NCBI GenBank assembly: GCA_964598885.1
Contig: CAZRES010000004.1
Location: forward strand, 5,545 to 69,544
DNA length: 64,000 bases
Origin: an uncultured Desulfobacteraceae bacterium
GTDB taxonomy: Bacteria > Desulfobacterota > Desulfobacteria > Desulfobacterales > Desulfosalsimonadaceae
Reading direction: 5' to 3'
Position numbers and translations under genes: made by a program
In this document: in pieces, positions 1 to 64,000 of the stretch
How the letters are laid out: each line of letters begins with the position of its first letter
Numbering within the stretch: the first letter of the stretch is position 1
The notes under the pieces: generated by a model
What the model was told of the DNA's origin: nothing
Databases searched by the model: none
The model's input: the letters and a program-made list of their open reading frames with translations, nothing else

Positions 1-50
1 CCAGGGCCTGATCGACCGGGGAAATAGACGTTATCGGAGGTTACGCAAGC

Positions 51-1214
51 ATGGCCGACATCGGGACCTGGCTGGCGCTGAAAAGCGTGCCCGGCGTAGG
101 CAATCATGTCTACAAGCAGTTGATTGTGAAATTTACGACTCCGGAAAAGGTTTTTTCCGCCAATGAGACCGAGCTCATGGAGGTGGAAGGTGTCAGCCCG
201 AGGCTGGCCCGGGCCATCCGGACGCATCGTTTCGAGGCCGGTCCCCGGGAAGAAATTCAACGGGCCGGTCAACTCGGCTGTCGGATCATCTCCTTTAATA
301 GTCCCGATTACCCCTCCCTGCTGCGGCATATTCCGGATCCCCCGCCCTATCTGTATGTGCGGGGTCGTTTCCCGGTTTTCGAAAACAGCATCGCTGTTGT
401 CGGCGCCCGTCAGGCATCGGGTTACGGAAAGGCCGCCGCCCGACGTCTGGCCGGGGAACTGGCGGCCATGGGCTGGACTATTGTCAGCGGCATGGCCCGT
501 GGCATTGATACGGCGGCCCACAAGGGCGCTCTGGAGGCAGGGGGAAGGACCATCGCGGTCATGGGAAGCGGATTTGCCGAAATCTATCCGCCGGAAAACC
601 GGATCTTGTGTGACCGCATCGGCGAACAGGGCGCGATGCTATCGGAATTTCCGGTTCATGAGCCGCCCAATGCCTACAATTTCCCGGCGCGGAATCGGAT
701 TATCTCCGGGATGACTCTGGGCACCGTGGTGGTGGAAGCCTCGGCTAAAAGCGGCTCTTTGATCACTGCCCGTCTGGCTGCGGAACAGGGGCGGGAGGTG
801 TTTGCCATACCCGGCAGCATTCATTCCCATACCAGTCAGGGCACGCACAGTCTTTTGAAACAGGGCGCCAAGCTGGTGACCACGGTGGAAGACATCATCG
901 AAGAATTTGTCCGGTTTCAGGTTCCGGCCGCTGTTGGCGGAACCGGGGTTTCCCCTGAAAATCCGGGACCGTTGGATAAAAAACCGGCTTTATCCGGTCC
1001 GGCCGGATCAGCCGTGGTATCGCCGAATCTTTCTCCGGATCACGCGGCTCTATTGGAAATGATCGACGCTTATCCCGTGCATATTGATGATCTGTGCCGG
1101 AAGTCCGGAATGGACGCGGGGCGGCTTTCCGGTCTGTTGCTTACTCTTGAACTCAAGGGCCTGATCGTTCAGCAGCCCGGCAAATATTTCTGCCTGAAAG
1201 AGGAATCCCGTTGA
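51..1214 (+). CDS. dprA: DNA-processing protein DprA (Smf)
   Basis: 387-aa ORF. It has an N-terminal HhH-like LKSVPGVGNHVYKQLI, a Rossmann-like core (IAVVGARQASGYGK, IVSGMARGIDTAAHKGAL, GRTIAVMGSG) and a C-terminal winged-helix-like tail. Its stop overlaps the topA start, a conserved dprA-topA arrangement. Confidence 0.9.
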   Translation: MADIGTWLALKSVPGVGNHVYKQLIVKFTTPEKVFSANETELMEVEGVSPRLARAIRTHRFEAGPREEIQRAGQLGCRIISFNSPDYPSLLRHIPDPPPYLYVRGRFPVFENSIAVVGARQASGYGKAAARRLAGELAAMGWTIVSGMARGIDTAAHKGALEAGGRTIAVMGSGFAEIYPPENRILCDRIGEQGAMLSEFPVHEPPNAYNFPARNRIISGMTLGTVVVEASAKSGSLITARLAAEQGREVFAIPGSIHSHTSQGTHSLLKQGAKLVTTVEDIIEEFVRFQVPAAVGGTGVSPENPGPLDKKPALSGPAGSAVVSPNLSPDHAALLEMIDAYPVHIDDLCRKSGMDAGRLSGLLLTLELKGLIVQQPGKYFCLKEESR

Positions 1215-3490
1215 CAAAACCGCTGTTAATCGTTGAATCACCGACCAAGGTCAAAACCCTTAACAAGTATGTGGGCAAGACGTATAACGTGGCTTCCACA
1301 GTGGGTCATATCCGCGATCTTCCCGAGCGGGACCTTGGCATAGACATTGAAAAAAATTTTACGCCCAAATACGTGACCATCAAGGGGAAACAGAAAGTCG
1401 TGCAAGCTCTGAAAAACGCGGCAAAAGATACGGAGGATGTTTTTCTGGCCGCGGACCCGGATCGGGAAGGAGAGGCCATTGCCTGGCATGCGGCCGATAT
1501 CCTTAAAAAACCCGGCCGCCGGTTTCACCGGATCCTGTTTCACGAACTCACCGCCAGGGGCGTCCAGGAAGCGCTGGCCGCGCCCCGGGACTTAAATCCC
1601 CACAAATACAAGGCCCAGCAGACCCGCCGGCTCCTGGATCGCCTGGTGGGATACCAGATTTCGCCGATTTTATGGAAAAAGGTGAAATACGGGTTGAGCG
1701 CGGGACGGGTCCAGTCCGTGGCCGTCAGAATCATCTGCGAGCGGGAGCGGGCCATCCAGGCATTTGAGCCGGAGGAATATTGGACCATTACCGCTCTTCT
1801 TGAAGGGGACGCACCCCCTCCGTTTGCGGCAAAGCTCCAGAAAAAAAACAATAAAAAAATCAGTATTCCGGATCAGGCGACGGCCGAAGCCATCACGGCG
1901 GATCTGAAAACTGCGGATTTCGTGGTGGATAAAGTTACGAAAAAAACCGTTCGACGCAATCCCTATCCGCCGTTTATCACCAGCAAGCTGCAGCAAGAAG
2001 CCATCCGCAAACTGCGGTTTTCCGCCAAAAAGACCATGAGCGTGGCCCAGCAGCTCTATGAGGGCCTGGATCTGGGGGACGGAGAGTATATCGGGCTTAT
2101 CACCTATATGCGCACGGACTCCATCCGGATATCCGCGGAAGCGGCCGGGGAGGCCCTGGATCTGATCCGGGAGCGGTTTGGCCCGGAATATGCCCTGGAC
2201 AAGCCTCGTTTTTTTAAAAATAAAAACAAGGTTCAGGACGCCCATGAGGCCATACGACCCACGTCCGTGACCTACACGCCGGAATCCGTGGCTTCCTATC
2301 TGAGCCGGGACCAGCTTGCTCTTTACCGTTTGATCTGGCAGCGATTCGTGGCTTCTCAAATGGCACAGGCCGTTATCCACCAGGTCACCGTGACCATTCG
2401 GGCCGGGGAGTACGGACTTTCGGCCACCGGCTCCACCGTGGCTTTCCCTGGATTTCTGGCCCTTTACCGGACCGCGGACGACGAGGAAAAAGAGCGGGGC
2501 GACCAGGAAAAGGCGGTGCTTCCGGAACTGGCCGAAGCCATGGCGCTGACAGTAAAACAGCTCGACCCCCGGCAGCATTTTACGGCGCCGCCTCCGCGGT
2601 TTTCCGAGGCGTCTCTGGTCAAGGAACTCGAAGAAAACGGCATCGGCCGACCCAGCACCTATGCGGCCATTCTTTCCACCATCCAGGACAAGGGATATGT
2701 GGAGCTTGTCAAAGGCTATTTCCGGCCCAGCGAACTCGGATTTATCGTCAGCGATCTTCTGGTGGAAAATTTTCCCGACATCTTGAGCGTGGATTTTACC
2801 GCCAACCTGGAAAATGACCTGGACAAGGTGGAAACCGCCGAGACCGATGCTTTAGATTTGTTGAAAAAATTTTACCGCAAATTCGAACAGCGCCTGGAAT
2901 CCGCCGCCGCCAATATGCTTTCCGTAAAGGGCGTGGGCGTGCCCACAGAGCTTGATTGTCCGGCCTGCGGCAAGCGACTTCATATCAAGATAGGGAAAAA
3001 TGGTCCGTTTCTGGCCTGTGAAGGCTATCCGGAATGCACCTGGTCTCGGAATTATGTCCGGAATGAAAAAGGGAAACTGATTCCGGAAGAACCCGCGCAA
3101 CAGACGGCCGAAGGCGAAATCTGTCCCCAATGCGGAGGGGGCATGGTGCAGAAAAAAGGAAAATTCGGCGATTTTCTGGCCTGTGCCGCCTATCCCAATT
3201 GCAAATATACCCGCTCGGTCCACAACGGGGCCGGGGCTAAAACCACGGGCGTATCCTGCCCGGAGCCGGGCTGCACCGGGGAGATCATGGAACGGGTGTC
3301 CAAGCGGGGCAAAATTTTTTACGGCTGCAGCCGCTTTCCCAAATGCAATTTCGCCACCTGGGACAAGCCCGTAGCCCGGACCTGCCCCCGATGCAATGCC
3401 GGATTTATGGTGGAAAAAGAAACCAAAAAACAGGGCAGAATTTACAAGTGCCTTAATTCGGCATGCAACTATTCGGAACCGGCAGAGTAG
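1211..3490 (+). CDS. topA: DNA topoisomerase I, with C-terminal Cys4 zinc-ribbon repeats
   Basis: 759-aa ORF with a TTG start. It has a Toprim N-terminus (LLIVESPTKVKTLNKY, GHIRDLP, DPDREGEAIAWH), the active-site region ITYMRTDS, and several CPxCG...C..C zinc ribbons at the C-terminus. Confidence 0.95.
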   Translation: MTKPLLIVESPTKVKTLNKYVGKTYNVASTVGHIRDLPERDLGIDIEKNFTPKYVTIKGKQKVVQALKNAAKDTEDVFLAADPDREGEAIAWHAADILKKPGRRFHRILFHELTARGVQEALAAPRDLNPHKYKAQQTRRLLDRLVGYQISPILWKKVKYGLSAGRVQSVAVRIICERERAIQAFEPEEYWTITALLEGDAPPPFAAKLQKKNNKKISIPDQATAEAITADLKTADFVVDKVTKKTVRRNPYPPFITSKLQQEAIRKLRFSAKKTMSVAQQLYEGLDLGDGEYIGLITYMRTDSIRISAEAAGEALDLIRERFGPEYALDKPRFFKNKNKVQDAHEAIRPTSVTYTPESVASYLSRDQLALYRLIWQRFVASQMAQAVIHQVTVTIRAGEYGLSATGSTVAFPGFLALYRTADDEEKERGDQEKAVLPELAEAMALTVKQLDPRQHFTAPPPRFSEASLVKELEENGIGRPSTYAAILSTIQDKGYVELVKGYFRPSELGFIVSDLLVENFPDILSVDFTANLENDLDKVETAETDALDLLKKFYRKFEQRLESAAANMLSVKGVGVPTELDCPACGKRLHIKIGKNGPFLACEGYPECTWSRNYVRNEKGKLIPEEPAQQTAEGEICPQCGGGMVQKKGKFGDFLACAAYPNCKYTRSVHNGAGAKTTGVSCPEPGCTGEIMERVSKRGKIFYGCSRFPKCNFATWDKPVARTCPRCNAGFMVEKETKKQGRIYKCLNSACNYSEPAE

Positions 3491-3508
3491 GGAGAATGCC
3501 CCGATTTT

Positions 3509-4660
3509 TCAGCGAATACCATCGAGATAGGCGAGATCCCGAGCCTGGGTGTTTTTGGTGCCGACCGTCAGGATCTCCACCCGTCCCTCGGAATTTCGGC
3601 GGAAATAGAGCCGACCGTTATAAGCAAATGTGGTTTCAAGGGCGTTGCTTTTCCCCTTTTTGGAAAATACTTTGCGCTTTACCGGAACCAGTGAGGGATC
3701 CGTATTGAACAAGGAGATGACTTCTTCGGCCTTAAGGCTCATCTCCTCGGTCATATCCGCCAGGTTTTCCAGGGCCCGGTCGGTCAGTTCAACTTTTTTA
3801 TAAAGCACCTTGAAGCGCTTGGCCAGACGATCGGCATCTTTTTCCCGCTGGCGGTCGGCGGCGTCCCGGGTTTTTTCCAGTTCCCGGATCTGTTCCCTTA
3901 GTTTGTCGATTTCCTCGTGCTGCTGGTCCTGAAGGGAGAGATTGATGGCGATTTTTTCCTCCATGGCCGCGATTTCATCAAACAGCTCCTCCTCGGTTTC
4001 CTCCGCCTGGCGTTTTTTAGTCTCGATTTCCTCCTGAACTCGCTGATAGTCGGATAGCAGAGCTTCCCGCTCCCGGGATAAAGCCTCGATCCGGTTTTTC
4101 CCCTGGTCCTGGAACTGCGTTAACCGCTCGATTTCGGCTTTCCGCTGCAATTCCTCCTGGCGGGTGTGGGCGATGACCCGGCGGTAGTGGATCCACAGCC
4201 AGGTGAGAAAAATCAGGATATAAAACAAAAGAATGCCAACGGCCAGCAGGGACCAGGGTTCGATGACGGCCTCTACCTGGACATCCAGTCCTTCGTTGAG
4301 GAGCTTGAAATTTTCTTCCGCCAGTTCGACCGGGTCGACGGGTAGGCCGTTTAAGGGATCCTCCTGGTAAGTGGCCGGATAAATAATGGTGCCGCCCTGG
4401 GTGGTCACGCTGACGTCGAGCTGTCCGCCGATTTCTACAAACCAGTGGTCGCTCAGATAACTGTCGATGGCGTCGCCGATTCCTTCCCTAAGGCGGACAA
4501 GGCCATTTAAAATATCTGTTATATCAGTAAGATATATATTTCTGACCTGAGTCAGACATCTGGTGGTCATCTGTTTTTCCAAAACATTGATGGAAAACAG
4601 ATATAACAGCGGCGGCAAAAGAATGCACAGAATCAGGATATTGAAAGAAAGGCGCTTCAT
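3509..4660 (-). CDS. Two-TM membrane protein with a long E/K/R/Q-rich coiled coil and a C-terminal RelE/ParE-like domain (function unknown)
   Basis: 383-aa ORF. Hydrophobic segments are LSFNILILCILLPPLLYLFSINVL and WSLLAVGILLFYILIFLTWLWI. A heptad-like charged region spans about 130 aa. The C-terminal tail is LYKKVELTDRALENL...FNTDPSLVPVKRKV...NGRLYFRRNSEGRVEILTVGTKNTQARDLAYL. The ATG overlaps the stop of the upstream TPR lipoprotein gene (4657-4660). Confidence 0.7.
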   Translation of the reverse strand: MKRLSFNILILCILLPPLLYLFSINVLEKQMTTRCLTQVRNIYLTDITDILNGLVRLREGIGDAIDSYLSDHWFVEIGGQLDVSVTTQGGTIIYPATYQEDPLNGLPVDPVELAEENFKLLNEGLDVQVEAVIEPWSLLAVGILLFYILIFLTWLWIHYRRVIAHTRQEELQRKAEIERLTQFQDQGKNRIEALSREREALLSDYQRVQEEIETKKRQAEETEEELFDEIAAMEEKIAINLSLQDQQHEEIDKLREQIRELEKTRDAADRQREKDADRLAKRFKVLYKKVELTDRALENLADMTEEMSLKAEEVISLFNTDPSLVPVKRKVFSKKGKSNALETTFAYNGRLYFRRNSEGRVEILTVGTKNTQARDLAYLDGIR

Positions 4661-6945
4661 AAGGCGGATAGAATCTCCTGTGCATGTCGGGCTCCTTCAA
4701 AATCCTCACTGATATCCAGGGCCTGTTTCAACTTGGCCCCTGCCTGATCCATGGCGCCGCTTTTGTAGTAGGCGATCCCGAGGTGATATAAGATGGTGGG
4801 ATTGTTCGGTGCGTGTTCAAGGCTTTGCGTCAGTTCCCGGACGGCCTGATCGTATCGGCCCAGTTTGACGTAAACCCAGCCCAGGGTATCTAAAACCCGG
4901 TAATCGTCAGGTGAGAGGCTGTGGGCCAGCCGGGCAAAATGCAGGGCGTCGGACAGATGTTGATCCCGCTCAGCCAGAAGATAGGCGAGGTTGTTGGCGG
5001 CCGGAGCAAATTCAGGATTGGTTTCCAATGCGTCGCGATAGTGTTTTTCGGCGAGATCCCATTGGTTTTGAAGAGAATAAATAATACCAAGCATCATATG
5101 GGGGATTTCCCGCCGTTCAGACTGTTCCAGGGCGAACTGATACTGGGAGATGGCGTTTTCCATCCGGCCTTCCCGCAAATAAATATGGGCCAGAGCATAA
5201 TAAGGCGGCAGGTAATCCGGGGCCAGGAGCATCGACTTTCGAAAAGAGCTCTCCGCCTCGCGGATATTTCCGGTGGAAATCTGGAGCTGTCCCTTGAGAT
5301 GGAAAATCACAGCCTGACGGGCAGGATTTTCTATGGAAGAGTGTAACATATCATCAACCCGCTTCAGCGCCGTTTTGATCTGACCGCTGTTGAGCAACGC
5401 CGAAATCATGGATGAGAAAATATCCAGCCGGTTCGGGTTCCTGGCCAGGGCCGCATCGAATTTATCGGCTGCAGCGGCATAATTCTGTTCTCTAAGAAAA
5501 ATTTTGCCCACCAGGTAATGGGGTTCGGGATTTTCCGGCGCAAGTTTCATGATCTTTGAAAAATGCGCCTTGGCATCATCCGGCCGGTTGTCAAGCAGGG
5601 CGATATTGCCGAGCAGTTTCCTGGCTTCATAATGGTTGGGAACAACCGCAAGGATGTCGTTGCAGGCCTTTTCTGCCAGGTCCAGCCGATTTTCACCGAT
5701 AAAAATGCCGGACAGCAGCAGCTTGGCATTGATATATTCCGGGGCCCCGGATTTTATTTTCTCCAGATCAGCCCTTGCCCGGCCGAAATCTTCTTTTTTG
5801 AGATGCGCCAGTCCGCTCATATAGATCAACTGGGTGTTTTCCGGGTAATCGCGCTGCATGCCGGCAAGATGGACAAGCGCTTCATTCCAGGCTTTTCCGG
5901 CCATCAGAATTTCAGCTTTCATGATCTGGGCGGGGAAATAATCGGGATTTTTCGACAGGATTTTTTCGTTATAGCTCGCTGCCGTGTCAATGGCGTTTTG
6001 ACTCAGATGGAAACGGGCCAGATGGTGCAGAATACCGGGGTTGCCGGGTTGAAGCTCCAGTGCCTGTTCCAACAGCTTCAATGCCTGATTCGGGCGGTTG
6101 GTGGCGGTGAAAAAATTGGCGGCGATGATATGGGATCTTGGATCGGATGGATTCTGCTCCACGGCCTTTAAAAACGCGATTTCGGCTTTCTGCGGTTGCC
6201 GGGCCTGAAGATAAAGATTGCCCAGCAGAATTTTCAGATGTGAAATATCCGGATGGTTTTCAATCGATTCCAGCAGAAGAGATTCCGCCTGTGGAAATTC
6301 CCCACGAATCAGGTAAAGGTTTAAAAGGGCAAACACCGGATGCAGAGAGGCCGATGGCTGCTGAATGGCTTTTTTCAGATATTGTTCGGCCGTTTCAAAA
6401 GCGCCCCGCCGGACCAGCAGATTGGCCAGACTTAAATAGGCGCGGATCTGCTCAGGATCCTGCTCAATGACGGATACAAAGATTTCTTCGGCCCGTTGCC
6501 GGTCGTTTTGCATGTGATAAAGCTCGGCCAGCAGATAACGGGCTGTCAGATTTTCCGGGGCCTTGGTCAGGATGGTGTCGAGGATGTCATGGGCCGCAGC
6601 GGTATCCCGGTTGAGAAGATAGAGGGTGGCCAACCGCAGTTGGATTTCAAGTTTGTCGGGCGCAAGCTCGGCAGCCCGGACATAGGCGTCAAAGGCGTTG
6701 GCTACCTCTCCAAGTTTGAGGTAGACCTCTCCAAGACCGGCATGGGCATCGGCGAATTCCGGATCGATGACCACGGCCTGTTCCAGGTTGTCTTTGGCGC
6801 AGACATAATTTTTTTCTTCATAGCATGCCTGGGCTTTTTCATACAGGACGGTTCCGCGGTCATCATCCCCGCAAGAAATCAGCAGCGCCGCAGAGGTCAG
6901 GACCACAAATGCAAGTTTTGTTTTAAGATGGGCTTTTTTTATCAT
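4657..6945 (-). CDS. Large TPR-repeat lipoprotein (resembles PrsT-type TPR lipoproteins)
   Basis: The ORF reaches 7032, but the internal start MIKKAHLKTKLAFVVLTSAALLISCG at 6945 gives a signal peptide plus lipobox (LISC). The remainder is wall-to-wall TPR-like 34-aa repeats (A..Y..LG..Y...G....A...), a recurring pattern. Confidence 0.8.
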   Translation of the reverse strand: MIKKAHLKTKLAFVVLTSAALLISCGDDDRGTVLYEKAQACYEEKNYVCAKDNLEQAVVIDPEFADAHAGLGEVYLKLGEVANAFDAYVRAAELAPDKLEIQLRLATLYLLNRDTAAAHDILDTILTKAPENLTARYLLAELYHMQNDRQRAEEIFVSVIEQDPEQIRAYLSLANLLVRRGAFETAEQYLKKAIQQPSASLHPVFALLNLYLIRGEFPQAESLLLESIENHPDISHLKILLGNLYLQARQPQKAEIAFLKAVEQNPSDPRSHIIAANFFTATNRPNQALKLLEQALELQPGNPGILHHLARFHLSQNAIDTAASYNEKILSKNPDYFPAQIMKAEILMAGKAWNEALVHLAGMQRDYPENTQLIYMSGLAHLKKEDFGRARADLEKIKSGAPEYINAKLLLSGIFIGENRLDLAEKACNDILAVVPNHYEARKLLGNIALLDNRPDDAKAHFSKIMKLAPENPEPHYLVGKIFLREQNYAAAADKFDAALARNPNRLDIFSSMISALLNSGQIKTALKRVDDMLHSSIENPARQAVIFHLKGQLQISTGNIREAESSFRKSMLLAPDYLPPYYALAHIYLREGRMENAISQYQFALEQSERREIPHMMLGIIYSLQNQWDLAEKHYRDALETNPEFAPAANNLAYLLAERDQHLSDALHFARLAHSLSPDDYRVLDTLGWVYVKLGRYDQAVRELTQSLEHAPNNPTILYHLGIAYYKSGAMDQAGAKLKQALDISEDFEGARHAQEILSAL

Positions 6946-7117
6946 TATGGCAGTCTTTAATGAATAAGATTGGGTATGGCTATAATGTTGACAGTTTGAA
7001 GGCATCTTAGTATATACAGAACCTGATATCAAGAGCCGAAGAAACGCTTGCAGACAATTTGTTCATTTTGCTTCGGACAAACGGACCGCTGGTGGGTTAC
7101 ATTGGCATTCCGGCCGC

Positions 7118-8344
7118 ATGACAACACAAGGAAATTTCCTGATGCAAATTTTATCCGGTAAAAAGATTATACTCGGTGTATCCGGTGGGATCGCGGCGTA
7201 TAAAAGCGTGGAGCTGCTTCGTCTGCTTCAAAAGTCCGGTGCATCGGTAAATGTCGCCATGACGCCGAATGCGGCACGATTCGTCGGACCGCTCACCTTT
7301 GCCGCCATATCCGGTCATCGCGTCTTTATTGATATGTTTTCAGGGGAATCGGATGAAGCCATGTGGCATATTTCCTGGGCTGAAACCGCCGACGCGCTGG
7401 TGATCGCCCCGGCAACGGCCGATATCATCGCCAGGATGGCCGGCGGCATTGCCGATGACGCCGTTACCACTTTGATGCTGGCGGCCACCGCACCGAAGTT
7501 GATCTGTCCGGCCATGAACACCCAGATGTATGAAAACCGGGCGGTTCAGCGCAATCTCGATACGTTGCAGGGGGACGGGTTTATCATCGTCGAACCCGGA
7601 GCCGGGCACCTGGCCTGCGGGGCCTACGGTCCCGGTCGCATGGCGGAACCTTCCAGCATCGTGTCGCATGTGGCGGCCTGTTTTTATCCAAAAGATTTCA
7701 AGAACAAAAAAATCCTGGTGTCGGCCGGGCCGACCCGGGAGCATATTGATCCGGTGCGTTTTATCAGCAATCCCTCCTCCGGGAAGATGGGCTATGCCCT
7801 GGCCCGGGCTGCTGTGGTCAGAGGTGCCGATGTGGTGCTGGTTTCGGGCCCCTCCCACCTGGAAGCACCCGAGGGAGCGGCCCTTATCCGTGTGGTTACG
7901 GCCGCGGAAATGGCGGCAGCGGTTTTTGATCATGCCGCTGATGCGGATATGGTCATCAAGGTGGCCGCGGTTTCGGATTACCGGCCGGCGGCGACCGCAG
8001 ACCATAAAATCAAGAAAAACGAAGATCGCATAACCCTCGAGCTTGAGAAAACCGATGATATTCTCGCCGAACTCGGCCGACGGAAACGATCCGGTCAGAT
8101 CCTGGTGGGCTTTGCCGCGGAAACCGAGGAACTGGAGAAAAATGCAGCAGCAAAGCTTTTCGCCAAAAATCTGGATATGATTGCCGCCAACCTGTTGGGC
8201 CAGGCCGGTTCGGGTTTCGAGGCGGACGCCAATCGCATTACCCTTTACGACGCTCAGGGTGGTCAGGAAGATCTGCCCCTGATGGACAAGGATGACGCGG
8301 CCCATTGTCTGCTTGACCGTATTCAAAGGCTGTGCGGTCTTTAA
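7118..8344 (+). CDS. coaBC: Bifunctional phosphopantothenoylcysteine decarboxylase / phosphopantothenate-cysteine ligase
   Basis: 408-aa ORF. It has the flavoprotein N-domain [24 protein letters not shown] and PAMN, and the C-terminal CoaB domain [27 protein letters not shown]. The start could instead be the ATG at 7142. Confidence 0.93.
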
Positions 8345-8373
8345 GCACGGAGGCGGGCAAGACCAAAAAAAGG

Positions 8374-8490
8374 GAAATCCGAGGTTGAGATCCGAGACCT
8401 GAAGTTGAAATCCGAGCGAGGCCGGGGATGCCGGTTATGAGTCGAATCGTGGTCGCCAGGACTCTGAGACTCATAACCGGCATCCCCGGC
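8374..8490. repeat. Three copies of a GA(A/G)ATCCGAG motif (two extended as GTTGARATCCGAG at 20-nt spacing), followed by a perfect 23-bp inverted repeat
   Basis: Read directly from the sequence. gaaatccgag is at 8374-8383, gagatccgag at 8387-8396 and gaaatccgag at 8407-8416. The inverted-repeat arms gccggggatgccggttatgagtc (8421-8443) and gactcataaccggcatccccggc (8468-8490) are exact reverse complements separated by a 24-nt loop. Confidence 0.9.
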
Positions 8491-8587
8491 CGAACGATCG
8501 AAGCCAAAACCCGAAAAAAGTGAGCATTGTCCTGTTTTTTAAATCAATATTCACCACTTAAGACATTAACTATGCGATGTTGAGACA

Positions 8588-9268
8588 ATGACAAATCTTC
8601 GTCTCGAATTTACTGAAATCACTCGGGATGTTTCCGCGTCCCTGCGTTACCTGGCCGATCTCGGCTGCCGGGGCGTGGACTGCTCCGATGAAACCCTGGC
8701 CCTGGTGCGCTCATGGGACATGGCGGCGCTGCGAATGGACCTGCGGCGTTGCAGCCGATGCGGGCTTGCCGCAGTCCGGAATCGAGTGGTCTGCGGCCGC
8801 GGGAATCCGGAGGCGACCATTGTTTTTATCGGCGGCGTCCCGGAACCCGAAGACGAGAAAACCGGACGTTCCTACAGCGGTCCGGCCGGCGAATTGCTTA
8901 GCCGCATTATTGCGGCCATGAATCTCGACAACGAATCGGTTTACATCACCCATGCGGTCAAATGCAGACCGGGATCTGACGCGGATATTGGACCAAATGA
9001 CGCCATTTGCCGGGCCTGCCGGCGGCACCTGATGGCCGAGCTGGCCCATGTGCGCCCTAAAATTATCTGCGCCCTTGGGGATCTGGCGGCCGGAAGTCTA
9101 AGGGACTCCCATGTGGCCGTCAGCCGTCTCCGGGGACGGTTTTTTCCGTTCAAGCACAGCCAGGTGATGGCCACCTTTTCGCCGGAACACATTCTTGCCC
9201 ATCCAACCGCCCGGCGGGCGGTCTGGGAAGATGTGAAAAAGATCATGACGGCCCTGGCTGGCCGATGA
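8588..9268 (+). CDS. Uracil-DNA glycosylase, family 4-like
   Basis: 226-aa ORF. It carries GRGNPEATIVFIGGVPEPEDEKTGRSYSGPAGELL (family-4 motif A region with the Cys-containing N-terminal part CSRCGL) and a C-terminal TFSPEHIL region. Confidence 0.8.
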   Translation: MTNLRLEFTEITRDVSASLRYLADLGCRGVDCSDETLALVRSWDMAALRMDLRRCSRCGLAAVRNRVVCGRGNPEATIVFIGGVPEPEDEKTGRSYSGPAGELLSRIIAAMNLDNESVYITHAVKCRPGSDADIGPNDAICRACRRHLMAELAHVRPKIICALGDLAAGSLRDSHVAVSRLRGRFFPFKHSQVMATFSPEHILAHPTARRAVWEDVKKIMTALAGR

Positions 9269-9364
9269 CCGTTACGTTGGCAGCGAAGGCTTCTGTCGGC
9301 AAATATTGTTTGACAATGATGCGGCAACTGGTTTACTGATAGTAATTGGAATATTCGTATAATC

Positions 9365-9396
9365 AGCGGGGGTTGCGCACCTCCGCTTTGTTTTTT
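9365..9396 (+). terminator. Putative intrinsic terminator downstream of the UDG gene
   Basis: The stem agcggggg (9365-9372) pairs with cctccgct (9380-9387), with one G-U pair, around a 7-nt loop. It is followed by ttgtttttt. Confidence 0.5.
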
Positions 9397-9466
9397 GGCG
9401 ATATTGGCCGACTTCAGGCATTGCACGGTTTTGATAAACAATCAGCAAAGGAGCATAAGTAGACGC

Positions 9467-9799
9467 ATGGCAAAGAAAGAAAAGGAAAAAAAGGAAAAAC
9501 CCCTGGACAAGATGACCGCCCCGGAATTGAGGACCATTGCCAAGGAACTGCCGGATGTCACCGGCGTCCACGGCATGAACAAGGCCGAACTGCTCAAGGT
9601 GATCAAAAAAGCCAGGGGCATTGATGAGGAAAGATCCGGGAAAGGCAAAAACGGCAGATCAGTCCGGGACCTTAAGATCAAAATCCGGGAGTTGAAATCT
9701 AAAAAAGATGTCTTTGCGGCGGAACAGAATACGAAAATGACCGATATCATCCGCCGCCGGATCAGTCGGTTGAAAAAAAAGACCCGCAACGCCGCCTGA
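9467..9799 (+). CDS. Small lysine-rich protein with a Rho-N/SAP-like helix-extended-helix motif
   Basis: The internal ATG at 9467 is preceded by aaggag. MAKKEKEKKEKPLDKMTAPELRTIAKELPDVTGVHGMNKAELLKVIKKARG resembles the Rho termination factor N-terminal (Rho_N) motif. The rest of the protein is highly basic. Confidence 0.55.
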   Translation: MAKKEKEKKEKPLDKMTAPELRTIAKELPDVTGVHGMNKAELLKVIKKARGIDEERSGKGKNGRSVRDLKIKIRELKSKKDVFAAEQNTKMTDIIRRRISRLKKKTRNAA

Positions 9800-9806
9800 T
9801 GCCATA

Positions 9807-10379
9807 ATGATTTGTCCGGCTGAGCTTGCCTTTGATATTGACGGCGTTTGCGCCGACACCATGAGGCTGTTTATCGATATAGCCGATACGATTTACGGTT
9901 TCAGGGATATCCGATACGACGACATCACTGAATACGAGCTCGGGAGTCTTGGCGGCGTGGGCTCCGCTATGGCGGTTGAGATTATCCAGCGGATTCTTGA
10001 TGGCAATCACGATTTGAGACTGCTGCCCCTTGACGGTGCGGCCCCGGTTCTGAAGCGTCTGAACCAGCACCATCGGCCGACGCTGTTTGTAACGGCCCGT
10101 CCCAACGCCGATCAGATTTTCGACTGGATCTGCAAGACGTTTTTGGTCAGACCGGAAGATATTGACGTGGTGGCCACCGGTTCCTTTGACGACAAAACCG
10201 GTGTGCTGCTGGAGCGCGGTATCCGGCATTTTGTCGAAGATCGCCTGGATACCTGTTTCCAGCTTAGTCATGAGGGAATTAATCCCATTGTTTTCCGGCA
10301 GCCCTGGAATCGAAGGCCGCATCCGTTTACGGAAATCGGCACCTGGCAGGAACTGGAATCCATGATCCGATTTGAATGA
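9807..10379 (+). CDS. HAD-superfamily hydrolase, 5'(3')-deoxyribonucleotidase (NT5C)-like
   Basis: 190-aa ORF. It has the N-terminal HAD motif I LAFDIDGVCADT, then LFVTARP, and a late FVEDR acidic motif. Its stop overlaps the xerC start. Confidence 0.55.
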   Translation: MICPAELAFDIDGVCADTMRLFIDIADTIYGFRDIRYDDITEYELGSLGGVGSAMAVEIIQRILDGNHDLRLLPLDGAAPVLKRLNQHHRPTLFVTARPNADQIFDWICKTFLVRPEDIDVVATGSFDDKTGVLLERGIRHFVEDRLDTCFQLSHEGINPIVFRQPWNRRPHPFTEIGTWQELESMIRFE

Positions 10380-11335
10380 ATCCGTCATCCTTTGATCATC
10401 TGCTGAATGGTTTTATTGACTTCCTTTCCACGGAAAAGGGGTATGCGGATAACACGTGCCGGGCCTATGCCAGGGACCTGGAAGGTTTTATCGCCTATTT
10501 CGTGGGCCACCGTGCCCTGGCGGTGACCGGCGGCGATGCTGACGAGGACGCCGAGACCGACGATGATCCTGCCGTTGATATGGACCGGATCAGCAATCTG
10601 ATGATCCGGGGCTACCTGGCCCAGCTGCATCGTCAGGGATTGAAGAAAACATCCATGGCCCGCAAGCTGTCGGCGGTGCGGTCGTTTTTTAAATTCATGG
10701 AACGAAACGGGGTGATCTCCGGCAATCCGGCGGAAACCGTGCTGACGCCGAAGCAGGACAAACCCATCCCCAATTATTTAAGTGTGGATGATGTGTTCCG
10801 CCTGCTCGATTCCGTTACTACCGAGAATATTGCCGGAAAGCGGGATCGCGCGATTTTGGAAACGCTGTATTCTACCGGCATTCGGGTGTCGGAACTGGCG
10901 GGATTGAATTTTCCGGATGTGGATTTTTCGGCAAAAACCATCCGGGTGACGGGGAAGGGGAACAAGGAGCGCGTCGTGCCCATCGGCAATGCCGCTCTTG
11001 CGGCCGTCCGTGTTTACCGGGACAGCCTGACCGCCAAGGGAAACGTGGTCAACCCCAAAGGCGCGCTGTTTCTCAACAAGAACAAGGGGCGGCTTTCGCC
11101 AAGGTCCGTGGCGCGGTTGCTGGAAAATGCGGCCCGTAAGGCCGGCATGACCGTACCCGTGGCGCCTCATGACCTGCGGCATTCATTCGCCACGCACATG
11201 CTGGATGCCGGGCTTGACCTGCGGATGGTCCAGGAGCTGCTGGGTCACAGCCGGCTCTCCACCACCCAGAGGTACACCCATGTCAGCATTGACCGGCTTA
11301 TGGCCGCATATGACCAGGCGCATCCAAGAAAATAG
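10376..11335 (+). CDS. xerC: Tyrosine recombinase XerC
   Basis: 319-aa ORF. It has an N-terminal SAM-like domain (FLSTEKGYADNTCRAYARDL) and catalytic R..HDLRHSFATHML..LGHSRLSTTQRYTH. It sits in the conserved xerC-hslV-hslU order. Confidence 0.85.
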   Translation: MNPSSFDHLLNGFIDFLSTEKGYADNTCRAYARDLEGFIAYFVGHRALAVTGGDADEDAETDDDPAVDMDRISNLMIRGYLAQLHRQGLKKTSMARKLSAVRSFFKFMERNGVISGNPAETVLTPKQDKPIPNYLSVDDVFRLLDSVTTENIAGKRDRAILETLYSTGIRVSELAGLNFPDVDFSAKTIRVTGKGNKERVVPIGNAALAAVRVYRDSLTAKGNVVNPKGALFLNKNKGRLSPRSVARLLENAARKAGMTVPVAPHDLRHSFATHMLDAGLDLRMVQELLGHSRLSTTQRYTHVSIDRLMAAYDQAHPRK

Positions 11336-11366
11336 ACCATTGTAAGCGGTTTTTAAGGATATACCA

Positions 11367-11906
11367 ATGACGATGCACGGCACCACTATATTGGCGGTAC
11401 GGCACAACGGGCAAGCCGCTGTGGCGGGGGACGGTCAGGTAACACTCAATAACGGGGTGATCAAGCATCATGCCCGTAAAGTCCGGCGGATTTATAACGA
11501 CCGGATCATCGTGGGGTTTGCCGGAGCCACGGCCGATGCCCTCCATCTCTCCGAACGCCTGGAAGAAAAGCTGGAACGCTATAACGGCAATCTGGTTCGG
11601 GCTGCGGTGGAACTGGCCCGGGACTGGCGGACGGATAAATATCTGCGCCGCCTGGAAGCCATGATGATTGCCGTGGATGAATCCCAGATGCTGCTGATTT
11701 CCGGCAACGGCGATGTCATCGAGCCGGACGAAGGAGTCGTCGCCATTGGATCGGGAGGGACCGCGGCCCAGGCAGCGGCATCGGCTTTGATGCGTCATGC
11801 GGCCGTCATCGACCTGAGCGCAAAAGACATTGTCACCCAGGCCATGAGTATTGCCGCTGATATTTGCATTTACACCAATGACAGGATCACTGTCGAGGAA
11901 ATATGA
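11367..11906 (+). CDS. hslV: ATP-dependent protease subunit HslV
   Basis: 179-aa ORF with [24 protein letters not shown] (N-terminal Thr nucleophile) and GSGG. Confidence 0.95.
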
Positions 11907-11925
11907 CGGATACGTTGAAAACGAC

Positions 11926-13308
11926 ATGAGCGATTTAAAACCAAGTCAAATTGTAAAAGAGCTGGATAAATACATCATCGGTCAGCATAAGGCCAAACGA
12001 TCCGTGGCCATCGCGCTTCGCAACCGGTGGCGGCGGCGACACGTTTCTCCGGAGCTGCGCGATGAGATTGCACCCAAAAACATCATTCTCATCGGGCCTA
12101 CCGGCGTGGGCAAAACCGAGATCGCCCGCCGTCTGGCAAAACTGACCGACTCCCCCTTTTTTAAGGTGGAAGCGTCCAAGTTCACCGAAGTCGGGTACGT
12201 GGGCCGGGATGTGGAATCCATGGTTCGGGATCTGCTGGAGTTATGCATCAACCAGTTGAAAACCCGGGAGCGGGAAGCGGTTCAGGGCAAAGCCAGGGAA
12301 ATTGCGGAAGAACGGATGCTTGATCTGCTGCTGCCCGAATCCAAGGAGCGGCAGAGTCGTCAGGAGCATGAACCCCGGCCCGTCCCGCTGGAGCAGGAAA
12401 CTGTGAACCAGGAGGATACAGCCATGGGAACCACCCGGGACAAGCTGCGGCGCATGCTGCGGGAAGGCCGGCTTTCTGATCGCTTCGTGGATCTTGAGGT
12501 CCAGGATCGATCCACGCCCATGGTGGAGATTTTTTCTGGTGCCGGCATGGAAGAGCTTGGGATTAATTTCAAGGATATGATGGCCGGCCTCATGCCGCGG
12601 GGGAACACCAAGCGCCGCAAGGTCAAGGTCAGCGAGGCCATGGAAATTCTGATTCAGGAAGAGGCCCAGCGGCTGGTGGACATGGATAAAGTGGTCCGGG
12701 AAGCAGTGGAAAAAGTCGAACAGTCCGGCATTATTTTTTTAGACGAAATCGATAAAGTGGTCGGAAAAAGCAGCACCAGTTCACCGGATGTGTCCCGGGA
12801 AGGGGTTCAGCGGGATCTGCTTCCCATTGTGGAAGGCACCACCGTATCCACCAAGTATGGACCGGTCCGCACGGATCATATTCTCTTTATTGCTTCCGGC
12901 GCCTTTCAGGCCAGCAAGCCGTCGGATTTGATTCCGGAACTTCAGGGACGATTCCCCATCCGGGTGGAGCTGGCCTCGTTGGGCCGGGATGAATTCGTAC
13001 GGATACTGCGGGAACCGAAAAACGCCCTGTTGCTTCAATACGCGGCCCTTATGGAAACCGACGGAATCCGGATTTTTTTTGACGACGCCGCTGTGGAAGA
13101 AATCGCCCGGACCGCCGAGGAGGTCAACAACCAGACCGATAATATCGGCGCCCGGCGGTTGCACACGTTGATGGAACACCTCCTGGAAGACATGCTTTTT
13201 GACGGCCCGGATATGCCCTCGGACCGAGTTGTCATTGACCGGGCATATGTGGATCATCGATTTCAGGATATCCGGGAAAATCAGGACCTGAGCCGGTATA
13301 TATTATAG
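11926..13308 (+). CDS. hslU: ATP-dependent protease ATPase subunit HslU
   Basis: The internal ATG at 11926 gives [37 protein letters not shown]. Walker A is [15 protein letters not shown] and Walker B is IIFLDEIDK. Confidence 0.95.
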
Positions 13309-13331
13309 CACGCTAAACAAAAGGATTTGGG

Positions 13332-14207
13332 ATGACCCCGATTGTCGCCGACATACTCATTGAAGCGCTTCCCTACATCCGCTCGTTTTTCGGCATGACC
13401 GTCGTGGTAAAATACGGCGGACATGCCATGGTGGATGAACAGTTGAAAATCGATTTTGCCCGGGACATCACCCTGCTTAAGTTCGTGGGTATGAACCCCG
13501 TGGTGGTCCACGGCGGCGGGCCCCAGATCAACCGTGTTCTGGAGAAAATGGGCATCACCACCAAATTTGTTTCCGGCATGCGGTTTACGGATCAGCAGAC
13601 CATGGACGTGGTGGAAATGGTGCTGGGCGGCCAGATCAACAAGTCCATCGTGGCCCAGATCAATCAGCAGGGGGGACGGGCCGTCGGATTGACCGGCAAG
13701 GACGGGGGGCTCATCCGCGCGGAGAAACTTCAGGTCACCCAGCCGGTTGCCGAAAATCTGCCGCCGGAAATCATCGACCTCGGACTGGTGGGGACTGTCA
13801 CCGATGTCAATCCGCAGATCATCGACACCCTGACCGCCCAGGACTTTATCCCCGTGATCGCGCCGGTGGGCGTGGGACCTAATGGCGAGACCTTCAACAT
13901 CAATGCGGATCTCATGGCCGCCAAGCTGGCCGGGGCCATCGGCGCGGGCCGGCTGATTTACCTGACGGATGTGGACGGCATCATGGACAAATCCGGGAAC
14001 CTCATCCCTTCCGTCAGCAGCCGCAGCATCCGGGAGTTGATTGCGGATCAGACCATATCCGGCGGGATGATCCCCAAGCTTGAAAACGCCCTGGATGCCC
14101 TGTTAAACGGGGTAGGCAAGGTTCAGATCATCAACGGTACCTGGCGGCACGCGCTGCTGCTGGAACTTTATACAGACAAGGGAATCGGAACGGAAGTGGT
14201 AAAATGA
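13332..14207 (+). CDS. argB: Acetylglutamate kinase
   Basis: 291-aa ORF with VVKYGGHAM, VVHGGGPQI and NINAD motifs. Confidence 0.95.
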   Translation: MTPIVADILIEALPYIRSFFGMTVVVKYGGHAMVDEQLKIDFARDITLLKFVGMNPVVVHGGGPQINRVLEKMGITTKFVSGMRFTDQQTMDVVEMVLGGQINKSIVAQINQQGGRAVGLTGKDGGLIRAEKLQVTQPVAENLPPEIIDLGLVGTVTDVNPQIIDTLTAQDFIPVIAPVGVGPNGETFNINADLMAAKLAGAIGAGRLIYLTDVDGIMDKSGNLIPSVSSRSIRELIADQTISGGMIPKLENALDALLNGVGKVQIINGTWRHALLLELYTDKGIGTEVVK

Positions 14208-15400
14208 ACAGCGATATCATGTTAAAAGCCGATACCGTCATTGCCAACACCTACAAACGGTTTCCCCTGGTGCTGGTCCGGGGAAAGGGATGCACGGTCT
14301 GGGACATCAACAACAAAGCCTACACGGATTTTGTTTCGGGCATTGCGGTCTGCAATCTCGGCCATGCCGACCCGGATGTGGCGGCGGTTCTGGCGCGGCA
14401 GGCTGAAACCCTGATCCATGTCTCCAATCTTTACTATACCGTGCCCCAGGTGGAACTGGCCGAATGGCTTACCTCCCGCAGTTTTGCCGACCGTGCGTTT
14501 TTCTGCAATTCCGGAGCCGAAGCCAATGAGGCGGCCATCAAGCTGGCCCGGAAATATTTTCATGACCAGGGAAAACACGAGCGCTTCCGGATCCTCACCA
14601 TGGAACAGAGCTTTCACGGCCGGACCTTTGCCACCCTGTCGGCGACCGGCCAATTGCGGGTTCGGTTCGGCTTTGATCCGGTGCTCAATGGATTTGAGTT
14701 TATCCCTTTCAATGACATCGACGCGTTGAAGGAACGGATGAATGATGATATCTGTGCGGTGATGATGGAGCCTCTGCAGGGCGAGGGCGGCATCCGGGTC
14801 CCGGATCCCGGCTTTCTCCGGGAAGTGAGGGATCTGTGTGACCGAACCGGCGCCCTGCTGATCTTTGACGAAGTTCAGACCGGCATCGGGAGGACCGGAA
14901 AACTTTTCGCCTATGAGCATTTCGGCATTGCGCCCGATATCATGAGCCTGGCCAAAGCCCTGGGCAATGGATTGCCCATCGGCGCGATGCTGGCCCGGGA
15001 GCAATATATGAGCGCTTTTACGCCGGGAACCCATGCATCCACCTTTGGCGGCACGCCACTGGTTTCATCCGCTGCCCTGGAAGTTTTGCGGCTGATGGAG
15101 AAAAAGAAAGTCGTGGAGCATTGCCGCCGCGTGGGCGCCTATTTCCGGGACAAACTTCTGTGGCTCAAGGACCGGCACGACCTTATTCTGGATGTGCGGG
15201 GCATGGGTCTGCTGGTGGGCATGAAGCTCGGTATCACCGGTGCCCCCATTGTGAGCGCCTGCATGGAAAACGGATATCTGATCAACTGTGTTCAGGAGGA
15301 TATCCTGAGGTTTATCCCGCCTTTGGTCATCACGGAAAAGGAAATCGACGGGCTGGTGGACTGTCTGGATGGAACAATAAAAAATTTAAAATCAGATTAG
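14204..15400 (+). CDS. argD: Acetylornithine aminotransferase (class III PLP)
   Basis: 398-aa ORF with NSGAEANEAAIKLARKY, IFDEVQTGIGRTG and PLP-lysine region DIMSLAKALGNG. It overlaps the argB stop. Confidence 0.9.
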   Translation: MNSDIMLKADTVIANTYKRFPLVLVRGKGCTVWDINNKAYTDFVSGIAVCNLGHADPDVAAVLARQAETLIHVSNLYYTVPQVELAEWLTSRSFADRAFFCNSGAEANEAAIKLARKYFHDQGKHERFRILTMEQSFHGRTFATLSATGQLRVRFGFDPVLNGFEFIPFNDIDALKERMNDDICAVMMEPLQGEGGIRVPDPGFLREVRDLCDRTGALLIFDEVQTGIGRTGKLFAYEHFGIAPDIMSLAKALGNGLPIGAMLAREQYMSAFTPGTHASTFGGTPLVSSAALEVLRLMEKKKVVEHCRRVGAYFRDKLLWLKDRHDLILDVRGMGLLVGMKLGITGAPIVSACMENGYLINCVQEDILRFIPPLVITEKEIDGLVDCLDGTIKNLKSD

Positions 15401-15433
15401 ATTAAGTGATGAGAGCGTAAAAAGGAATTTGCA

Positions 15434-16366
15434 GTGAAAAAAGACATTCTCACGCTGGCCGAACTGGAAAAGGCCGACTTTGAGCGTTTTTTCCGGAGAG
15501 CCGCGGAACTTAAAACCCGGCACGGGCAGGGAATCAGGGATCGAAGCCTTCTGGATAAATCGGTGGGGCTGATTTTTGACAAACCTTCCACCCGCACCCG
15601 GCTTTCGTTTGAAGTGGCCGCCATCCAGCTCGGCGGGACCCCCATTTTTATTGCCGCGGCGGATACGCAAATGGCCAGAAACGAACCGGTGGAAGATACG
15701 GCCCGTGTTCTGTCCCGGTATCTGGATGCCGTGGCCATACGAACGTTTTCCCAGTCCCTGGTGGAAGAATTCGCCGCCACAGCCGATATTCCGGTCATCA
15801 ACGCGTTGACCGACGAGCATCATCCCTGCCAGATTTTAAGCGATCTCATGACGGTGCTTGAATGTAAGGACCGGTTGGAGAACCTCCGGATCGCTTGGAT
15901 CGGCGACGGCAACAACATGGCCAATTCCTGGATCGACGCCGCGGCCGTACTTGGGTTTGAGCTGGTGCTGGCCTGCCCGGATGGATACGCGCCCAATGAA
16001 GCTGTTCTCGACCGAGCGATGACAAAAAGCAGCCGGATACGCCTGGTGCGGGATCCGTTTGAAGCCGCAGCCGGGGCTGATGTGATCAATACCGATGTCT
16101 GGGCCAGCATGGGACAGGAACATGAGGCCGACTCCAGAAAAAATGTCTTTTCCCCGTATTGCGTGGACGCGAAAATGGTCGGCGCCGCGGCCGAAGACGT
16201 TATAGTCATGCACTGCCTGCCGGCCCATCGGGGTGAAGAAATTGCGGCCGATGTCCTGGAAGGGGAGCGCTCTGTGGTCTGGGATCAGGCGGAGAACAAG
16301 CTTCATATGCACAAGGCTATTCTTGATGTGCTGATTTCGGGACGTCTGGTTGCCACAACAAAATAA
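15434..16366 (+). CDS. argF: Ornithine carbamoyltransferase
   Basis: 310-aa ORF with STRTRLSFE, HPCQ and HCLPAHRGEE motifs. Confidence 0.92.
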   Translation: MKKDILTLAELEKADFERFFRRAAELKTRHGQGIRDRSLLDKSVGLIFDKPSTRTRLSFEVAAIQLGGTPIFIAAADTQMARNEPVEDTARVLSRYLDAVAIRTFSQSLVEEFAATADIPVINALTDEHHPCQILSDLMTVLECKDRLENLRIAWIGDGNNMANSWIDAAAVLGFELVLACPDGYAPNEAVLDRAMTKSSRIRLVRDPFEAAAGADVINTDVWASMGQEHEADSRKNVFSPYCVDAKMVGAAAEDVIVMHCLPAHRGEEIAADVLEGERSVVWDQAENKLHMHKAILDVLISGRLVATTK

Positions 16367-16563
16367 AGGCCCCGCGAAAATCGGACGGATCGATTTGAAT
16401 GTCTTTCGGGGCGCGATCCCGCTCACAATCGGTTTTTCGTGAAACCATCAAAGGAAGGCTGGCATGGTAAAAAGTCAACATCCAAAAACTCGATACATGA
16501 CCACATTCAGGCGGCAGTGAGGAGCGTAGCTGTCTGCGGTGTCGGTAATTGCAAAGGAGACAC

Positions 16564-17784
16564 ATGAAACCCCAACAGCAGGTAAATAAAGTCGTACTGG
16601 CCTATTCGGGAGGGCTGGACACATCGGTGATTCTAAAATGGCTGATTGAAACCTATGGCTGCGAAGTGGTGGCCTTTTCCGCGGACATCGGCCAGGCCGA
16701 GGAGCTGGATGATCTGGATCAAAAGGCCAAAAACACCGGGGCGGTGAGCGTCTACATCGATGATCTGACCGAGGAATTCGTCAAGGATTATGTTTTTCCG
16801 GCGTTTCGCGCCAACGCCATCTACGAAGGCACCTATCTGTTGGGAACATCGCTGGCCCGACCGCTGATCGCCAAGCGGCAGATGGAAATCGCGGCACTGG
16901 AAAACGCGGATGCCGTCAGCCATGGCGCCACAGGAAAAGGCAATGACCAGGTCCGGTTCGAGCTTTCCTATCTGGCCATTGATCCGCATATCAAGATCAT
17001 CGCCCCCTGGCGGGAGTGGGATCTTAATTCCCGGACGGCCCTGATTGAATTTGCCGAAAAGCACGGGATCCCGGTCCAGGCCACCCGCCAGAAACCTTAC
17101 AGCACGGATCGCAACCTGTTGCATATCAGTTACGAAGGCGGCATACTGGAAGATCCCTGGAACGAGCCGCCCGACGATATGTTCGTTTTGACCACATCCC
17201 CTAAAAATGCTCCCGATAAACCCGAAATCATCGAAATCACCTTCAAGCATGGTGATCCCGTGGCCGTTAACGACCATTTTTATTCACCCGCCGACATCCT
17301 TGCCAAACTCAACCGCATCGGCGGTCGGCACGGCGTGGGCCGGACCGATCTGGTGGAGAACCGGTTTGTGGGAATGAAATCCCGGGGCGTTTATGAAACG
17401 CCGGGCGGCACTATTATGAGAACCGCCCACATGGCCCTGGAATCCATTACTCTGGATCGTGAAGTCCTTCATTTGCGGGATTCTCTGGTTCCGCGCTACG
17501 CGGAGATGATTTATTATGGGTTCTGGTTTTCCCCGGAACGGGAACTTCTTCAAAAACTGATCGACGACACCCAGACCGGCGTTTCGGGTACGGTGCGGCT
17601 GGAGCTTTACAAGGGCAACTGCCGGGTCACGGGACGCAAATCCGATCAATCGCTTTACAGCGCGGATTTCGCCACCTTTGAGGATGACGCGGTTTACCGG
17701 CAGCATGACGCGGAAGGTTTTATCCGTTTAAACGCCCTTCGGCTGAGGATCCGGAAACTGCTGCAACAGCAATCAGACCGATAA
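16564..17784 (+). CDS. argG: Argininosuccinate synthase
   Basis: The internal ATG at 16564 follows aaaggag. Motifs include [12 protein letters not shown] and the ATP-PPase signature region [13 protein letters not shown]. Confidence 0.95.
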
Positions 17785-17835
17785 GAGGAGGTATTTGAGC
17801 ATGCCCGGCAGCAGGAATAAATAAGGAGCAATATT

Positions 17836-19239
17836 ATGACGGAAAAACTCTGGGGGGGCCGATTCGCCGAAAACACCGATGCTGCAGTGGAAGCGTTCAC
17901 CTCATCCATTGCCATCGACAAACGGCTCTATGAGCATGACATCAAGGGCAGTATTGCCCATTGCCGGATGCTGGCGAAATGCGAGATCATCACCGAAGAC
18001 GAGGCCGAGACGCTGATCCGGGGCCTTGAAATGATCCGCTCTGAAATTCAAGAAGAACGGTTTACGTTTTCCGACCATCTTGAAGACATTCATATGCATA
18101 TCGAGCACCGGCTGGCCGATCTCGTGGGGCCTGCGGCACGTAAGCTTCATACAGGCCGGAGCCGCAATGATCAGGTGGCGACCGACATCCGTCTCTGGCT
18201 CAGAGACCAGATCCGGCATGTTCTCAGCGGACTGCATCATTTTCGAAAAGTCCTTGTGGAAATGGCCGAAGAGCATATCCACGTGGTCATGCCGGGCTAT
18301 ACCCATCTGCAGCGGGCCCAGCCGGTTCTTTTTTCCCACTATATTATGGCTTATTACGAGATGTTTACCCGGGACGGGCAGCGGTTTGAAGATGTATTAA
18401 GACGCGTCAATATTCTGCCGCTGGGATCAGCGGCTCTTGCGGGCACCACCTATCCCATTGACCGGGATTATGTGGCCGATCTGCTTGGGTTTACGGCGAT
18501 CTCCAACAACAGCCTGGACGCGGTTTCGGACCGGGATTTCATTATCGAATTTCTCGGGGCCGCATCCATCTGCATGATGCATTTTTCCCGACTTTCCGAG
18601 GAAATGGTGCTTTGGTCCTCGACCGAGTTCGGGTTTGTCGTCATCCCCGACGCCTTTTCCACGGGCAGCAGCATCATGCCCCAGAAAAAGAACCCGGATG
18701 TGCCCGAACTGGTCCGGGGAAAGACCGGGCGGATTTTCGGAAGCCTGGTGGCCATGTTGACCACCATGAAAGCCCTTCCTCTTGCCTACAACCGGGACAT
18801 GCAGGAAGACAAGATGCCCTTATTTGACGCGGCCGATACCCTCTGCGCCTGTGTCGATATTTATCTGCGGATGTTTCCATCTTTGAAAATCAATGCGTCG
18901 GCCATGGAAAACGCGGTGTTGAAGGGATATTTGAATGCCACGGACCTGGCCGATTACCTGGCGGCAAAGGGCATGCCGTTCCGGGAAGCCCACGGGGTCG
19001 TGGGCGCGGCCGTAAAATTCGCTCTGGAGCAGAACAGGGAACTTCATGAATTGTCTCTGGAAGAACTGCGGTCCTTTTCCGATCTCATCCAAGAGGAGGT
19101 TTTTCATCTTCTGACCCCCCGGGCCATGATTGCCCGCCGTAACTGTTTGGGAGGGACATCCGCGGAAAGTGTTCGGGAGGCGGTTCGTCGCGCCCATGAA
19201 CAGCTTACCGAAGATGCATTGATTCTCATTGAACCTTGA
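17836..19239 (+). CDS. argH: Argininosuccinate lyase
   Basis: 467-aa ORF with TGRSRNDQVATD and the fumarate-lyase signature GSSIMPQKKNPD. Confidence 0.95.
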   Translation: MTEKLWGGRFAENTDAAVEAFTSSIAIDKRLYEHDIKGSIAHCRMLAKCEIITEDEAETLIRGLEMIRSEIQEERFTFSDHLEDIHMHIEHRLADLVGPAARKLHTGRSRNDQVATDIRLWLRDQIRHVLSGLHHFRKVLVEMAEEHIHVVMPGYTHLQRAQPVLFSHYIMAYYEMFTRDGQRFEDVLRRVNILPLGSAALAGTTYPIDRDYVADLLGFTAISNNSLDAVSDRDFIIEFLGAASICMMHFSRLSEEMVLWSSTEFGFVVIPDAFSTGSSIMPQKKNPDVPELVRGKTGRIFGSLVAMLTTMKALPLAYNRDMQEDKMPLFDAADTLCACVDIYLRMFPSLKINASAMENAVLKGYLNATDLADYLAAKGMPFREAHGVVGAAVKFALEQNRELHELSLEELRSFSDLIQEEVFHLLTPRAMIARRNCLGGTSAESVREAVRRAHEQLTEDALILIEP

Positions 19240-19315
19240 CAAATCCGCGGCGATTTCGGCCGGACGTTTTCGGTTTGCTGAAGTGGCGTAATCTGATTGA
19301 TCGGAACCGCTTTTA

Positions 19316-19816
19316 ATGGAAGAAACACCCAATGATAAGCTTGAGCGCAGATACGGTACCGTGGGGATCGCGGTGAAACCGTATGCCCGTGTGTTTCCGC
19401 TTTTGCCGCTGCTCATGGCGGTGCTGCTAATCGGGGCGTGCGGAAAAAAAGGTGCACCCCTGCCGCCGTTGCGGGAAAGCGTGCAACCCGTCACCGGCAT
19501 CGAGGTCCGCATGGACGGAGATCATCTCATGCTCTCATGGTCGCTGGCGCCATACCGGTCCGCCGCCCATGTCCGGCCGGCGGGTTTTCGCGTGTATCGG
19601 GCCGCGGAAAAAGATGACGATACGGAATGTCCGGAATGCCCGCCCCGCTTCAAGGCGGCGGCTGATATTTCCCTGGACGCATTAGCGGATAACCGCCCTA
19701 TGGTCATTTACACCGAAGAACTGGAACCCGATGGCCGCTATTATTTCAGAGTGGTCCCTTATCTGGATGACGGATCGGAAGCCCGACCGTCCGAAACAAT
19801 CACCATTGACAGATGA
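19316..19816 (+). CDS. Putative lipoprotein with a beta-sandwich (FN3-like) body
   Basis: The lipobox LLIGAC is followed by GKKGAPLPP. The body reads IEVRMDGDHLMLSWS...GFRVYRA...GRYYFRVVPY. The true start is uncertain. The stop overlaps the folK ATG (ATGA at 19813-19816). Confidence 0.6.
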   Translation: MEETPNDKLERRYGTVGIAVKPYARVFPLLPLLMAVLLIGACGKKGAPLPPLRESVQPVTGIEVRMDGDHLMLSWSLAPYRSAAHVRPAGFRVYRAAEKDDDTECPECPPRFKAAADISLDALADNRPMVIYTEELEPDGRYYFRVVPYLDDGSEARPSETITIDR

Positions 19817-20352
19817 GCCGATTGGAAGGGAAAAATATCGCCTACATCGGCGCCGGTTCCAACATGGGAGACGGGCTTGCCAACTGCCGCAACGGGATTA
19901 GGGCATTAGGCAATCACCCCCTGGTGGAGATAGAGCGGTGCTCCCGTTTTTATCGCACCGCGCCCATGGAATATGCGGATCAACCCTGGTTTACGAATGC
20001 CGTTTTTCGCATGAAAACCCCTGTCGACCCGCTGGCGCTGTTAAAAATCCTAAAATCCGTGGAGCAAGACGCCGGCCGGGATAACTCGGGTGTCCGTTTC
20101 GGACCGCGGGTGCTCGATTTCGATATTGTTCTGTTCAACGAGGACATCATCGATACCAGAGACCTGATTGTGCCGCATCCGCGCATGCACGAACGGGAAT
20201 TCGTGCTGCGCCCCCTGTGTGATCTTTCGCCGGATCTGATCCACCCGGTGTTGCGGATAACCATGCGCCGGCTGCTGAAGAATACGGTTTCACCGCAGTA
20301 CCCATGTGTTCGCATTGCAGGGGCGCCGGTTGATAGTGAAAAAGAGTTTTGA
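19813..20352 (+). CDS. folK: 2-amino-4-hydroxy-6-hydroxymethyldihydropteridine diphosphokinase (HPPK)
   Basis: 179-aa ORF with IAYIGAGSNMGD, LDFDIVLF and VPHPRMHEREFVLRPLCDL. Confidence 0.9.
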   Translation: MSRLEGKNIAYIGAGSNMGDGLANCRNGIRALGNHPLVEIERCSRFYRTAPMEYADQPWFTNAVFRMKTPVDPLALLKILKSVEQDAGRDNSGVRFGPRVLDFDIVLFNEDIIDTRDLIVPHPRMHEREFVLRPLCDLSPDLIHPVLRITMRRLLKNTVSPQYPCVRIAGAPVDSEKEF

Positions 20353-20443
20353 CAATATTGAATCGTTAATAGTCCGGAAAAATCCATTTTTTTAACGGAC
20401 GGCTACTGATGGTATAATAATTTTAGACTAAAAGGAGCGGAAA

Positions 20444-21088
20444 ATGAAATTTTTTATTGATACGGCCAATGTCGATGAAATCCGGGAAGCCAACAACATG
20501 GGCATGGTCGACGGCGTCACCACCAACCCGTCGCTGATTGCCCGGGAAGGCAGGGATTTCAAGGAAATCATCACCGATATCTGCAACATTGTCGACGGTC
20601 CGGTCAGCGCCGAAGTCATCTGCCTCGATGAAGAGGGCATGGTTACGGAAGCACGGGACCTGGCGGCCATACATAAAAACATCGTGGTCAAAATTCCCAT
20701 GACCGTCGATGGACTAAAGGCGGTTAAGACTCTTGCCGAAGAAGGCATCAGCACCAATGTGACGCTCGTGTTTTCGCCCCTGCAAGCCCTGATGGCCGCA
20801 AAGGCGGGGGCGACGTATGTCAGCCCGTTTATCGGCCGGCTGGATGATTTGTCCCAGGACGGGATGAATCTGGTGGAACAGATCGTCTCCATTTACGACA
20901 ATTATGATTTTGTGACTGAAATTATTGTGGCCAGTGTGCGAAATCCGCTGCATGTTCTGGATGCGGCGCTCATGGGAGCCGATATCGCCACGATTCCGTT
21001 TAATGTGCTGTCGAAGCTGGCCGGGCATCCCTTAACGGACAAAGGAATCGCGGCCTTTCTGGCCGACTGGGAAAAAGCCTGCAAATAA
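20444..21088 (+). CDS. tal: Short-type transaldolase / fructose-6-phosphate aldolase family protein
   Basis: 214-aa ORF with [31 protein letters not shown] and VKIPMT (Schiff-base Lys region). Confidence 0.9.
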
Positions 21089-21103
21089 ATCGGGGATGTT
21101 CAC

Positions 21104-21736
21104 ATGGAATGGAAAAAAAAGCTGATATCCGTCATTGCTCATCCCAACAGTCTGACGCTGTTTCGGGTAGGCGCCGTGCCGTTGCTGGTGCTGCTGCTGA
21201 TGTGGTCCGCCCATATCAACGAGGCGCTGGCGGCAGCGGTTGTTGCCGGAAAAAGCGGGGTTGCCCTCACGAGGCTGGACCGGATCATCGGGCTGATGGC
21301 CGCCGCGGTTTTCAGCGCCGCGGCCATTACCGATTATTTTGACGGTTATTTTGCCCGGCGGTTCGGCCTGGTGTCCAACCTGGGCAAGATCATGGACCCT
21401 CTGGCGGACAAACTGCTGGTTTCATGCGCCTTTATCATGTTGATTCCTCTTGACCGGGTCCCGGCTTGGATGATCTGCGTTATTATCGGCCGGGAACTGG
21501 CCGTGACCGGGCTTCGCAATCTTATCAGCGCCCAGGGCGATGACCCCTCGGCCTCTTGGCTGGGCAAATTCAAAACCGGTTTCCAGATCGCTGCGGCGAT
21601 TCCATTGCTGATCCATTATCCCTATTTCGGCGTTGACCTGCATGTGGTCGGTTATGTGCTGCTCTGGATCGCCATGATGTTCACTCTCTGGTCGGGAATC
21701 GATTATTTCGTGCGGTTCCGCCGTTTACTTCAATGA
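21104..21736 (+). CDS. pgsA: CDP-diacylglycerol--glycerol-3-phosphate 3-phosphatidyltransferase
   Basis: 210-aa ORF carrying the CDP-alcohol phosphatidyltransferase motif DYFDGYFARRFGLVSNLGKIMDPLADK. An extra segment of about 30 aa lies between the first hydrophobic helix and the motif. Confidence 0.85.
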   Translation: MEWKKKLISVIAHPNSLTLFRVGAVPLLVLLLMWSAHINEALAAAVVAGKSGVALTRLDRIIGLMAAAVFSAAAITDYFDGYFARRFGLVSNLGKIMDPLADKLLVSCAFIMLIPLDRVPAWMICVIIGRELAVTGLRNLISAQGDDPSASWLGKFKTGFQIAAAIPLLIHYPYFGVDLHVVGYVLLWIAMMFTLWSGIDYFVRFRRLLQ

Positions 21737-21770
21737 TCTATGCTGCCAACGACAGGAACGGAGGAAAGGT

Positions 21771-22769
21771 ATGGCAAAAGACATTTATGAACAGATGACC
21801 GATAAAATCATGCTCACGGGTTCGAAACTCATCCCGGACCTGTTCCGCATGATCGCCGACGAGGAGGAGGCCCGCCTGCTCATGGCCATGCCCGGAACTC
21901 CCGAGCAGCTAACGGAAAAAACCGGGCGCTCCCTGGCCGATATTGAGAAAAGCTGTCGCCTGCTTTATCAAAAGGGCCTGGCTTTCAAATCACTCAAGGG
22001 CGGGACCGTGGGATATAAAATGTGCCGGGACATGATCCAGTTTCATGACGCCACCATTCTCTGGGCGGATGCTCCCCAGGCCTATCTGGATCTCTGGCAG
22101 CGGTTCATGGAAGAGGAATGGCCCATGTTCGCGCGCCTGGCCGAGCAGTTTTTCCCCAAGGCCTTCACCCGGGTCATCCCCGTGGACCAGTCTCTTGATC
22201 CTGACAACCAGCAGGTGCTTGACGCGGACAGTGCCCGTAAGATCATCACCGATGCCGAGGTCATTGCCGTTACCCGATGCACGTGCCGGGTCATCGCCCA
22301 TAAATGCGATATGCCTTTAGAGGTCTGCCTCCAAGTGGGCAACGCGGCCCGATACACCATCGACCGGGACTCCGGCCGGGAAGTCAGCGCCGAAGAAGCC
22401 TTTGACATTCTTGATTTGTGCGAGGAAAAGGGCCTGGTCCACGTTACCATGAATCGTTCCCATGCCGGGCATTTCATCTGCAACTGCTGCTCGTGCTGCT
22501 GCCAGGCCCTGCCGCTGGTGATTTCCGAAGGGCTTAAAATTCTCGATCCCAGCCGCTTTTTGGCGGAAATTGATTCCGAACTTTGCAGCGGATGTGAAAC
22601 CTGCCTGGATCGCTGCCGGTTCAACGCCATTGAAACTGCGGGTGACCAAACTACCATCATGCATGTGATCGCGGAAAAATGCATGGGATGCGGTCTGTGC
22701 CAGATCACCTGCCCGGAATCGGCGATTTCATTGAAGGCGATAAGACCGGCGGATTTTATTCCCGCATGA
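21771..22769 (+). CDS. Uncharacterised Fe-S protein (two C-terminal 4Fe-4S ferredoxin motifs plus a CNCCSCCC cluster)
   Basis: 332-aa ORF with CSGCETCLDRC and CMGCGLCQITCP ferredoxin motifs, additional CTCRVIAHKC and HFICNCCSCCCQ Cys clusters, and a helical N-terminal region. Confidence 0.7.
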   Translation: MAKDIYEQMTDKIMLTGSKLIPDLFRMIADEEEARLLMAMPGTPEQLTEKTGRSLADIEKSCRLLYQKGLAFKSLKGGTVGYKMCRDMIQFHDATILWADAPQAYLDLWQRFMEEEWPMFARLAEQFFPKAFTRVIPVDQSLDPDNQQVLDADSARKIITDAEVIAVTRCTCRVIAHKCDMPLEVCLQVGNAARYTIDRDSGREVSAEEAFDILDLCEEKGLVHVTMNRSHAGHFICNCCSCCCQALPLVISEGLKILDPSRFLAEIDSELCSGCETCLDRCRFNAIETAGDQTTIMHVIAEKCMGCGLCQITCPESAISLKAIRPADFIPA

Positions 22770-22786
22770 ATCAGCACATTTTTTTG

Positions 22787-22815
22787 TTGACATTTGGTGC
22801 CCGGATCATTAATTT
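22787..22815 (+). promoter_or_regulatory. Putative sigma70-type promoter for the tRNA-Gly/tRNA-Cys pair
   Basis: The -35 is ttgaca (22787-22792), followed by a 17-nt spacer and a -10 taattt (22810-22815), 16 nt before the tRNA-Gly 5' end. Confidence 0.5.
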
Positions 22816-22830
22816 ACACTCTCTGATTGA

Positions 22831-22905
22831 GCGGGAATAACTCAGTGGTAGAGTGCGACCTTGCCAAGGTCGAAGTCGCGAGTTCGAATCTCGTTTCCCG
22901 CTCCA
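22831..22905 (+). tRNA. tRNA-Gly (anticodon GCC), CCA encoded
   Basis: The cloverleaf can be read by eye. The acceptor is gcgggaa/ttcccgc, the D arm actc-agtggta-gagt, the anticodon stem cgacc/ggtcg with loop ttGCCaa, and the T arm has ttcgaat. The 3' end is tcca. Confidence 0.95.
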
Positions 22906-22914
22906 TTTTTTTTA

Positions 22915-22989
22915 GGCGGCATAGCCAAGTGGTAAGGCAACGGCCTGCAAAGCCGATATTCTCCGGTTCGAATCCGGATGCCGCCTCCA
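22915..22989 (+). tRNA. tRNA-Cys (anticodon GCA), CCA encoded
   Basis: The acceptor is ggcggca/tgccgcc, the anticodon loop ctGCAaa, and the T arm tccgg-ttcgaat-ccgga. The 3' end is tcca. Confidence 0.95.
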
Positions 22990-23243
22990 TATCTCCCTCC
23001 TAATTTCAATCAGTTATATTTTTCAGACACCCCAAAAAGGTTTGTCCAAAGCGAATTATTTGTTTTGGCGCGATTGGATATTCACGACATCAGCTTTACC
23101 CTTTTTATGAGGTATTGACATACTTTCGGAGGATAAACCCCACGGGCACGGCTTAAAACATTCCATTGCTTTTCGCGTGGAAGAATCCGGGGTGGATTTT
23201 AAAAGCGTATGGGGGCGGGTACCCATCATGATCAAAAGCAGAT

Positions 23244-23319
23244 GAAGTTCCACGACGCCCTTGGTCGTGCGGAACTTCGCCAAGGGATAACATGTTCCAT
23301 CATAACGATATGATGGAAC
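23244..23319. repeat. Cluster of overlapping or alternative hairpins in a non-coding A/T-richer spacer
   Basis: Hairpin A is gaagttccacgac (23244-23256) with gtcgtgcggaacttc (23264-23278), one bulge. Hairpin B, which overlaps A, is cccttgg (23258-23264) with ccaaggg (23280-23286). Hairpin C is gttccatcat (23294-23303) with atgatggaac (23310-23319). Confidence 0.8.
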
Positions 23320-23557
23320 TGTCGGGGGGAAAAAACAGTTTATTTTAGAAGCGGAATTTGTGTTTTTCGGGAGCCGCCATCTGGCAGATGCCGAGGGTGT
23401 CATAAAACAGTTCTTAGAACAACAACTGCCATGATCTATGGGAGTTGGTAAGGGCCTCGTTTATCGAATTACTAACGAAAATTGGTTTTTGGACCAGAGT
23501 GACATAATAAATAATATTGATTTTTCAGTCTATTGTAAAACTAATTAAAATTCGAAC

Positions 23558-23585
23558 TTGACATTCATACGATATTGGTTAAAAT
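23558..23585 (+). promoter_or_regulatory. Putative sigma70-type promoter upstream of the ComEA-like gene
   Basis: The -35 is ttgaca (23558-23563), followed by a 16-nt spacer and a -10 taaaat (23580-23585), in an A/T-rich tract about 105 nt upstream of the ATG. Confidence 0.45.
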
Positions 23586-23690
23586 CCCGGAACATTCACT
23601 GCCCGTGTTCATATCCAAAGTGGGCGTTTTCAGGAGGCGGCATCATCGGTTTTATCAAACTTCATATTTCATATGAAAGGAGAACTTCTT

Positions 23691-24020
23691 ATGAAGAAAT
23701 TGATTAAAATCTCCGTAAGTATCATGCTTTTCGGATTTTTGCTGGCAATGGTCGGCTCTGCATGGGCCGCCGATCATGGAGGTAAGGTCAATATCAATAC
23801 CGCGACACTGGAAGAGCTGACGTCGTTGAAAGGTGTGGGAGAAGCCCTGGCTCAGCGGATTATTGATTATCGAAAGGAATCGGGACCCTTTGCGGACGCC
23901 CAGGATCTGCTCAACGTCAAGGGAATTGGACCCAAAATTCTATCCAATAATTTAGACAAGATTACTATCGGTGATGCCGTTAAAGAAGCTGAAGAACAAG
24001 CAACGGAGGAAGATCAATAA
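23691..24020 (+). CDS. ComEA-family helix-hairpin-helix DNA-binding protein (secreted or periplasmic)
   Basis: The ATG at 23691 follows aaggag. There is a signal peptide ([26 protein letters not shown]), then [51 protein letters not shown], which is a tandem HhH. Confidence 0.85.
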
Positions 24021-24071
24021 TTTCCGGGACTGAGTCAGCCGGATAAACATGGTCGAGATGCCGTTCCTGTC

Positions 24072-24118
24072 GCAACCAAAAAACCCGGGGCAGATGCTGC
24101 CCCGGGTTTTTTGGTTGC
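24072..24118. terminator. Bidirectional intrinsic terminator
   Basis: gcaaccaaaaaacccggggcag / ctgccccgggttttttggttgc is a GC-rich stem flanked by an A-run and a T-run. It lies between the convergent ComEA-like gene (+) and the small Cys-rich ORF (-). Confidence 0.75.
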
Positions 24119-24314
24119 ATGGGAGGATTCTGGGATTAGAAGGTAAACTTCAGCATAAACAGCATTTGCTAACTTTTTTCATCCATGATTTCATTTGCTT
24201 GCATGATTTATAAAAGGGGAAGCGAGGATGTGCCGATAGTGGTGAAAGGACAGACGCCGCCAAAAAGTTCATCTGTCCATACAGTGGTGGGACATACCAT
24301 CTCGCAATGAGCCG

Positions 24315-24494
24315 TCAATAAGTCGAATATCTGCCGGAACAGGAAATTCCCCGGGCCAGAAGTATCCGGATTTTATCCAAAAGTCCGCATTGCTCCGCAC
24401 ACTGAGGCAGACTTTTACTATGGACGCAATTTCTGCAGGGACTCTTGACCAGGTATCCGATTTCAAAATCAAATTTATCGCGTTTAATGATCAT
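24315..24494 (-). CDS. Candidate 59-aa cysteine-rich (zinc-ribbon-like) protein, below the length cut-off of the ORF track
   Basis: My own translation of the minus strand gives MIIKRDKFDFEIGYLVKSPCRNCVHSKSLPQCAEQCGLLDKIRILLARGISCSGRYSTY*. It has six Cys, including CxxC and CxxxC. It overlaps the listed 67-aa ORF (24269..24472) in another frame. It is divergent from the DUF2760/Hsp70 operon. Confidence 0.4.
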   Translation of the reverse strand: MIIKRDKFDFEIGYLVKSPCRNCVHSKSLPQCAEQCGLLDKIRILLARGISCSGRYSTY

Positions 24495-24746
24495 TTTGTT
24501 TCTTCCGATGGGATATGTTTAAAATTACATAATTAACATACCATCTAATGTGAATCAATGAAATTTCAGGATGGCGGTTTTTATCCGGCATGAGGTTCTG
24601 TCTCCCCCCGGAAACGCGAAGACGGACGGCGTAGCGGAAAAGATCCTTGACTCATGGAACGAATGATTTTAATTAATTGCCTCTGCAATGAAGCGTCCAC
24701 CATCGCGCGTTTTTAACGAAGAAAAATCACAACCCGGGAGAAACAC

Positions 24747-25580
24747 ATGAGTGTCGTGAAATCATATTCCAGGCGGATTTTGTTCTGGTGCCTCATATTT
24801 TTCATTATTGTTGCCATGATCGTGATGTTTGCCGGTTATGCGGCATGGCGTTTTCTTTTTTCATCGCTGCCCATGCCGGTACTTTATGAGGCGGCGGCGG
24901 GGAACCCTGATTTTCAGAAGGGATTGGATCAGATCCGGCCCTGGATCGATTATGCCGGACATTTTTTTATTCCATTGACCGGAGGAATTTGTTTGCTGCT
25001 GGCTCTGATTTTCTGGCTGATTCTGCGCCGCTCCATTTCTAACGTCGCGTTTCGGGAGGGAATGGCCGCCGGCAAAGATGCCGGAAAAATAAAGGTGCCC
25101 CCGGATCGCGCCAAACCGAAAAGAGACGCGGCCGAACGTTCGGTACCCGATGATGCCGGTCCTGAAGTCCGGGAATCGGAGGCAGACCGGCAGGCCCGCA
25201 TGCAGCGTCTTTATCTGCATCTGCTTTCCGTGTTTCAACGGGAAGGACGAATGGTGGATTTTTTTACCGAGGATTTAACCCCGTATGATGATGCCCAGAT
25301 CGGGGTGGCGGTACGCAACATTCATGAAAACTGCGCCAAGACCCTTCAGAAATATTTAAAGCCGAAGGCCGTTATTGAAAAACAGGAGGGGGAGGAGATC
25401 CGTGTGCCCAAAAATTTTGATGTGGATGCCATTAAACTGACCGGCAATGTATCCGGTGAGCCGCCTTTTAACGGAATTCTGCGCCACAGGGGATGGCAGG
25501 CCGGCCGGATTGAAGTGCCGGTGCTCAATCCCGGTCATAACCCTCGGATCATCGCCCCGGCAGAGGTGGAAATTTTATAA
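24747..25580 (+). CDS. Membrane protein with a C-terminal DUF2760-like domain
   Basis: 277-aa ORF with two hydrophobic helices (ILFWCLIFFIIVAMIVMFAGYAAW; FFIPLTGGICLLLALIFWLIL) and a charged linker. The C-terminal part is RLYLHLLSVFQREGRMVDFFTEDLTPYDDAQIGVAVRNIHENC...LTGNVSGEPPFNGILRHRGWQA. Confidence 0.75.
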   Translation: MSVVKSYSRRILFWCLIFFIIVAMIVMFAGYAAWRFLFSSLPMPVLYEAAAGNPDFQKGLDQIRPWIDYAGHFFIPLTGGICLLLALIFWLILRRSISNVAFREGMAAGKDAGKIKVPPDRAKPKRDAAERSVPDDAGPEVRESEADRQARMQRLYLHLLSVFQREGRMVDFFTEDLTPYDDAQIGVAVRNIHENCAKTLQKYLKPKAVIEKQEGEEIRVPKNFDVDAIKLTGNVSGEPPFNGILRHRGWQAGRIEVPVLNPGHNPRIIAPAEVEIL

Positions 25581-25604
25581 GTTACATAGTAATGGAGCAG
25601 AGAT

Positions 25605-27422
25605 TTGACTGAGCCTTTTTATATCATCGGAATTGACCTGGGCACCACCAATAGCGTGGTGGCCTACACTCCCATCATTATTAACCCGGAGGTCCCGGAT
25701 AGCTCGGATCGCATTAAAATTTTAGATATTCCTCAGTTTGTGGATGCCGGAGCAATAGAAGAGCGTCCGGTGCTTCCGTCCTATATTTATGCTCCGAGTG
25801 TCCATGAAGCATCGAATGGAGCGTTTTCCCTGCCGTGGGACCCGGAAAACACCATGATCATCGGTGAATATGCCCGGCAGCGCGGGGCAGAAGTTCCGCA
25901 GCGCATGATTGCCTCAGCTAAATCCTGGCTCTGCCATACCATGATCGATCGAAACAAGGCGGTGCTGCCATGGGAGCGTCCCGATGAGGTCCCGGGATTT
26001 TCACCGGTAGAAGCATCGGCCGCGATCCTCGGTCATATCCGCCAGGCCTGGAATTTCCGGATGGCCGGCGGGGATCCAAACCTGAACATGGAACATCAGG
26101 AAATTTTTCTGACCGTGCCCGCTTCTTTTGACGCCGTAGCCAGGGAGCTGACGGTTCGAGCCGCGGAAATGGCCGGGCTGCCGCGTATTACGCTGCTGGA
26201 GGAGCCCCAGGCCGCTTTTTACGCATGGATTGCCTCTTCAGGAGATCAATGGCGGGGAAAAGTCCGCAAAGGGGATTTGGTCATCGTTTGCGACATCGGC
26301 GGCGGCACGGCTGATTTCAGTCTCATCCGGGTTTCCGAGGACAACGGTGAACTGGCCCTGGAGCGGATCGCCGTGGGAGATCACCTTCTGGTGGGCGGCG
26401 ACAATATGGACCTTGCACTGGCGTATCACGTATCCCGCAAAATGGCCGATGCCGGCACCCGTCTGGATTCCTGGCAGATGCGGGGGCTGGTGCAGAACTG
26501 CCGGTCGGCCAAGGAAGTGATGCTGTCTGATGCGGCCGTTTCCGAGTATCCGTTGACCATTCTGGGCCGGGGGAGCAGCCTGATCGGCGGCACGCTGAAA
26601 ACCTCCCTGGCGCCCACCGAGGTCGATACGCTGATGATGGACGGATTTTTCCCGTATTGCCGGTTCGATGAGACGCCCAAAAACGCATCACGGATGGGAC
26701 TCAAGGAAGCCGGGCTTTCCTATGAAGCCGATCCGGCCATCACCCGGCATTTGGCCCGGTTTCTGCACCGGCAGAAATCCGACGCCGATTCGGATGGCAG
26801 CCGTATCCCCACGGCGATACTGTTCAACGGCGGCGTGATGAAGGCTGCCTCTCTCCGGGAACGGATCATCCGCGCCATTGATTCCTGGCGCCCCGCGGGG
26901 TCCGAATCTGCGGTTCGGGAGATTCTCGCCCGGGATACGGATTTAGCCGTGGCAAGAGGCGCCGCCTATTACGGCATGGCCCGCCGCGGTTCCGGCATCC
27001 GGATCCGCGGCGGTCTCGGCAAATCCTATTATATCGGCGTGGCCGCATCCATGCCGGCGGTTCCCGGCATGCCGGCCCCGGTCAAGGCTCTTTGCGTGGC
27101 CCCGTTCGGAATGGAGGAAGGGAGCCACGCCCAAATCCAGGACCGGGAATTTGTTCTGGTGGTGGGCGAACCCGTGCGTTTCGACTTTTTGGGGTCCTCC
27201 GTTCGGAAAACCGACGCCATCGGCGATGTTGTCGAGGACTGGCAGGGAGACATTGGAGAGATCACCACCGTGGAAACCACTCTTGATGGCGAAACCGGCG
27301 GCATCGTCCGGGTAAATATCGAGATCAGCGTAACCGAAATCGGCACCATTGAACTCTGGTGCGCATCCCAGGATGATGAACAACGGTGGAAACTCGAATT
27401 CAACGTGCGGGAACAGGTCTGA
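25605..27422 (+). CDS. Non-canonical Hsp70-family ATPase (short paralogue)
   Basis: 605-aa ORF with a TTG start after ggag. Hsp70/actin-fold motifs are IGIDLGTTNSVVAY, VCDIGGGTADFSLI and LFNGGVMK. It has no DnaK-type substrate-binding domain. Its private C-terminal beta-rich module ends IELWCASQDDEQRWKLEFNVR. Confidence 0.9.
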   Translation: MTEPFYIIGIDLGTTNSVVAYTPIIINPEVPDSSDRIKILDIPQFVDAGAIEERPVLPSYIYAPSVHEASNGAFSLPWDPENTMIIGEYARQRGAEVPQRMIASAKSWLCHTMIDRNKAVLPWERPDEVPGFSPVEASAAILGHIRQAWNFRMAGGDPNLNMEHQEIFLTVPASFDAVARELTVRAAEMAGLPRITLLEEPQAAFYAWIASSGDQWRGKVRKGDLVIVCDIGGGTADFSLIRVSEDNGELALERIAVGDHLLVGGDNMDLALAYHVSRKMADAGTRLDSWQMRGLVQNCRSAKEVMLSDAAVSEYPLTILGRGSSLIGGTLKTSLAPTEVDTLMMDGFFPYCRFDETPKNASRMGLKEAGLSYEADPAITRHLARFLHRQKSDADSDGSRIPTAILFNGGVMKAASLRERIIRAIDSWRPAGSESAVREILARDTDLAVARGAAYYGMARRGSGIRIRGGLGKSYYIGVAASMPAVPGMPAPVKALCVAPFGMEEGSHAQIQDREFVLVVGEPVRFDFLGSSVRKTDAIGDVVEDWQGDIGEITTVETTLDGETGGIVRVNIEISVTEIGTIELWCASQDDEQRWKLEFNVREQV

Positions 27423-27436
27423 CGGGAAGATTCAGC

Positions 27437-30196
27437 ATGGAGGAAAAGCGATACATCATCGGCATCGATCTTGGGACCACCAATTCTGCTGTTTCTTACG
27501 TGGATCTGCATGCCGAAAATACAAAAAAACGGGGCATCCGGCTGTTCAAGATTCCTCAGCTGACCGGTCCGGGGGAATTGAGCGCCCTGTCGGTGTTGCC
27601 GTCCTTTTGCTATCTGCCCGGCGCTTATGATATATCCGAGGCGGCCATTCAACTGCCCTGGGAACATGATGATCCCGGGTTTGTGGGCAGGTTCGCCCGG
27701 GATCACGGTTCCCGCATCCCCGCCCGGCTGGTGGCGTCGGCCAAGAGCTGGCTCTGCCACTCCGGAGCGGACCGGCGGGCCCCCATCCTGCCCTGGGGCT
27801 CGGGGGATGATGTCCGGAAAATTTCACCGGTCCAGGCCACTGCTCTCTATCTGAACCATATCCGGCTGGCATGGAACAGCCGGCAGGGCGATGACGACGC
27901 CCTTTATCTTGAAAACCAGACCATCATCATCACGGTGCCGGCGTCCTTTGATGAAGTGGCCCGCGATCTGACCGTCGAGGCCGCCGGCATGGCGGGGTTG
28001 AAAAATGTGACCCTTCTGGAAGAGCCCCTGGCCGCTTTTTACAGCTGGCTGATCGCCCATGAGACCGATTGGCAGGATCACATCCGGCCCGGCGAATTGG
28101 TGCTGGTTTGCGATGTGGGCGGCGGCACCACGGATTTCACTCTCATTACCCTGGATGAAACCGAAGGCGCGCCCCGTTTTGTCCGGATCGCCGTGGGAGA
28201 CCATCTGATCCTTGGAGGCGACAATATTGATCTGGCCCTGGCCCGGCATGTGGAAAAAGACTTGGCCGGGCCGGCGCCCCTGGCCGGAGATCAGTGGAAA
28301 ACCCTTTGCCACTTGTGCCGGCAGGCTAAGGAAAATATACTCAATTCCGATATCCCCGCCGATACCGTGACTATGATGGGCAAGGGCACGCGCCTGATCG
28401 GCGGGACCCTGAGTGCCAAAATTCGACGGGAGAGCCTTGAAAAAATTGTACTGGACGGGTTTTTTCCTCTGGTAAAGCGCGACAGCGGTATTCCCCCATC
28501 CGCAATCCGCAAGGGGATTTCCGAGTTCGGCCTTCCCTATGCCACGGAACCGGCCATCACCCGGCACATCGGTATATTTCTGGAAAAACACCGGGATGAA
28601 GTACATAATCTGCTGCAAAAGAAGCCGCTTCCCGATTTCATCCTTTTTAACGGCGGCTCATTGAAAGCGACCGTGGTCCAGGAGCGGATCCGGGAGGCCA
28701 TCCGGGCCTGGTTTTCCGAGCCTGACGAACGTCTTCCCAGGGTCCTGAAAAATTCCGATCCGGATCTGGCCGTTGCCCTGGGAGCGGGATACTATGGCCT
28801 GGTCAAGGCGGGGCAGGGGGTGCGCGTGGGCAGCGGCAGCGCCCGGGCCTATTATCTCGGCCTTTCCGGCACTGCGGCTGAAAAGGAAAATCAAGCCATA
28901 TGCCTGGTGGAACGCGGCACCGAGGAAGGAGTGCGGATTCATCTGCCGGACCGCGTGTTTGAGGTGCTCACAAATCAACCGGTTCATTTCGCGCTTTACA
29001 GTTCCAGTTTTCGAAGCGGCGACAAAACCGGAGACCTGATTCCCGTGGACGACACCCTGACGCCTCTTCCGCCGGTGCAGACCGTGATCCAGTTCGGGCA
29101 AAAGGGGGTGAAGACCGCCATTCCCGTACAGATAGAAGCCGAATATACGGAAATGGGTATATTGGCCATCTGGTGCCGGTCTCTGTCCAGTCCGCACCGA
29201 TGGCGGCTTCAGTTCCAACTGCGGAGCGCCGATGCCGATACCGGGGTCCGGGACGCCGAGGTGTTTGAAGCTGATGTGGTGGATAAAGCCGTCTCTTTGC
29301 TTGAACAGGCTTTTTCCGAGCATGCCGACGGGGCGTCGCTGAACCGGATCGTTAAATCCATATCCGGGGTTGTGGGGCGCTCCCGGGAAAAATGGCCGCT
29401 CAGCTTTATCCGGACGCTGGCGGATCAGCTGTTAAGAATGCTTCCCAACCGCCGGTATTCCCCGGAACATGAAATCCGCTGGATGAACCTGACCGGGTAC
29501 TGCTTGCGACCCGGATTCGGCGATGGGCTGGATGAACAGCGAATCCGGCAATTATGGAAGATCTACAAACCGGGTGTTTTGTTCGGCAAAAATCCCCAGG
29601 CCAGCCAGGAATGGTGGATCCTCTGGCGTCGGGTGGCGGGCGGGCTTTCTTCCGGTCAGCAGCGGCAGTTTATCCAGGATGCGCGATCCCGGATTATTCC
29701 GCGAAAAGGAACAAAGATCAAAATCCGGCCCCAGGAACACTATGAGGTCTGGATGGCCGTTGCCAATATGGAACGCCTGGGCGTAAGGGATAAAATCGAG
29801 TTCGGACGGCAGCTGTTAAAAACCATTCAGCCCCGGAAGATTATTTTGCAACTGGTCTGGTCTCTATCGCGGATCGGGGCCAGGGACCTGCTTTACGGTC
29901 CGGTGGACCGAGTGGTGCCGTCTTCGGAAGCGGCGGAATGGGCGAACCGGCTCATGGAACTGGAGCCGCGCAACCCGATTCCCGTGGGCAATGCGCTGGT
30001 TCAAATGACGCGAAAGACCGGGGATCGCGCCCGGGATATGGATTCAAAGACCATTGATCGCGTGTCGGTTTGGCTGGAACAGCACCAGATGACCGATAAG
30101 ATAAGGTTTCTGACCATGGTGATTCCCATGGAGCGTCAGGACGAAACCCTGATGTTCGGGGAGGAACTTCCTTCCGGAATCACCCTCAAACAATAA
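27437..30196 (+). CDS. Non-canonical Hsp70-family ATPase (long paralogue with a helical C-terminal extension of about 320 aa)
   Basis: The internal ATG at 27437 gives MEEKRYIIGIDLGTTNSAVSYV. Other motifs are VCDVGGGTTDFTLI and LFNGGSLK. The module homologous to the preceding gene ends LAIWCRSLSSPHRWRLQFQLR. It is followed by a W/R/L-rich helical tail. Confidence 0.9.
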   Translation: MEEKRYIIGIDLGTTNSAVSYVDLHAENTKKRGIRLFKIPQLTGPGELSALSVLPSFCYLPGAYDISEAAIQLPWEHDDPGFVGRFARDHGSRIPARLVASAKSWLCHSGADRRAPILPWGSGDDVRKISPVQATALYLNHIRLAWNSRQGDDDALYLENQTIIITVPASFDEVARDLTVEAAGMAGLKNVTLLEEPLAAFYSWLIAHETDWQDHIRPGELVLVCDVGGGTTDFTLITLDETEGAPRFVRIAVGDHLILGGDNIDLALARHVEKDLAGPAPLAGDQWKTLCHLCRQAKENILNSDIPADTVTMMGKGTRLIGGTLSAKIRRESLEKIVLDGFFPLVKRDSGIPPSAIRKGISEFGLPYATEPAITRHIGIFLEKHRDEVHNLLQKKPLPDFILFNGGSLKATVVQERIREAIRAWFSEPDERLPRVLKNSDPDLAVALGAGYYGLVKAGQGVRVGSGSARAYYLGLSGTAAEKENQAICLVERGTEEGVRIHLPDRVFEVLTNQPVHFALYSSSFRSGDKTGDLIPVDDTLTPLPPVQTVIQFGQKGVKTAIPVQIEAEYTEMGILAIWCRSLSSPHRWRLQFQLRSADADTGVRDAEVFEADVVDKAVSLLEQAFSEHADGASLNRIVKSISGVVGRSREKWPLSFIRTLADQLLRMLPNRRYSPEHEIRWMNLTGYCLRPGFGDGLDEQRIRQLWKIYKPGVLFGKNPQASQEWWILWRRVAGGLSSGQQRQFIQDARSRIIPRKGTKIKIRPQEHYEVWMAVANMERLGVRDKIEFGRQLLKTIQPRKIILQLVWSLSRIGARDLLYGPVDRVVPSSEAAEWANRLMELEPRNPIPVGNALVQMTRKTGDRARDMDSKTIDRVSVWLEQHQMTDKIRFLTMVIPMERQDETLMFGEELPSGITLKQ

Positions 30197-30365
30197 GGCG
30201 CTCGGGCGGAATGTTTCGGGTTGTTTCGTTCCGCTCTTGAGATTCGCCGGACAATAAGGTAGGTTGCCTCCATATGATTTGAGGAGAACGTGGCCGCATG
30301 ACGGCGTCGCGCCGTGACGGTCTGCGATCGTAACGTTTGGAAAAGAAAAAAGGAGATCCGGAACA

Positions 30366-30581
30366 ATGGGATCATCCGACAGGATTACCATCAACGCCCG
30401 CATCCGCATTCCCGCCGGGATTGTCGAAACTGTCGTTAAAAACGCCAAGCAGATCGCCGGGGTGGATGAAAAGGGAGTTTATCGGGTGGACACCGCGGAA
30501 AAACTCAATGAATTGATCGGTCATTTTCTGGAAGCCCGGGACTTTGCCGGATATGTCAGCGATATTCGAAATTATACATAG
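30366..30581 (+). CDS. Hypothetical 71-aa protein
   Basis: The ATG is preceded by aaaaggag with a 9-nt spacing. The composition is balanced (MGSSDRITINARIRIPAGIVETVVKNAKQIAG...). It ends 3 nt before the next ORF. I recognise no family. Confidence 0.5.
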   Translation: MGSSDRITINARIRIPAGIVETVVKNAKQIAGVDEKGVYRVDTAEKLNELIGHFLEARDFAGYVSDIRNYT

Positions 30582-30584
30582 CAA

Positions 30585-31376
30585 TTGTCGGCTGCATCAG
30601 GGCGTCGGCGGGTGGCGAGCGTGAAGCCATGGCTGGTGGCGCATCGCGGCGCCATGGCGGAAGCCCCGGAAAACACCCGGTCCGCTTTTGACAGAGCATT
30701 GTCTTATCCGGTGGACGGCATTGAGTTGGATGTTCAGAGCTCCAGCGACGGGGTTCCGGTAATTTATCATGATGACACCTTGAAAAAAATCAGCGGCAGT
30801 TTTCGGGCGGTCGCGGATTATCCTTTTGATCATCTATCCGCAACGGACGCAGGGCGGTGGTTTTCCCCCGTATATGCCGGTGAACGGCTCATGACGCTGG
30901 AAGAAGTTTTTACATCCTATGGGACCAGGACCCGTTTGATGGTGGAAATCAAACCCCCGGTGCGGGAAAAACACCAGGCTCTCTGTCGGAAATTGGCCCG
31001 AACCGTTGCGGAAATGATGAGAGAACGGGTTCCGGCGGATATGCAGGAAAACATGTACGTGCTTTCCTTTGATCCCGAATTGCTCAAAATCGTGCGGGAG
31101 CGTGATCCGGACCGCCGCTGCGTTTTAAACCTGAATCAGCCGATAGAGCGGGTTTCCGATTTGGGGATCCCCATCGATGCGCTGCATGGCTGGGGCCTGG
31201 AACTTACCCGGTTGAATCGGAATTTTATCGCTCTGGGCCATGGTCATGGGCAGAAAATCATGACCTATTCCTGCAATACCGGCAAAACCATTCGCCGGGC
31301 CCTTGATCTGGGCGTGGATGTCATCATGACCGATGACCCCGGCAGCGCGCATTCTTACATTAAACAATTGGATTAA
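30585..31376 (+). CDS. Glycerophosphodiester phosphodiesterase family protein
   Basis: 263-aa ORF with the GDPD motifs VAHRGAMAEAPENT, IELDVQ and the HDD region. The start is uncertain: TTG at 30585 or GTG at 30621. Confidence 0.85.
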   Translation: MSAASGRRRVASVKPWLVAHRGAMAEAPENTRSAFDRALSYPVDGIELDVQSSSDGVPVIYHDDTLKKISGSFRAVADYPFDHLSATDAGRWFSPVYAGERLMTLEEVFTSYGTRTRLMVEIKPPVREKHQALCRKLARTVAEMMRERVPADMQENMYVLSFDPELLKIVRERDPDRRCVLNLNQPIERVSDLGIPIDALHGWGLELTRLNRNFIALGHGHGQKIMTYSCNTGKTIRRALDLGVDVIMTDDPGSAHSYIKQLD

Positions 31377-31444
31377 AAAAAATTTCATATATTATCGGCA
31401 ATATCAGTAAAAATCTAACTAAAAACCTGTATGACCGTCAGGGG

Positions 31445-33190
31445 ATGAGGGATGGCATGAAAAGACAAATAATGTTGCTTTTGTTTATTTTCCTAATGTG
31501 GCCCGGTCATGTGCTGCGGGCCGCTGATATTCCTACGAACGTGACCTTGAGCGCCACCGTCAATACGATCACGGTCACCTGGACCCGCGAAAGCCTGGCG
31601 GAAGGCTATTATGTATATTGGGGGACGACATCCGGCAATCTCAGCAACCGCGATCAGGTAGATTCTTCGGACACCAGCTACACCATTTCCGGGCTGCAGC
31701 AGGGGACGACCTATTATGTGGCGGTTTCATCATTCTCCGCCGGATCGGAATCCCAGAAATCCGTCGTCAAATCTATTACCACAAGCACGGATACGGCGGC
31801 TCCCCAAAAACCCTCAGGCCTGGACGTGACCGCCTTGAGCGCCGTCACCGGAACATCGGCGACCCTGCGCTGGAATGCCAATTCTGAAACCGATCTGAGT
31901 CATTACAATCTGTATTGGGGCACACTATCCGGCAATTACAGTGCGATAGTCGAAGCCGCCGTAAATGAGAATACCTCCTTTACCGTCACCGGCCTGAATG
32001 GAGCCATGCGCTATTACGCTGCCGTCACAGCTGTGGATGAAACGGGTAACGAATCGGATTTTTCCGATGAAATCATCATTGACACGCTTCCGGACACGCG
32101 GCCGCCAAAAGTTCCTGCAGGAGTGACCAGCCGCTTGAGTGGTTTTCGTGAAATCACCATCAGCATTGAAAACGGTAATTCCGCCATGGTCGATTTTGCC
32201 GGTCATATTATCCATTATGGAACCGCAGCAGGTCACTATACGAAAACTCTTGATATCGGCAACAGCATGACGCATGTTTTTGCCGATTTGACGGATGATA
32301 CCACATGGTTTTTTACCGTAAAGGCCTATGACGCCGACGGTAATGAAAGCAATCCATCTGAAGAGGTTTCTGCTGAAGTCGAGGATACCCGTGCATTTCT
32401 GGATCAGGAAAGTTTTGATGGCGGCTGTTTTATTTCATCAACGGGAACCAAATCCCCGGTTTGGCAGAAGGCGCTGTTTTTCGGACTGGCATTGGCCGTG
32501 ATCCTGTTATATGGTTGCTTAAGCAGACCACAAGTTGCGCTGATGGGAGCGATTTGTTCGGCGTTTATCCGGCGGTTTGTTCACCGGATTGCCGGCTGCC
32601 TGATGGCTGCGATGATTTTGGTCGGCGCCATGGCAGTGGAAGCGGATGCCGAAGAAAGGGTTGGCGACAATCTGGTGGGCGTGTCCGCCGGCTGGCTGAT
32701 CCCGGCGGAATCCGAATTTGAAAATCATTATGGAGACGACACGTATCCGGTTTTTGCGTTTTTTGAGCGCCGTATCGGGAAATTTTTTTCTGTGGGCGTC
32801 GAATCCGGGTTCATGAAAAAGACCGGTAAGCGGCTGACCGTATCCGGGGACCTTACAGATATTGACACCAAGTTTACCCTGGTGCCGGTGACAGCTTCCG
32901 TGAAACTGCACATGAAGCTGTTTCCCTATATTTCCGGATTTATCGGCGCCGGACCAGACTACTGGTATTGCCGCGAAAAGACCAAAATCAATGTCCGTGA
33001 TCCCAAAACGGAAAAATGGGTCGGCGGGTGGCACGGCCGGGCCGGTCTGACGCTTTTTAACATGGACCCGCGCTATGAGAACACCGGAGCGATCATTGAA
33101 ACGGTCTACAGCGAGATCGACCGGTTCGGCGGCAACCATCGTGATATCGGCGGCGTCAGTTTCCGACTCGGCTTTTTTTACGGATTTTAG
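31445..33190 (+). CDS. Composite exported protein: signal peptide, three FN3 domains, a GGCFISS motif plus TM helix, a second signal-peptide-like segment, and a small OMP-type beta-barrel ending in F
   Basis: 581-aa continuous ORF. FN3 signatures recur three times (VTWT..Y.VYWG, LRWN...Y.LYWG, YY.AV..D..GNES). GGCFI is at aa 326-330 (nt 32420-32434). The hydrophobic helix is ALFFGLALAVILLYGCL, followed by SR. M367 (nt 32543) opens MGAICSAFIRRFVHRIAGCLMAAMILVGAMAVEADA. The tail has alternating beta-strand-like sequence ending GVSFRLGFFYGF. Confidence 0.75.
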   Translation: MRDGMKRQIMLLLFIFLMWPGHVLRAADIPTNVTLSATVNTITVTWTRESLAEGYYVYWGTTSGNLSNRDQVDSSDTSYTISGLQQGTTYYVAVSSFSAGSESQKSVVKSITTSTDTAAPQKPSGLDVTALSAVTGTSATLRWNANSETDLSHYNLYWGTLSGNYSAIVEAAVNENTSFTVTGLNGAMRYYAAVTAVDETGNESDFSDEIIIDTLPDTRPPKVPAGVTSRLSGFREITISIENGNSAMVDFAGHIIHYGTAAGHYTKTLDIGNSMTHVFADLTDDTTWFFTVKAYDADGNESNPSEEVSAEVEDTRAFLDQESFDGGCFISSTGTKSPVWQKALFFGLALAVILLYGCLSRPQVALMGAICSAFIRRFVHRIAGCLMAAMILVGAMAVEADAEERVGDNLVGVSAGWLIPAESEFENHYGDDTYPVFAFFERRIGKFFSVGVESGFMKKTGKRLTVSGDLTDIDTKFTLVPVTASVKLHMKLFPYISGFIGAGPDYWYCREKTKINVRDPKTEKWVGGWHGRAGLTLFNMDPRYENTGAIIETVYSEIDRFGGNHRDIGGVSFRLGFFYGF

Positions 33191-33196
33191 CACGCA

Positions 33197-33940
33197 ATGA
33201 AGGTGGTGTTCGACACACTGTTTCATGAGGTATATGCGTCGGATCCGGCCGCTGTCATCGGGCGCATGCAGGCGGCGGTCGCGCTGCTGCCCGCCGAGGT
33301 TGAACTGGTCGCTCCCGAGCCGGCTAGCAGGCGCGAGATTGAACTGGCGCATACTTCCGGTCATATAGACGATGTCCGGCACGATGGGGTTTACGACATT
33401 GCCGCCCTGGCCGCCGGCGGGGCCATTATGGCGGCCCGTATCGGCATGGAGGACCCCTGTTTTGCCCTGATTCGCCCGCCGGGGCATCATGCGTCCGCGG
33501 ACACGGCCTGGGGGTTCTGCTATTTTAACAACATGGCCATTGCGCTGCTTTGTCTGAAATCCGAGAACCTGATCCAGTCGGCCCTGGTGCTGGATATCGA
33601 TCTTCATTACGGCGACGGCACTATCAACATTCTGGGAGACCGGGACTGGGTCAGTATTCACAATCCGGCCAAAAACCGGAGGCAGGAGTACGTAAGGGAC
33701 GTGGAAGAGGCGTTGGATGCCAATAAAGTGGATATGATCGGCGTTTCCGCCGGATTCGATCACCACCGTCGGGACTGGGGCGGGCTCCTGGAAACCGAGG
33801 ATTATCAGGAGATCGGGCGCCTGGTGCGGGCCGCGGCCCGGAAAAACCAGGGTGGATGCTTTGGGGTGTTTGAGGGGGGATACAATCACCAGGTTCTGGG
33901 TCAAAACGTGGCGGCTTTTGTCAGCGGGATGACGCCATGA
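33197..33940 (+). CDS. Compact histone-deacetylase/acetoin-utilisation (arginase-fold deacetylase) family protein
   Basis: 247-aa ORF with IRPPGHHA, VLDIDLHYGDGT, SAGFDHH and FEGGYN motifs. Its stop overlaps the ispF ATG (33937-33940). Confidence 0.85.
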   Translation: MKVVFDTLFHEVYASDPAAVIGRMQAAVALLPAEVELVAPEPASRREIELAHTSGHIDDVRHDGVYDIAALAAGGAIMAARIGMEDPCFALIRPPGHHASADTAWGFCYFNNMAIALLCLKSENLIQSALVLDIDLHYGDGTINILGDRDWVSIHNPAKNRRQEYVRDVEEALDANKVDMIGVSAGFDHHRRDWGGLLETEDYQEIGRLVRAAARKNQGGCFGVFEGGYNHQVLGQNVAAFVSGMTP

Positions 33941-34404
33941 GGGTGGGCATTGGATACGATGTTCATGCGTTTGCCGATGATCGGATACTGGTGCTGGGCG
34001 GGGAGGCCATTCCCCATGAGCAGGGGTTGGCGGGCCATTCGGATTCCGACGTGCTGGTGCACGCGGTTTGCGACGCGCTCCTCGGGGCCGCCGGCATGGG
34101 GGATATCGGCCGGCATTTTCCGGATACGGACCCGGCCTTCAAGGATATCCGCAGCATGGTGCTGCTGGAACGGATCATGGATTTGATTCGTTCCAGGGGG
34201 CTGGCCGTGACCAATATCGACGCCACGATTCTTGCCGAAGCTCCTCGAATGTGGCCGCATATTCCGGCCATGCGGAAAAATATCAGTCAGGTCCTGGGCG
34301 TGCCGTTAGAGGACGTCAACATTAAGGCCACCACTTCGGAAAACCTGGGCTTTATCGGGAGAAGGGAAGGCATTGCCGCTATGTGTGCGGCTCTGCTGGA
34401 TTGA
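33937..34404 (+). CDS. ispF: 2-C-methyl-D-erythritol 2,4-cyclodiphosphate synthase
   Basis: 155-aa ORF with MRVGIGYDVHAF, GHSDSDVLVHAVCDALLGA and GDIGRHFPDTD. Confidence 0.95.
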   Translation: MRVGIGYDVHAFADDRILVLGGEAIPHEQGLAGHSDSDVLVHAVCDALLGAAGMGDIGRHFPDTDPAFKDIRSMVLLERIMDLIRSRGLAVTNIDATILAEAPRMWPHIPAMRKNISQVLGVPLEDVNIKATTSENLGFIGRREGIAAMCAALLD

Positions 34405-34595
34405 TGGGTTTTCACTGCGACCGGACCGCCGCGATGTCCTGGATGGTTTTGAAAACCATAACGTATGTTGGTTCCGCAACGCGTCGGATTTTTTGCTGAT
34501 AGAGTTTTTCAGGGCGCGATTTTTTTTGAAATCCACGATCCCGCGCAACACCGGCGCACTGCGGTTCTGTCAACTTTACCGAAAATGGAATTTTT

Positions 34596-36062
34596 ATGAC
34601 GATTCGTGTTTACAATACCCTAACCCGGGGCAAAGAACCGTTGGAACCCATGACTCCCGGCAAGGTGCGGATGTATGTCTGCGGGCCCACGGTCTATGAC
34701 TCCTGCCATATCGGGCATGCCCGTTCCGTGGTGGTGTTTGATATGATTTTCCGATACCTGACCGCGTGCGGGTATGAGGTCACCTATGTGCGCAATTTTA
34801 CGGACATCGACGACAAGATCATTAACCGTGCCAAGGAACTGGGTATGACTACCCAGGCCCTGGCGGAAAAATACATCATTGAATTTCACCAGGACATGGA
34901 TGCCCTGAACAATTTGCGGCCCACCATTGAACCCAAAGCCACGGAGCATATTCCCCGGATTATCGCCGTGATCCAGCGTCTGGTTGAAAAGGAATACGCC
35001 TATGCAATAGACGGAGATGTATTTTTCCGGGTACGCGCCCATGAAGGATACGGTAAACTTTCCGGCCGGAAGCTTGACGACATGGAAGCCGGCGCCCGGG
35101 TCGATATCGATCCGAGAAAGGAAAATCCCTTTGATTTCGTGTTATGGAAGGCCTCCAAGCCGGGCGAGCCTTTCTGGGAGAGTCCCTGGGGAAAGGGACG
35201 ACCCGGATGGCACATTGAATGCTCGGCCATGAGCGCGGACTATCTGGGGGAGAGCTTTGACATCCACGGCGGGGGCAAGGATCTGATTTTCCCCCATCAT
35301 GAAAACGAAATCGCCCAATCCGAGGCCGCCTTCGGCAAAACGTTTGTCAAATACTGGCTGCACAATGGATTCGTCAATATCGACCAGGAAAAGATGTCCA
35401 AATCCCTGGGAAATTTCCGCACGATCCGGGAAATCCTGAAAACCTGCCATCCCGAAGCCCTGCGCCTGTTTCTCCTCTCCAGCCATTACCGGAGTCCGGT
35501 GGATTTCAATGGCCAGGCCATCCGGGATGCCGGGGTTTCCCTGGACAAAATTTACGCTCTTCTGGAACGGATCGAAAAAAGTACGGGGGGTCTGCCGCCG
35601 ATGAAAGGGGGGACAACGGCTCCGGGAGAAGACCAGAGCGAAGACTGGCGGCGTTTCTGTGAGGCCATGAACGATGATTTCAATTCGGCAATGGCCACCG
35701 GGATTCTGTTTGACGTCGTCCGGAATTTGAACCGGCGGCTGGATGTCCGGGAGGCGAATGCCGATGGCGAGGAAAAAGATACAGCGGCTCTTGTTTCGTC
35801 TGCCATTGATCTGCTGCGCATGGGACGGATCTTGGGAATCATGGCCGAACCACCTGGTACATACATGGCACGCCAACGGGAGACGGCCATGGCGGATAAT
35901 GCCGTTGATCCCGAAACCGTCGAAGCATTGATCCGGGAGCGAAAAGCGGCCCGGGGCAGACGGGATTTTGCCGCGGCTGATGCCATCCGGGACCGGCTCA
36001 AGGCCATGAATATCGTGCTGGAGGACCGATCCGACGGCACCAGCTGGAAATTTATCCGGTAA
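34596..36062 (+). CDS. cysS: Cysteine--tRNA ligase
   Basis: 488-aa ORF with [18 protein letters not shown] (HIGH) and KMSKSLGN. Confidence 0.95.
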
Positions 36063-36090
36063 TTCGTTACGCCGCTCGCGGTTATTCTTC

Positions 36091-38088
36091 ATGCCTGATT
36101 TTGAACTCGTCACCGAAATGATTCCCCGGGGGGATCAACCCGCCGCCATTGACGCTCTGGCGGCCGGAATCGCGTCCGGGAAAACGCACCAGGTTATGCT
36201 GGGAGTCACCGGTTCCGGCAAGACCTTTACCATGGCCAATATCGTGGCCCGAGCGCAAAAACCGACCCTGGTGATCGCGCCCAACAAGACCCTGGCGGCC
36301 CAACTCTACGGCGAATTTAAATCCCTGTTTCCCCACAATGCCGTGGAGTATTTCGTCAGCTATTATGATTATTATCAGCCCGAAGCCTATCTGCCGGTCA
36401 GCGACACGTATATCCAGAAGGATTCTTCCATCAATGAAATGATCGATAAAATGCGGCATTCGGCCACGCGTTCGGTTCTGTCGCGCCGGGATACGCTGGT
36501 CGTTGCCAGTGTATCCTGTATTTTCGGGCTCGGCGCACCCGAGGATTATCTGGCCCTGCGGGTGGATCTGGAAACCGGCATGGCCATCACCCGGGAGCAG
36601 CTCCTGGCCAAACTTGTCGAAATTCAATACCAGCGCAATGATATTGATTTTCATCGCGGCACGTTTCGGGCAAGGGGGGATCGGGTGGAGATTTTTCCGG
36701 CATATGAGGAGGACCGGGCCGTGCGGGTGGATTTTTTCGGCGATGAGATCGACGTCATCGAGGAATTCGATCCGCTGACCGGAAAGCGCTCCCGGTCCTT
36801 TGACCAAATGACCGTTTATCCCGCCTCCCATTACGTCACCCAGAAGCAGACCCGTAACCAGATTCTCCAGCGGGTGAAGCAGGAGCTGAAAGAACGCACC
36901 GACTGGTTTTTTTCGAACAACAAGCTTATTGAGGCCCAGCGCATCGAAGAGCGAACCCTTTTTGACCTGGAAATGATTCACGAAATCGGCTACTGCAACG
37001 GCATCGAAAATTACGCCCGTCATATTACCGGACGTGAAGCCGGCCAGCCGCCGCCGGTGCTGCTCGATTATTTTCCGGAGGATTTCCTGATATTTATTGA
37101 TGAAAGCCACATCACCGTTCCTCAGCTCAGGGGTATGTACAAGGGCGATCGGTCCCGCAAGGAAACGCTGGTGCAATACGGGTTCCGGCTTCCCTCGGCC
37201 CTGGATAACCGGCCGTTGCGGTTTGATGAGTTTGAAAACAGGATATCCCAGACCATTTTTGTATCCGCCACACCATCCGAATATGAGCTTGAGCGATCCA
37301 GAGGCGCTGTTATCGAACAGATTGTCAGACCCACCGGGCTTATCGATCCCAGGATTGAATTCCGACCGGCCGGCAACCAGGTGGATGACTTGTTCGCGGA
37401 GATCCGGCGGCGCGTGGAAAGCAAAGAGCGGGTTCTGATCACCACCCTGACCAAGCGGATGGCCGAAGACCTCACCGATTATTACGCGGATCTCGGTATT
37501 GCCGTGCGGTATCTCCATTCGGACATCAAAACCCTGGAGCGGATCGATATTATCCATTCTCTCCGACTGGGCGAATTCGACGTTCTGGTGGGGATCAACC
37601 TTCTCCGGGAAGGCTTAGACATCCCGGAAGTGTCTCTGGTGGCCATTCTCGACGCCGACAAGGAGGGATTTCTCCGGTCTGCCCGTTCCTTGATCCAGAC
37701 CTGCGGACGGGCCGCCCGCAATCTCAATGGCATGGTGATCATGTATGCGGATACCGTAACCCCGTCCATGCGGGAGGCGGCCGAAGAAACCGACCGCCGC
37801 CGGAAGATCCAGGAGGAATTCAACCGGGTTCACGGGATTACGCCGACCTCCATTGAAAAGAAAATATCAACAACGTTTGTCATGGCCGATTATCCGGTTT
37901 CCGAACAAAAACAACTCCAGGTGGCGGAAAAACTGGCCGCATATTCCTCTACCGATGATCTGGAACATCTCATTGAAGGGATGGAAAAAGAAATGAAGGA
38001 GGCGTCCCGGAGCCTCAAGTTTGAACGCGCGGCCCAGTTGCGGGATCGGATCCGGGAGCTGCGGGCCATGTTTCTGGTGGCTTCCTGA
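36091..38088 (+). CDS. uvrB: Excinuclease ABC subunit B
   Basis: 665-aa ORF with [12 protein letters not shown], a DESH-type box ([11 protein letters not shown]), and the C-terminal UVR motif [15 protein letters not shown]. Confidence 0.97.
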
Positions 38089-38096
38089 GGATAAAC

Positions 38097-39932
38097 ATGA
38101 ATAAAGTCATTGCGGAAAAACTGGCGGACATACCCACCGCTCCGGGCGTCTATCTGATGAAAGACATGGGGCAAACGGTGATTTACGTGGGCAAAGCCGT
38201 CAATCTCAAAAGCCGGCTTTTCTCCTACATCGGAGCCGAATCCCGTCCGGATGCCAAGACCTCGCTTCTGGTGGAAAAAATCGCGGATGTGGAGACCATT
38301 GTCACCGCCACCGCTCAGGAAGCCCTGATTCTGGAGGCCAACCTGATTCGGCGTTACAAACCGGCTTATAATGTCATTTTAAAAGACGACAAGCGCTATC
38401 CTTCCCTGCGCCTGGATATCAGCGCACCCTATCCCTGCCTCCAGGTGGTGCGGAAAACCCGTCGGGACGGAGCGCTCTATTTCGGCCCCTATGCCTCGGG
38501 TCTGGCCCTTCGCCATACTCTGAAACTCATCAACAAGGCGTTCAAGCTCAGAAAATGCCGGACACCCGAAGTCCGGAAACGGCCGCGGCCCTGTCTGAAT
38601 CATCAGATGGGGCTTTGTCTGGCCCCGTGCAGTCTGCCGGTGGATCCGGCGGTCTATGCCGATATGGTAGACCAGGTGCGGCTGTTTTTAAGCGGCCGGC
38701 CCCGGATATTGATGGATAAACTCAAGGCCGACATGCAGGCCGCCGCTGATCGCCAGGAATTCGAGCAGGCGGCATGGCTCCGGGACAGACTTTTTGCCGT
38801 AGAGCAGGTGGTGGAAAAACAGGACGTGGTGGTCAATGATTTTATAGACCGCGATGTGGTGGGTCTTGCAAGGGATAATGGCAGAGCGATGGTGGTGGTC
38901 CTGTTCATCCGGGAAGGACGGCTCATAGGGGTTCGACATTATCCCGTTCGGCAGGCCGTGGCCGGCGATGCCGACATTATCGGCGCGTTTTTCAAACATC
39001 ATTATCAGCAGACCCATGATGTTCCAACAGAGGTTCTTGTCCCCGTCCATTTGGAGGATGCCGGAATTTACGGGCATTGGCTGTCGGACATGAAAGCGCG
39101 AAAGGTAACCATTTTTTCACCGAAAAGAGGGTCCAGGATGCGTCTGCTCCACATGGCCGCGGAAAATGCCGCGCTTCGGCTGAAGACATTCGTGGATGCT
39201 GAAAATTCCAGCGAGGCCCTGCTGGAATCCGTGCGGCGGCATCTAAAGCTGGAGCGTTATCCAAGGCGCATCGAATGTTTCGACAACTCCGGGATTTCCG
39301 GAACAAACCTGGTGTCGGGAATGGCCGTGTTTATCAGCGGCCGGCCTGATCCGGCTTCCCATCGGCGTTATCAAATCCGGACGGTCGCCGGTGTGCAGGA
39401 TGACTACGCGTGCATGAAGGAAGTGCTCTTCCGCCGGTTCGGCGGGGCCTGCTCTTCAGGGGAAATGCCCGACCTGCTCATGGTGGACGGCGGAAAAGGC
39501 CAGCTTAACATCGCTGTATCGGTTCTTAATGAGTTGGGCCTGGATCAGGAGATGGACGTGATCGGCATCGCCAAGAGCGACGGGACCGAAGGCGCCGGCC
39601 GGGACCATATTTACAAGCCCGGCCGGGCCAATCCCCTTAATCTGACCCGGCAGGCCGACGTGATGTATTTTCTGGCGGCTATCCGGGATGAAGCCCATCG
39701 CCTTGCCGTGGCCTTTCATCGAAAGACCAGAAGTCGATCCGCCCTCCGCTCCCGGCTGGATTATGTTTCCGGCATCGGTCCGAAACGAAAGGCGGTCTTG
39801 TTGAAAACATACGGCGGCATCGAGAATATTGCCCGGGCCTCCATCGACGAGCTGTCGGCCTTGCCGGGAATGAACCGGAAAATCGCTTCCCGCCTGCTGA
39901 CCGCTCTTTCGCTTACCGGTGATGCGCCATAA
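38097..39932 (+). CDS. uvrC: Excinuclease ABC subunit C
   Basis: 611-aa ORF with a GIY-YIG N-terminus (GVYLMKD...VIYVGKAVNLKSR), the UVR motif FEQAAWLRDRLFAV, and a C-terminal HhH (GIGPKRKAVLLK). Confidence 0.95.
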   Translation: MNKVIAEKLADIPTAPGVYLMKDMGQTVIYVGKAVNLKSRLFSYIGAESRPDAKTSLLVEKIADVETIVTATAQEALILEANLIRRYKPAYNVILKDDKRYPSLRLDISAPYPCLQVVRKTRRDGALYFGPYASGLALRHTLKLINKAFKLRKCRTPEVRKRPRPCLNHQMGLCLAPCSLPVDPAVYADMVDQVRLFLSGRPRILMDKLKADMQAAADRQEFEQAAWLRDRLFAVEQVVEKQDVVVNDFIDRDVVGLARDNGRAMVVVLFIREGRLIGVRHYPVRQAVAGDADIIGAFFKHHYQQTHDVPTEVLVPVHLEDAGIYGHWLSDMKARKVTIFSPKRGSRMRLLHMAAENAALRLKTFVDAENSSEALLESVRRHLKLERYPRRIECFDNSGISGTNLVSGMAVFISGRPDPASHRRYQIRTVAGVQDDYACMKEVLFRRFGGACSSGEMPDLLMVDGGKGQLNIAVSVLNELGLDQEMDVIGIAKSDGTEGAGRDHIYKPGRANPLNLTRQADVMYFLAAIRDEAHRLAVAFHRKTRSRSALRSRLDYVSGIGPKRKAVLLKTYGGIENIARASIDELSALPGMNRKIASRLLTALSLTGDAP

Positions 39933-39943
39933 GCCCCGGTGCT

Positions 39944-40930
<987 letters not shown>

Positions 40931-41155
40931 TTACACTGAAACCGTTTCGGCAAGTCAATAAATATTTTGAAAACGCATGTTCGGGTTTATCTGCCCGAAC
41001 TGTGCGGCATTTCAAAGGATGCGGATAAATACGGAACTTGACATTTGGACCGGTTGGAAATAGAGATTAGAACAATTACCATAGAATTGAGTATTTTTCA
41101 CCGAATCCACCAGCGGATGGCGCACCATGTCTCGACATCATGCGATAATGTTTAA

Positions 41156-43843
41156 ATGAAACCGGAGAAATCAAAAAAAGCGATGTTCGGCGGGTTTTTC
41201 GGCGACAGGACCATGGCGAGGGATTTGACCGCCAGCCTGGTATTGATGGTGATCATGGTTTCCCTGATGACCATATGTGCCAGTTATCTTTATTTATTGC
41301 GCCAGGAAGAACGCCGCCTGGAGCAACTGGCCGAAGAATATCTGCTTTATCTGACCGACAGTCTGGAGCTTCCGCTCTGGACGTTGGATTATGACAGCGT
41401 CGCCAAGATTGCTGATTCCTATTTTGCCAATAATCTGGTGGCGAATCTGAAAATAACCGAACAGCATTATAAATCGCCCCGGGACTTTACCGTTCAGGTG
41501 CTGTTTTCCAAGTCCAAGTCGCCGGGAAAAGACAATGTTGTGGCGGCTTCCGAAGTTCGTCATGAAGGCCGAAGTATCGGCCATGTCGAGATCGGGTTGA
41601 CGCGCCGCGTGTATCAGGAGAATCTTAAACAGCTGCTGCAATCCAGTTTTTTAACCCTGCTTCTGATTATTTTATCATTGGTTCTGGTAACCAGTATTTT
41701 TCTGCGGTTATTCATGAAAAAACCCCTGGACGTTCTGATGCAGGGGATTCAACAGATTTCCATGGGAAAATATGATTATCGGTTTCCGCCCGCCAAACAG
41801 AAAGAAATTCGGTTGATCGTCTCCAATTTTATGGAAATGGCCGGCCAAATACGCCGCCGGGAAACAACGCTGGCGGCACTGAATCGTCAATTGGAAGTCG
41901 AAATCCGGGAGCGCCGAAAAGTCGAAGATGCCATTCGCGGCAACGAGGCCCAGCTCAGAGCCATTTTCGAATCTTCGGTGGACGGGATCCTTGTGGTGGA
42001 CAATTATCGAAACATCATTAATGCCAATAAACGGGTTTATCAGCTTTTGGGACTCCCGGATGAATTGCGGCATCACCGCTCCGAGGCGGACCTGATCGAG
42101 TTCCTGGCAGATCAGGTGAAAAATCCGGATGATTTTAAAACAAATACGGAAGCTTTGTATGCAACCGATTTGATACGGCTGGATGAAATATTTTTCAGGA
42201 ACGGCCAGGTGTTCGAACGATTTTCATGCCCCTTGAAGCAATCCGGCGCTATTATCGGCCGGGTCTGGAATTTTCGGGATGTCACCGACCGGAAACGGTC
42301 CATGCGGGCCTTGCGGGACAGTGAGGAGCGTTTTCGGCAATTGTCGGATGCCGCCCTGGAAGCCATTACTATCCACGACAACGGCGTCATTCTCCAAGTC
42401 AATCAACAGTTTTTGAAAATGTTCGGATACAACCGAAGGGAAGTGCTCGGAAAACGACAATTTTCGGATATTGTGGCCCCGGCGTTTCGGGATGAGCTGC
42501 CTATCAAAAATATCGCCGATATGGGGTTTCTGGAAGTCCAAGCCCTTCGAAAGGACGGGAACCGTTTCCCTGTGGTCATACGCAATCGCAGCATGACGTA
42601 TTATGAGAAAAATGTGGTTGTTTCCGTTATCCGTGATATTTCCGACCGGAAAGCCGCCGAGAAGGAAACCCGGATCCTGCGGGAAAAACTGGCCCTGTCG
42701 AAAAAAATGGAAGCTCTCGGCCTTTTAGCCGGCGGCGTGGCCCATGACCTGAACAACATTCTTTCCGGAATCGTCAGCTATCCGGAACTGCTGCTGATGA
42801 AACCGAACCTGGATGAAAAAACCCGCAAAGCGCTAAGGACCATTCAGGAATCCGGAGAACGGGCCGCTGCCGTGGTCAATGACCTGACCACCATTTCCAG
42901 GGGGGTGGCCTCTAACCGGGAAGCGTTGAACATCAACAATGTGGTCAGGGAATATCTGATTTCGCCGGAATTGCAAAAACTTAAAACGCATCATCCGGAC
43001 GTTAGAATCAAAACGGCTCTCGACCCGGAGCTGTTTAATATCGTCGGTTCGCGGCTTCATATCCGTAAAAGTCTGATGAATCTGGTGATCAATGCAGCCG
43101 AGGCGGTGGAGAAACAGGGGAAAATCGTGATATCCACCAGTAACTGCTATCTGGATAAACCATTAGCGGGTTACAGTGACGTCCAGATGGGAGAATATGC
43201 TTTGCTATCGGTTGCGGACAACGGTCCGGGCATTACCACGGAGGAAATTGGCAGGATCTTCGAGCCGTTTTACACCCGGAAGGTCATGGGCCGCAGCGGT
43301 ACGGGCCTCGGGCTGACCGTGGTATGGAACACCCTGCAGGATCACGGCGGCTATATCAATGTGATCAACCATCAACAAGGCACCCGATTTGACCTTTATT
43401 TTCCGATCACCCGCGAAAGCGTCGGTGATAGCGCATCCCGATTACCTCCGCAAGCTTTCCAGGGCCGGGGAGAAACGATTCTGGTAGTGGATGACGAGCA
43501 GAACCAGCGGGAGATCGCCTCACAGATGTTGACGGCATTAGGCTATAAGGCGGTGGCGGTTGCCAATGGCGACGAAGCTCTGGATTATGTGGCAAAACAG
43601 CCGGTGGATCTGATTTTGCTCGATATGATCATGCCGGCGTCTATGAGCGGACTGGAGACCTATCAACGCATTGTGCAGCAGTATCCCGGACAAAGGGCCG
43701 TGATCGCCAGTGGATTTTCCGTGACCGAAGACGTGGCAGCGGCTCAAAAGGCCGGAGCGGGCGAGTTTGTAAAGAAACCCTATAGCATCGAAAAGTTGGG
43801 AAGCGCCGTCAGAAAAGAACTGTCACGGAATGTGCCTGCATAA
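41156..43843 (+). CDS. Hybrid sensor histidine kinase / response regulator (TM - periplasmic region - TM - HAMP - 2x PAS - HisKA - HATPase - REC)
   Basis: 895-aa ORF. It has two hydrophobic segments, PAS-like blocks (LRAIFESSVDGILVVD; FRQLSDAALEAITIHD), the H-box GGVAHDLNNILSGI, G-boxes DNGPGI / GTGLGL, and a receiver ILVVDDE...DLILLDMIMP...KKP. Confidence 0.9.
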   Translation: MKPEKSKKAMFGGFFGDRTMARDLTASLVLMVIMVSLMTICASYLYLLRQEERRLEQLAEEYLLYLTDSLELPLWTLDYDSVAKIADSYFANNLVANLKITEQHYKSPRDFTVQVLFSKSKSPGKDNVVAASEVRHEGRSIGHVEIGLTRRVYQENLKQLLQSSFLTLLLIILSLVLVTSIFLRLFMKKPLDVLMQGIQQISMGKYDYRFPPAKQKEIRLIVSNFMEMAGQIRRRETTLAALNRQLEVEIRERRKVEDAIRGNEAQLRAIFESSVDGILVVDNYRNIINANKRVYQLLGLPDELRHHRSEADLIEFLADQVKNPDDFKTNTEALYATDLIRLDEIFFRNGQVFERFSCPLKQSGAIIGRVWNFRDVTDRKRSMRALRDSEERFRQLSDAALEAITIHDNGVILQVNQQFLKMFGYNRREVLGKRQFSDIVAPAFRDELPIKNIADMGFLEVQALRKDGNRFPVVIRNRSMTYYEKNVVVSVIRDISDRKAAEKETRILREKLALSKKMEALGLLAGGVAHDLNNILSGIVSYPELLLMKPNLDEKTRKALRTIQESGERAAAVVNDLTTISRGVASNREALNINNVVREYLISPELQKLKTHHPDVRIKTALDPELFNIVGSRLHIRKSLMNLVINAAEAVEKQGKIVISTSNCYLDKPLAGYSDVQMGEYALLSVADNGPGITTEEIGRIFEPFYTRKVMGRSGTGLGLTVVWNTLQDHGGYINVINHQQGTRFDLYFPITRESVGDSASRLPPQAFQGRGETILVVDDEQNQREIASQMLTALGYKAVAVANGDEALDYVAKQPVDLILLDMIMPASMSGLETYQRIVQQYPGQRAVIASGFSVTEDVAAAQKAGAGEFVKKPYSIEKLGSAVRKELSRNVPA

Positions 43844-43980
43844 CCAAGTGATAAAAATTTCTTGAGATAATCGATCATAAACGGTAAACAATTAAAATAT
43901 CCAAAAGATTGTATGTACGTGACGATTATTTTTGGAGATGTTCCATCACCTTCGATTCTGCGATAAATTCAAGGCAAAAA

Positions 43981-44898
43981 ATGGATTTAATAGGGAAAAT
44001 CAAGTTGGCTTTTAAAGAAGCGGAGATTTATCGCCGCCAGGGCCTGCTTGATGAAGCTCTGGATAAATATAAAGTCATCGAAGCACAGATCAAAGCCAAC
44101 CGCAATATTCGGCAACGGGGAGCTTTACTGAAAAAAATCGCTTTTATAATCGACGAACTGAATCAGAAGCTCAAGCGCAGCAAAGTCCCCGATCCTCCGC
44201 CAAAGGTTTCGGAAGATGCCCAGGCGCTGATGAAAGACATGTTTACTTTCGATGACCCGGAAATCAAGGGGTCATCGTTGCTGGGAGGCGCCATTGCATT
44301 GGCCAAATTCGGTCAATATGAAAAAGCCATAGAGGAGTTCAACCGGCTGCTGGAATATGAAAAATTTCGGGTGGAAGCGGCCAAAAATATCCTGTGGTGC
44401 TGGATGCAACAGAAATATTTGGATTACGCTGTTTCGTTGTTTCAGAAATGGCAGAAAATGCAGTTTTTTGAGCCCAACGAGGTAGAATTGCTGCGGGAAT
44501 ATTTTCAGGAAATGTTGACCGCCGCCGGCATTCAACGCGATATCGGCGGGGTTGCCCTCCAGAAAACCATTGAACCGGATTCGGAAATCAGTGATGACGA
44601 GATCCTTGATATTTCCGCCACCCGCTTTACCCTTCCCCGGGGAGGCCGAGAGGGCGAGTCAGTGGAATTCGAGGTCAGTTTTCAGTCAGGAAAATACATC
44701 CAATTTATTATCCCCAAAAAAGAAAAGGAGTTGATCAACGGGCTGAAGCCGGGGGACATGCTCAAAGATATTGTGTTTTATTCACCGGTGGCGATTTTTT
44801 CGGGCATCGGGTTTCTGTCTACCAAAAAGGCGATCGAGGCGGGGCCTAAACGGGGGGATTACAGTTTTTCCATTAAAATTATTGATATTAAATCATAA
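43981..44898 (+). CDS. TPR-like helical protein with a beta-rich C-terminal domain (function unknown)
   Basis: The internal ATG at 43981 gives MDLIGKIKLAFKEAEIYRRQGLLDEALDKYK. A second TPR-like unit is GGAIALAKFGQYEKAIEEFNRLLEY. The C-terminal ~100 aa (FTLPRGGREGESVEFEVSF...YSFSIKIIDI) looks like a beta-barrel but lacks a canonical PilZ RxxxR/DxSxxG motif. Confidence 0.6.
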   Translation: MDLIGKIKLAFKEAEIYRRQGLLDEALDKYKVIEAQIKANRNIRQRGALLKKIAFIIDELNQKLKRSKVPDPPPKVSEDAQALMKDMFTFDDPEIKGSSLLGGAIALAKFGQYEKAIEEFNRLLEYEKFRVEAAKNILWCWMQQKYLDYAVSLFQKWQKMQFFEPNEVELLREYFQEMLTAAGIQRDIGGVALQKTIEPDSEISDDEILDISATRFTLPRGGREGESVEFEVSFQSGKYIQFIIPKKEKELINGLKPGDMLKDIVFYSPVAIFSGIGFLSTKKAIEAGPKRGDYSFSIKIIDIKS

Positions 44899-44958
44899 TT
44901 GACGGTCTCATAAAAACACATCGGGATCAGCCCGCGCGGTCAAGGGAGATGGATTGTA

Positions 44959-45576
44959 ATGGCGGTCATTAATTTGAAGAACCGGCAGATTGAGTGCAAA
45001 CTCGTTTATTACGGACCCGGTCGAAGCGGAAAGACCACCAACCTGGAATATATCAACAGAAATTTTACCAAGCAGGTGGCCGGAAAGATGATATCCATCG
45101 ATACGGAAGGCGACCGGACTCTCTTTTTTGACTTTCTGCCCATCGGGCTGGGCAAGGTCAGGGGATGCGATGTTCGTGTTCAGCTCTATACCGTACCGGG
45201 ACAGGTGAAATATCGCGCCACCCGCGAGTTGGTTTTACGGGGCGCGGACGGGATTATTTTTGTTGCGGATTCCCTGACGGTTCGACGGGAAAAAAATATG
45301 ATGTCATTAAAGGATCTGCATGAGAATCTGAAAAAACTTGGAATGGATATCCGTAAAATTCCGTTGGTGCTCCAATATAACAAGCGCGATCTGGGAAAAA
45401 CGGGTTTGCCGATCATGAGTGTTGAGAAGATGGAGCGTGAACTCAATCGTCAATTGAAAGTCCCGTCATTTCCCGCCAGTGCGTTAAATGGCCAGGGTGT
45501 GGGAACCACATTGACGCAGACCATCAAGTTGATCTTGCAGTATCTTCAAAAAGAATTCAAGTGGGCGAGCGGGTAA
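44959..45576 (+). CDS. MglA-family Ras-like small GTPase
   Basis: 205-aa ORF with KLVYYGPGRSGKTTNL (P-loop), DRTLFFDFLP, LYTVPGQV (MglA-type switch II), QYNKRDL (NKxD) and PASAL. The stop shares one nucleotide with the next ATG (TAATG at 45574-45578). Confidence 0.88.
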   Translation: MAVINLKNRQIECKLVYYGPGRSGKTTNLEYINRNFTKQVAGKMISIDTEGDRTLFFDFLPIGLGKVRGCDVRVQLYTVPGQVKYRATRELVLRGADGIIFVADSLTVRREKNMMSLKDLHENLKKLGMDIRKIPLVLQYNKRDLGKTGLPIMSVEKMERELNRQLKVPSFPASALNGQGVGTTLTQTIKLILQYLQKEFKWASG

Positions 45577-46751
45577 TGAACAAATCAAACATCGTATTAA
45601 AAGGAAGCCTGAGTTTCATCAATCTGGGCGAATTGTTGCAGATCCTCGGCGGGAACACGGCTACGGGCATTCTTAAGCTGACGAGTCTGTATGCGGTCAA
45701 TCCTGGATATATCTACATGGAAGAAGGCAATCCCGTTAATGCGGAAAATGCCGAACTGCAGGGACAGGACGCGCTCAATTCTCTTTTCGGGTGGATGGAT
45801 GCGCAGTTTGAATTCATCGCCGAATCGGTGTCTTCCCAGAAATTGATTAAAAAGAATCGCATGGAATTGATTTTAGACGGATTGCGCATGGTCGACGATG
45901 GCGCCGTGGAAAAACTGGGCCGCGCAAATGTTCCGCAGCAGACTCATCTGGTCACAAACGATGAATCCGAACTTCCGGTGGTCCGCGGTCCCCTGATCGA
46001 CTATATATACGTGGTGGATGAAGAAGAATTTGCCAACGGCAAGGAGATCGTTATCCAGGAAAAATACGGCAACTGGCTCTGGGTGATATTAAAGGGAACC
46101 GTGGAAGTGATCCGCCTGATGCCCGAAGGCGTTGCCCGGATCGTCCGGCTGGGAGAAGGAGCTTTTGTCGGCAGTCTTGAATCCATCGCCGAAAGAGGAT
46201 ATATGCGAAACGCCACGGTTATGGCGGTGGAACGGGTGCAATTGGGCGTTCTTGATTTTGTGCGTATTTACCGAGAGTTCGTGAATTTGTCGGAACAACT
46301 CAAAGCCCTCCTGCTCTCTCTTGACAAACGATTTAAGCAGATCACCACCAATTGCGCGGATGCCCTGATGAACCATGTGCATGCGGCCGATATCAAAGAG
46401 CTGACCCCGTTTATCACCGATAAACAAAACGAGGAAAAGGTATTTCAAATTACCGCAGGACAGGCCAAGATCGTCCGCAGGGATGGCAAACAGCTGATCG
46501 AGTTATGCCGGTTATCAACAGGCGATGTGATCGGCGACGTCCCTTTTTTGAGAATTTCCCATGAGCCATTTTCCGCGGAAGTTTATGTGGATGATTCCTT
46601 CAAGACGGCCGACATCGATCTGGCCGTTATCAAAGAGGAATATGATTGTCTTTCCGCTACGCTGATGAACATGGTACAACATACCGTAACCTGTACATCC
46701 GTGACAACTCAGCGGATCATTGACATATATAAAAAATATGCCGATGATTAA
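45576..46751 (+). CDS. DUF4388-like N-terminal domain protein with one or two cyclic-nucleotide-binding-like (CAP effector) domains
   Basis: MNKSNIVLKGSLSFINLGELLQILGGNTATGILKL shows the DUF4388 pattern. The beta-roll-like segment GNWLWVILKGTVEVIRL...LGEGAFVGSLESIAERGYMRNATVMA resembles the FGE...RSAT cNMP motif. A second, more degenerate copy is STGDVIGDVPFL...FSAEVYV. Confidence 0.65.
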   Translation: MNKSNIVLKGSLSFINLGELLQILGGNTATGILKLTSLYAVNPGYIYMEEGNPVNAENAELQGQDALNSLFGWMDAQFEFIAESVSSQKLIKKNRMELILDGLRMVDDGAVEKLGRANVPQQTHLVTNDESELPVVRGPLIDYIYVVDEEEFANGKEIVIQEKYGNWLWVILKGTVEVIRLMPEGVARIVRLGEGAFVGSLESIAERGYMRNATVMAVERVQLGVLDFVRIYREFVNLSEQLKALLLSLDKRFKQITTNCADALMNHVHAADIKELTPFITDKQNEEKVFQITAGQAKIVRRDGKQLIELCRLSTGDVIGDVPFLRISHEPFSAEVYVDDSFKTADIDLAVIKEEYDCLSATLMNMVQHTVTCTSVTTQRIIDIYKKYADD

Positions 46752-46863
46752 CCGGACGGCCATTTCGGCGACGTCGGCGACCTGCGTGTTCCCGGTGGGC
46801 TGAAATTTTGAGATATGGGGTTTCGTCAGTACGGATCTTATTTAATCGATAAGGAGCCTGGCA

Positions 46864-47211
46864 ATGACTGATAACAAGCGGAAGCATGAGCGGTATGATT
46901 CGTTAAATTTGTTGACGTATGTGTGCGTGGATACGGATGGCAAGGCCTGGACCCAGGGAATGGGGCGGACATTGGATATCAGTGAAAGCGGGCTTCGACT
47001 GGAGACCCATGAACCCATCGATACGAAGTATGTAATGCTTCTCTCCCTCGGCATTGAAGATGAGGTTGTTGACGTAAAGGGAAAAGTCGTTTACTGCAAC
47101 CGCGGGGATGAAGGAAAGTTTGAATCCGGTATTTTATTTACGCATCCCAGACCCGATGACATGGTGATACTGAAGAGATATATCCAGGCCTTTGAAAAAC
47201 AATACGGATAA
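46864..47211 (+). CDS. Stand-alone PilZ-domain protein (predicted c-di-GMP receptor)
   Basis: 115-aa ORF with the canonical PilZ motifs RKHER (RxxxR) and DISESG (DxSxxG). Confidence 0.85.
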   Translation: MTDNKRKHERYDSLNLLTYVCVDTDGKAWTQGMGRTLDISESGLRLETHEPIDTKYVMLLSLGIEDEVVDVKGKVVYCNRGDEGKFESGILFTHPRPDDMVILKRYIQAFEKQYG

Positions 47212-47284
47212 TTTCCTGCCGCAGAAGATGGCGGTCGGGAGCACATGATAAAAACCTAACGCATGATAATGAAATGGAAGGAAG

Positions 47285-48187
47285 ATGAAAGACCCTGTTG
47301 CTGTTTATGAAACCGATTTTCCGGAATTGCCGTTGGTAAAGCGCGGAAAGGTACGGGACCTTTACGACCTGGGGGATGCTTTTCTGATGGTCGCCACGGA
47401 CCGTATTTCCGCTTTTGACGTGATTATGCCCAATCCCATTCCCCAGAAAGGGGAAATCCTGACCCAGATATCGTTGTTCTGGTTTGATCGCATGGCGGAA
47501 AGTGTTCCCAACCATTTGATCTCGAGTAATGTCAATGAATATCCCGACGTGTGCCGGCCCTATGCGGATGCGTTGCGGGGCCGGAGTATGCTGGTGCGCA
47601 AAGCCAAGCCCCTGCCCGTGGAATGCGTGGTCCGCGGTTATATCTCGGGTTCCGGTTGGCAGTCCTATCGGGAAAACGGCACGGTCTGCGGCATCATCTT
47701 GCCTCCGGGTCTGAAGGAATCCGACCAACTTCCCGAACCTCTGTTTACGCCGTCCACCAAGGAAGAATTCGGCGCCCATGATATTAATATCGATTATGAT
47801 GAAGTGGTGCGCCTGATCGGCGCCGATTCCGCTGAAAAGGTCCGGGATCTGAGCATCGCGCTTTACCGCCAAGGCGCGGCATATGCTGAAACCAAAGGGA
47901 TCATCATCGCTGATACCAAATTTGAATTCGGTGTTTATGATGATCAGTTGATTCTCATCGATGAAGTTTTGACTCCGGATTCCTCGCGATTCTGGCCGAA
48001 AGACCGCTATCAGCCCGGCGGTTCCCAGGAAAGCTTCGACAAGCAGTACCTGAGGGATTATCTGGTTTCCATTAAATGGAACAAAACTCCTCCCGCGCCC
48101 GAACTTCCGGTCGAGGTTATTGAAAATACCCGTCGGAAATACCGGGAAGCGCTTTCTTTGTTGACCGGAAATCCGGATGCGATTTAA
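47285..48187 (+). CDS. purC: Phosphoribosylaminoimidazole-succinocarboxamide (SAICAR) synthase
   Basis: 300-aa ORF with [23 protein letters not shown] and [10 protein letters not shown]. Confidence 0.95.
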
Positions 48188-49163
48188 CTTCCGCGACGTT
48201 TCCCTTGACCAAATCAATGTGGAAGACGAACGGTTTCGGATTTCAACACCAGAACCCACGGATGATCTGGCAGAGGCGGTTAACAGGATCGGGATGCTCT
48301 ACCCCCCGATCCTTTTTGAAACAGCATCCGATGATTATGTGATTGTTGCCGGATTTAAGCGTATCGGAGTTTGTCGCCGGCTTGGATGGAATACCATCGG
48401 TGCCCGGATCCTCCCCGGCGATACGCCCGCATGCGACTGCCTTCACGTTTCCATCGCCGATAACACGTTTTATCGGTCTTTAAATCTTATTGAACAATCT
48501 GCCGCGGTTTCAAAACTTGCAGCCTTTTACCGCAACGACGCAGAATTGAGCCGGGCTGCCGGGCTGCTCGGCATGGCGGTGAGCCCGGAGCTGGCGGCTA
48601 AACTGAAACGGATTTCCATGCTGTCGGCGGCGCTGCGGCAATCCATCCTGTCCGGGTCGATTTCCTTAAACATCGCCCTTGCCATTGACACGATTGATTT
48701 TCCTCTGGCGGAGAGGTTGATCGCGGTCTTTGATCAACTCCGGCCCACTTTAAACCAGCAGAAGCAGATGGTGGAATGGGTGAAAGACCTTGTGCGCCGG
48801 GATCCGTCTGCAACTGACGATCTGTTGGCGGATGAAGCCTGCCGGAAGATGTTATCGGATAACGATCTTGATCGGCCGCGTAAAATCCGGTGGTTGATGG
48901 ATGCGCTTAAACGCAGGCGATTTCCCGTTATATCGGCGTTTGTCCAAGAGTATCGGCAACACATGCAATCCCTGCGTCTGCCCCCCGGCGTGGAAATGGT
49001 CACCCCGGAAGATTTTGAAGCGATCCGACATCGGCTGGTACTGGACTTTCATTCGTTAGCCGAATTTGTAAATCAAATTGACCAATTGTATGCTCTTTCC
49101 CATGATGTTAATTTTCAGGCCTTGATTGATAAAGATGTTGCGGTTCACGACCCTTTATATTGA
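48177..49163 (+). CDS. ParB N-terminal (sulfiredoxin-like) domain protein, not a canonical partition ParB
   Basis: 328-aa ORF. The N-terminal region [16 protein letters not shown]...[15 protein letters not shown]...[18 protein letters not shown] matches the ParB-box layout (GxxR..A motif region). The remainder is helical. The ATG overlaps the purC 3' end by 11 nt. Confidence 0.7.
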
Positions 49164-50244
49164 CCGTGATGTCGAGGATTTACCGGAAACCGGTTTGATT
49201 CGCGACAACTTGAAAGTCCCGTGTCGGTTGGTGGACGGCGCGGAGCAAGTATATGGCGATCTTGCCCGGCATTCGGATCCCGTGGGCGCGGCCAAAAAGA
49301 TCCTTTATCTCACCCGCAACAGGGGCGCTTTTGTCCGGGACTGCCCCGGCACCAGCCATTATACCTGCTGCGGATACCGGATTCTGCATATCGGGACGTT
49401 CTGCACCATGGATTGCGCCTATTGCATCTTGCAATCCTATTTTCATCCCCCTGTGCTTCAGTACTTCGTCAATCACGCGGATCTGTTTTCGGCCCTGGAT
49501 CTTTTGTTTGCCGAAAACAGCACCACCCGCATCGGTACCGGCGAGTTTACCGACAGTCTGATCTGGGATGATCTGCTGCCGTTTTCCCCGCGGCTGATCC
49601 GACGTTTCGCCCAACAGAACCGGACGGTGCTTGAATTGAAAACCAAAACCATCAACATCGATCATCTGCTGCCGGTCCGGCATCATCGAAAAACCATTCT
49701 GGCCTGGTCGCTGAACACCGAACCCATTATCCGCCATGAAGAAAGACGGACCACCCCGCTGAATTCCCGCCTGAATGCTGCTGCCCGGGCGCAGGCACAC
49801 GGATATCCGCTGGCGTTTCATTTTGATCCCATTATTATTTACCCGGAGTGTGAAACACACTATGCAGAGGTGATTGACCGTCTTTTTCAATTTGTTGACC
49901 CCGGCAACATTGTCTGGATCAGTCTGGGCACCTTGCGGTTTATGCCCGCTCTGAAATCGGTCATGGAAAAGCGGTTCCCGCAAACCGCCATCGCCTGCGG
50001 GGAGTTTATCAAAGGACTGGACGGCAAGATGCGCTATTTCAAGCCTTTGCGTATTGCCCTGTATCGCCGGATCATCGAGCGGATCCGGCGGTACGCGCCG
50101 GAGGTCACGATATATTTTTGTATGGAAGACGATGAGGTGTGGCGAAAGTCCATGGGGTTTGTTCCTTCCGAACGGGGCGGGCTTTTCCGCATGCTGGATC
50201 AAAGCGCCGTGAAGACTTGCGGCGTGACAGTTGACGCGGTATGA
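49126..50244 (+). CDS. Radical-SAM enzyme of the spore-photoproduct-lyase (SplB, COG1533-like) family
   Basis: 372-aa ORF with a CTMDCAYC (CxxxCxxC) radical-SAM cluster motif. It also has GTGEFTDS and the SplB-like layout ([17 protein letters not shown]-terminus). It overlaps the upstream ParB-like gene by 29-38 nt, depending on whether the start is 49126 or 49135. Confidence 0.78.
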   Translation: MIKMLRFTTLYIDRDVEDLPETGLIRDNLKVPCRLVDGAEQVYGDLARHSDPVGAAKKILYLTRNRGAFVRDCPGTSHYTCCGYRILHIGTFCTMDCAYCILQSYFHPPVLQYFVNHADLFSALDLLFAENSTTRIGTGEFTDSLIWDDLLPFSPRLIRRFAQQNRTVLELKTKTINIDHLLPVRHHRKTILAWSLNTEPIIRHEERRTTPLNSRLNAAARAQAHGYPLAFHFDPIIIYPECETHYAEVIDRLFQFVDPGNIVWISLGTLRFMPALKSVMEKRFPQTAIACGEFIKGLDGKMRYFKPLRIALYRRIIERIRRYAPEVTIYFCMEDDEVWRKSMGFVPSERGGLFRMLDQSAVKTCGVTVDAV

Positions 50245-50305
50245 GACCATTTGATTTTTGCCCATAACCCAGTTGAAATCCATTGTCAAAAAGCCAGGAG
50301 AAAAA

Positions 50306-51628
50306 ATGATTGCCGAAATCTTGTCCACGGGCGATGAAGTGTGCCAGGGAACTGTGGTAAACAGTAATGCGGCCCATATCGCGTCTGTGCTTTCAGAAGC
50401 GGGAATACGGGTTGTCCGGCATACCTGTGTGGGCGATGATCTGAACGTATTGGTTCCGGCGTTTCGCGAAATCGCGGAGCGTGCGGATATTGCCGTGGTC
50501 ACGGGCGGTCTTGGCCCTACCATGGACGATCTCACGGCGGAGGCCGCGGCCCGGACCGCCGGGGTGACGCTCCGGAAAAACGCGGAAGCGATGGGCGGGA
50601 TCGTTGAGTTTTTCCAGCGATTTTCCCGCTCCCTCTCGCCTTCGGATCATAAGCAGGCATTTCTTCCCGAAGGCGCGCTACCGTTGCCGAATCAATGGGG
50701 TACCGCGCCGGGTTTTACCATGACCATCGGCCACTGCGGTTTTTATTTTCTGCCGGGCGTGCCCATGGAGATGGCACGGATGCTGTCGGGCTCGGTCATT
50801 CCCGATATCATGTCCCGGGCGGGTGGGAAAGAACAGGTTTTACGAACCCGCTCCATGTCCGTGTTCGGTCTTCCGGAAGCCGTGGTTAATGACCGGTTGG
50901 AAAATTTCGAAAAACAACATCCCGGTGTCTGCATTGGAATCATGGCCCGGTTCCCGGCGATTTATGTTAAAGTCTCGGTCATCGGCCCACGGACTTCTGA
51001 TCTGGATGAACGTCTGGAGCGGGCCCATGCCTGGGTCATGGATCAGCTCAGGGAGCGCGTATTTTCTTCTTCAGGTCAAACCATGCAGGAAACCGTGGGA
51101 CAACTGCTGATCCAAAAGGGGGCCACCCTGGCTGTGGCGGAAAGCTGCACCGGCGGCCTTATTTCGGATTGGATCACCAATGTGGCCGGCAGTTCGGATT
51201 ATTTTTTATTCTCTGCCGTTACCTACGCCAATGCCGCAAAGATCGATCTGCTGGGGGTTCCTCCGGATATCATTGCTGACTTCGGGGCGGTTTCCGAAGA
51301 AACCGCCCGGCAGATGGCAAGCGGCGTAAAGCGCATTTCCGGTTCTGATTACGCATTGTCGGTGACCGGCATTGCCGGTCCCTCGGGCGGGAGCAAAGAC
51401 AAGCCCGTGGGCACGGTCTGTGTCGGCCTTTCCGGTCCTGCAACGCTGGTCTCCCGCAAATTTCAATCGCCGTTTTCGGATCGGTTGTACAACAAACAGA
51501 TTTTTGCTATGGTTGCGCTTGATCTGCTTCGCAAGGAGCTGGTTATTGATCGTACGGCAAAAGACGACTTTGGGCAAGATCCCGACTGTCGAGGAAATAA
51601 AAGGAAAAACAATGGATTGGAAGGGTAA
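50306..51628 (+). CDS. cinA: CinA-family protein (MoCF-binding N-domain plus PncC-type nicotinamide-nucleotide amidohydrolase C-domain)
   Basis: The internal ATG at 50306 follows aggag. Motifs are MIAEILSTGDEVCQGTVVNSNAAHI, VTGGLGPTMDDLT, and in the C-domain LAVAESCTGGLI and GIAGPSGG. Confidence 0.9.
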   Translation: MIAEILSTGDEVCQGTVVNSNAAHIASVLSEAGIRVVRHTCVGDDLNVLVPAFREIAERADIAVVTGGLGPTMDDLTAEAAARTAGVTLRKNAEAMGGIVEFFQRFSRSLSPSDHKQAFLPEGALPLPNQWGTAPGFTMTIGHCGFYFLPGVPMEMARMLSGSVIPDIMSRAGGKEQVLRTRSMSVFGLPEAVVNDRLENFEKQHPGVCIGIMARFPAIYVKVSVIGPRTSDLDERLERAHAWVMDQLRERVFSSSGQTMQETVGQLLIQKGATLAVAESCTGGLISDWITNVAGSSDYFLFSAVTYANAAKIDLLGVPPDIIADFGAVSEETARQMASGVKRISGSDYALSVTGIAGPSGGSKDKPVGTVCVGLSGPATLVSRKFQSPFSDRLYNKQIFAMVALDLLRKELVIDRTAKDDFGQDPDCRGNKRKNNGLEG

Positions 51629-51974
51629 GCTGGTCGGCGGAGCCATGGGATTTGCCTTGGGCGGACCGGTAGGCGCCATTGCCGGAGCGCTTTTTGGTCA
51701 TATGTTTGACGGCAAGGAGACCAGAGATCCCCGGCCGTCTTCCAAGCCCTTGTCTTCTCTGGATCTTGCCTATGCGGTTCTGGAGTGCGCGCCTTCGGAT
51801 TCCGATGCGCAGATCAAACAGGCCTACCGGCGGAAGGTGCGGGAATTCCATCCGGACGCGGTGGCTGCCAGGCAATTGCCGGAAGAATTCATCCGATCCG
51901 CCCGGCAGCGATTCCAGGAAACCCGGGATGCGTATGAAATGATCCAGAAAGCAAGAAGCCAACAGCGGTCTTGA
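51612..51974 (+). CDS. Small J-domain protein with an N-terminal glycine-zipper hydrophobic segment (mini-DjlA-like)
   Basis: The internal ATG at 51612 gives MDWKGKLVGGAMGFALGGPVGAIAGALFG. The J domain is LAYAVLECAPSDSDAQIKQAYRRKVREFHPD (HPD tripeptide). It overlaps the cinA 3' end by 17 nt. Confidence 0.8.
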   Translation: MDWKGKLVGGAMGFALGGPVGAIAGALFGHMFDGKETRDPRPSSKPLSSLDLAYAVLECAPSDSDAQIKQAYRRKVREFHPDAVAARQLPEEFIRSARQRFQETRDAYEMIQKARSQQRS

Positions 51975-52003
51975 TGGCCCCTGTATTGCTATGGAGGTGA
52001 AAG

Positions 52004-53494
52004 GTGATAGAGATACAATCGGGAAATCCGGCGGAAATTCAAACCGAATGCCTGGTGATTCCCGTCTGCGAGGATGCTCCCGTTCATAAGGATAAGGATG
52101 TCAGGGGGTTGCTGACTTTAGTCGAAAATATCGGAGATTTTAAAGGACGAAGCGAAGATGCGCTTTTTTTATATCATTCCCCGGCCCTGTCTGCTGCCAG
52201 ACTGATGTTTGTCGGGTTGGGCAAACGCGAAAAAATCGACGCAGAACGCCTGCGCCAGACCATGGGGAAGATCGTCAGGGAATGCATAAAAAAAGAGATG
52301 AAAGAGGTTGTGTTTTGCGCGCCGGATTTCGAAAAGCTATCCATGGAGGGATCCGTCCTGCTATCCGCCCTTTTTGAAGGGGCGCATTTGTCCAACCACG
52401 TGTTTGATCATTATAAAAAGGAAAAAAAGAACAAACCGCTTCAAACCATCGGTGTGCATACCCATCAGATGTCCGATACAGAAGGTATGAATCTGGCGCG
52501 GCGGGTCGGAACCGTCTGTTCTTGCGTTGCCATGGCCAGGGACTGGGTCAGCATGCCGCCCAATGAAAAGCGCCCCGACCGCTTTGTCCGATCCATTCAC
52601 AAGGCTGTGGAAAAGGAAAAAATCCATATTACCGTTTTGGATGAACAAATTCTTAGAAAAAATAAGATGGGCGGTATTCTGGCCGTGGGCGCCGGCAGTC
52701 GCAGCAGGCCTCGGATGCTGATCCTTGATTATCGGCCTGGCAGGAAACCGAAAGTCTCCAGAAACATTAAAAGCGCCGTTCTCGTGGGCAAGGGCGTTAC
52801 CTTTGATTCCGGGGGCATTAATTTAAAGACCTCGTCCGGTCTGGAAGACATGAAAATGGACATGGCCGGCGCGGCGGCCGTGGCCGGAATCCTGATCGCC
52901 ATGGCGCGCCTCAAGATCGGCTACCGGCTCATCGGCGTGATCCCGGTGGTGGAAAATATGATTTCCGGAGATGCCTCCCGGCCCGGAGATATCGTTCGGA
53001 CGTATGCCGGAAAAACAGTGGAAATCACCAACACGGATGCGGAAGGGCGGTTGATTCTGGCCGACGCCATGGCCTATGCCGTCAAGAACTACAAACCCGA
53101 TGTCATGTTTGATCTGGCCACATTGACCGGTGCCTGCGTGGTGGCGCTGGGGGATAAAATCGCCGGGGTGTTTTCTCCCGATGACGCGCTCACCGATGCT
53201 TTTGTTTCCGCGGGTAAGGCTACCCATGAACGATGCTGGGCATTGCCTCTGCCGCCGGACTATAATGAAATGCTTGCAAGCGATTTTGCGGACATAAAAA
53301 ACGCGGCTTCCAATCGTTTGGCCGGCGCCCTTACAGCGGCCCTTTTCCTGAAGAATTTTGTCGGCGATACCCGCTGGGCTCATATCGATATCGCTGGTCC
53401 GGCTTATGGCAAAAGAGAGGGACCTTATTGCCCGGCCGGCGGCACCGGGTTTGGCGTCCGACTGGTGATAGAGGCATTGAACCGCCTGGCATAG
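52004..53494 (+). CDS. pepA: Leucyl aminopeptidase (M17)
   Basis: 496-aa ORF with a GTG start, GKGVTFDSGGINLK and NTDAEGRLILADA. Confidence 0.92.
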   Translation: MIEIQSGNPAEIQTECLVIPVCEDAPVHKDKDVRGLLTLVENIGDFKGRSEDALFLYHSPALSAARLMFVGLGKREKIDAERLRQTMGKIVRECIKKEMKEVVFCAPDFEKLSMEGSVLLSALFEGAHLSNHVFDHYKKEKKNKPLQTIGVHTHQMSDTEGMNLARRVGTVCSCVAMARDWVSMPPNEKRPDRFVRSIHKAVEKEKIHITVLDEQILRKNKMGGILAVGAGSRSRPRMLILDYRPGRKPKVSRNIKSAVLVGKGVTFDSGGINLKTSSGLEDMKMDMAGAAAVAGILIAMARLKIGYRLIGVIPVVENMISGDASRPGDIVRTYAGKTVEITNTDAEGRLILADAMAYAVKNYKPDVMFDLATLTGACVVALGDKIAGVFSPDDALTDAFVSAGKATHERCWALPLPPDYNEMLASDFADIKNAASNRLAGALTAALFLKNFVGDTRWAHIDIAGPAYGKREGPYCPAGGTGFGVRLVIEALNRLA

Positions 53495-53554
53495 GTGATT
53501 TATGATCCGCATTGACTTTTTACTGCTTTATTCCGATTCGAGAGAGGCGGCTTC

Positions 53555-54577
53555 ATGACATTGGATGTCAAGCATGTGGTGGTGACCGGAGCGGCCGGTT
53601 TTATCGGCTTTCATCTGAGTCGCCAGCTGCTGGATGCCGGAATTCGCGTAACCGGCATTGATAATTTAAATGCCTATTATGATGTGGGGTTGAAAAACGA
53701 CCGGCTCGCCATTCTGGAACCCTATGGCGGATTCCGCTTTTTCCGGGCCGATCTTAGCGATATGGGCGGGCTTGAAAATATTTTCGCATCCCAGGCGGTC
53801 GATGTGGTCGTCAACCTGGCGGCTCAGGCCGGGGTTAGATATTCCCTTACCAATCCCCATGCCTATGTCGCCTCCAACCTTGCCGGTTTTGTCAATATCC
53901 TGGAATGCTGCCGGCATCATCAGGTCCGTCATCTGGTGTTTGCATCTTCCAGTTCGGTATACGGCGCCAACACCGCCATGCCGTTTTCTGTTCATCACAA
54001 TGTCGATCACCCGGTTTCTCTGTATGCGGCCACCAAGAAATCCAATGAACTCATGGCCCATACCTACAGTCATCTGTATGGCCTGCCCTGTACGGGCCTT
54101 CGATTTTTCACTGTCTACGGGCCCTGGGGACGGCCTGACATGGCCCTGTTTCTGTTTACCAGAGCCATTCTTTCCGGCCGGCCCATTCAGGTATTCAACC
54201 ACGGCAGGATGCAACGCGATTTCACTTATATCGACGATATTGTGGAAGGCGTTGCCAGGATTATGAAAAAACTTCCCGTCCCGAATCCTGACTGGTCCCC
54301 AGATGCGCCGGACCCGGGGACTTCCTATGCGCCATATCGAATTTACAACATCGGCAACAATCAGCCGGTGGGACTTCTGGAATTTATCGGGACCATTGAA
54401 CAGATTCTTGGCCGGAAAGCTGAAAAGGTATTTCTGGACTTGCAGCCCGGGGACGTGGCGGCCACCTATGCTGATATTGATGATCTTTACGACGCTGTCG
54501 GTTTCCGTCCCCAAACGCCCATCAGCGCCGGAATCGAGCAGTTTATCGCCTGGTATCGTGCTTATTACGAAGTATAA
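53555..54577 (+). CDS. NAD-dependent nucleotide-sugar epimerase (UDP-glucuronate 4-epimerase-like SDR)
   Basis: 340-aa ORF with [21 protein letters not shown] and YAATKKSNE (YxxxK). Confidence 0.9.
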
Positions 54578-54656
54578 ACGCTGATGATTATGCAGAAAGA
54601 CGTTTCCCTGGGACGGGCAAAAATCCTTTGAGAGTCAGACAAACAGCCGTATTATC

Positions 54657-54857
54657 ATGCAGCGCTTATTGATCATCGCGGGTATTGTGCTGATCGCCGC
54701 GGGGCTGTTCTGGCCGTGGGTGAGTCGTCTTCCTCTTGGCCGACTGCCGGGAGACATCTTTATCGATAAGCCGGGTCTGAAGGTTTATATCCCGATTGCC
54801 AGCATGATCATTATCAGCGTTGTTCTTTCGGTGATACTCTGGATTTTCCGGAAATGA
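54657..54857 (+). CDS. DUF2905-like small membrane protein
   Basis: 66-aa ORF: MQRLLIIAGIVLIAAGLFWPWVSRLPLGRLPGDIFIDKPGLKVYIPIASMIIISVVLSVILWIF. The layout is two TM helices flanking LPGDI. Confidence 0.7.
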   Translation: MQRLLIIAGIVLIAAGLFWPWVSRLPLGRLPGDIFIDKPGLKVYIPIASMIIISVVLSVILWIFRK

Positions 54858-55655
54858 TGGCGCCTTCCGGTCTTCGGGGGGCGGCTGGACCAAGGGATCC
54901 GCGAGACGCTCCTTTCGCCCTTCCTGTCGGCATTTTTCCCCATACCAGTCGATCTGACGGCAGATGCCGCGGATCATGGCGACCTCTCTTGCCCTGATGG
55001 GAAGCCGGGAGAGAAAGAAACGGATCTTGTTCATCCAGTAATCCGGATTTTCGGGCAGAATATAATTAATGCGGACCAGGATGTCCCGGATCTGTTCATA
55101 CATGCCGTCGAGTTCGTGTCGGGCGGCAAGACGGGGGACAAAGTGTTGTCTTTTCGGCGGATCGGCGTTGAAAAGGGCGTAACAGACCACCATGACGGCC
55201 TGAGCCAGGTTCAGCGAGGAAAAATTTGACGTGGGAATGTTGATCAGAGCGTGGCAGAAACGGATATCCTCGTTGGTAAGCCCCCGGTCCTCGGAACCGA
55301 ACACAATGGCCACGTCATTTTCTTTGCTGATGGGGACCAGTTTGCCGGCCAGTTCCCATGGCGGCAATACCATTTGCCGTTGGGAGCCCAGCCGGGCGGT
55401 GGTGCCTGCCACGTAATGGAAGCAAGACAGCGCGGTTTGAAGATCGGGGAACAGGCGGATGCCGTCCACCACATCACCGGCCGCATGAGTGGCCAACCGT
55501 TTGACTTTTTCCAGATCATAATTTTCCGGGTCCACCACTACCAGTCGGTAAAATCCCATGTTTTTCATGGCTCTGGCGGCGGAACCGATGTTTTCCGGAT
55601 ACCGGGGACGGTTTAGCACGATGGCGACGTGATCCGGAGTTATTTTTTCATCCAT
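54666..55655 (-). CDS. SpoU-class tRNA/rRNA methyltransferase (TrmJ/LasT-like), 3' end uncertain
   Basis: 329-aa ORF with VAIVLNRPRYPENIGSAARAMKNMGF, AIVFGSEDRGLTNEDI and IPTSNFSSLNLAQAV. The last ~75 aa are low-complexity and antisense to the DUF2905-like gene. Confidence 0.8.
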   Translation of the reverse strand: MDEKITPDHVAIVLNRPRYPENIGSAARAMKNMGFYRLVVVDPENYDLEKVKRLATHAAGDVVDGIRLFPDLQTALSCFHYVAGTTARLGSQRQMVLPPWELAGKLVPISKENDVAIVFGSEDRGLTNEDIRFCHALINIPTSNFSSLNLAQAVMVVCYALFNADPPKRQHFVPRLAARHELDGMYEQIRDILVRINYILPENPDYWMNKIRFFLSRLPIRAREVAMIRGICRQIDWYGEKCRQEGRKERLADPLVQPPPEDRKAPSFPENPEYHRKNNADNDHAGNRDINLQTRLIDKDVSRQSAKRKTTHPRPEQPRGDQHNTRDDQ

Positions 55656-55716
55656 GGGCTTCCTGCAACCTTACCAGAGCAGAAGAACAATTATGATAAC
55701 CGCATCGTGCCGGTTA

Positions 55717-56622
55717 TCATGGGGTTGAAGTCGAAAATGTCTGTTTGAGAAAATCGATAAATGCCGAGCACAGTGGTGAGGGGGTTCGATCCTGGTGCAC
55801 GGTCAGATAAAAAAAGCGTTTTAATCGCATGCCGTTTACCGTCAAGGCTTTGAGGGTTCCGGCTGCCAACTCCTCGGAAACGGCGACGGGAGAGAGGATG
55901 GAAATGCCGATATGGTTTTTGATGCTCTGGATCACCGCTGCGGTGCTGCCCATTTCGGCAACAATGTTGAGTTGTCCAATATCTCCGCCCATTTCAGCCA
56001 AGCGCCGTTGAAGGGATTTCCGTGTACCGGAACCGGCTTCCCGGATAATAAACGGTTCCGCGCGCATCATGTTGAGACTGACCTGGTTTTTGGCCGCCCA
56101 TGGATGATCCGCCGGCACGATCAGGCGCATGTCGTCTTCAATCAGTCGGCTCTGAACGATGCGTCCGCTTTCGCTTCTGGCGCCCACGACGCCGAATTCA
56201 AGTTTCGAGGCGATGATATCTTCGATAATCTGCGCGGTGTCCCCGACCATTAAAGAAATATTCACGTTTTCATAATGGGTGAGAAATCGGCCGATAATCC
56301 GGGGAAGGATATAGCCCCCCGGAATCGTGCTTCCGCCGATGTTTAGGCGGCCGCTGATCTTTCCAAGAAATCCGGCCATGGCTGATTCGGTTTCGCTGAT
56401 CTGGGCCAGAATCTTTTTTGCATGGGTATAGAGCAGTTCCCCGACCCGGGTCGGAAGCACTTCCCTGCCGAGTCGATCCAGCAGACGGCATCCGAAATGA
56501 TTTTCCAGTTCCTTGATGTGACTGCTGACGGTCGGCTGGGTAAGGGCGACCGCCCTGGCAGCACGGGAAAAACTTTTGTTTTCCACCACTTCTTTGAAGA
56601 TGTTGAGGTGCCATACATCCAT
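55717..56622 (-). CDS. LysR-family transcriptional regulator
   Basis: The internal ATG at 56622 gives MDVWHLNIFKEVVENKSFSRAARAVALTQPTVSSHIKELE (wHTH). The C-terminal part looks like a LysR substrate-binding domain. It is divergent from the yedF-like gene. Confidence 0.9.
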   Translation of the reverse strand: MDVWHLNIFKEVVENKSFSRAARAVALTQPTVSSHIKELENHFGCRLLDRLGREVLPTRVGELLYTHAKKILAQISETESAMAGFLGKISGRLNIGGSTIPGGYILPRIIGRFLTHYENVNISLMVGDTAQIIEDIIASKLEFGVVGARSESGRIVQSRLIEDDMRLIVPADHPWAAKNQVSLNMMRAEPFIIREAGSGTRKSLQRRLAEMGGDIGQLNIVAEMGSTAAVIQSIKNHIGISILSPVAVSEELAAGTLKALTVNGMRLKRFFYLTVHQDRTPSPLCSAFIDFLKQTFSTSTP

Positions 56623-56847
56623 TGCCCATTCTCCCGCTAACACGTGATGAAGCCGTAAAAATCCTGTTTACACGTTTCGTGCGCCGTTCTGGAAGAAGAA
56701 TTTTTTCGACACTGCCGTGATTATGGATTGAAAAAATAAATAGATTTAAAAAAATGCATCGAATTTTTGAATTTGAAATATAGAGCATCAACATATATAG
56801 AATTTACGCGGAGGGCAAGGCAAATTCTTATCGCATGGAGAGTCATT

Positions 56848-57453
56848 ATGAAGGAGATCGACGCACGAAAACTGACATGTCCGGGCCCGGTATTATTGAC
56901 GCGAGACCTGCTGGAAAAAGAAACCCCCGGTTTGATCCGCATCATTGTTGACAATGACGCGGCAAATCAAAACGTCATTCGTTTTCTTGAATCCAGAGCC
57001 TATAAAACCGCTGTCAGCATGGAAGGCGAATTTTTCTGCATCACCGCACACGGGAATTTCGATGACGAAATCCCGGAGCCGGCTGCGGAAATATCGGCAT
57101 CACCGGAACGCCCCGAGAAAAAAGTCATGGTCATGATCACCACCGACCGGATCGGATTCGGCGATGATGAACTGGGTAAAAAGCTGATGATCAGTTTTCT
57201 CAAAACTTGCAGGGAAATGGGTCGGGAACTCTGGCGTCTGGTATTTATTAACAACGGGGTTAAGATGACCGTCAACGGATCCGCGGTGCTTTCGGAATTG
57301 ACGACGCTGGAAAAAGAAGGCATAACCATACTGGTATGTGGTACCTGTCTGACCCATTTCAACCTGATGGACCAGAAAAAGGTAGGACAAACCACCAACA
57401 TGCTGGATATTGTCACTGCCCTGCAGCTGGCGGACAAGGTGATCAATTTTTAA
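56848..57453 (+). CDS. YedF-like sulfurtransferase-type protein (TusA/SirA-like N-domain fused to a DsrE-like C-domain)
   Basis: The internal ATG at 56848 gives MKEIDARKLTCPGPVLLT (CPxP motif). The C-terminal half is KKVMVMITTDRIGFGDDELG...ILVCGTCL. Confidence 0.78.
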   Translation: MKEIDARKLTCPGPVLLTRDLLEKETPGLIRIIVDNDAANQNVIRFLESRAYKTAVSMEGEFFCITAHGNFDDEIPEPAAEISASPERPEKKVMVMITTDRIGFGDDELGKKLMISFLKTCREMGRELWRLVFINNGVKMTVNGSAVLSELTTLEKEGITILVCGTCLTHFNLMDQKKVGQTTNMLDIVTALQLADKVINF

Positions 57454-57554
57454 AACTGCATGATAAGGTTTTCTTTTCTCAGCAGCGCATGGGCGCGGGG
57501 CAGCCGTTAGATAACGTGCTGGCCCGTAAATTTATCGCGAAAGGAAAAAAGCAG

Positions 57555-59246
57555 ATGAAACTGGTGATCGTAGGCGGCGTAGCCGGCGGCGCGACGGCTG
57601 CCGCCAGGGCCAGGCGCTTGAATGAGCATGCGGAAATAGTTCTGTTTGAAAGAGGTGCGTTCATATCATTTGCCAACTGCGGCTTGCCGTATTATATCGG
57701 CGACATTATCAAGAAGCGACAGGAACTTTTCGTTACCACGCCTCAGGATTTCAGCGACCGCTATGCAGTGGACGTCCGCGTCTACTCCGAGGTGACCTCC
57801 ATAGACCGTTCCGCGAAAACCGTGACCGTAAAAGATCTGATTTCCGGTGAAGTCTACGCGGAAATCTACGATAAACTCATGCTCGCCCCCGGTGCCGAAC
57901 CCCTCAAGCCGCCACTTGCCGGCATTGATGTGAAAAACATCTTCACCTTGCGAAATATTCCGGACATGGACGGGATCAAGGCATATGTGGATCAACACAA
58001 GCCCGAGTCGGCCGTTGTGGTGGGCGGCGGATTCATCGGTTTGGAAATGGTGGAAAATCTGGTGCATCGGGGCGTCACTGCCACCATCGTTGAACGCCTC
58101 GATCATGTTATGCCCCTTCTGGATTCGGAAATGGCGGGTCTGGTGCATGCCTATCTGGAAGAAAAAGGGGTAACCTGCATCCGATCCGACGGGGTTAAAT
58201 CCTTTGGCGAAGACGAGGGAAGACTGGCGGTGGAAACCGAAAAGGGCCGTCGTCTGGTTTGCGATCTTGCCATTGTATGCGTGGGCGTCAGGCCGGAAAA
58301 CCGGCTGGCACGGGATGCGGGCCTTGAGATCGGCCCGTTGGGAGGCATTCGCGTGGACGCCTCCATGCGCACCTCAGACCCCGATATTTACGCCGTGGGT
58401 GATGCGGTGGAGATTTTTGATTTCCTCACCGGAGGCCCCACCACCACGCCTCTGGCAGGCCCCGCGAATAAGCAGGGCCGGATCGCGGCTGATAATGTCA
58501 TGGGACGAGTTTCTATGTTCAAGGGGACGCTCGGCACGTCGGTGGTCAAAATTTTTGATGCGATTCTGGCGTCCACGGGGCTGAATGAAAAAACCCTCAA
58601 AGCCCGTGATATGCCGTATCTGGTCAATTATACCCATTCGGGCTCTCACGCCTCCTATTATCCGGGAGCCGAAATGATGGCCATCAAGCTGCTGTTCGCT
58701 CCGAACAACGGCAGGATCCTCGGCGCCCAGATTTTCGGAAAACAAGGGGTGGACAAACGCATCGATGTAATTGCCACCGCGATCCGGGGTTCCATGACGG
58801 TGTTTCAACTGGAAGAACTGGAGCTGGCGTATGCGCCGCCCTACTCATCGGCCAAGGATCCGGTCAATATCGCGGGATTCGCTGCCGCCAACCTGATCCG
58901 GGGAGATGTTCTCAGCATGCGATGGGAAGCGCTTGCCGGGTTTGATCCGGAAAACGATGTTCTCATCGACGTCAGGACCAAAGCTGAATTGAAGCAGACC
59001 GGGACCCTTAATGGCGCTCTCCATATTCCCATAAATGAGTTTCGCCATCACCTTACATCCCTGGATCCGGCAAAACGCTATATTGTCTTCTGCTCCATCG
59101 GTTACCGGGGGTATATCGCCTACCGGATTTTGATACAGCGCGGATTTGAAGCCATCAATCTGAATGGAGGCTTTCGCACCCTGCTGGGCGCCCGGGAAAA
59201 GCTTATGTCCGAATCTCCTGAAGCTCCCCTGTGGCTGGGGGAGTAG
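57555..59246 (+). CDS. CoA-disulfide reductase-type FAD/NAD(P) oxidoreductase with a C-terminal rhodanese domain
   Basis: The internal ATG at 57555 gives MKLVIVGGVAGGATAAARARR. The redox Cys motif is SFANCGLPYY and the second dinucleotide fold is VVVGGGFIGLE. The C-terminal rhodanese loop is IVFCSIGYRG. Confidence 0.88.
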   Translation: MKLVIVGGVAGGATAAARARRLNEHAEIVLFERGAFISFANCGLPYYIGDIIKKRQELFVTTPQDFSDRYAVDVRVYSEVTSIDRSAKTVTVKDLISGEVYAEIYDKLMLAPGAEPLKPPLAGIDVKNIFTLRNIPDMDGIKAYVDQHKPESAVVVGGGFIGLEMVENLVHRGVTATIVERLDHVMPLLDSEMAGLVHAYLEEKGVTCIRSDGVKSFGEDEGRLAVETEKGRRLVCDLAIVCVGVRPENRLARDAGLEIGPLGGIRVDASMRTSDPDIYAVGDAVEIFDFLTGGPTTTPLAGPANKQGRIAADNVMGRVSMFKGTLGTSVVKIFDAILASTGLNEKTLKARDMPYLVNYTHSGSHASYYPGAEMMAIKLLFAPNNGRILGAQIFGKQGVDKRIDVIATAIRGSMTVFQLEELELAYAPPYSSAKDPVNIAGFAAANLIRGDVLSMRWEALAGFDPENDVLIDVRTKAELKQTGTLNGALHIPINEFRHHLTSLDPAKRYIVFCSIGYRGYIAYRILIQRGFEAINLNGGFRTLLGAREKLMSESPEAPLWLGE

Positions 59247-59249
59247 GAA

Positions 59250-60014
59250 ATGACCGCGTTTACCTATGCCGTCCTGGCCAGTCTTCTGGCCGGGCTGGGA
59301 ACGGGTGTAGGTGCGCTGCCGGTCCTTGTCTTTAAAACCATATCCCGCGGCACGTTAAACACACTGCTGGGCGCCGCCGCGGGCGTGATGCTGGCGGCTA
59401 CCGCGTTTTCGCTTATTGTTCCGGGTATTGAATCCGGGGATCTGTTCTGGCCCGGCTACGGCGTTTTCGTGGTGATGGCAGGAATATTGACCGGCGCCAT
59501 TTCGCTGGATCTTATCGATAAATTTCTTCCGCACGAACATTTTTATAACGGACCGGAAGGTCCGGCATCCGATATGAAACGGATCTGGCTTTTCGTGATC
59601 GCCATTGCCATCCATAATTTTCCGGAAGGTCTTGCCGTGGGCGTCGGAGTCGGAGCCGGCGACATGGCTGCCGGCGTTACCCTCGCCATTGGTATCGGCC
59701 TTCAGAACATGCCGGAAGGTCTGGCTGTGGCGCTGCCGTTGATGGGGCTGGGATATTCCCGGTGGAAATCCGTGGGGATTGCCACTCTCACCGGCCTGGT
59801 GGAACCGGTGGGCGGTCTGCTGGGCGCCGGCGCGGTGACGCTGTTTCAGCCGATCCTGCCGTTTGCCCTGGCTTATGCGGCCGGGGCCATGCTTTTTGTC
59901 ATCAGCGATGAAATCATTCCCGAAACCCATTCCAGGGGGAGATCACGGCAGGCCACCTATGGCGTTGTGATCGGTTTTATCCTGATGACGGCCCTGGATT
60001 ATCTGTTCGGATAG
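59250..60014 (+). CDS. ZIP-family divalent metal transporter (ZupT-like)
   Basis: 254-aa polytopic ORF with HNFPEGLAVG and QNMPEGLAV motifs. Confidence 0.88.
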   Translation: MTAFTYAVLASLLAGLGTGVGALPVLVFKTISRGTLNTLLGAAAGVMLAATAFSLIVPGIESGDLFWPGYGVFVVMAGILTGAISLDLIDKFLPHEHFYNGPEGPASDMKRIWLFVIAIAIHNFPEGLAVGVGVGAGDMAAGVTLAIGIGLQNMPEGLAVALPLMGLGYSRWKSVGIATLTGLVEPVGGLLGAGAVTLFQPILPFALAYAAGAMLFVISDEIIPETHSRGRSRQATYGVVIGFILMTALDYLFG

Positions 60015-60076
60015 CATATCCTCATTAAATGCCTTTATAAACGGATACAGATCGGATGTTCGGTCGGGTTCCCGCT

Positions 60077-60118
60077 CCCGTTGATTTGAAGAAAACCAGC
60101 GCCTATTAAATCAACGGG
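60077..60118. repeat. 11-bp perfect inverted repeat with a 20-nt spacer
   Basis: cccgttgattt (60077-60087) and aaatcaacggg (60108-60118), located between the ZIP transporter and the usp gene. Confidence 0.8.
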
Positions 60119-60228
60119 CGGTAACGTCCGTGATTGCTTTGCATTAAAAATGCATTATAATTTAGACTGGCGATGATATGCGGACAAACGAAAAGGTGGT
60201 CACACTATTTAGGTTAAGGAGGCAAAAA

Positions 60229-60702
60229 ATGGCCAAGAAAATTCTGATCGCACTTGATGATTCGCAAAATGCCATGCGGGCCGTGGATTTTATTGGCGCG
60301 CATTTTGCCGGGGATGCCGAGGTCAAACTCCTTAGTGTTTTGCCTGATACTGAAGCTCTTTGCGCCATGCAAAGCCCCGAACTCACCCCCTATTTTCTGG
60401 ATCAGCAGGCTTCCTTCTGCGCATTGGAAAATAAAAAAAAGGAACTGGTTGATCAGACGCTCCAGGAAGCACGCCGCCGGCTGATCAACTCCGGGTTCGC
60501 CACCGACGCCATCACCATAAGTGCAAAAAAACGGGAAAAAGGGATCGCCCGGGATATTATTCATGAAGCCACAACCGGGGGCTACAATCTTGTCGCCATT
60601 GGCAAGACGGGGTTGTCGGGCATCCGCGAGTTTTTCATGGGCAGCGTCGCCCAAAAAGTCGTCCAGGGATCGAAAGGCGTTTCGGTTCTGCTGGTGGAAT
60701 AA
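60229..60702 (+). CDS. Universal stress protein (UspA family)
   Basis: The internal ATG at 60229 follows aaggagg. Motifs are MAKKILIALDDSQNAMRAV and the C-terminal ATP-binding-type motif GKTGLSGIREFFMGSVAQKV. Confidence 0.85.
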   Translation: MAKKILIALDDSQNAMRAVDFIGAHFAGDAEVKLLSVLPDTEALCAMQSPELTPYFLDQQASFCALENKKKELVDQTLQEARRRLINSGFATDAITISAKKREKGIARDIIHEATTGGYNLVAIGKTGLSGIREFFMGSVAQKVVQGSKGVSVLLVE

Positions 60703-60770
60703 CGGCTTTTCTGGAGCTATGGAGACGGCTCTTCGCATTCGTGATGGAAGTGATGGAACAGGAGGGATGA

Positions 60771-61670
60771 ATGAAAATATTGATTACGGGCGCATCGGGA
60801 TTTGTGGGACGGCATCTGGTGAAACATTGCACGGATCTCGGATACCGGGTCACGGCCGTTGACCTGACTCCTTTTCCCGAAACCCTGGATCCAAAGTATT
60901 TGCAGGTGATCCAGGCCGATACCACCCGCCCCGGTTCATGGCAGGATGCCGTGGCCGAATGCGATGCGGTGATCAATCTGGCCGGGGTTAATATTTTTCG
61001 TCGCTGGAGCGCACACTATAAGGAATTGATTTACGACAGCCGGATTTTGACCACTCGCCATCTGGTCAATGCGTTCCCGGAGAAAACCTCGACGGTTTTA
61101 TGCTCCACATCCGCGGTAGGTTATTACGGCAGCCGAGGTGATGCGATACTCGACGAAAACGCCGGGGCGGGCGACGATTTTCTGGCCCGGGTGTGTGTTG
61201 ACTGGGAAAAAGAAGCCATGATGGCACAATCCAGAGGAGCCCGGGTGGTTATTCCCCGGTTCGGCGTGGTTTTAGCCGGGAACGGGGGGGCATTGGCCAA
61301 GATGATCCCGGCATATCGTCTTTTCGTGGGCGGTCCTTTGGGAAACGGACGGCAGTGGTTTGCCTGGATTCATATTCAGGATTTGGTTCAGGCAATGCTT
61401 TTTGTCATTGACAAAAATGAAATCGAGGGACCGGTCAATTTCTGCGCGCCCCAGCCGGTGAGGAACAATGACTTTTCCAAAACGCTTGCCAGCCGGTTAA
61501 ACCGCCCGTCGGCTCTTCGTGTTCCCGCGTTCATGTTACGTCTGGCCGCCGGTGAACTGGGAAATCTGGTGCTTAACAGCCAGCGTGCGGTGCCGCAAAA
61601 ACTCGATAACGCCGGTTATATGTTCCGGCATCCATCCCTGGCATCCGCACTGGAGGAGGCCGTTGGGTAA
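60771..61670 (+). CDS. TIGR01777-type (YfcH-like) atypical SDR / epimerase-family protein with a DUF1731-like C-terminus
   Basis: 299-aa ORF with MKILITGASGFVGRHL, GNGRQWFAWIHIQD and the C-terminal tail LNSQRAVPQKLDNAGYMFRHP. Confidence 0.85.
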   Translation: MKILITGASGFVGRHLVKHCTDLGYRVTAVDLTPFPETLDPKYLQVIQADTTRPGSWQDAVAECDAVINLAGVNIFRRWSAHYKELIYDSRILTTRHLVNAFPEKTSTVLCSTSAVGYYGSRGDAILDENAGAGDDFLARVCVDWEKEAMMAQSRGARVVIPRFGVVLAGNGGALAKMIPAYRLFVGGPLGNGRQWFAWIHIQDLVQAMLFVIDKNEIEGPVNFCAPQPVRNNDFSKTLASRLNRPSALRVPAFMLRLAAGELGNLVLNSQRAVPQKLDNAGYMFRHPSLASALEEAVG

Positions 61671-61694
61671 ACCGTTGAACAGGGAGGAATTCTG

Positions 61695-61898
61695 ATGCAG
61701 GAAAAAAAATTTCACATACCAAATATCAGCTGCGGACATTGCGTGCGGACCGTTGAAAACGAATTAACGGAAATCACGGGCGTTGCGAAAGTATCCGGAA
61801 ATCCCGATACCAAGGATGTTGTCGTTGCATGGGATGACCCCGCCACCGAGGAAGCCATCCGCAAGGTCCTAAGCGACATCAACTATCCGGCGAAATAG
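61695..61898 (+). CDS. copZ: Heavy-metal-associated (HMA) copper chaperone
   Basis: 67-aa ORF with an ISCGHC metal-binding loop in a ferredoxin-like fold pattern, directly upstream of the P-type ATPase. Confidence 0.8.
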   Translation: MQEKKFHIPNISCGHCVRTVENELTEITGVAKVSGNPDTKDVVVAWDDPATEEAIRKVLSDINYPAK

Positions 61899-61939
61899 GC
61901 CATTTCACGCTGGAATCGCACACCAGGGAATAGCGAAAA

Positions 61940-64000
61940 GTGAAACGTCAAAATGTCCAGATACCCATCACCGGCATGACATGCGCCAATTGCGCCGCCA
62001 ATATTGAGCGGAGCCTCAAAAAAATCGATGGCATTGAACACGTCAATGTCAATCTTGCCACCGAACGCGCTGATGTGGCTTTCGATGACGCCAGGGTGGC
62101 CATGAACGATATTATCGCCAATATTCAGCGTGCCGGATATGGCGCTGTTGTTCCCGACGAAGACGCTCCGGATGCGGAATCCAGGGCGCGGGATGCCGAG
62201 GTCCGGGATCAGACGCGCAAATTTTACGCCGGCGTGCTTTTTACCCTGCCGTTGTTTGTGCTTTCCATGGGCCGGGACATGCACCTGCTGGGGTCCTGGG
62301 CTCAACTCCCCTCCATGGATTGGTTCTTGTGGGTACTGGCCACCCCGGTTCAGTTTTACACCGGCTGGGATTTCTATACCGGGGGCTGGAACAGCCTGCG
62401 CAACAAGAGCGCCAATATGGACGTCCTGGTGGCCATGGGCTCGTCAACGGCCTATTTTTATTCCGCGGCCGTTTTGATTTTTCCGGAGGTCGGGGACCAT
62501 GTGTATTTTGAGACCGCCGCGGTTATCATCACCCTGGTGCGCCTGGGAAAACTCATGGAGGCCGGGACCAAGCGGCGGACCGGCGGAGCCATCCGTAAGC
62601 TGATGAACCTTCAGCCGAAAACCGCCACTCTCCTTAAGGACGGGCAGGAGACGCCGGTACCCTTTTCCCGGATTCAACAAGACGACATACTGGTCGTAAG
62701 GCCGGGAGAGCTGATCCCTGTTGACGGCATGGTGGTCGATGGCCGTTCATCAGTGGATGAATCCATGCTGACCGGCGAATCCCTGCCCGTTGACAAGGAA
62801 GTCGGGAATGCGGTCATCGGTGGTACCATCAACAACGACGGCATGCTGCAGATGCGCGCCACCCGGGTCGGCCGGGAAACGACCCTGGCCCAGATCATTC
62901 GTTTCGTTCAGGAGGCCCAGGGCAGCAAAGCCCCGATCCAGGCCCTGGCCGACCGGGTGGCGGCGGTATTTGTGCCGGTGGTGATCGTGATCGCGGCGGC
63001 ATCTTTCGGCATCTGGATATGGGCTGCGGGAGACGGGGTCGCGGCCATGATACGGCTGGTGGCCGTGCTGGTCATTGCCTGTCCCTGCGCACTGGGCCTG
63101 GCGACTCCCACAGCCATGATGGCCGGCATGGGCAAGGCCGCGTCGCTGGGGATTCTTTTTAAAAACAGCGAAGCTCTTCAGATGTCTGATGGACTTGATA
63201 TCATTGTCCTGGATAAAACCGGAACCCTTACCGCCGGCAAACCCGCGGTCCGGGACATTATTCTCTTGACCGATACATGCGATGATGAAAAAAATCTGCT
63301 TTACTTGGCCGCTTCCGTTGAAAGCGGTTCCGAGCATCCCATTGGCAAGTCTGTGGTAAAGGCCGCCGTGGAAAAAAAAATTTCCGTGACCCGGCCCGAA
63401 CGCTTCAAAGCCCATGGCGGCAGCGGGGTGGAGGCTTACGTAGACGGGCGGCATGTCCGGGTCGGCCAGCCCGACTGGATTACGGAAATCGGCGTTGATA
63501 TCAGTGAATACGGCCAGAGCATTTCGGCGCTGCGCAAGGAAGGAAAAACCGTTATTCTTGTAGTTCTGGATCAGCAATGCTGCGGTCTGCTGACGGTAGC
63601 CGATGTTATCAAATCCGACAGCGTTGATGTGGTCAAATCCCTTCAGGATCTGGGACTGCGGGTGATGATGCTTACCGGGGATCATCGGGTAACCGCGGAA
63701 GCCATCGGGCGATCTCTGGATATCGACGAGGTTATCGCTCAGGTGTTGCCCCGGGAAAAAGCCGGCACAATCGAAGCGCTCCAGCAAAAGGGCGGCAAAA
63801 TCGCCATGGTCGGTGACGGCATCAACGATGCCCCGGCCCTGGCACAGGCGGATGTGGGATTTGCGGTGGGCACGGGTGCGGATGTGGCCATTGAAACCGC
63901 GCCGGTGATCCTGACCGGCGGCAGTTTGAAAGGGGTGGTGCGGTCCCTGATATTAAGCCGCAAAACCATGCGAACCGTTCGCCAGAATCTGTTTTTCGCG
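61940..64000 (+). CDS. copA: Copper-translocating P1B-type ATPase, 3'-truncated by the window edge
   Basis: This gene is not in the supplied ORF track because no stop occurs in the window. My own translation from the GTG at 61940 (an in-frame TAG lies at 61931) gives [26 protein letters not shown] (HMA), TGESLPV, the CPC motif [20 protein letters not shown], and [13 protein letters not shown]. The frame is open through 64000. Confidence 0.93.

Follow-up and report, generated by a model that had tools for sequence, protein, structure and literature searches.

The systems that come closest to the locus described here are Hsp70 chaperones and their partners. In the DnaK–DnaJ–GrpE system, a single Hsp70 ATPase carries a beta-rich domain behind its NBD followed by a helical lid, multiple components are encoded per operon, and the hydrophobic VLLLD linker of the ATPase is required for J-stimulated allostery. 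Escherichia coli also has HscC, a specialised Hsp70 paralogue with a recognisable SBD, whose partners are the membrane-anchored J-domain proteins DjlC (YbeV) and DjlB (YbeS). In the membrane Hsp70 systems of the ER (BiP–Grp170–Sec63) and of mitochondria (mtHsp70–Tim44–Mge1), a membrane protein tethers the ATPase where clients emerge, and Hsp70 can be paired with Hsp110/Grp170, a larger family member with an extended helical C-terminal region. The accessible part of a FEBS J 2026 review describes NBD-containing bacterial DnaK relatives whose SBD is truncated or replaced, YegD included, as unexplored 'dark matter' and proposes that the NBD-bearing derivatives are DnaK co-chaperones; that part of the review makes no mention of a linkage to DUF2760 (PMC13580251).

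In the window (the whole 64,000-nt stretch of DNA that was analysed), we confirmed a three-gene operon encoding a membrane-anchored DUF2760 protein (D) and two lid-less Hsp70 relatives (A and B). An ORF check recovered the three co-directional genes together with the spacing that a preliminary description had given for them, 24 nt between D and A and 14 nt between A and B. The genes and their borders are:

23673-24020: HHH/ComEA-like gene upstream (HHH_3, 3.7e-22)
24078..24113, + strand: upstream hairpin and T-run, read from the sequence (AAAAAACCCGGGGCAGATGCTGCCCCGGGTTTTTT)
24747..25580, + strand: gene D, DUF2760 protein, 277 aa, ATG start (Pfam PF10816)
25593..25596, + strand: ribosome-binding site GGAG, 8 nt 5′ of the TTG of A, read from the sequence
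25605..27422, + strand: gene A, lid-less Hsp70-type ATPase, 605 aa, TTG start (Pfam HSP70)
27437..30196, + strand: gene B, Hsp70-type ATPase with C-terminal DUF3731, 919 aa from ATG (Pfam)
30200..30231, + strand: weak terminator-like hairpin, 4 nt past the stop codon of B (pattern scan, consensus match only)

The transcription unit is bounded on its 5′ side by the hairpin and T-run 3′ of the HHH/ComEA-like gene. Terminator-like sites in the region, among them the weak one behind B, are no more frequent than in shuffled sequence, and the DNA upstream of the operon contains neither a CIRCE element nor any other mark of a stress regulon. A longer form of B could start at a GTG at 27386 and would overlap A; we favour the ATG because homologues begin 'M.....RYIIGIDLG'.

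Compared with DnaK–DnaJ–GrpE, A and B share the Hsp70-type NBD, complete in its phosphate-binding and catalytic residues, and the beta-rich domain behind it, and their operon likewise groups several components, but they clearly lack the helical lid and show no detectable sequence similarity beyond the NBD. Their interdomain linker reads G-[VI]-R-[VI]-x-x-G, with conserved columns in A, where DnaK has VLLLD. The operon further differs in having two ATPases instead of one, a membrane-anchored partner, and no J-domain or GrpE gene adjoining it, an absence pointed out early on for this locus that extends to 80 related loci. Like HscC, A and B are non-housekeeping Hsp70 paralogues encoded beside a dedicated membrane-anchored co-factor, but a Pfam search found no J-domain in D. 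The smaller and larger ATPases are reminiscent of Hsp70 with Hsp110/Grp170, and D may be compared to the eukaryotic tethers; its likeness to Tim44, Sec63 and GrpE would be one of function only, as opposed to demonstrated homology. As far as the accessible part of the review goes, A and B share an NBD and a truncated or replaced SBD with the bacterial DnaK derivatives, whereas YegD consists of the NBD alone, to which A and B add a beta module and B also DUF3731.

The assignment of the first ORF to DUF2760 held up in a profile search (PF10816: 161 bits, E = 1.1e-47, aa 156–275), and homologues of D are numerous (2391 at 90% clustering; 1728 representatives at 50% clustering). The protein divides into four parts:

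24777..24851, + strand: predicted transmembrane helix 1 (~aa 11–35; Kyte-Doolittle window plus AF2 helix 3–40; boundaries approximate)
24960..25031, + strand: predicted transmembrane helix 2 (~aa 72–95; Kyte-Doolittle window plus AF2 helix 54–104; boundaries approximate)
25059..25178, + strand: charged, disordered linker (aa 105–144; pLDDT <50 at residues 109–142)
25179..25577, + strand: conserved cytoplasmic alpha/beta domain, the DUF2760 domain (secondary structure from the AF2 model)

The two hydrophobic segments agree with the pair of N-terminal transmembrane helices proposed from the first inspection. By the positive-inside rule, the N-terminus is probably cytoplasmic because of the positively charged 'KSYSRR', and the C-terminal domain is placed in the cytoplasm because of the 'RR' after helix 2; the loop between the helices (~35 aa) is predicted to be periplasmic and is poorly conserved. 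The linker varies in length and sequence within the family. The DUF2760 domain comprises three helices followed by seven strands in the AF2 model, ends in a near-invariant 'APAEVEI', and has 19 invariant columns across 40 diverse members that are 29–49% identical to the window protein. Domain and C-terminus are conserved to the same degree irrespective of which partner ATPase gene lies downstream. At least one transmembrane segment was found in 129 of 139 full-length family representatives, and the majority of the other ten have an N-terminal amphipathic helix motif, so the suggestion of a membrane tether is well founded. When the D model was compared with the PDB (Foldseek), the sole match with a probability >0.1 was GrpEL1, an Hsp70 nucleotide-exchange factor (9blt_B; E = 0.17, probability 0.51, 150 of 161 target positions), which weakly suggests a GrpE-like fold, as in the membrane Hsp70 systems. 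HHalign against a 69-sequence GrpE profile returned P 0.23–0.24, no better than unrelated controls, and Pfam GrpE matched none of the 40 DUF2760 members; this model-derived likeness is not significant. The AF2 models are of moderate confidence (single chains; pLDDT 74 and 77, the latter for B; pTM 0.37 and 0.51).

The two ATPases contain the following parts:

26985..27419, + strand: linker 'G-I-R-I-R-G-G' and beta module of A (aa 461–605; alignment with B)
27437..28807, + strand: NBD of B (aa 1–457; HHalign against the DnaK profile)
28808..29230, + strand: linker 'G-V-R-V-G-S-G' and ten-strand beta module of B (aa 458–598; AF2 strands 471–594)
29267..30193, + strand: all-alpha C-terminal domain of B (aa 611–919; AF2 helices 612–907)
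29459-30187, + strand: Pfam DUF3731 within this domain (aa 675–917)

Both matched Pfam HSP70 (A, 8.4e-19; B, 2e-16), and B aligned to a DnaK profile with a probability of 99.4% (HHalign; E = 5e-21, query 7–480). All the Hsp70/actin ATPase motifs quoted in the preliminary description were located, and the assignment to the Hsp70-type NBD stands. Comparison of 49 A and 61 B sequences showed no variation in DLGTTNS, the K of SAKSWL, LLEEP, DxGGGTxD, GGDNxD or NGG; the B set is equally invariant in its two phosphate motifs (phosphate-1, phosphate-2), in the adenosine motif and at the positions equivalent to Lys/Glu/Asp/Thr. In the best reading of these residues, A and B are catalytically competent ATPases. 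Across the full 605 aa of A, the two share 42% identity (E = 7e-159), whereas neither matched DnaK better than ~1e-12, and then over the NBD portion only, in keeping with the proposal that they are paralogues of each other and not close to dnaK. Proteobacterial A scores higher against A of the window and proteobacterial B against B, indicating that the paralogy is ancient. The best NCBIfam matches of A, HscA and DnaK, fell far under their cut-offs, and NCBIfam assigned no named Hsp70 subfamily to A or B. Across Desulfobacterales, homologues of B are 60–90% identical; identity at the level of an order is 60–67%, with local synteny.

The beta module common to A and B lies directly 3′ of the NBD, at the SBD-beta position. 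It had been called private, and sequence-level tests indeed found no outside relative; sequence profiles did not confirm homology to SBD-beta. The best Foldseek matches of the B model were NBD plus SBD-beta constructs (~610–630 columns, E ~1e-18), an NBD-only entry matched more weakly (476 columns, E = 3.6e-14), and alignments to lid-less Hsp70 structures extended ~130 columns beyond the NBD. The modelled module of B is thus possibly a divergent SBD-beta. The claim that both proteins lack a DnaK-like SBD is therefore right for the lid and the VLLLD linker, but too strong for the beta module. Similarly, the W/R/L-rich extension of ~320 aa noted in B is all-alpha in the AF2 model, as expected, but is not anonymous, being the known Pfam DUF3731 (272 bits, E = 8.6e-81). 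This domain stands where Hsp70 has its lid. It has no detectable internal repeats and, in contrast to Hsp110/Grp170, DUF3731 has no relative in the PDB detectable by sequence.

A neighbourhood survey bore out the impression that the arrangement recurs: the order D–A–B was found in Desulfobacterales, Syntrophobacterales, Alpha- and Betaproteobacteria, as were D–A and D–B pairs. Downstream sequence sufficed to read the arrangement at 52 Desulfobacterota loci: 35 had D–A–B, eight D–B and three D–A; in the other six, D had no Hsp70 neighbour, suggesting that it can exist, or act, without adjacent A and B. The triad also occurs in Desulfonema magnum, a Comamonadaceae megaplasmid, a Bradyrhizobium plasmid, Burkholderia cenocepacia and Syntrophobacterales, each time with unrelated flanks, and the operon genes of Proteobacteria overlap by 4–32 nt. 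A search of 72,556 plasmid records found DUF3731 in 10, and each of these has DUF2760 on the same strand, 4.2–4.6 kb upstream. Conservation is high and the synteny, among housekeeping genes, is vertical; the distribution is not of a mobile or defence type. The parts of the operon are already catalogued in domain databases, but the operon itself is uncharacterised in published work: as the preliminary description had supposed, we found no functional study of it in the searchable literature, nor a literature match naming DUF2760 or DUF3731.

Our leading reading, to which we give a rough probability of 0.45, is that D, A and B form one dedicated Hsp70-type machine on the cytoplasmic side of the inner membrane. 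It builds on the domains that the proteins contain, their membrane anchor and intact ATPase motifs, the conserved linkage and gene order, and the ancient A/B split. D would cross the membrane twice and display its conserved alpha/beta domain on the flexible charged linker, where it could serve as docking or regulatory partner (co-chaperone) of A and B; that D is tightly linked to both across phyla, and translationally coupled to them, argues that it is integral to the system. ATP turnover by A and B would then drive the binding and release, or the pulling, of candidate clients at or emerging from the membrane. Such a machine would run without a J-protein or GrpE in cis, D may provide nucleotide exchange or recruitment and so act on the ATPase cycle, and A and B may work as a pair, by analogy with Hsp70 and Hsp110/Grp170. 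A remodelling or sensing role in place of general proteostasis, which the preliminary description proposed, is likewise conjectural.

It is also conceivable, if rather unlikely, that the operon is a signalling or sensing module, in which the two Hsp70-like ATPases would determine the conformation or stability of D, itself a membrane sensor or regulator, with a regulatory output instead of folding. Analogies exist, as DnaK/DjlA feed into Rcs signalling and DnaK controls sigma-32. Of the three independent contexts in which D occurs without A and B, two (Desulfosarcina, Desulfobotulus) have a gene for a sensor histidine kinase next on its strand, but these genomes abound in such kinases and the adjacency may be due to chance. 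A gene for an MCP-signal protein follows the Desulfonema triad, yet no conserved transcription factor or output domain lies beside the triad in 80 loci. The periplasmic loop of D would suit a sensor in principle, but its short length and variability do not fit a typical ligand sensor. Regulation in Vibrio cholerae is consistent with signalling: VC1375–1373 is the probable counterpart of the operon, HapR, a quorum regulator, acts directly on the VC1375 promoter as an activator (PMC10328515), and the operon is among the in-biofilm-repressed genes (PMC9201469).

We regard it as less likely again that A and B are auxiliary DnaK paralogues, acting in general proteostasis with housekeeping DnaJ/GrpE or as NEF-like DnaK co-chaperones, with D incidental. 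Their intact NBDs, the absence of a co-chaperone gene in cis and the role that the accessible part of the review gives to NBD-bearing derivatives would fit. Against this speak the linkage to D across phyla, the translational coupling, the swapped linker, and the alignment to DnaK, in which Thr stands at Arg167, which we take to be a J-domain contact, and Glu at Asn170.

An anti-phage or conflict system, with the ATPase pair sensing infection and the membrane protein as effector, is very improbable. On the Thiodictyon plasmid pTs485, a D–A pair is surrounded by genes annotated as anti-phage, a VapC toxin gene and one for a TIR protein, and there is a weak PADLOC match to the candidate PDC-M61B (E = 1.7e-5); this match, however, amounts to 21.7 bits over ~100 residues of the shared ATPase fold, and D matched nothing in PADLOC or PHROG. 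Moreover, matches occurred in no phage record and in only 11 of the 72,556 plasmid records, seven of which are Burkholderia and Caballeronia replicons of 1.3–3.5 Mb. The proteins have no effector domain of the nuclease, protease, pore-forming or NADase kind, and conservation and vertical synteny point elsewhere. Least probable of all is a membrane-attached actin-like filament system of the MreB, FtsA or ParM type: a membrane anchor is encoded alongside and Pfam MreB_Mbl matched B (36 bits; cut-off 27) and A (25.6 bits), but these matches sit beneath stronger HSP70 matches to the same residues, NCBIfam MreB reached 29–38 bits against cut-offs of 293–366, the 50 best listed Foldseek matches of B all belong to the Hsp70 family (E down to 1e-18), and an Hsp70-style domain follows the NBD.

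Two statements on the surroundings of the operon did not hold. It had been placed immediately after a tRNA pair; this pair (22831-22989) lies 1.76 kb 5′ of the operon, with the HHH/ComEA-like gene and the hairpin/T-run in between, and no tRNA gene adjoins the operon in 20 related loci. Nor does the locus as a whole occupy an A/T-richer stretch: low G+C (0.43–0.45) is confined to 23001-25000, that is, intergenic DNA and the 5′ part of D, whereas G+C is 0.533 at 25001-26000 and 0.58–0.61, at or above the window average, at 26001-30000.

The operon in the window is one member of a large, catalogued and functionally uncharacterised family, and its three genes, here called D, A and B, lie on one strand behind a spacer of unusual length:

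24021-24746: A/T-rich spacer 5′ of D, 726 nt
24747-25580, + strand: D, membrane protein of the DUF2760 family, ORF of 277 aa
25605-27422, + strand: A, Hsp70-type ATPase, ORF of 605 aa with a TTG start and GGAG 8 nt upstream
27437-30196, + strand: B, Hsp70-type ATPase with a DUF3731 region, 919 aa counted from the ATG

A preliminary description, made without database searches, had proposed three co-directional ORFs with gaps of 24 nt (D/A) and 14 nt (A/B), the first belonging to DUF2760 and the other two to the Hsp70 proteins. The coordinates proved correct, and Pfam searches bore out the assignments. D matched DUF2760 (PF10816) with 161.3 bits (E = 1.1e-47; aa 156-275, profile positions 5-124 of 124, gathering threshold 25 bits), and the same profile was matched by 40 of 40 diverse relatives of D. 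A and B matched the Hsp70 superfamily (PF00012) with 67.7 bits (E = 8.4e-19) and 59.8 bits (E = 2e-16), respectively, at a cut-off of 20.6 bits. We preferred the ATG to an upstream GTG as the start of B because its homologues begin with 'M.....RYIIGIDLG'.

The membrane anchor of D consists of two hydrophobic segments (approximately aa 11-35 and 72-95), and the AF2 structure model has helices at residues 3-40 and 54-104. Basic residues precede the first segment and follow the second, so that both termini should be cytoplasmic by the positive-inside rule. A charged, disordered linker (aa 105-144, pLDDT <50) leads to a C-terminal domain (aa 145-277) modelled as three helices followed by seven strands. 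Within this domain 19 columns were invariant among 40 members sharing 29-49% identity with the D of the window, and family members nearly always end one or two residues past 'APAEVEI'. D has no sequence relative in the PDB. Among 139 full-length DUF2760 representatives, 129 had at least one transmembrane segment, and most of the remaining ten showed a comparable amphipathic helix at the N-terminus (type 'FF(K/R)ILFDGxFA'); membrane association therefore looks like a trait of the family. Eight representatives lacking a transmembrane segment (P0342, P0355, P0357, P0375, P0377, P0383, P0385 and P0386) have this amphipathic motif in common, for example as 'RIFQAI..FF(K/R)ILFDG.FA', and it may serve as an in-plane membrane anchor in place of the two helices. 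In P0355, as well as in P0387, which was not flagged as lacking a transmembrane segment, the motif is followed by a long Ala/Glu-rich helix.

The ATPase sites of A and B are intact. The Hsp70/actin motifs reported earlier were present in both proteins, and DLGTTNS, the lysine of SAKSWL, LLEEP, DxGGGTxD, GGDNxD and NGG were invariant across 49 A and 61 B sequences. In the alignment to DnaK, the SAKSWL lysine corresponds to Lys70, LLEEP contains the equivalent of Glu171, and DxGGGTxD those of Asp194 and Thr199. These include the phosphate-1 (DxGTTxS), phosphate-2 (DxGGGTxD) and adenosine (GG) motifs and the catalytic Lys/Glu/Asp/Thr set that characterise the superfamily. Neither protein is a pseudo-ATPase. 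A is 42% identical to B over its full length (E = 7e-159). Among solved structures the matches of A and B were confined to the DnaK ATPase domain (NBD; ∼1e-12), and the HHalign alignment of B to the DnaK profile (99.4% probability) did not extend past residue 480, where the NBD ends. The two proteins are thus paralogous to each other rather than to dnaK, as had been suggested. No NCBIfam equivalog of the named subfamilies DnaK, HscA, HscC and YegD scored above its curated cut-off, the best values being 88.9 bits for HscA (cut-off 708), 63 for DnaK (648) and 25-29 for the YegD-type PRK11678 (331).

Downstream of the NBD, both proteins depart from DnaK. In place of a VLLLD-type hydrophobic linker, A has G-I-R-I-R-G-G and B has G-V-R-V-G-S-G, two versions of the pattern G-[VI]-R-[VI]-x-x-G that are each conserved in their own family. 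The linker is followed by a module of ∼125 residues in ten strands, which the preliminary description had regarded as private to the pair. By sequence it is private: a profile search with the module retrieved no Hsp70 among PDB sequences, and HHalign comparisons with profiles of the Hsp70 substrate-binding domain (one built from E. coli DnaK and human HSPA8, one from 77 DnaK sequences) gave P-values of 0.06-0.44 in inconsistent registers. The sequence-based case for homology to the substrate-binding β-domain (SBD-beta) was dropped, none of these tests being significant and the apparent signal arising from the last NBD helix. By predicted structure the module is probably not private. The entries that Foldseek ranked first for B were constructs of NBD plus SBD-beta, namely bovine Hsc70 1-554, lid-less BiP and DnaK without the helical lid (SBD-alpha), which aligned over 610-630 columns at E of about 1e-18; an entry with the NBD alone reached 476 columns and E = 3.6e-14. 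Given this ranking, and despite the negative sequence tests, the module is in our reading likely, though not proven, to be a divergent SBD-beta.

What is clearly missing from A and B is the helical lid together with the canonical linker: A stops 3 residues past the β module, and B runs on into an all-α domain (helices at 612-907 in the AF2 model). The W/R/L-rich extension noted earlier for B does exist, and it includes an already known family, DUF3731 (PF12531, 'DNA-K related protein'; 271.9 bits, E = 8.6e-81, profile positions 1-248 of 248, gathering threshold 25 bits). The RPG and WRR motifs of the Pfam family description can be read in the B sequence, as 'CLRPGFG' and 'ILWRRVAGG'. Neither the all-α domain nor DUF3731 had a relative among PDB sequences. 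Five 'E..W....R' units picked out by eye suggested internal repeats in DUF3731, an idea that was dropped when HHalign self- and pairwise comparisons found nothing.

The linkage of the three genes and their order are conserved. A scan with the DUF2760 alignment, using one genome per species, yielded at least 560 confirmed stretches, of which the best 80 were all from Desulfobacterota. Of these 80 loci, 52 had at least 5.2 kb of downstream sequence, and when their ORFs were scored with the D, A and B of the window, the order D-A-B was found in 35, D-B in 8, D-A in 3 and D alone in 6. The complete triad was also present in Desulfonema magnum, in three Syntrophobacterales contigs, on a Comamonadaceae megaplasmid, on a conjugative Bradyrhizobium plasmid and on a 3.2-Mb Burkholderia cenocepacia replicon, so the expectation that the arrangement recurs in bacterial genomes was well founded. 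Among 72,556 plasmid records, DUF2760 occurred in 11 and DUF3731 in 10, all within those 11, and each DUF3731 match lay 4.2-4.6 kb downstream of DUF2760 on the same strand (10/10). No tblastn match was obtained in phage records, and the distribution of the triad is non-mobile. The family comprises 1728 representatives at 50% clustering and >6700 clusters at 90%. A third protein search added mostly further Desulfobacterota; the taxonomic breadth comes from the plasmid collection.

Proteobacterial A proteins score higher against the A of the window and proteobacterial B proteins against its B, which places the duplication before these phyla diverged. Adjacent genes of the operon overlap by 4-32 nt in Proteobacteria (at 9336-9339 and 11179-11210 in locus L083, 9360-9363 in L084 and 8336-8339 in L252; 4-nt overlaps of the ATGA type and one of 32 nt), whereas the window has short gaps instead. 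The D/A and A/B overlaps imply translational coupling in these genomes. Two irregular loci were also seen. In L019, an intact triad is followed 2.5 kb downstream by a 91-aa ORF with DUF3731 similarity (16091-16366), possibly a fragment of a second copy; the B-type gene of L028 (5927-7801) encodes 624 aa only and has no DUF3731, pointing to a truncation, a frameshift or a problem of assembly.

Flanking genes vary by lineage. Clustering of 604 flanking ORFs from the best 80 loci revealed only lineage-local synteny, namely with an upstream HHH/ComEA-like gene (16 loci) and a downstream GDPD phosphodiesterase gene (9 loci), and further conserved partner genes were thus discounted. None of these flanking ORFs encoded a J-protein or GrpE, which extends to 80 loci what had been remarked for the window, and no DnaJ-family Pfam domain was matched by D, A or B. 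On reading D and the DUF3731 region, we saw no HPD tripeptide.

A possible co-chaperone role for D was suggested by structure comparison. Foldseek returned no significant match for the full-length D model; the top PDB entry, and the sole one above 0.1 probability, was GrpEL1, a nucleotide-exchange factor of Hsp70, bound to mortalin (9blt_B; E = 0.17, probability 0.51, 150 columns of the 161-residue chain, TM-score 0.22/0.33, rmsd 8.9 Å). As D adjoins Hsp70 paralogues, this coincidence merited proper testing. GrpE profiles of 3 and of 69 sequences (the latter from a metagenome scan) were compared by HHalign with two DUF2760 alignments, one of 40 and one of 385 sequences; the E. coli GrpE sequence used was identical to that of 1DKG except for the G122D mutation of that entry. 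The P-values were 0.45 with the 3-sequence profile and 0.23-0.24 with the 69-sequence profile, all non-significant and in the same range as unrelated controls, and the 40 DUF2760 members left Pfam GrpE (PF01025) unmatched at E up to 10. Homology to GrpE by sequence was therefore rejected. Relaxed alignments were collinear at four short motifs (gFDP/kFDP, GNV/GTV, HRGW/QxGY and IIAPAEVEI/RvLRPAmVgV) and scored no better than unrelated controls, so this collinearity is not evidence. A GrpE-like D is a weak structural lead, and a doubtful one.

Our preferred reading, to which we assign a probability of about 0.45, is that the operon encodes one dedicated Hsp70-type machine tethered at the cytoplasmic face of the inner membrane. 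D would be its anchor and co-factor, contacting A and B and influencing their nucleotide cycle. A and B would be active, lid-less ATPases with a probable client-binding β-domain, possibly paired and cooperating in the manner of Hsp70 and Hsp110/Grp170; to the latter B is comparable in its size relationship and helical C-terminal extension only. The machine would act on its putative clients without a cis-encoded J-protein or GrpE. A bolder version, which we think unlikely, is that DUF2760 is an unrecognised class of membrane-anchored co-chaperone, maybe a very divergent GrpE-like exchange factor and tether, that organises an ancient lid-less pair, functionally akin to Hsp70 with Hsp110/Grp170, into a J-protein-independent motor. 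If true, this would make it a prokaryotic counterpart, at the inner membrane, of the BiP/Grp170/Sec63 motor of the ER or the mtHsp70/Tim44/Mge1 motor of mitochondria.

A signalling role for the operon is another reading to which we give little weight. It draws on the solitary DUF2760 genes without an Hsp70 neighbour, after which the next same-strand gene encodes a sensor histidine kinase in 2 of 3 independent contexts: a 910-aa membrane HisKA/HATPase_c protein in Desulfosarcina (8954-11686 in L060; also in L043, L068 and L072) and, in Desulfobotulus, a PAS-HisKA_3 kinase starting 3 nt past the end of the DUF2760 ORF (3971-6226 in L078). This adjacency may reflect chance or a second type of partner for DUF2760. 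The other argument for signalling is HapR control in Vibrio cholerae, where, judging by annotation strings, VC1375-1373 is the probable D-A-B counterpart. HapR binds and activates the VC1375 promoter in vivo and in vitro (PMC10328515). VC1373 and VC1374 ('DnaK-related protein') are listed in an operon VC1373-1375 (PMC9201469, PMC5816637), and the VC1374 transcript is lower in a mutant of the sensor kinase vc1639 (PMC5636140).

That A and B are ordinary DnaK helpers relying on the housekeeping co-chaperones seems improbable to us. At the position of DnaK Arg167, a J-domain contact, the aligned residue is Thr. A defence system is very improbable: in PADLOC-DB 2.0, D was unmatched and A and B matched only PDC-M61B (21.7 and 16.1 bits, over the shared ATPase core), so that membership in the known or candidate anti-phage systems of that database was not found, and D had no match in PHROG. 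Apart from the 21.7-bit match, the case for defence consists of a neighbourhood on the Thiodictyon syntrophicum plasmid pTs485 (L084, 1-15100), the sole defence-island context among the loci examined, where a D-A pair without B is flanked by annotated anti-phage genes (DUF3780, DUF1156 and a PLD-like protein), a VapC toxin and a TIR-domain protein. An actin-like filament is scarcely credible, as no MreB/Mbl-specific match was found beyond the common actin fold: the Pfam MreB_Mbl matches (36 and 25.6 bits) overlap stronger HSP70 matches, and NCBIfam MreB scores were 29-38 bits at cut-offs of 293-366.

The DnaK-DnaJ-GrpE model is the foundation of Hsp70 biology. A 2026 review describes bacterial DnaK derivatives besides HscA and HscC as unexplored 'dark matter' and proposes NEF-like roles for them (PMC13580251). 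The operon is a large, clean case of this gap, with thousands of members, both ATPase sites intact, and a gene order that holds from Desulfobacterota through to Burkholderia, and probably also in V. cholerae. The searched literature contained no mention of 'DUF2760', 'DUF3731' or their Pfam numbers and no functional characterisation of the operon, in keeping with the initial statement that no function had been assigned by experiment. Proteomic studies of Thiodictyon and Photobacterium have detected proteins annotated as DnaK-related, an annotation that does not imply orthology to A or B. The sequence families themselves are not new, since public annotation already carries the domains and the labels 'Hsp70 family protein' and 'DUF2760'; of note to the specialist is the combination of an obligate membrane-anchored partner, two intact lid-less ATPases, no J-protein or GrpE and a weak GrpE-like hint. 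Should D regulate the ATPase cycle, it would represent a new co-chaperone class and show how an Hsp70 motor can be coupled to a membrane in the absence of J-domains. Orthologues are present in B. cenocepacia and probably in V. cholerae, both of them tractable organisms, and the soluble domain of D is only ∼130 residues long.

The surroundings of the operon differ from the first account, which had placed it in an A/T-richer stretch immediately after a tRNA pair. The operon body has a G+C content of 0.53-0.61, A/T-richness being confined to the upstream spacer and the 5′ end of D. Between the operon and the tRNA-Gly/tRNA-Cys pair, which is 1.76 kb upstream, there are a separate HHH/ComEA-like gene and a hairpin with a T-run. 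tRNAs were absent near the operon in 19 of 20 related loci examined; the other, L025, has two (tRNA-Arg and tRNA-Pro), both >5 kb away. A genomic island beside tRNAs was rejected on these grounds, as the tRNAs are missing elsewhere and the G+C content of the operon body is not low. The spacer contained no sigma-70-like, sigma-54-like or CIRCE match, and its only Rfam match was a sub-threshold His_leader on the minus strand (24075-24245; 30.8 bits, gathering threshold 49, E = 0.06), which is probably due to chance. Heat-shock or sigma-54 control was set aside, there being no CIRCE element, sigma-54 promoter-like site or Rfam element upstream of the operon. Three further features of the window lie 3′ of the operon:

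30366-30581, + strand: 71-aa ORF between the operon and the GDPD gene, preceded by a plausible AGGAG and belonging to no Pfam family
31445-33190, + strand: secreted protein carrying tandem fibronectin-III domains, its C-terminal region resembling a membrane β-barrel
41001-47000: second stretch of lowered G+C content (0.47-0.50), with strongly positive GC skew

The fibronectin-III protein has a counterpart at 14882-16618 in the related locus L004, and together with the GDPD phosphodiesterase it is syntenic 3′ of the operon in at least six related loci, a neighbourhood that we take as local synteny only.

Follow-up and report, generated by a model that had tools for sequence, protein, structure and literature searches.

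C-terminal sorting signals, including LPXTG, PEP-CTERM, MYXO-CTERM and others, are defined by their position at the end of the protein. The MYXO-CTERM tag, as set out in the passages devoted to it, has three parts: a short motif that contains an invariant Cys, then a transmembrane helix and a cluster rich in Arg (bioRxiv 10.1101/2023.06.07.544157; PMC11980579). In myxosortase sorting, according to the same passages, the tag is common to many unrelated substrates within one genome, and the system includes a cognate CPBP (Rce1-like) protease and type II secretion (bioRxiv 10.1101/2023.06.07.544157; PMC11980579). Some tagged proteins are encoded next to an outer-membrane barrel. In M. xanthus, sgmI, which encodes FN3 domains and a MYXO-CTERM tag, shares a transcript with the barrel gene MXAN_2562 (bioRxiv 10.64898/2026.08.28.747804). 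TraA is a MYXO-CTERM surface receptor whose reading frame overlaps that of its outer-membrane barrel partner TraB, and the sections that treat the pair describe joint action at the outer membrane (PMC11980579, PMC3325183). Finally, the Discussion of PMC11980579 mentions in passing a single case, MXAN_5598, an adhesin in which an internal MYXO-CTERM tag is followed by an outer-membrane barrel/OmpA domain; the authors read it there as a fusion of two genes, and proposed that the N-terminal part is processed and anchored at the surface.

Here we examine a gene from the window, that is, the whole 64,000-nucleotide stretch of DNA from an uncultured Desulfobacteraceae bacterium that was analysed, which joins a Cys-tagged FN3 protein and a small barrel in one reading frame (table 1). 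A reading made from the sequence alone had described a single 581-aa ORF at 31445-33190 that resembled two fused exported proteins. One open frame of 581 aa does occupy 31445..33190 on the + strand, although the true start is probably the ATG at 31457 (M5), which gives 577 aa; this start is favored because GAGG lies 5 nt upstream, the gene call (P0001) is for a 577-aa protein and orthologous proteins open with MK. Pfam and AlphaFold2 both recovered the three FN3 repeats of that reading. The window protein scores 82.1 bits against Pfam fn3 (PF00041; cut-off 25) in 3 stretches, and its AlphaFold2 model (mean pLDDT 83) contains three FN3 beta-sandwiches with pLDDT >90, preceded by a helix at residues 2-17 and a low-confidence stretch in the signal peptide region. 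The GGCFI segment is disordered in the model, and helices follow at 339-358 and 369-395. The best Foldseek matches of the full-length model are three-FN3 fragments (E=4e-18); this fold search returned FN3 proteins only and is uninformative on the barrel. No family spans the FN3-barrel junction in Pfam and NCBIfam scans of the window protein, so the single domain family across the junction that the earlier reading had named as part of a refutation is not seen. A promoter/terminator scan of the window locus gave nothing above background. Two matches on the hairpin formed by the two central helices, one to exosortase/archaeosortase (E=0.075) and one to FUSC_2 (E=0.06-0.08), were rejected as reflecting hydrophobic composition only.

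Table 1. Parts of the fused precursor gene, in window positions; residues are numbered from the ATG at 31445.
Feature	Residues	Position	Strand	Remarks
Fused precursor CDS		31457..33190	+	577 aa; 581 aa from alternative in-frame ATG 31445; stop 33188-33190
N-terminal Sec signal peptide MKRQIMLLLFIFLMWPGHVLRA	5-26	31457..31522	+	conserved in all orthologues; putative cleavage
FN3 domain 1	~29-113	31529..31783	+	Pfam fn3 best stretch 29-106; AlphaFold2 strands 31-112, pLDDT >90
FN3 domain 2	~120-214	31802..32086	+	Pfam and AlphaFold2
FN3 domain 3	~222-313	32108..32383	+	Pfam and AlphaFold2
Cys motif F-D-G-G-C-F-I-S-S	324-332	32414..32440	+	invariant alignment columns
Hydrophobic helix TM1 ALFFGLALAVILLYGCL	343-359	32471..32521	+	hydropathy; AlphaFold2 helix 339-358
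Basic loop SRPQVALMGAICSAFIRRFVHR, predicted cytoplasmic	360-381	32522..32587	+	K+R vs D+E counts in relatives
Internal signal peptide, h-region IAGCLMAAMILVGAMAV, c-region E-A-D-A	382-398 (h-region)	32588..32650	+	cut after A402 predicted
Eight-stranded outer-membrane beta-barrel	403-581	32651..33187	+	AlphaFold2; Pfam OMP_b-brl E=7e-5

Several lines of evidence indicate that the fusion is genuine. About 30 full-length orthologues align with the window protein at 33-71% identity over 99% of its length with a continuous frame. That frame also runs unbroken through 15 of 15 strong matches within the order and through the genomes of 29 named species of Desulfobacterales. The fusion locus is syntenic among the orthologues. 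A comparable layout recurs in about 60 related proteins and is therefore far from chance, and a looser conservation of the family extends to at least 95 cluster representatives. One protein that had been taken as a stand-alone barrel, P0065, was rejected as such, since only 44 nt separate its start from the end of a contig, and a truncated fusion is the probable reading. As judged from these comparisons, the fusion is a conserved gene of uncultured sulfate-reducing Desulfobacterales. The sequence-only reading had left open whether the ORF is a real fusion or the product of a lost stop codon or sequencing error, and the conservation decides for the former. The probability that a lost stop, a frameshift or a mis-assembly has joined two adjacent genes is negligible: nothing beyond the unusual layout speaks for such an artefact, and the same continuous frame recurs at 33-80% identity across dozens of assemblies that were made independently, in different studies and from different taxa. 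Thus, the recurrence of this frame in orthologues and species genomes at a syntenic locus excludes an assembly error.

On sequence comparison, the two halves are homologues of a known gene pair, namely a Cys-tagged FN3 surface protein and a barrel of the MXAN_2562 superfamily. A check of orthologous loci for splitting had been suggested earlier; the orthologues proved continuous, and true split pairs are found elsewhere. In one (L004), a gene with three FN3 domains ends in GGCFITVSKE and is followed 13 nt later by a barrel gene with its own signal peptide. In another (L036), the FN3 protein carries a true C-terminal CFI-box-CTERM signal (69 bits), and its gene overlaps by 4 nt a barrel gene that PGAP names as MXAN_2562 family; a third pair (L037) is similar. 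The split FN3 genes of L004, L037 and L001 end a few residues past the motif, without the helix. Like sgmI (MXAN_2561) and MXAN_2562 (NF045522 and NF040596), the window gene combines an exported FN3 protein, a tripartite Cys tag and a small barrel that comes next. Unlike that pair it is one reading frame and belongs to the Desulfobacterota rather than the Myxococcota, and its tag is GGCFI, of the CFI-box type, whereas SgmI has MYXO-CTERM. The window protein lies below the cut-offs of both families, with 40.6 bits against 150 for sgmI and no match for MXAN_2562.

The earlier reading had also predicted a barrel of 8-strand size ending in FRLGFFYGF, and AlphaFold2 places exactly eight strands over residues 409-580 with pLDDT of about 90. 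The barrel has a conserved terminal F and a beta-signal-like end (LGFFYGF), and its modeled loop and turn lengths fit the usual N-in/C-in topology. Profile comparisons make it a remote member of the MXAN_2562 / Bd0486 barrel superfamily. NF040596 (cut-off 100 bits) has no match in the window protein or its own genome at E<=1, and it is matched weakly by 3 of 13 close barrels (best E=7e-6). A profile of the window barrel retrieves 288 relatives, among them a member that PGAP names as MXAN_2562 family (P0117), and 34 of 54 stand-alone relatives match NF040596 (best E=3e-37). An hhalign comparison of the barrels gave a probability of 100% (E=2e-45), a score inflated by four close relatives in the second alignment. 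A profile search of PDB sequences found no solved barrel relative, and its best match was at chance level (E=0.8).

We find that the end of the FN3 part carries the elements of a sorting tag. As had been noted from the sequence, GGCFISS lies at nt 32420-32440 (G326-S332), and the Cys motif, the helix and a following SR form a tripartite tail. The window protein shares the layout of the tripartite tag described above, with C328 invariant, the helix at 343-359 and R361, R376, R377 and R381 in the loop. G326, G327, C328, F329 and I330 are invariant columns of the orthologue alignment, and in a table of 58 proteins C is conserved in 100%, F in 98% and I in 84%. CFI-box-CTERM (NF041770) opens with G-G-C-F-I-(A/S)-(T/S)-A and closes with a hydrophobic helix plus basic residues, and the window tag likewise reads GGCFISST, then the helix, then SR...RR..HR. 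Although CFI-box-CTERM is normally at the protein C-terminus, the window element is internal, with 222 residues after the helix, and sub-threshold. The NF041770 model has 69 positions and a curated cut-off of 40 bits; it finds no match at E<=10 in the window protein or its junction, and the fusion locus is not among its matches in the window's own genome. Relatives do pass it (P0031, 92 bits; P0101, 105 bits; P0070, 72 bits; P0215, 69 bits), and in these four the full domain sits at the position of the window motif. The window protein keeps the first block of the CFI-box and the helix, and a middle segment of about 45 residues is missing. This comparison identifies its motif as the first block of a CFI-box-CTERM signal from which the middle of the domain is absent. 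We found no mention of the CFI-box in the literature searched. One single-chain relative, P0101, exceeds the cut-offs of both families (CFI_box_CTERM, 104.8 > 40; MXAN_2562_fam, 108.2 > 100). G-G-C-F is also the Hedgehog self-cleavage site, a remote parallel, and neither Pfam nor AlphaFold2 detected a Hint / intein module in the window protein.

The junction also contains a second segment resembling a signal peptide, MGAICSAFIRRFVHRIAGCLMAAMILVGAMAVEADA, with M367 at nt 32543, as the sequence-only reading had pointed out. TM1 is present in 59 of 79 close family members; it probably serves as a stop-transfer anchor and also supplies the helical part of the sorting-signal-like tail. Across 70 relatives with two helices, the intervening loop has a mean of 4.0 K+R against 0.3 D+E, and the flanks have about 1 K+R; the loop is predicted to have two roles, as the basic terminus of the sorting tag and as n-region for the signal peptide that follows. 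Of these 70 relatives, 57 have an [AVS]-x-A site after TM2, at a median of 4 residues before the barrel, and 13 have one after TM1. In alignments, the internal signal peptide falls opposite the signal peptides with which stand-alone barrels begin. By simple residue counts, the window protein shows the layout expected for a predicted signal peptidase I cut, namely a basic n-region (RRFVHR), an h-region within the usual length of about 12-17 residues (IAGCLMAAMILVGAMAV) and a c-region whose -3 and -1 positions hold small residues (E-A-D-A). A cut at TM2 by signal peptidase II, of the lipoprotein type, was considered and rejected, as neither the window protein nor its orthologues have a lipobox Cys after the h-region. 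The in-frame ATG ahead of the signal-peptide-like segment in the window had raised the possibility that the barrel is made separately from an internal start at M367, which would effectively make the ORF two overlapping genes. We consider this highly improbable for the family at large: the 15 nt before the ATG at 32543 contain no Shine-Dalgarno-like sequence, the loop Met is not conserved (for example in P0002, P0009 and P0015), and no promoter-like site rises above background on the + strand.

Given the architecture, its conservation, the homology of its halves to the split pair and a TM2 that resembles a signal peptide, we propose as the probable reading that this gene naturally unites the two genes of a module that other bacteria keep split, and that its product would insert as a Sec hairpin and be cut by signal peptidase I into a passenger and a barrel. 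In this scenario the N-terminal signal peptide would route the three FN3 domains through Sec across the inner membrane, transfer would halt at the helix behind GGCFI while the basic loop remained cytoplasmic, and TM2, acting as an internal signal peptide, would set export going again. A cut by signal peptidase I would then follow after A-D-A, at about residue 402, and the freed 179-residue domain would be folded by BAM into the outer membrane as an 8-stranded barrel. The FN3 passenger would keep GGCFI, the helix and the basic tail in a form like CFI-box-CTERM / MYXO-CTERM, would probably be processed at or near the invariant Cys, and would then act with its own barrel at the outer membrane. 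The two cuts are inferred, as are any lipidation, the place where the passenger ends up and its contact with the barrel. The presence of a sorting-tag helix and an internal signal peptide at the join makes it probable that the chain is cut into two proteins.

An uncut chain would instead be a single envelope protein in which the FN3 module is covalently tethered, either to the barrel or, by way of the hairpin, to the inner membrane. We regard this as unlikely for the window protein. The linker from TM2 to strand 1 of the barrel is only about 10 residues in both the sequence and the AlphaFold2 model, too short to span the periplasm, so an uncut chain could not occupy both membranes. Further points against it are the cleavable-looking TM2, with its basic n-region and an A-x-A site that is far more frequent than after TM1, and the stand-alone barrels, in which this position is taken by a normal N-terminal signal peptide. 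The tethered state is nevertheless viable, as hairpin-less orthologues demonstrate. The hairpin is lost in about a quarter of the orthologues and GGCF[IV] is retained: a hydrophobic helix between motif and barrel is missing from 13 of 79 close relatives, from about 7 of 29 species genomes and from two genera of the window's own family, and the tree indicates at least 2 losses. These forms (L006, L012, L014, P0029, P0030, P0064 and others) occupy the same syntenic locus, and 14-50 hydrophilic residues link GGCF[IV] to the barrel. Judging by sequence, the passenger of such proteins has to remain joined to its barrel, and the motif cannot function there as a membrane-helix sorting tag. Its retention without the hairpin implies that the motif has a role that needs no membrane helix.

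The earlier reading had compared the fusion loosely to autotransporters. A type Va autotransporter has a 12-stranded barrel with a linker in its pore and no membrane helices between its parts. The window gene shares with it an N-terminal signal peptide and passenger and a C-terminal outer-membrane barrel in one gene, and the hairpin-less forms are likewise single chains. It is nonetheless very unlikely that the barrel carries its own FN3 passenger across the outer membrane, and the analogy is not supported: the barrel has 8 strands in about 175 residues, no autotransporter family of Pfam or NCBIfam matches, no helical linker is predicted inside the barrel, a two-helix hairpin with cleavable-looking topogenic signals separates passenger and barrel in most members, and the same barrel family is also encoded as a separate gene. 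A parallel for the proposed processing is offered by bacterial polyproteins split at an internal signal peptide, such as Bradyrhizobium FbcH (cytochrome b/c1), a single precursor whose internal signal sequence is cut by signal peptidase to give two membrane or envelope proteins. FbcH is unrelated to the window protein, both of its products are inner-membrane proteins, and it has no sorting tag or outer-membrane barrel.

We also considered that (F-D)-G-G-C-F-I may be more than a tag for a membrane-embedded sorting protease, and that the passenger may be handed to, or held by, its own barrel through this element; the pair would then be a self-contained outer-membrane anchoring unit and the hairpin a dispensable delivery device. 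This idea is possible, if on the doubtful side. It would explain the invariance of the motif in at least 2 hairpin-less clades, the position of the motif at the very end of the helix-less split FN3 genes in L004, L037 and L001, and the finding that the barrel family is almost always fused with, or adjoins, a Cys-motif protein. The AlphaFold2 models of the window protein and the hairpin-less P0030 define no contact between motif and barrel; segment 331-351 of P0030 is disordered and gives no evidence either way on docking of GGCFI.

Returning to the cleaved fusion that we favor, its layout is a variant of the MXAN_5598-type join, for which the Discussion of PMC11980579 is the one short precedent in the literature. 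In both, a Cys-type tag that is normally C-terminal stands mid-chain with an outer-membrane barrel after it. MXAN_5598 has another passenger than the window protein and a tag of another family, its barrel comes with an OmpA cell-wall domain, and the passage that presents it is silent on any internal signal peptide, on variants that lack a hairpin and on conservation across a family (PMC11980579). TraA and TraB differ in being separate genes, in the OmpA domain of TraB and in a PA14/Cys-rich receptor as passenger, and their role in membrane exchange is not implied for the window protein. The fusion is a solid lead rather than a new principle. The family shows a sorting tag with all its parts kept, mid-chain and directly before a second signal peptide, and one Sec substrate would thread as a hairpin and yield a passenger and an outer-membrane barrel after cutting. 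As Rosetta-stone evidence, the fusion suggests that Cys-tagged FN3 proteins act together with MXAN_2562-type barrels; both the barrel family and the unpublished CFI-box signal thereby gain a testable role. The natural series from a full CFI-box through a short tag and the loss of the hairpin to split genes offers ready constructs for probing the need for the invariant Cys motif and the hairpin.

In the 3.55 Mb genome the window protein is the only exported protein with G-x-C-[FILV]-[ILVF] and a helix, and a single tagged protein per genome is unlike classical sorting systems with their many substrates. The genes adjacent to the fusion include none for a processing enzyme. The genome contains two GspD secretin genes over the cut-off and two CPBP (Rce1-like) protease genes (C31 and C24), which are neither adjacent to the fusion nor classified as myxosortases. 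Homologues of the C31 protease are found, in a comparison that is confounded by phylogeny and includes hairpin-less carriers, in 88 of 187 non-carriers of the order and in 14 of 14 fusion carriers.

Comparison with its relatives indicates that the fusion of an FN3 passenger, that is, the exported part that precedes the barrel, with an outer membrane barrel in one gene is real. The gene is a single open frame of 581 aa (31445..33190, + strand of the window), in which the ATG at 31457 is the likely start given a GAGG 5 nt upstream, a gene call of 577 aa on record and orthologues beginning MK. The elements listed in the sequence-only reading all lie where it had placed them (see table), and the FN3 repeats that it had claimed are borne out by Pfam, which matches fn3 in three stretches (82 bits; cut-off, 25). 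In the last 215 residues Pfam finds a weak match to OMP_b-brl (E=7e-5) and nothing more. An AlphaFold2 model built on a 32-sequence alignment (mean pLDDT 83) has three beta-sandwiches, a disordered GGCFI segment, helices at 339-358 and 369-395 and, as the same reading had proposed, an eight-stranded barrel (409-580, pLDDT about 90). Just 6 nt beyond the stop codon (window 33188-33199) lies the ATG (33197) of an HDAC-like gene that itself overlaps ispF, and thus the FN3-barrel gene probably shares a transcript with housekeeping genes rather than belonging to a locus dedicated to secretion.

Elements of the FN3-barrel gene in the window
Feature	Position	Strand	Basis
GGCFISS	nt 32420-32440	+	sequence
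Helix ALFFGLALAVILLYGCL, then SR		+	sequence, position as in the sequence-only reading
M367	nt 32543	+	sequence
Segment with VEADA at its end		+	sequence
FRLGFFYGF	C-terminus	+	sequence

A search of 5.8 billion proteins recovered approximately 30 full-length relatives (33-71% identical across 99% of the query; 542-617 aa) from Desulfobacteraceae, Desulfosalsimonadaceae and related MAGs. The barrel is matched in 18 of 201 genomes of the same order; each of the 15 strong matches is part of an open frame of 454-608 aa. Likewise, a scan of species-representative genomes found the gene in 29 Desulfobacterales MAGs, fused in 29/29, one of them ended by the contig end. Three orthologues (about 45% identity), one of which lacks the hairpin formed by the two helices and the basic loop between them, share the neighbourhood DUF2760, Hsp70, Hsp70, small ORF, GDPD, FN3-barrel gene, ispF and cysS. 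The conserved fused frame and shared neighbourhood exclude misassembly and recent pseudo-fusion, and the possibility that a lost stop or sequencing error had joined two genes is likewise ruled out; orthologues hold one continuous frame that is kept across the order, with split pairs at the related loci L004, L036 and L037. Separate production of the barrel by internal initiation at M367, also raised earlier, is disfavoured, as M367 lacks a ribosome-binding site and orthologues do not conserve this Met. Gene order in the window (24747-36062) and at loci L005, L006 and L007 includes an Hsp70-like gene, then a second one of the type Hsp70-like/DUF3731, a small ORF of 71-82 aa and a variable gene between the FN3-barrel gene and ispF (an HDAC-like deacetylase in the window); a glycerophosphodiester phosphodiesterase gene is always immediately upstream of the FN3-barrel gene.

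Both halves have named kin. A barrel-only profile matched 288 proteins at E<=0.001 among 1.8 billion representatives. Among 210 proteins pooled from the full-length and barrel-profile searches, full-length barrel matches comprise 95 C-terminal fusions, whose passengers are FN3x3 or beta-helix plus FN3, and 51 stand-alone barrels of 190-250 aa, 43 of them with an N-terminal hydrophobic segment. A Cys motif (mostly GGCFI, also GGCSL, GLCFL and others) precedes two helices in 68/95 fusions and occurs without a helix in 13/95. NCBIfam NF040596 ("MXAN_2562 family outer membrane beta-barrel protein") is matched by 34/54 stand-alone barrels (best E=3e-37), one stand-alone barrel carries the PGAP name MXAN_2562 family, and profile-profile comparison of the barrel with MXAN_2562-type barrels gave 100% probability. 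The complete CFI-box-CTERM (NF041770) begins at the same GGCFI in the related proteins P0031, P0070 and P0101 (72-105 bits, cut-off 40), and P0101 passes NF041770 and NF040596 in one chain. The window protein falls under both thresholds; it is a remote, trimmed relative and, by these curated tests, no member. The loose analogy to autotransporters drawn earlier is disfavoured, given a barrel of only eight strands and no match of the window protein to any autotransporter family.

At the junction, G326, G327, C328, F329 and I330 are invariant in the orthologue alignment, and the motif consensus from 58 proteins is F-[DE]-G-G-C-F-I-[SAG]-[ST]-[AS]; from motif to barrel the physical pattern is conserved, whereas the sequence is not. 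Among the 70 representatives that have two hydrophobic segments, the inter-helix loop averages 4.0 K+R and 0.3 D+E, each flank has about 1 K+R, and small residues occur at -3 and -1 after the second segment in 70/70, a median of 4 residues ahead of the barrel. Under the more stringent requirement of [AVS]-x-A no more than 12 residues from the hydrophobic core, a site follows helix 2 in 57/70 and helix 1 in 13/70. The basic loop and these counts bear out the second signal peptide suspected from sequence alone: helix 2 has the look of a Sec signal peptide that can be cleaved, and helix 1 that of a stop-transfer anchor whose basic tail is cytoplasmic. Helix 2 and the first barrel strand are joined by a linker of only about 10 residues, too short for the hairpin and barrel of an uncut chain to occupy the inner and outer membranes at once. 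A single uncut chain is possible, but for the hairpin form it is disfavoured by this short linker and by the signal-peptide features of helix 2. Six full CFI-box-CTERM fusions (P0031, P0070, P0071, P0088, P0089 and P0101) have three hydrophobic segments between motif and barrel, not two; since three spans, at face value, would leave the barrel at the wrong membrane side, one segment may not span.

The best-supported model is a Sec hairpin that signal peptidase I resolves into two products. The FN3 part would be exported by Sec, helix 1 would stop transfer, the basic loop would remain cytoplasmic, and helix 2 would restart export. Signal peptidase I would then cut after A-D-A (about residue 402), leaving the passenger with a tail like Cys-type sorting signals, and the barrel would be inserted by BAM in the usual topology, as suggested by the conserved terminal F and by loop and turn lengths in the AlphaFold2 model. 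Both cleavages, any lipidation and the passenger's final location are what we infer.

Natural variants show that the hairpin is dispensable. A tree of 79 close barrels holds 59 with the hairpin, 13 without and 6 stand-alone; the hairpin-less state requires at least three changes, two of them well-supported clades nested among hairpin-bearing lineages, and in the family to which the window belongs the hairpin is present in two genera and absent from two others. GGCF[IV] is kept in all hairpin-less forms except P0092 and also in the helix-less split FN3 genes of L004, L037 and L001, and so the motif must have a role independent of a membrane helix. The hairpin-less orthologue L042 (Desulfobacterales bacterium CG23 MAG, PCSG01000303.1) reads GGCFINTAAVSHAETTEAP and retains ...VSHAETTEAP, in which SHA-E resembles what would be left of the internal signal peptide's c-region; this remnant suggests loss by clean internal deletion. 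The hairpin-less forms also indicate that permanent attachment of the passenger to the periplasmic N-terminus of the barrel is viable. A passenger and barrel that act next to each other at the outer membrane would fit, possibly with the motif as a docking element for the barrel; the motif is disordered in AlphaFold2 models of both forms.

The two halves also occur as neighbouring genes. At L004 the FN3x3 gene ends ...FQGGCFITVSKE* and is followed 13 nt later, in the same frame, by a 199-aa barrel with its own signal peptide MYHSKTFIIISLGLLLLPISA. At L036 (Candidatus Alcyoniella) the gene for an FN3 protein whose CFI-box-CTERM (69 bits) is truly C-terminal overlaps an MXAN_2562-family barrel gene by 4 nt, and at L037 a beta-propeller and FN3 protein ends GGGCFIATAAFRAPRRANRDFQMK* with a stand-alone barrel 22 nt downstream. 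In Myxococcus xanthus, sgmI (FN3 + MYXO-CTERM) is reported to share a transcript with the barrel gene MXAN_2562 (bioRxiv 10.64898/2026.08.28.747804), a gene pair where the window has one fused gene. A short passage in PMC11980579 describes the adhesin MXAN_5598, in which an internal MYXO-CTERM is followed by an outer membrane barrel; there the authors suggest a possible two-gene fusion and propose processing. As described in that passage, its layout of an internal Cys-type tag ahead of a barrel resembles that of the window protein. Given the split pairs and both Myxococcus cases, the window gene is a fused version of a two-gene module that recurs. Other than that passage, no published precedent was found for an internal Cys-type tag ahead of a barrel, and the term "CFI-box" was not found in the literature searched. 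New here are the CFI-box type of motif in Desulfobacterales, the counts that document an internal signal peptide across the family, and natural variants lacking the hairpin or the helix, which uncouple the motif's role from the helix. One MAG (GCA_024280875.1) holds both a fused hairpin-type copy (L043) and a paralogue (L001 5001-6032) with FN3x3 and the end GGCFISALSGR*, without a helix or adjoining barrel gene and with an asparagine synthase gene next.

Cys-type signals of Myxococcus are described in PMC11980579 as cut by the CPBP protease MrtX and routed via type II secretion. The window's own genome encodes two CPBP proteins and two GspD secretins. Homologues of one CPBP occur in 14/14 fusion carriers, hairpin-less ones included, versus 88/187 non-carriers of the same order, a contrast inflated by relatedness as the carriers fall in 7 families; this link to the fusion is suggestive only. 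One of these two CPBP (Rce1-like) protease genes overlaps the last part of a 532-aa frame that encodes a polytopic membrane protein (L008 1459-3284; C31:11361-13621 in the window's own genome, minus strand; also L029). This protein contains FIRIRDHLLLSNSVGKKITQFYYQYTLYPAEVFK, the genome's best partial match to the middle of CFI-box-CTERM (21.9 bits, E=5e-4, model positions 20-50). The locus, with a GspD secretin gene about 8 kb from this CPBP gene on the same contig, may point to the machinery that processes the CFI-box or may be a chance arrangement.

Follow-up and report, generated by a model that had tools for sequence, protein, structure and literature searches.

A four-gene cassette (positions 43981-47211) in the 64,000-nucleotide stretch of DNA from an uncultured Desulfobacteraceae bacterium that we analyzed as a whole, and call the window, is organized around a gene for an MglA-type small GTPase. 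We think it somewhat probable that these genes form one module, conserved in the Desulfobacterales and built around a competent Group-1 MglA, and that this module is an MglB-less derivative of PATAN/TPR-barrel MglA polarity modules.

Composition of the cassette

By sequence, the product of mglA is a bona fide Group-1 MglA with its catalytic residues intact (Table 1). It carries GPGRSGKT (G19-T26), DRTLFFDFLP (R53, T54), TVPGQ (78-82), and NKRD (141-144). It matches solved structures of M. xanthus MglA, to which it is 53% identical over its full length, with E=4e-59; the E value for Thermus MglA is 4e-51, and matches to Arf/Ras are far weaker (E about 1e-6). Furthermore, 67 of 67 orthologs keep G19, G21, K25, T26, R53, T54, TVPGQ82, and NKRD unchanged, and the beta2 strand TLFFDFLP is invariant too. 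A Shine-Dalgarno sequence (GGGAGA) lies 8 nt 5' of the start.

Table 1. Features of the cassette and its upstream neighbor
Feature	Position	Strand	Description
Hybrid histidine kinase	41156..43843	+	HAMP-PAS-PAS-HisKA-HATPase-REC (Pfam)
TPR-barrel protein	43981..44898	+	305 aa; N-terminal TPR-like repeat, linker, C-terminal split beta-barrel
mglA	44959..45576	+	Predicted 205-aa Group-1 MglA small GTPase
mglA stop/PATAN-cNMP start overlap	45574..45578	+	Sequence TAATG
PATAN-cNMP protein	45576..46751	+	391 aa; PATAN (DUF4388/PatA_N) and two cNMP-binding-type domains
PilZ protein	46864..47211	+	115-aa stand-alone PilZ; canonical c-di-GMP-binding motifs RKHER and DISESG

The first gene encodes a helical TPR-like repeat (residues ~1-181), a linker, and a split beta-barrel (~213-304), and the ATG at 43981 is taken as its real start because homologs are 305 aa long. 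Pfam TPR matches are below threshold (TPR_16, 26.6 bits against a cut-off of 32.7). In the AlphaFold2 model, nine helices precede a beta domain (pLDDT 80.8 for the whole protein, 91.6 for the C-domain modeled alone), and in Foldseek the whole protein matched TPR proteins at E about 1.5e-3. The barrel C-domain matched the PilZ proteins MotI/DgrA and MrkH (TM 0.60-0.64, E of at least 5e-3). The domain resembles PilZ by fold only: the RxxxR and DxSxxG motifs are absent from it, and its comparison with the PilZ family by hhalign was negative.

The PATAN-cNMP protein has a PATAN domain at residues ~9-108 and cNMP-type domains at ~150-260 and ~265-385. Both assignments exceed the Pfam gathering cut-offs, DUF4388/PatA_N with 58.4 bits (cut-off 25; 9.3e-16) and cNMP_binding with 56.6 bits (cut-off 27.5; 2.6e-15) in two stretches. 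The same two Pfam domains occur in >1000 homologs, and a profile search matched the protein to structures of PKA-R, PKG, and CAP. In the phosphate-binding cassette of the first cNMP-type domain, Arg is ~98% conserved and Glu is replaced by Ser (G-S for G-E), while the second domain keeps HEP.SA invariant and lacks Arg in its phosphate-binding cassette. Because of these deviations from the canonical phosphate-binding cassette, the binding of cAMP or cGMP is uncertain. The TAA stop codon of mglA (45574-45576) gives its last A to the ATG of the PATAN-cNMP gene (45576-45578), an overlap indicating that translation of the two is probably coupled, and 55 of 63 orthologous loci have a stop-to-start distance of -4 to +13 nt. 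The product of the last gene matches Pfam PilZ with 44.5 bits (cut-off 22.5; 2e-11), with R6, R10, [N/D]38, and G43 each conserved in 70/70 sequences and S40 in 57/70. The initial annotation had described a full MglA signature, a preceding TPR-like protein with a beta-rich C-domain, a DUF4388 and cNMP-binding protein joined to the GTPase gene by a shared nucleotide, and a canonical stand-alone PilZ protein 3' of it, and all of these descriptions stand.

Conservation and linkage of the four genes

Conservation was counted over 79 orthologous genome loci, with evaluable loci as denominators. Of 60 evaluable Desulfobacterales genomes, 47 have all four genes together and in synteny. Specifically, mglA and the PATAN-cNMP gene are neighbors in 64 of 72 loci, 54 of 65 have the TPR-barrel gene, and the PilZ gene lies directly downstream of the PATAN-cNMP gene in 69 of 74. 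The cassette parts are separable, since six genomes have kept PATAN-cNMP (its PATAN domain not relaxed) and PilZ and lost the TPR protein and MglA, and four have kept MglA without the TPR protein. The initial annotation took the host for an apparently non-gliding anaerobe; among the Desulfobacterales relatives with the cassette is the gliding Desulfonema.

Plain synteny is weakened as evidence by the surrounding housekeeping genes: the 79 loci also keep uvrB, uvrC, mdh, purC, and genes resembling parB and SPL in synteny. One could argue that the four genes have no functional relation and are adjacent by accident of this conserved synteny, which we consider highly improbable. In two loci (L095 and L096), the four genes stand together amid unrelated genes in the permuted order PilZ-TPR-MglA-PATANcNMP, and the mglA/PATAN-cNMP overlap is conserved. 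Fusions join PATAN or PilZ to the TPR-barrel (P0422, PATAN+TPR+barrel; P0466, PilZ+TPR+barrel), each a single cluster representative that could be a gene-calling artifact. Elsewhere, a TPR-barrel homolog, PATAN proteins, and PilZ adjoin MglB-MglA (L169, L170, and L171). Accidental adjacency is already contradicted by the permuted loci, L169, and the fusions.

The identity and upstream position given earlier for the PAS-PAS hybrid kinase are correct, but its place in the gene set is not, as only 10 of 50 evaluable loci have it upstream; it is a lineage-specific neighbor, not a conserved cassette member. The cassette block is A/T-richer than its surroundings, as first noticed by eye, with a GC content of 47.9% versus 54.0% for the window (lowest 2% of 3.2-kb windows). 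Low GC was rejected as a sign of foreign origin; 33 of 33 genomes share it, which makes it a trait of the family.

MglB and the GTPase cycle

A profile check of the window found no MglB close to the cassette. Robl_LC7 was not among the 25 Pfam families listed at E<1e-4 for the 101 window ORFs of 95-260 aa, a list that leaves out six weaker families with E between 1e-4 and 1e-2. The best E value in the 64-kb window was 5.9 by phmmer with M. xanthus MglB and 3.1 with a 44-sequence MglB profile, and the local neighborhood of the 79 orthologous loci likewise yielded no Roadblock/MglB ORF. The same MglB probe, as a positive control, detected MglB adjoining 57 other MglA genes. The claim in the initial annotation that this GTPase is without an MglB partner therefore holds locally, for the window and these loci, and no further: MglB-MglA pairs abound in the Desulfobacterales, the order of the cassette genomes, and in the Thermodesulfobacteriota (2787 MglB homologs). 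The cassette MglAs are monophyletic, with no MglB-coupled member in their clade. Of the metagenome MglAs, the 16 with at least 63% identity to the window MglA all lie in a cassette without MglB, and the 57 with 59% identity or less all have MglB adjacent. Only three positions, G63 and G182 among them, set the cassette clade apart from MglB-coupled MglAs.

A less favored but plausible alternative is that a Roadblock/MglB GAP encoded elsewhere acts in trans, for instance from a canonical 201-aa-MglA/MglB pair, the cassette being an extra effector or input branch. The abundance of MglB in these lineages and the mere three distinguishing positions are in keeping with such a partner, as is the co-occurrence of coupled and orphan MglA in Desulfatibacillum (PMC4316618). 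So is the invariance of G21, R53, Q82, and the beta2 strand, through which M. xanthus MglA mainly contacts Roadblock (PMC6785124); MglAs bearing G21 generally co-occur with MglB (PMC3983030). Yet Dole_2371, a 204-aa orphan MglA of Desulfococcus oleovorans with a PATAN neighbor and no coupled MglB (PMC4316618), is the single MglA-family entry for strain Hxd3 in Wuichet's table, and the WGS prefixes of the checked MglB-bearing assemblies, a very small sample, match no cassette genome. Moreover, G63 and G182 fall in elements of the allosteric pocket for the MglB C-terminal helix (PMC6785124).

Changes in that pocket would also fit the replacement of MglB as regulator of the GTPase cycle by a cassette protein, with PATAN-cNMP the prime candidate and second messengers gating hydrolysis or exchange directly. 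Every cassette locus is without MglB, yet the catalytic residues that a GAP has to position are invariant, and the mglA and PATAN-cNMP genes overlap or nearly abut. Such a replacement nevertheless seems unlikely to us. No cassette domain resembles MglB at the profile level (hhalign probability below 4% for every one), it would be without biochemical precedent, and PATAN-cNMP is retained in the six genomes that lack the cassette MglA. PATAN ORFs also lie close to 23 of 57 MglB-coupled MglAs, so PATAN is no general MglB substitute. More doubtful still is a static, mostly GTP-bound landmark that marks a single pole without a GAP, the role suggested for the MglA of Bdellovibrio. Like the Bd2492/CdgA hub (PMC3983030), the cassette lacks a local MglB and has TPR-protein and c-di-GMP-receptor partners, but the Bdellovibrio case depends on Ser21, whereas G21 is found in 67/67 cassette MglAs and, with the invariant R53 and Q82, argues for selection on hydrolysis.

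Proposed role and relation to known polarity systems

Our preferred reading, that the cassette derives from MglB-containing modules, draws on sister loci. A full-length homolog of the TPR-barrel protein (31% identity, E=2e-49) sits in L169, an MglB-MglA/REC-PATAN/Che cluster with the order MglB-MglA-X-REC/PATAN-REC-TPRbarrel-REC-Hpt-REC/PATAN-REC/PATAN-Hpt-CheW; L111 and L112 are similar. Like the cassette, these clusters combine a Group-1 MglA with a PATAN protein and a homologous TPR-barrel protein, and L170 and L171 (PilZ-MglB-MglA) share the PilZ neighbor. Unlike the cassette, the REC-PATAN clusters contain MglB, their PATAN proteins have a REC phosphorylation input instead of two cNMP-type domains, and their MglAs form a separate clade.

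The contacts, ligands, output machine, and mode of GTP hydrolysis stimulation given here for the cassette are all inferred. In the Thermodesulfobacteriota relatives, a Che-type pathway feeds the REC-PATAN response regulators that stand beside MglB-MglA. In the cassette, two cNMP-type domains take the place of REC on the PATAN protein and a c-di-GMP-type PilZ receptor comes in addition, which would make the input a second messenger and not phosphorylation. MglA-GTP may dock on the TPR-barrel protein, by analogy with SgmX in Myxococcus (PMC7519303) and Bd2492 in Bdellovibrio (PMC3983030). PATAN-cNMP could be a ligand-gated adaptor, by analogy with the PATAN-REC proteins that bind PilB1 in Synechocystis (bioRxiv 10.1101/2021.06.11.447907), and PilZ would supply the c-di-GMP input. 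The cassette may thereby set the place or time of activity of a polar envelope machine, with type IV pili the most likely candidate; no pilus or motility genes were found in the window or the orthologous loci.

The cassette would then be a variant of a known bacterial polarity module and not a new kind of system, its novelty being the lack of a local MglB together with cNMP- and PilZ-type sensors. The initial annotation could not map the combination to a described system. This is overstated, because MglA-PATAN neighborhoods and orphan MglAs had been catalogued before: MglA/MglB-PATAN neighborhoods were described by Makarova 2006 (cited in PMC4316618), and Wuichet and Sogaard-Andersen 2014 give orphan MglAs as 59/449 (PMC4316618). 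The PATAN-MglB-MglA neighborhoods share a Group-1 MglA and a PATAN protein with the cassette and differ from it in containing MglB (PMC4316618).

The Bdellovibrio precedent, cited accurately from the outset, is an MglA that binds the TPR protein Bd2492, which in turn binds the c-di-GMP receptor CdgA (PMC3983030). This hub resembles the cassette in its MglB-less MglA, TPR protein, and c-di-GMP receptor. It differs in that S21 makes its MglA predicted to be GTP-locked, its partners are encoded away from mglA and not beside it, its receptor is a degenerate GGDEF protein instead of PilZ, and it has no PATAN-cNMP protein. The M. xanthus MglA/MglB-SgmX module (PMC7519303, PMC6785124) likewise has a TPR-type partner and an MglA of Group 1 that carries TVPGQ and an intrinsic Arg finger, and the PilZ proteins PlpA and PixA feed MglA polarity in that organism (PMC8316039). 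In contrast, the cassette has no mglB beside mglA, encodes the partners together in one place, has a 305-aa TPR and beta-barrel protein where SgmX is roughly 1000 aa, and has cNMP-type domains and PilZ as input instead of the Frz chemosensory pathway. In the cyanobacterial PatA-type regulators PixG, PixE, and TaxP, which bind the pilus ATPase PilB1 (bioRxiv 10.1101/2021.06.11.447907) and spatially control a polar machine, PATAN is also fused to a signal-receiving domain. In PATAN-cNMP, however, PATAN is N-terminal and the partner domains are cNMP-type and not REC, and the studied cyanobacterial systems involve no MglA. Finally, SofG (MXAN_6703), the orphan MglA paralog of M. xanthus, is also a Group-1 protein with no coupled MglB (PMC4316618), but it has 298 aa with extensions, whereas the cassette MglA is a 205-aa single domain that is much nearer MglA proper.

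A conserved four-gene cassette

Read from gene order, with the operon structure taken from gene spacing, four adjacent genes are a conserved cassette that appears to behave as a unit. They encode a TPR-barrel protein (a TPR-like helical N-terminal part followed by a split beta-barrel), the GTPase MglA, a protein joining a PATAN domain (DUF4388/PatA_N) to two cyclic nucleotide (cNMP)-binding-type domains (PATAN-cNMP), and a PilZ protein. The genomes compared were 79 species representatives from Desulfobacteraceae, Desulfococcaceae, and Desulfosalsimonadaceae, along with both Desulfonema species. PATAN-cNMP was directly preceded by MglA in 64 of 72 evaluable loci, the TPR-barrel gene was found in 54 of 65, and PilZ was downstream in 69 of 74. 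The initial annotation had proposed checking the co-occurrence and synteny of the four genes, and the complete set was present in 47 of 60 evaluable genome loci.

Since the flanking housekeeping genes are also syntenic, a shared gene order is by itself poor evidence that the four genes work together. A functional link is argued for by tight spacing, a permuted unit, fusion proteins, and modular losses. Specifically, the stop codon of mglA falls -4 to +13 nt from the PATAN start in 55 of 63 loci, and the TAATG junction first noticed in the window is indeed there. Two loci (L095 and L096) carry the same four genes in the order PilZ-TPR-MglA-PATANcNMP, in L096 amid unrelated surroundings (FAD oxidoreductase, LEA_2, SnoaL, trypsin-like peptidase, and AP_endonuc_2). 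Single polypeptides combine PATAN, TPR, and barrel (P0422) or PilZ, TPR, and barrel (P0466), each being a single cluster representative. Finally, MglA is retained in four genomes that have no TPR protein, and six genomes, those of Desulfosalsimonas and relatives (L034, L037, L038, L039, L043, and L049), have lost the TPR-barrel and MglA genes and keep PATAN-cNMP and PilZ between mdh and purC. The hybrid kinase, noted at first as sitting directly upstream, was rejected as a core member, being present upstream in only 10 of 50 loci.

Features of the window, followed by features of the loci compared with it
Feature	Position	Strand	Remark
791-aa TPR-repeat protein, with a 383-aa neighbor	3509-7032	-	
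Lowest-GC patch	23056-24472		23-25 kb, 43-45% GC
ComEA-like helix-hairpin-helix protein	23673-24020		within the lowest-GC patch
DUF2760 protein and two Hsp70-like proteins	24747-30196		
HAMP-PAS-PAS hybrid histidine kinase	41156-43843	+	
305-aa TPR-barrel protein	43981-44898	+	TPR in Pfam only sub-threshold
mglA, 205-aa GTPase	44959-45576	+	match to solved MglA structures
TAATG, GTPase stop overlapping ATG of 391-aa protein	45574-45578	+	
391-aa PATAN-cNMP protein	45576-46751	+	
115-aa PilZ protein	46864-47211	+	Pfam above gathering; followed by purC, a ParB-like gene, and an SPL-like radical-SAM gene
373-aa ORF antisense to purC	47138-48259	-	
ParB_N-like and spore-photoproduct-lyase-like proteins	48177-50244		overlapping
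Che-type MglB-MglA cluster, L169 (JBHPCZ010000012.1)	4026-12418		
~219-232-aa protein downstream of MglA	L165 9069-9767; L169 5121-5816; L170 2103-; L171 2099-		
PilZ upstream of MglB-MglA	L170 340-738; L171 329-697		

The cassette block had also been described as more A/T-rich than its surroundings, and its GC content is 47.9%, compared with 54.0% for the window, which is in the lowest 2% among stretches of equal size. The cassette is also lower in GC than its flanks in each of 33 other genomes. The offset thus belongs to the gene family and is no mark of recent transfer, and horizontal or recent acquisition was rejected on this ground. Scans of 40800-48400 gave promoter and terminator counts within chance (13 versus 9.1 ± 3.4 expected and 9 versus 10.4 ± 3.3 expected, respectively), and no riboswitch or other RNA family turned up when 40900-47400 was searched against Rfam at E ≤ 1.

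Elsewhere in the window, the patch of lowest GC holds the ComEA-like protein and small ORFs without a family match. Just downstream sit three genes encoding a DUF2760 protein, an Hsp70-like protein (605 aa), and a second Hsp70-like protein (936 aa) with a DUF3731 "DnaK-related" C-domain. Past the cassette, the ORF antisense to purC is almost certainly the shadow of a high-GC coding region and no gene. The pair of ParB_N-like (328 aa) and spore-photoproduct-lyase-like radical-SAM (372 aa) proteins follows purC in nearly all 79 orthologous loci, in a non-sporulating lineage.

MglA and the search for MglB

MglA is the model for bacterial Ras-like spatial switches, and nearly all understanding of its cycle comes by way of the Roadblock GAP MglB. 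The full MglA signature read in the initial annotation (GPGRSGKT, DRTLFFDFLP, TVPGQ, and NKRD) is present in the window GTPase. The P-loop, G19-P-G-R-S-G-K-T26, fits GxxxxGK[T/S], with G19, G24, K25, and T26 kept in 67 of 67 orthologues. Equally constant are the intrinsic arginine finger beside the G2 threonine (R53-T54 in DRTLFFDF), the G3 motif T78-V-P-G-Q82 that replaces DxxGQ, and the G4 motif N141-K-R-D144, which fits [NT]KxD. Invariant across all 67 cassette MglAs are G19, G21, R22, G24, K25, T26, D52, R53, T54, D58, TVPGQ, and NKRD. The window protein matches the structures of Myxococcus xanthus MglA (6h17 and 5ymx) at E=4e-59 and Thermus MglA (3t12) at E=4e-51; the next-best match is Arl at 2e-6, with Arf and Ras proteins at about 1e-6. 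Its 205 aa align end to end with the 195-aa MglA. Judged by the Group 1 criteria of Wuichet and Sogaard-Andersen 2014 (PMC4316618), which include the intrinsic arginine finger, all tested hallmarks were found, and the sequence identifies the window GTPase as a Group 1 MglA.

A coupled system was defined as one with an MglB (Roadblock/LC7) gene no more than four genes from mglA. The initial annotation had seen no Roadblock/LC7 ORF nearby, and none emerged from the 64-kb window or from the 79 orthologous loci. Specifically, phmmer with M. xanthus MglB, a query identical in sequence to PDB 6h5b_B, did not find MglB among the stop-to-stop ORFs of the window (best E 5.9) or in the 79 loci (best E 1.3). 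A 44-sequence MglB profile did no better than E 3.1 against the window and E 0.55 against the 79 loci with flanks of ±10 kb. When all 101 window ORFs between 95 and 260 aa were scanned with Pfam, Robl_LC7 was not among the families listed, and precomputed Pfam gene calls placed none within 10 kb in four related contigs (L081-L084). The probe is sensitive, since in 80 metagenome loci fetched with the MglA alignment it recovered MglB directly beside 57 non-cassette MglA genes, at 20-250 bits. A Roadblock domain hidden in the cassette proteins was also rejected: when profiles of PATAN-N, TPR-N, TPR-C, PilZ, and full PATAN-cNMP were compared by hhalign with the 44-sequence MglB profile, all probabilities were below 4%.

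The leading ordinary answer is that hydrolysis by the cassette MglA is stimulated by an MglB supplied in trans, since paired MglB and MglA genes are widespread in the order. None of five MglB-bearing assemblies shares its WGS prefix with a cassette genome, a sample too small for a conclusion. If MglB does act in trans, the cassette is just one more input branch of an ordinary kind.

The cassette MglAs also stand apart from their MglB-coupled relatives. All 16 metagenome MglAs at least 63% identical to that of the window lie in a cassette without MglB, and all 57 MglAs from MglB-bearing metagenome loci are at most 59% identical to it. The phylogenetic placement suggested at the outset gave a single clade, free of MglB-coupled members, in a neighbor-joining tree of 88 sequences without support values. 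Only three positions (G63, Q165, and G182) separate this clade from MglB-coupled MglAs. G63 adjoins L64 in the beta2-beta3 loop, and G182 aligns with M. xanthus F177, where helix alpha5 begins. The beta2-beta3 loop and alpha5 elements of M. xanthus MglA form an allosteric pocket for the C-terminal helix of MglB, and the same pocket perhaps also binds the Glu-rich helix of RomR (PMC6785124). From these positions, we infer that the partner at the allosteric pocket may have changed in the cassette clade.

The partner proteins

Both domain assignments first made for PATAN-cNMP, DUF4388 and CAP-type cNMP binding, lie above Pfam gathering thresholds. DUF4388/PatA_N (PF14332) scores 58.4 bits against a cut-off of 25, over profile positions 1-120 of 122, and a precomputed PF14332 match occurs in all 120 listed homologues but one truncated sequence. 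cNMP_binding (PF00027) scores 56.6 bits against 27.5 in two stretches, and the cNMP-type profile matches structures of PKA-RI, PKG, and CAP at 2e-10 to 2e-5. By sequence profile, the PATAN domain has no relative of solved structure. The canonical phosphate-binding cassette, Gly-Glu ... Arg-[ST]-Ala, was looked for in both cNMP-type domains. Domain 1, which aligns with PKA-RI, PKG, and CAP, reads G-S ... R-[S/N]-A-T, such that the phosphate-binding Arg is kept and Ser takes the place of the ribose-contacting Glu. The sequence in domain 2 is IG.IPFL.TSHEP.SA, with an invariant HEP.SA and neither the canonical Glu nor the Arg. More than 1000 homologues have the same two Pfam domains, and every organism-named match belongs to Desulfobacterales or Thermodesulfobacteriota.

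The PilZ protein proved to be the canonical stand-alone type that its motifs (RKHER / DISESG) had indicated, scoring 44.5 bits for PF07238 (cut-off 22.5). RxxxR is represented by R6xxxR10 and [D/N]xSxxG by D38-I-S-E-S-G43. R6, R10, and G43 are kept in 70 of 70 sequences, within a conserved [N/D]38-x-S-x-x-G43 motif. Because RxxxR and [N/D]xSxxG are conserved, the cassette PilZ is a canonical candidate c-di-GMP receptor.

For the TPR-barrel protein, the TPR_16 match in Pfam (26.6 bits) is below the 32.7 cut-off, and TPR families were matched by 14 of 50 family members. The AlphaFold2 model of the whole protein (pLDDT 80.8) consists of nine paired helices, a linker, and a beta domain; its best Foldseek matches, with TM-scores that are low, are the TPR proteins RapH, BamD, MamA, and LapB (E=1.5e-3 to 5e-3). 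Modeled alone, the beta domain reached a pLDDT of 91.6 (AlphaFold2). In the PDB it comes closest to the PilZ proteins MotI/DgrA and MrkH (TM 0.60-0.64, rmsd 2.7-2.8, weak E ≥ 5e-3), and PNPOx-like split barrels score just as high. The C-domain lacks PilZ motifs and any PilZ match in Pfam, and its candidacy as a PilZ domain detectable by sequence was rejected when hhalign against the cassette PilZ family aligned only 15 columns at a probability of 0.9%. By fold only, the model suggests a PilZ-like split barrel. A profile search run exhaustively over 1.84 billion representative proteins returned only 240 relatives, nearly all of the same architecture, without spill into ordinary PilZ proteins.

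In one representative-library protein (P0467, 424 aa), the C-terminal barrel of the family is fused to an AAA_22-type ATPase domain that replaces the TPR region. The window also encodes a 791-aa protein made almost wholly of TPR repeats and unrelated to the cassette TPR protein; its 383-aa neighbor has a weak PspB-like stretch.

A proposed second-messenger-fed switch among MglA systems

The cassette re-uses companions that also occur with MglB, given that PATAN, TPR-barrel, and PilZ proteins are shared between the two settings. Of 57 MglB-coupled MglAs, 23 have a PATAN ORF no more than 6 kb away, in agreement with earlier work (PMC4316618). L111 and L112 carry REC-PATAN, a TPR-barrel homologue, REC-PATAN, MglB, and MglA, and the gene order in L170 and L171 is PilZ-MglB-MglA. 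In L169, from a Thermodesulfobacteriota MAG, it is MglB-MglA-X-REC/PATAN-REC-TPRbarrel-REC-Hpt-REC/PATAN-REC/PATAN-Hpt-CheW, and the TPR-barrel protein aligns end to end with that of the window (31% identity, E=2e-49). This Che-type cluster, with three REC-PATAN proteins, two Hpt, and CheW, parallels Frz-MglA control in Myxococcus, but with PATAN response regulators. Compared with these relatives, the cassette seems to have lost MglB, and has cNMP-type domains in the place of REC. The stand-alone PilZ directly upstream of MglB-MglA in L170 and L171 is distant from the cassette PilZ (26% identity, E=0.007). In several Thermodesulfobacteriota loci, a protein of ~219-232 aa without a Pfam match lies directly downstream of a canonical 201-aa MglA; the 231-aa example in L169 has no similarity to PATAN-cNMP.

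By analogy with characterized systems, the module most likely works as a small-GTPase polarity or localization switch, whose inputs would be nucleotide second messengers and not phosphotransfer. MglA-GTP would bind the TPR-barrel protein, as it binds its partners SgmX (PMC7519303) and Bd2492 (PMC3983030). The PATAN protein could connect to a target of, for example, the PilB ATPase type, just as PATAN-REC binds PilB1 (bioRxiv 10.1101/2021.06.11.447907); the window itself contains no pilus genes. PilZ, in turn, may modulate the complex with c-di-GMP, for which PixA and PlpA are PilZ precedents (PMC8316039). A bolder proposal is that a non-Roadblock cassette protein has replaced MglB and controls GTP hydrolysis or nucleotide exchange by cyclic nucleotide and/or c-di-GMP, the likeliest being PATAN-cNMP, possibly with TPR-barrel and PilZ. 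We consider this improbable. Relaxation of the PATAN domain after loss of the cassette MglA was tested and none was found, and the persistence of an unrelaxed PATAN-cNMP in genomes without that MglA weakens the proposal. If true, it would amount to a direct second-messenger-gated small-GTPase cycle in bacteria.

Some elements of the proposed switch were already in the literature, including 59 orphans among 449 MglAs and the MglA-PATAN neighborhood (PMC4316618). The same survey lists Dole_2371 of D. oleovorans, a 204-aa protein with a PATAN neighbor and without coupled MglB, as the sole MglA-family entry for its genome; it is apparently a member of the cassette clade. In the literature we found no description of the four-gene cassette or the TPR-barrel family, of an MglA partner with the PATAN-cNMP architecture, or of a monophyletic MglB-less MglA clade with G21 retained. 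What emerges from our analysis is a large clade of MglAs, spread over all of the order Desulfobacterales, in which the residues for stimulated hydrolysis are all kept and mglB is never adjacent. Its MglA is tied instead to a canonical PilZ, to a PATAN protein bearing cNMP-type domains, and to a small TPR-barrel protein from a family that is a recurrent MglA companion in MglB-containing and MglB-less systems alike. This raises the questions of how an MglA competent in G21, R53, and Q82 is switched off without a neighboring MglB, whether a polarity switch built on a small GTPase takes cyclic nucleotides or c-di-GMP as direct inputs, and what the PATAN domain binds.

Two known kinds of MglA that go without MglB provide a comparison. 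In Bdellovibrio, where mglB has been lost, P-loop position 21 is Ser, and the protein is presumed to be GTP locked (PMC3983030). Cassette MglAs, in contrast, have G21 in 67 of 67 sequences, and selection appears to maintain stimulated hydrolysis in them. The cassette proteins likewise differ from the SofG type of orphan MglA: SofG has 298 aa with N- and C-terminal extensions, whereas the cassette MglA has 205 aa without them.
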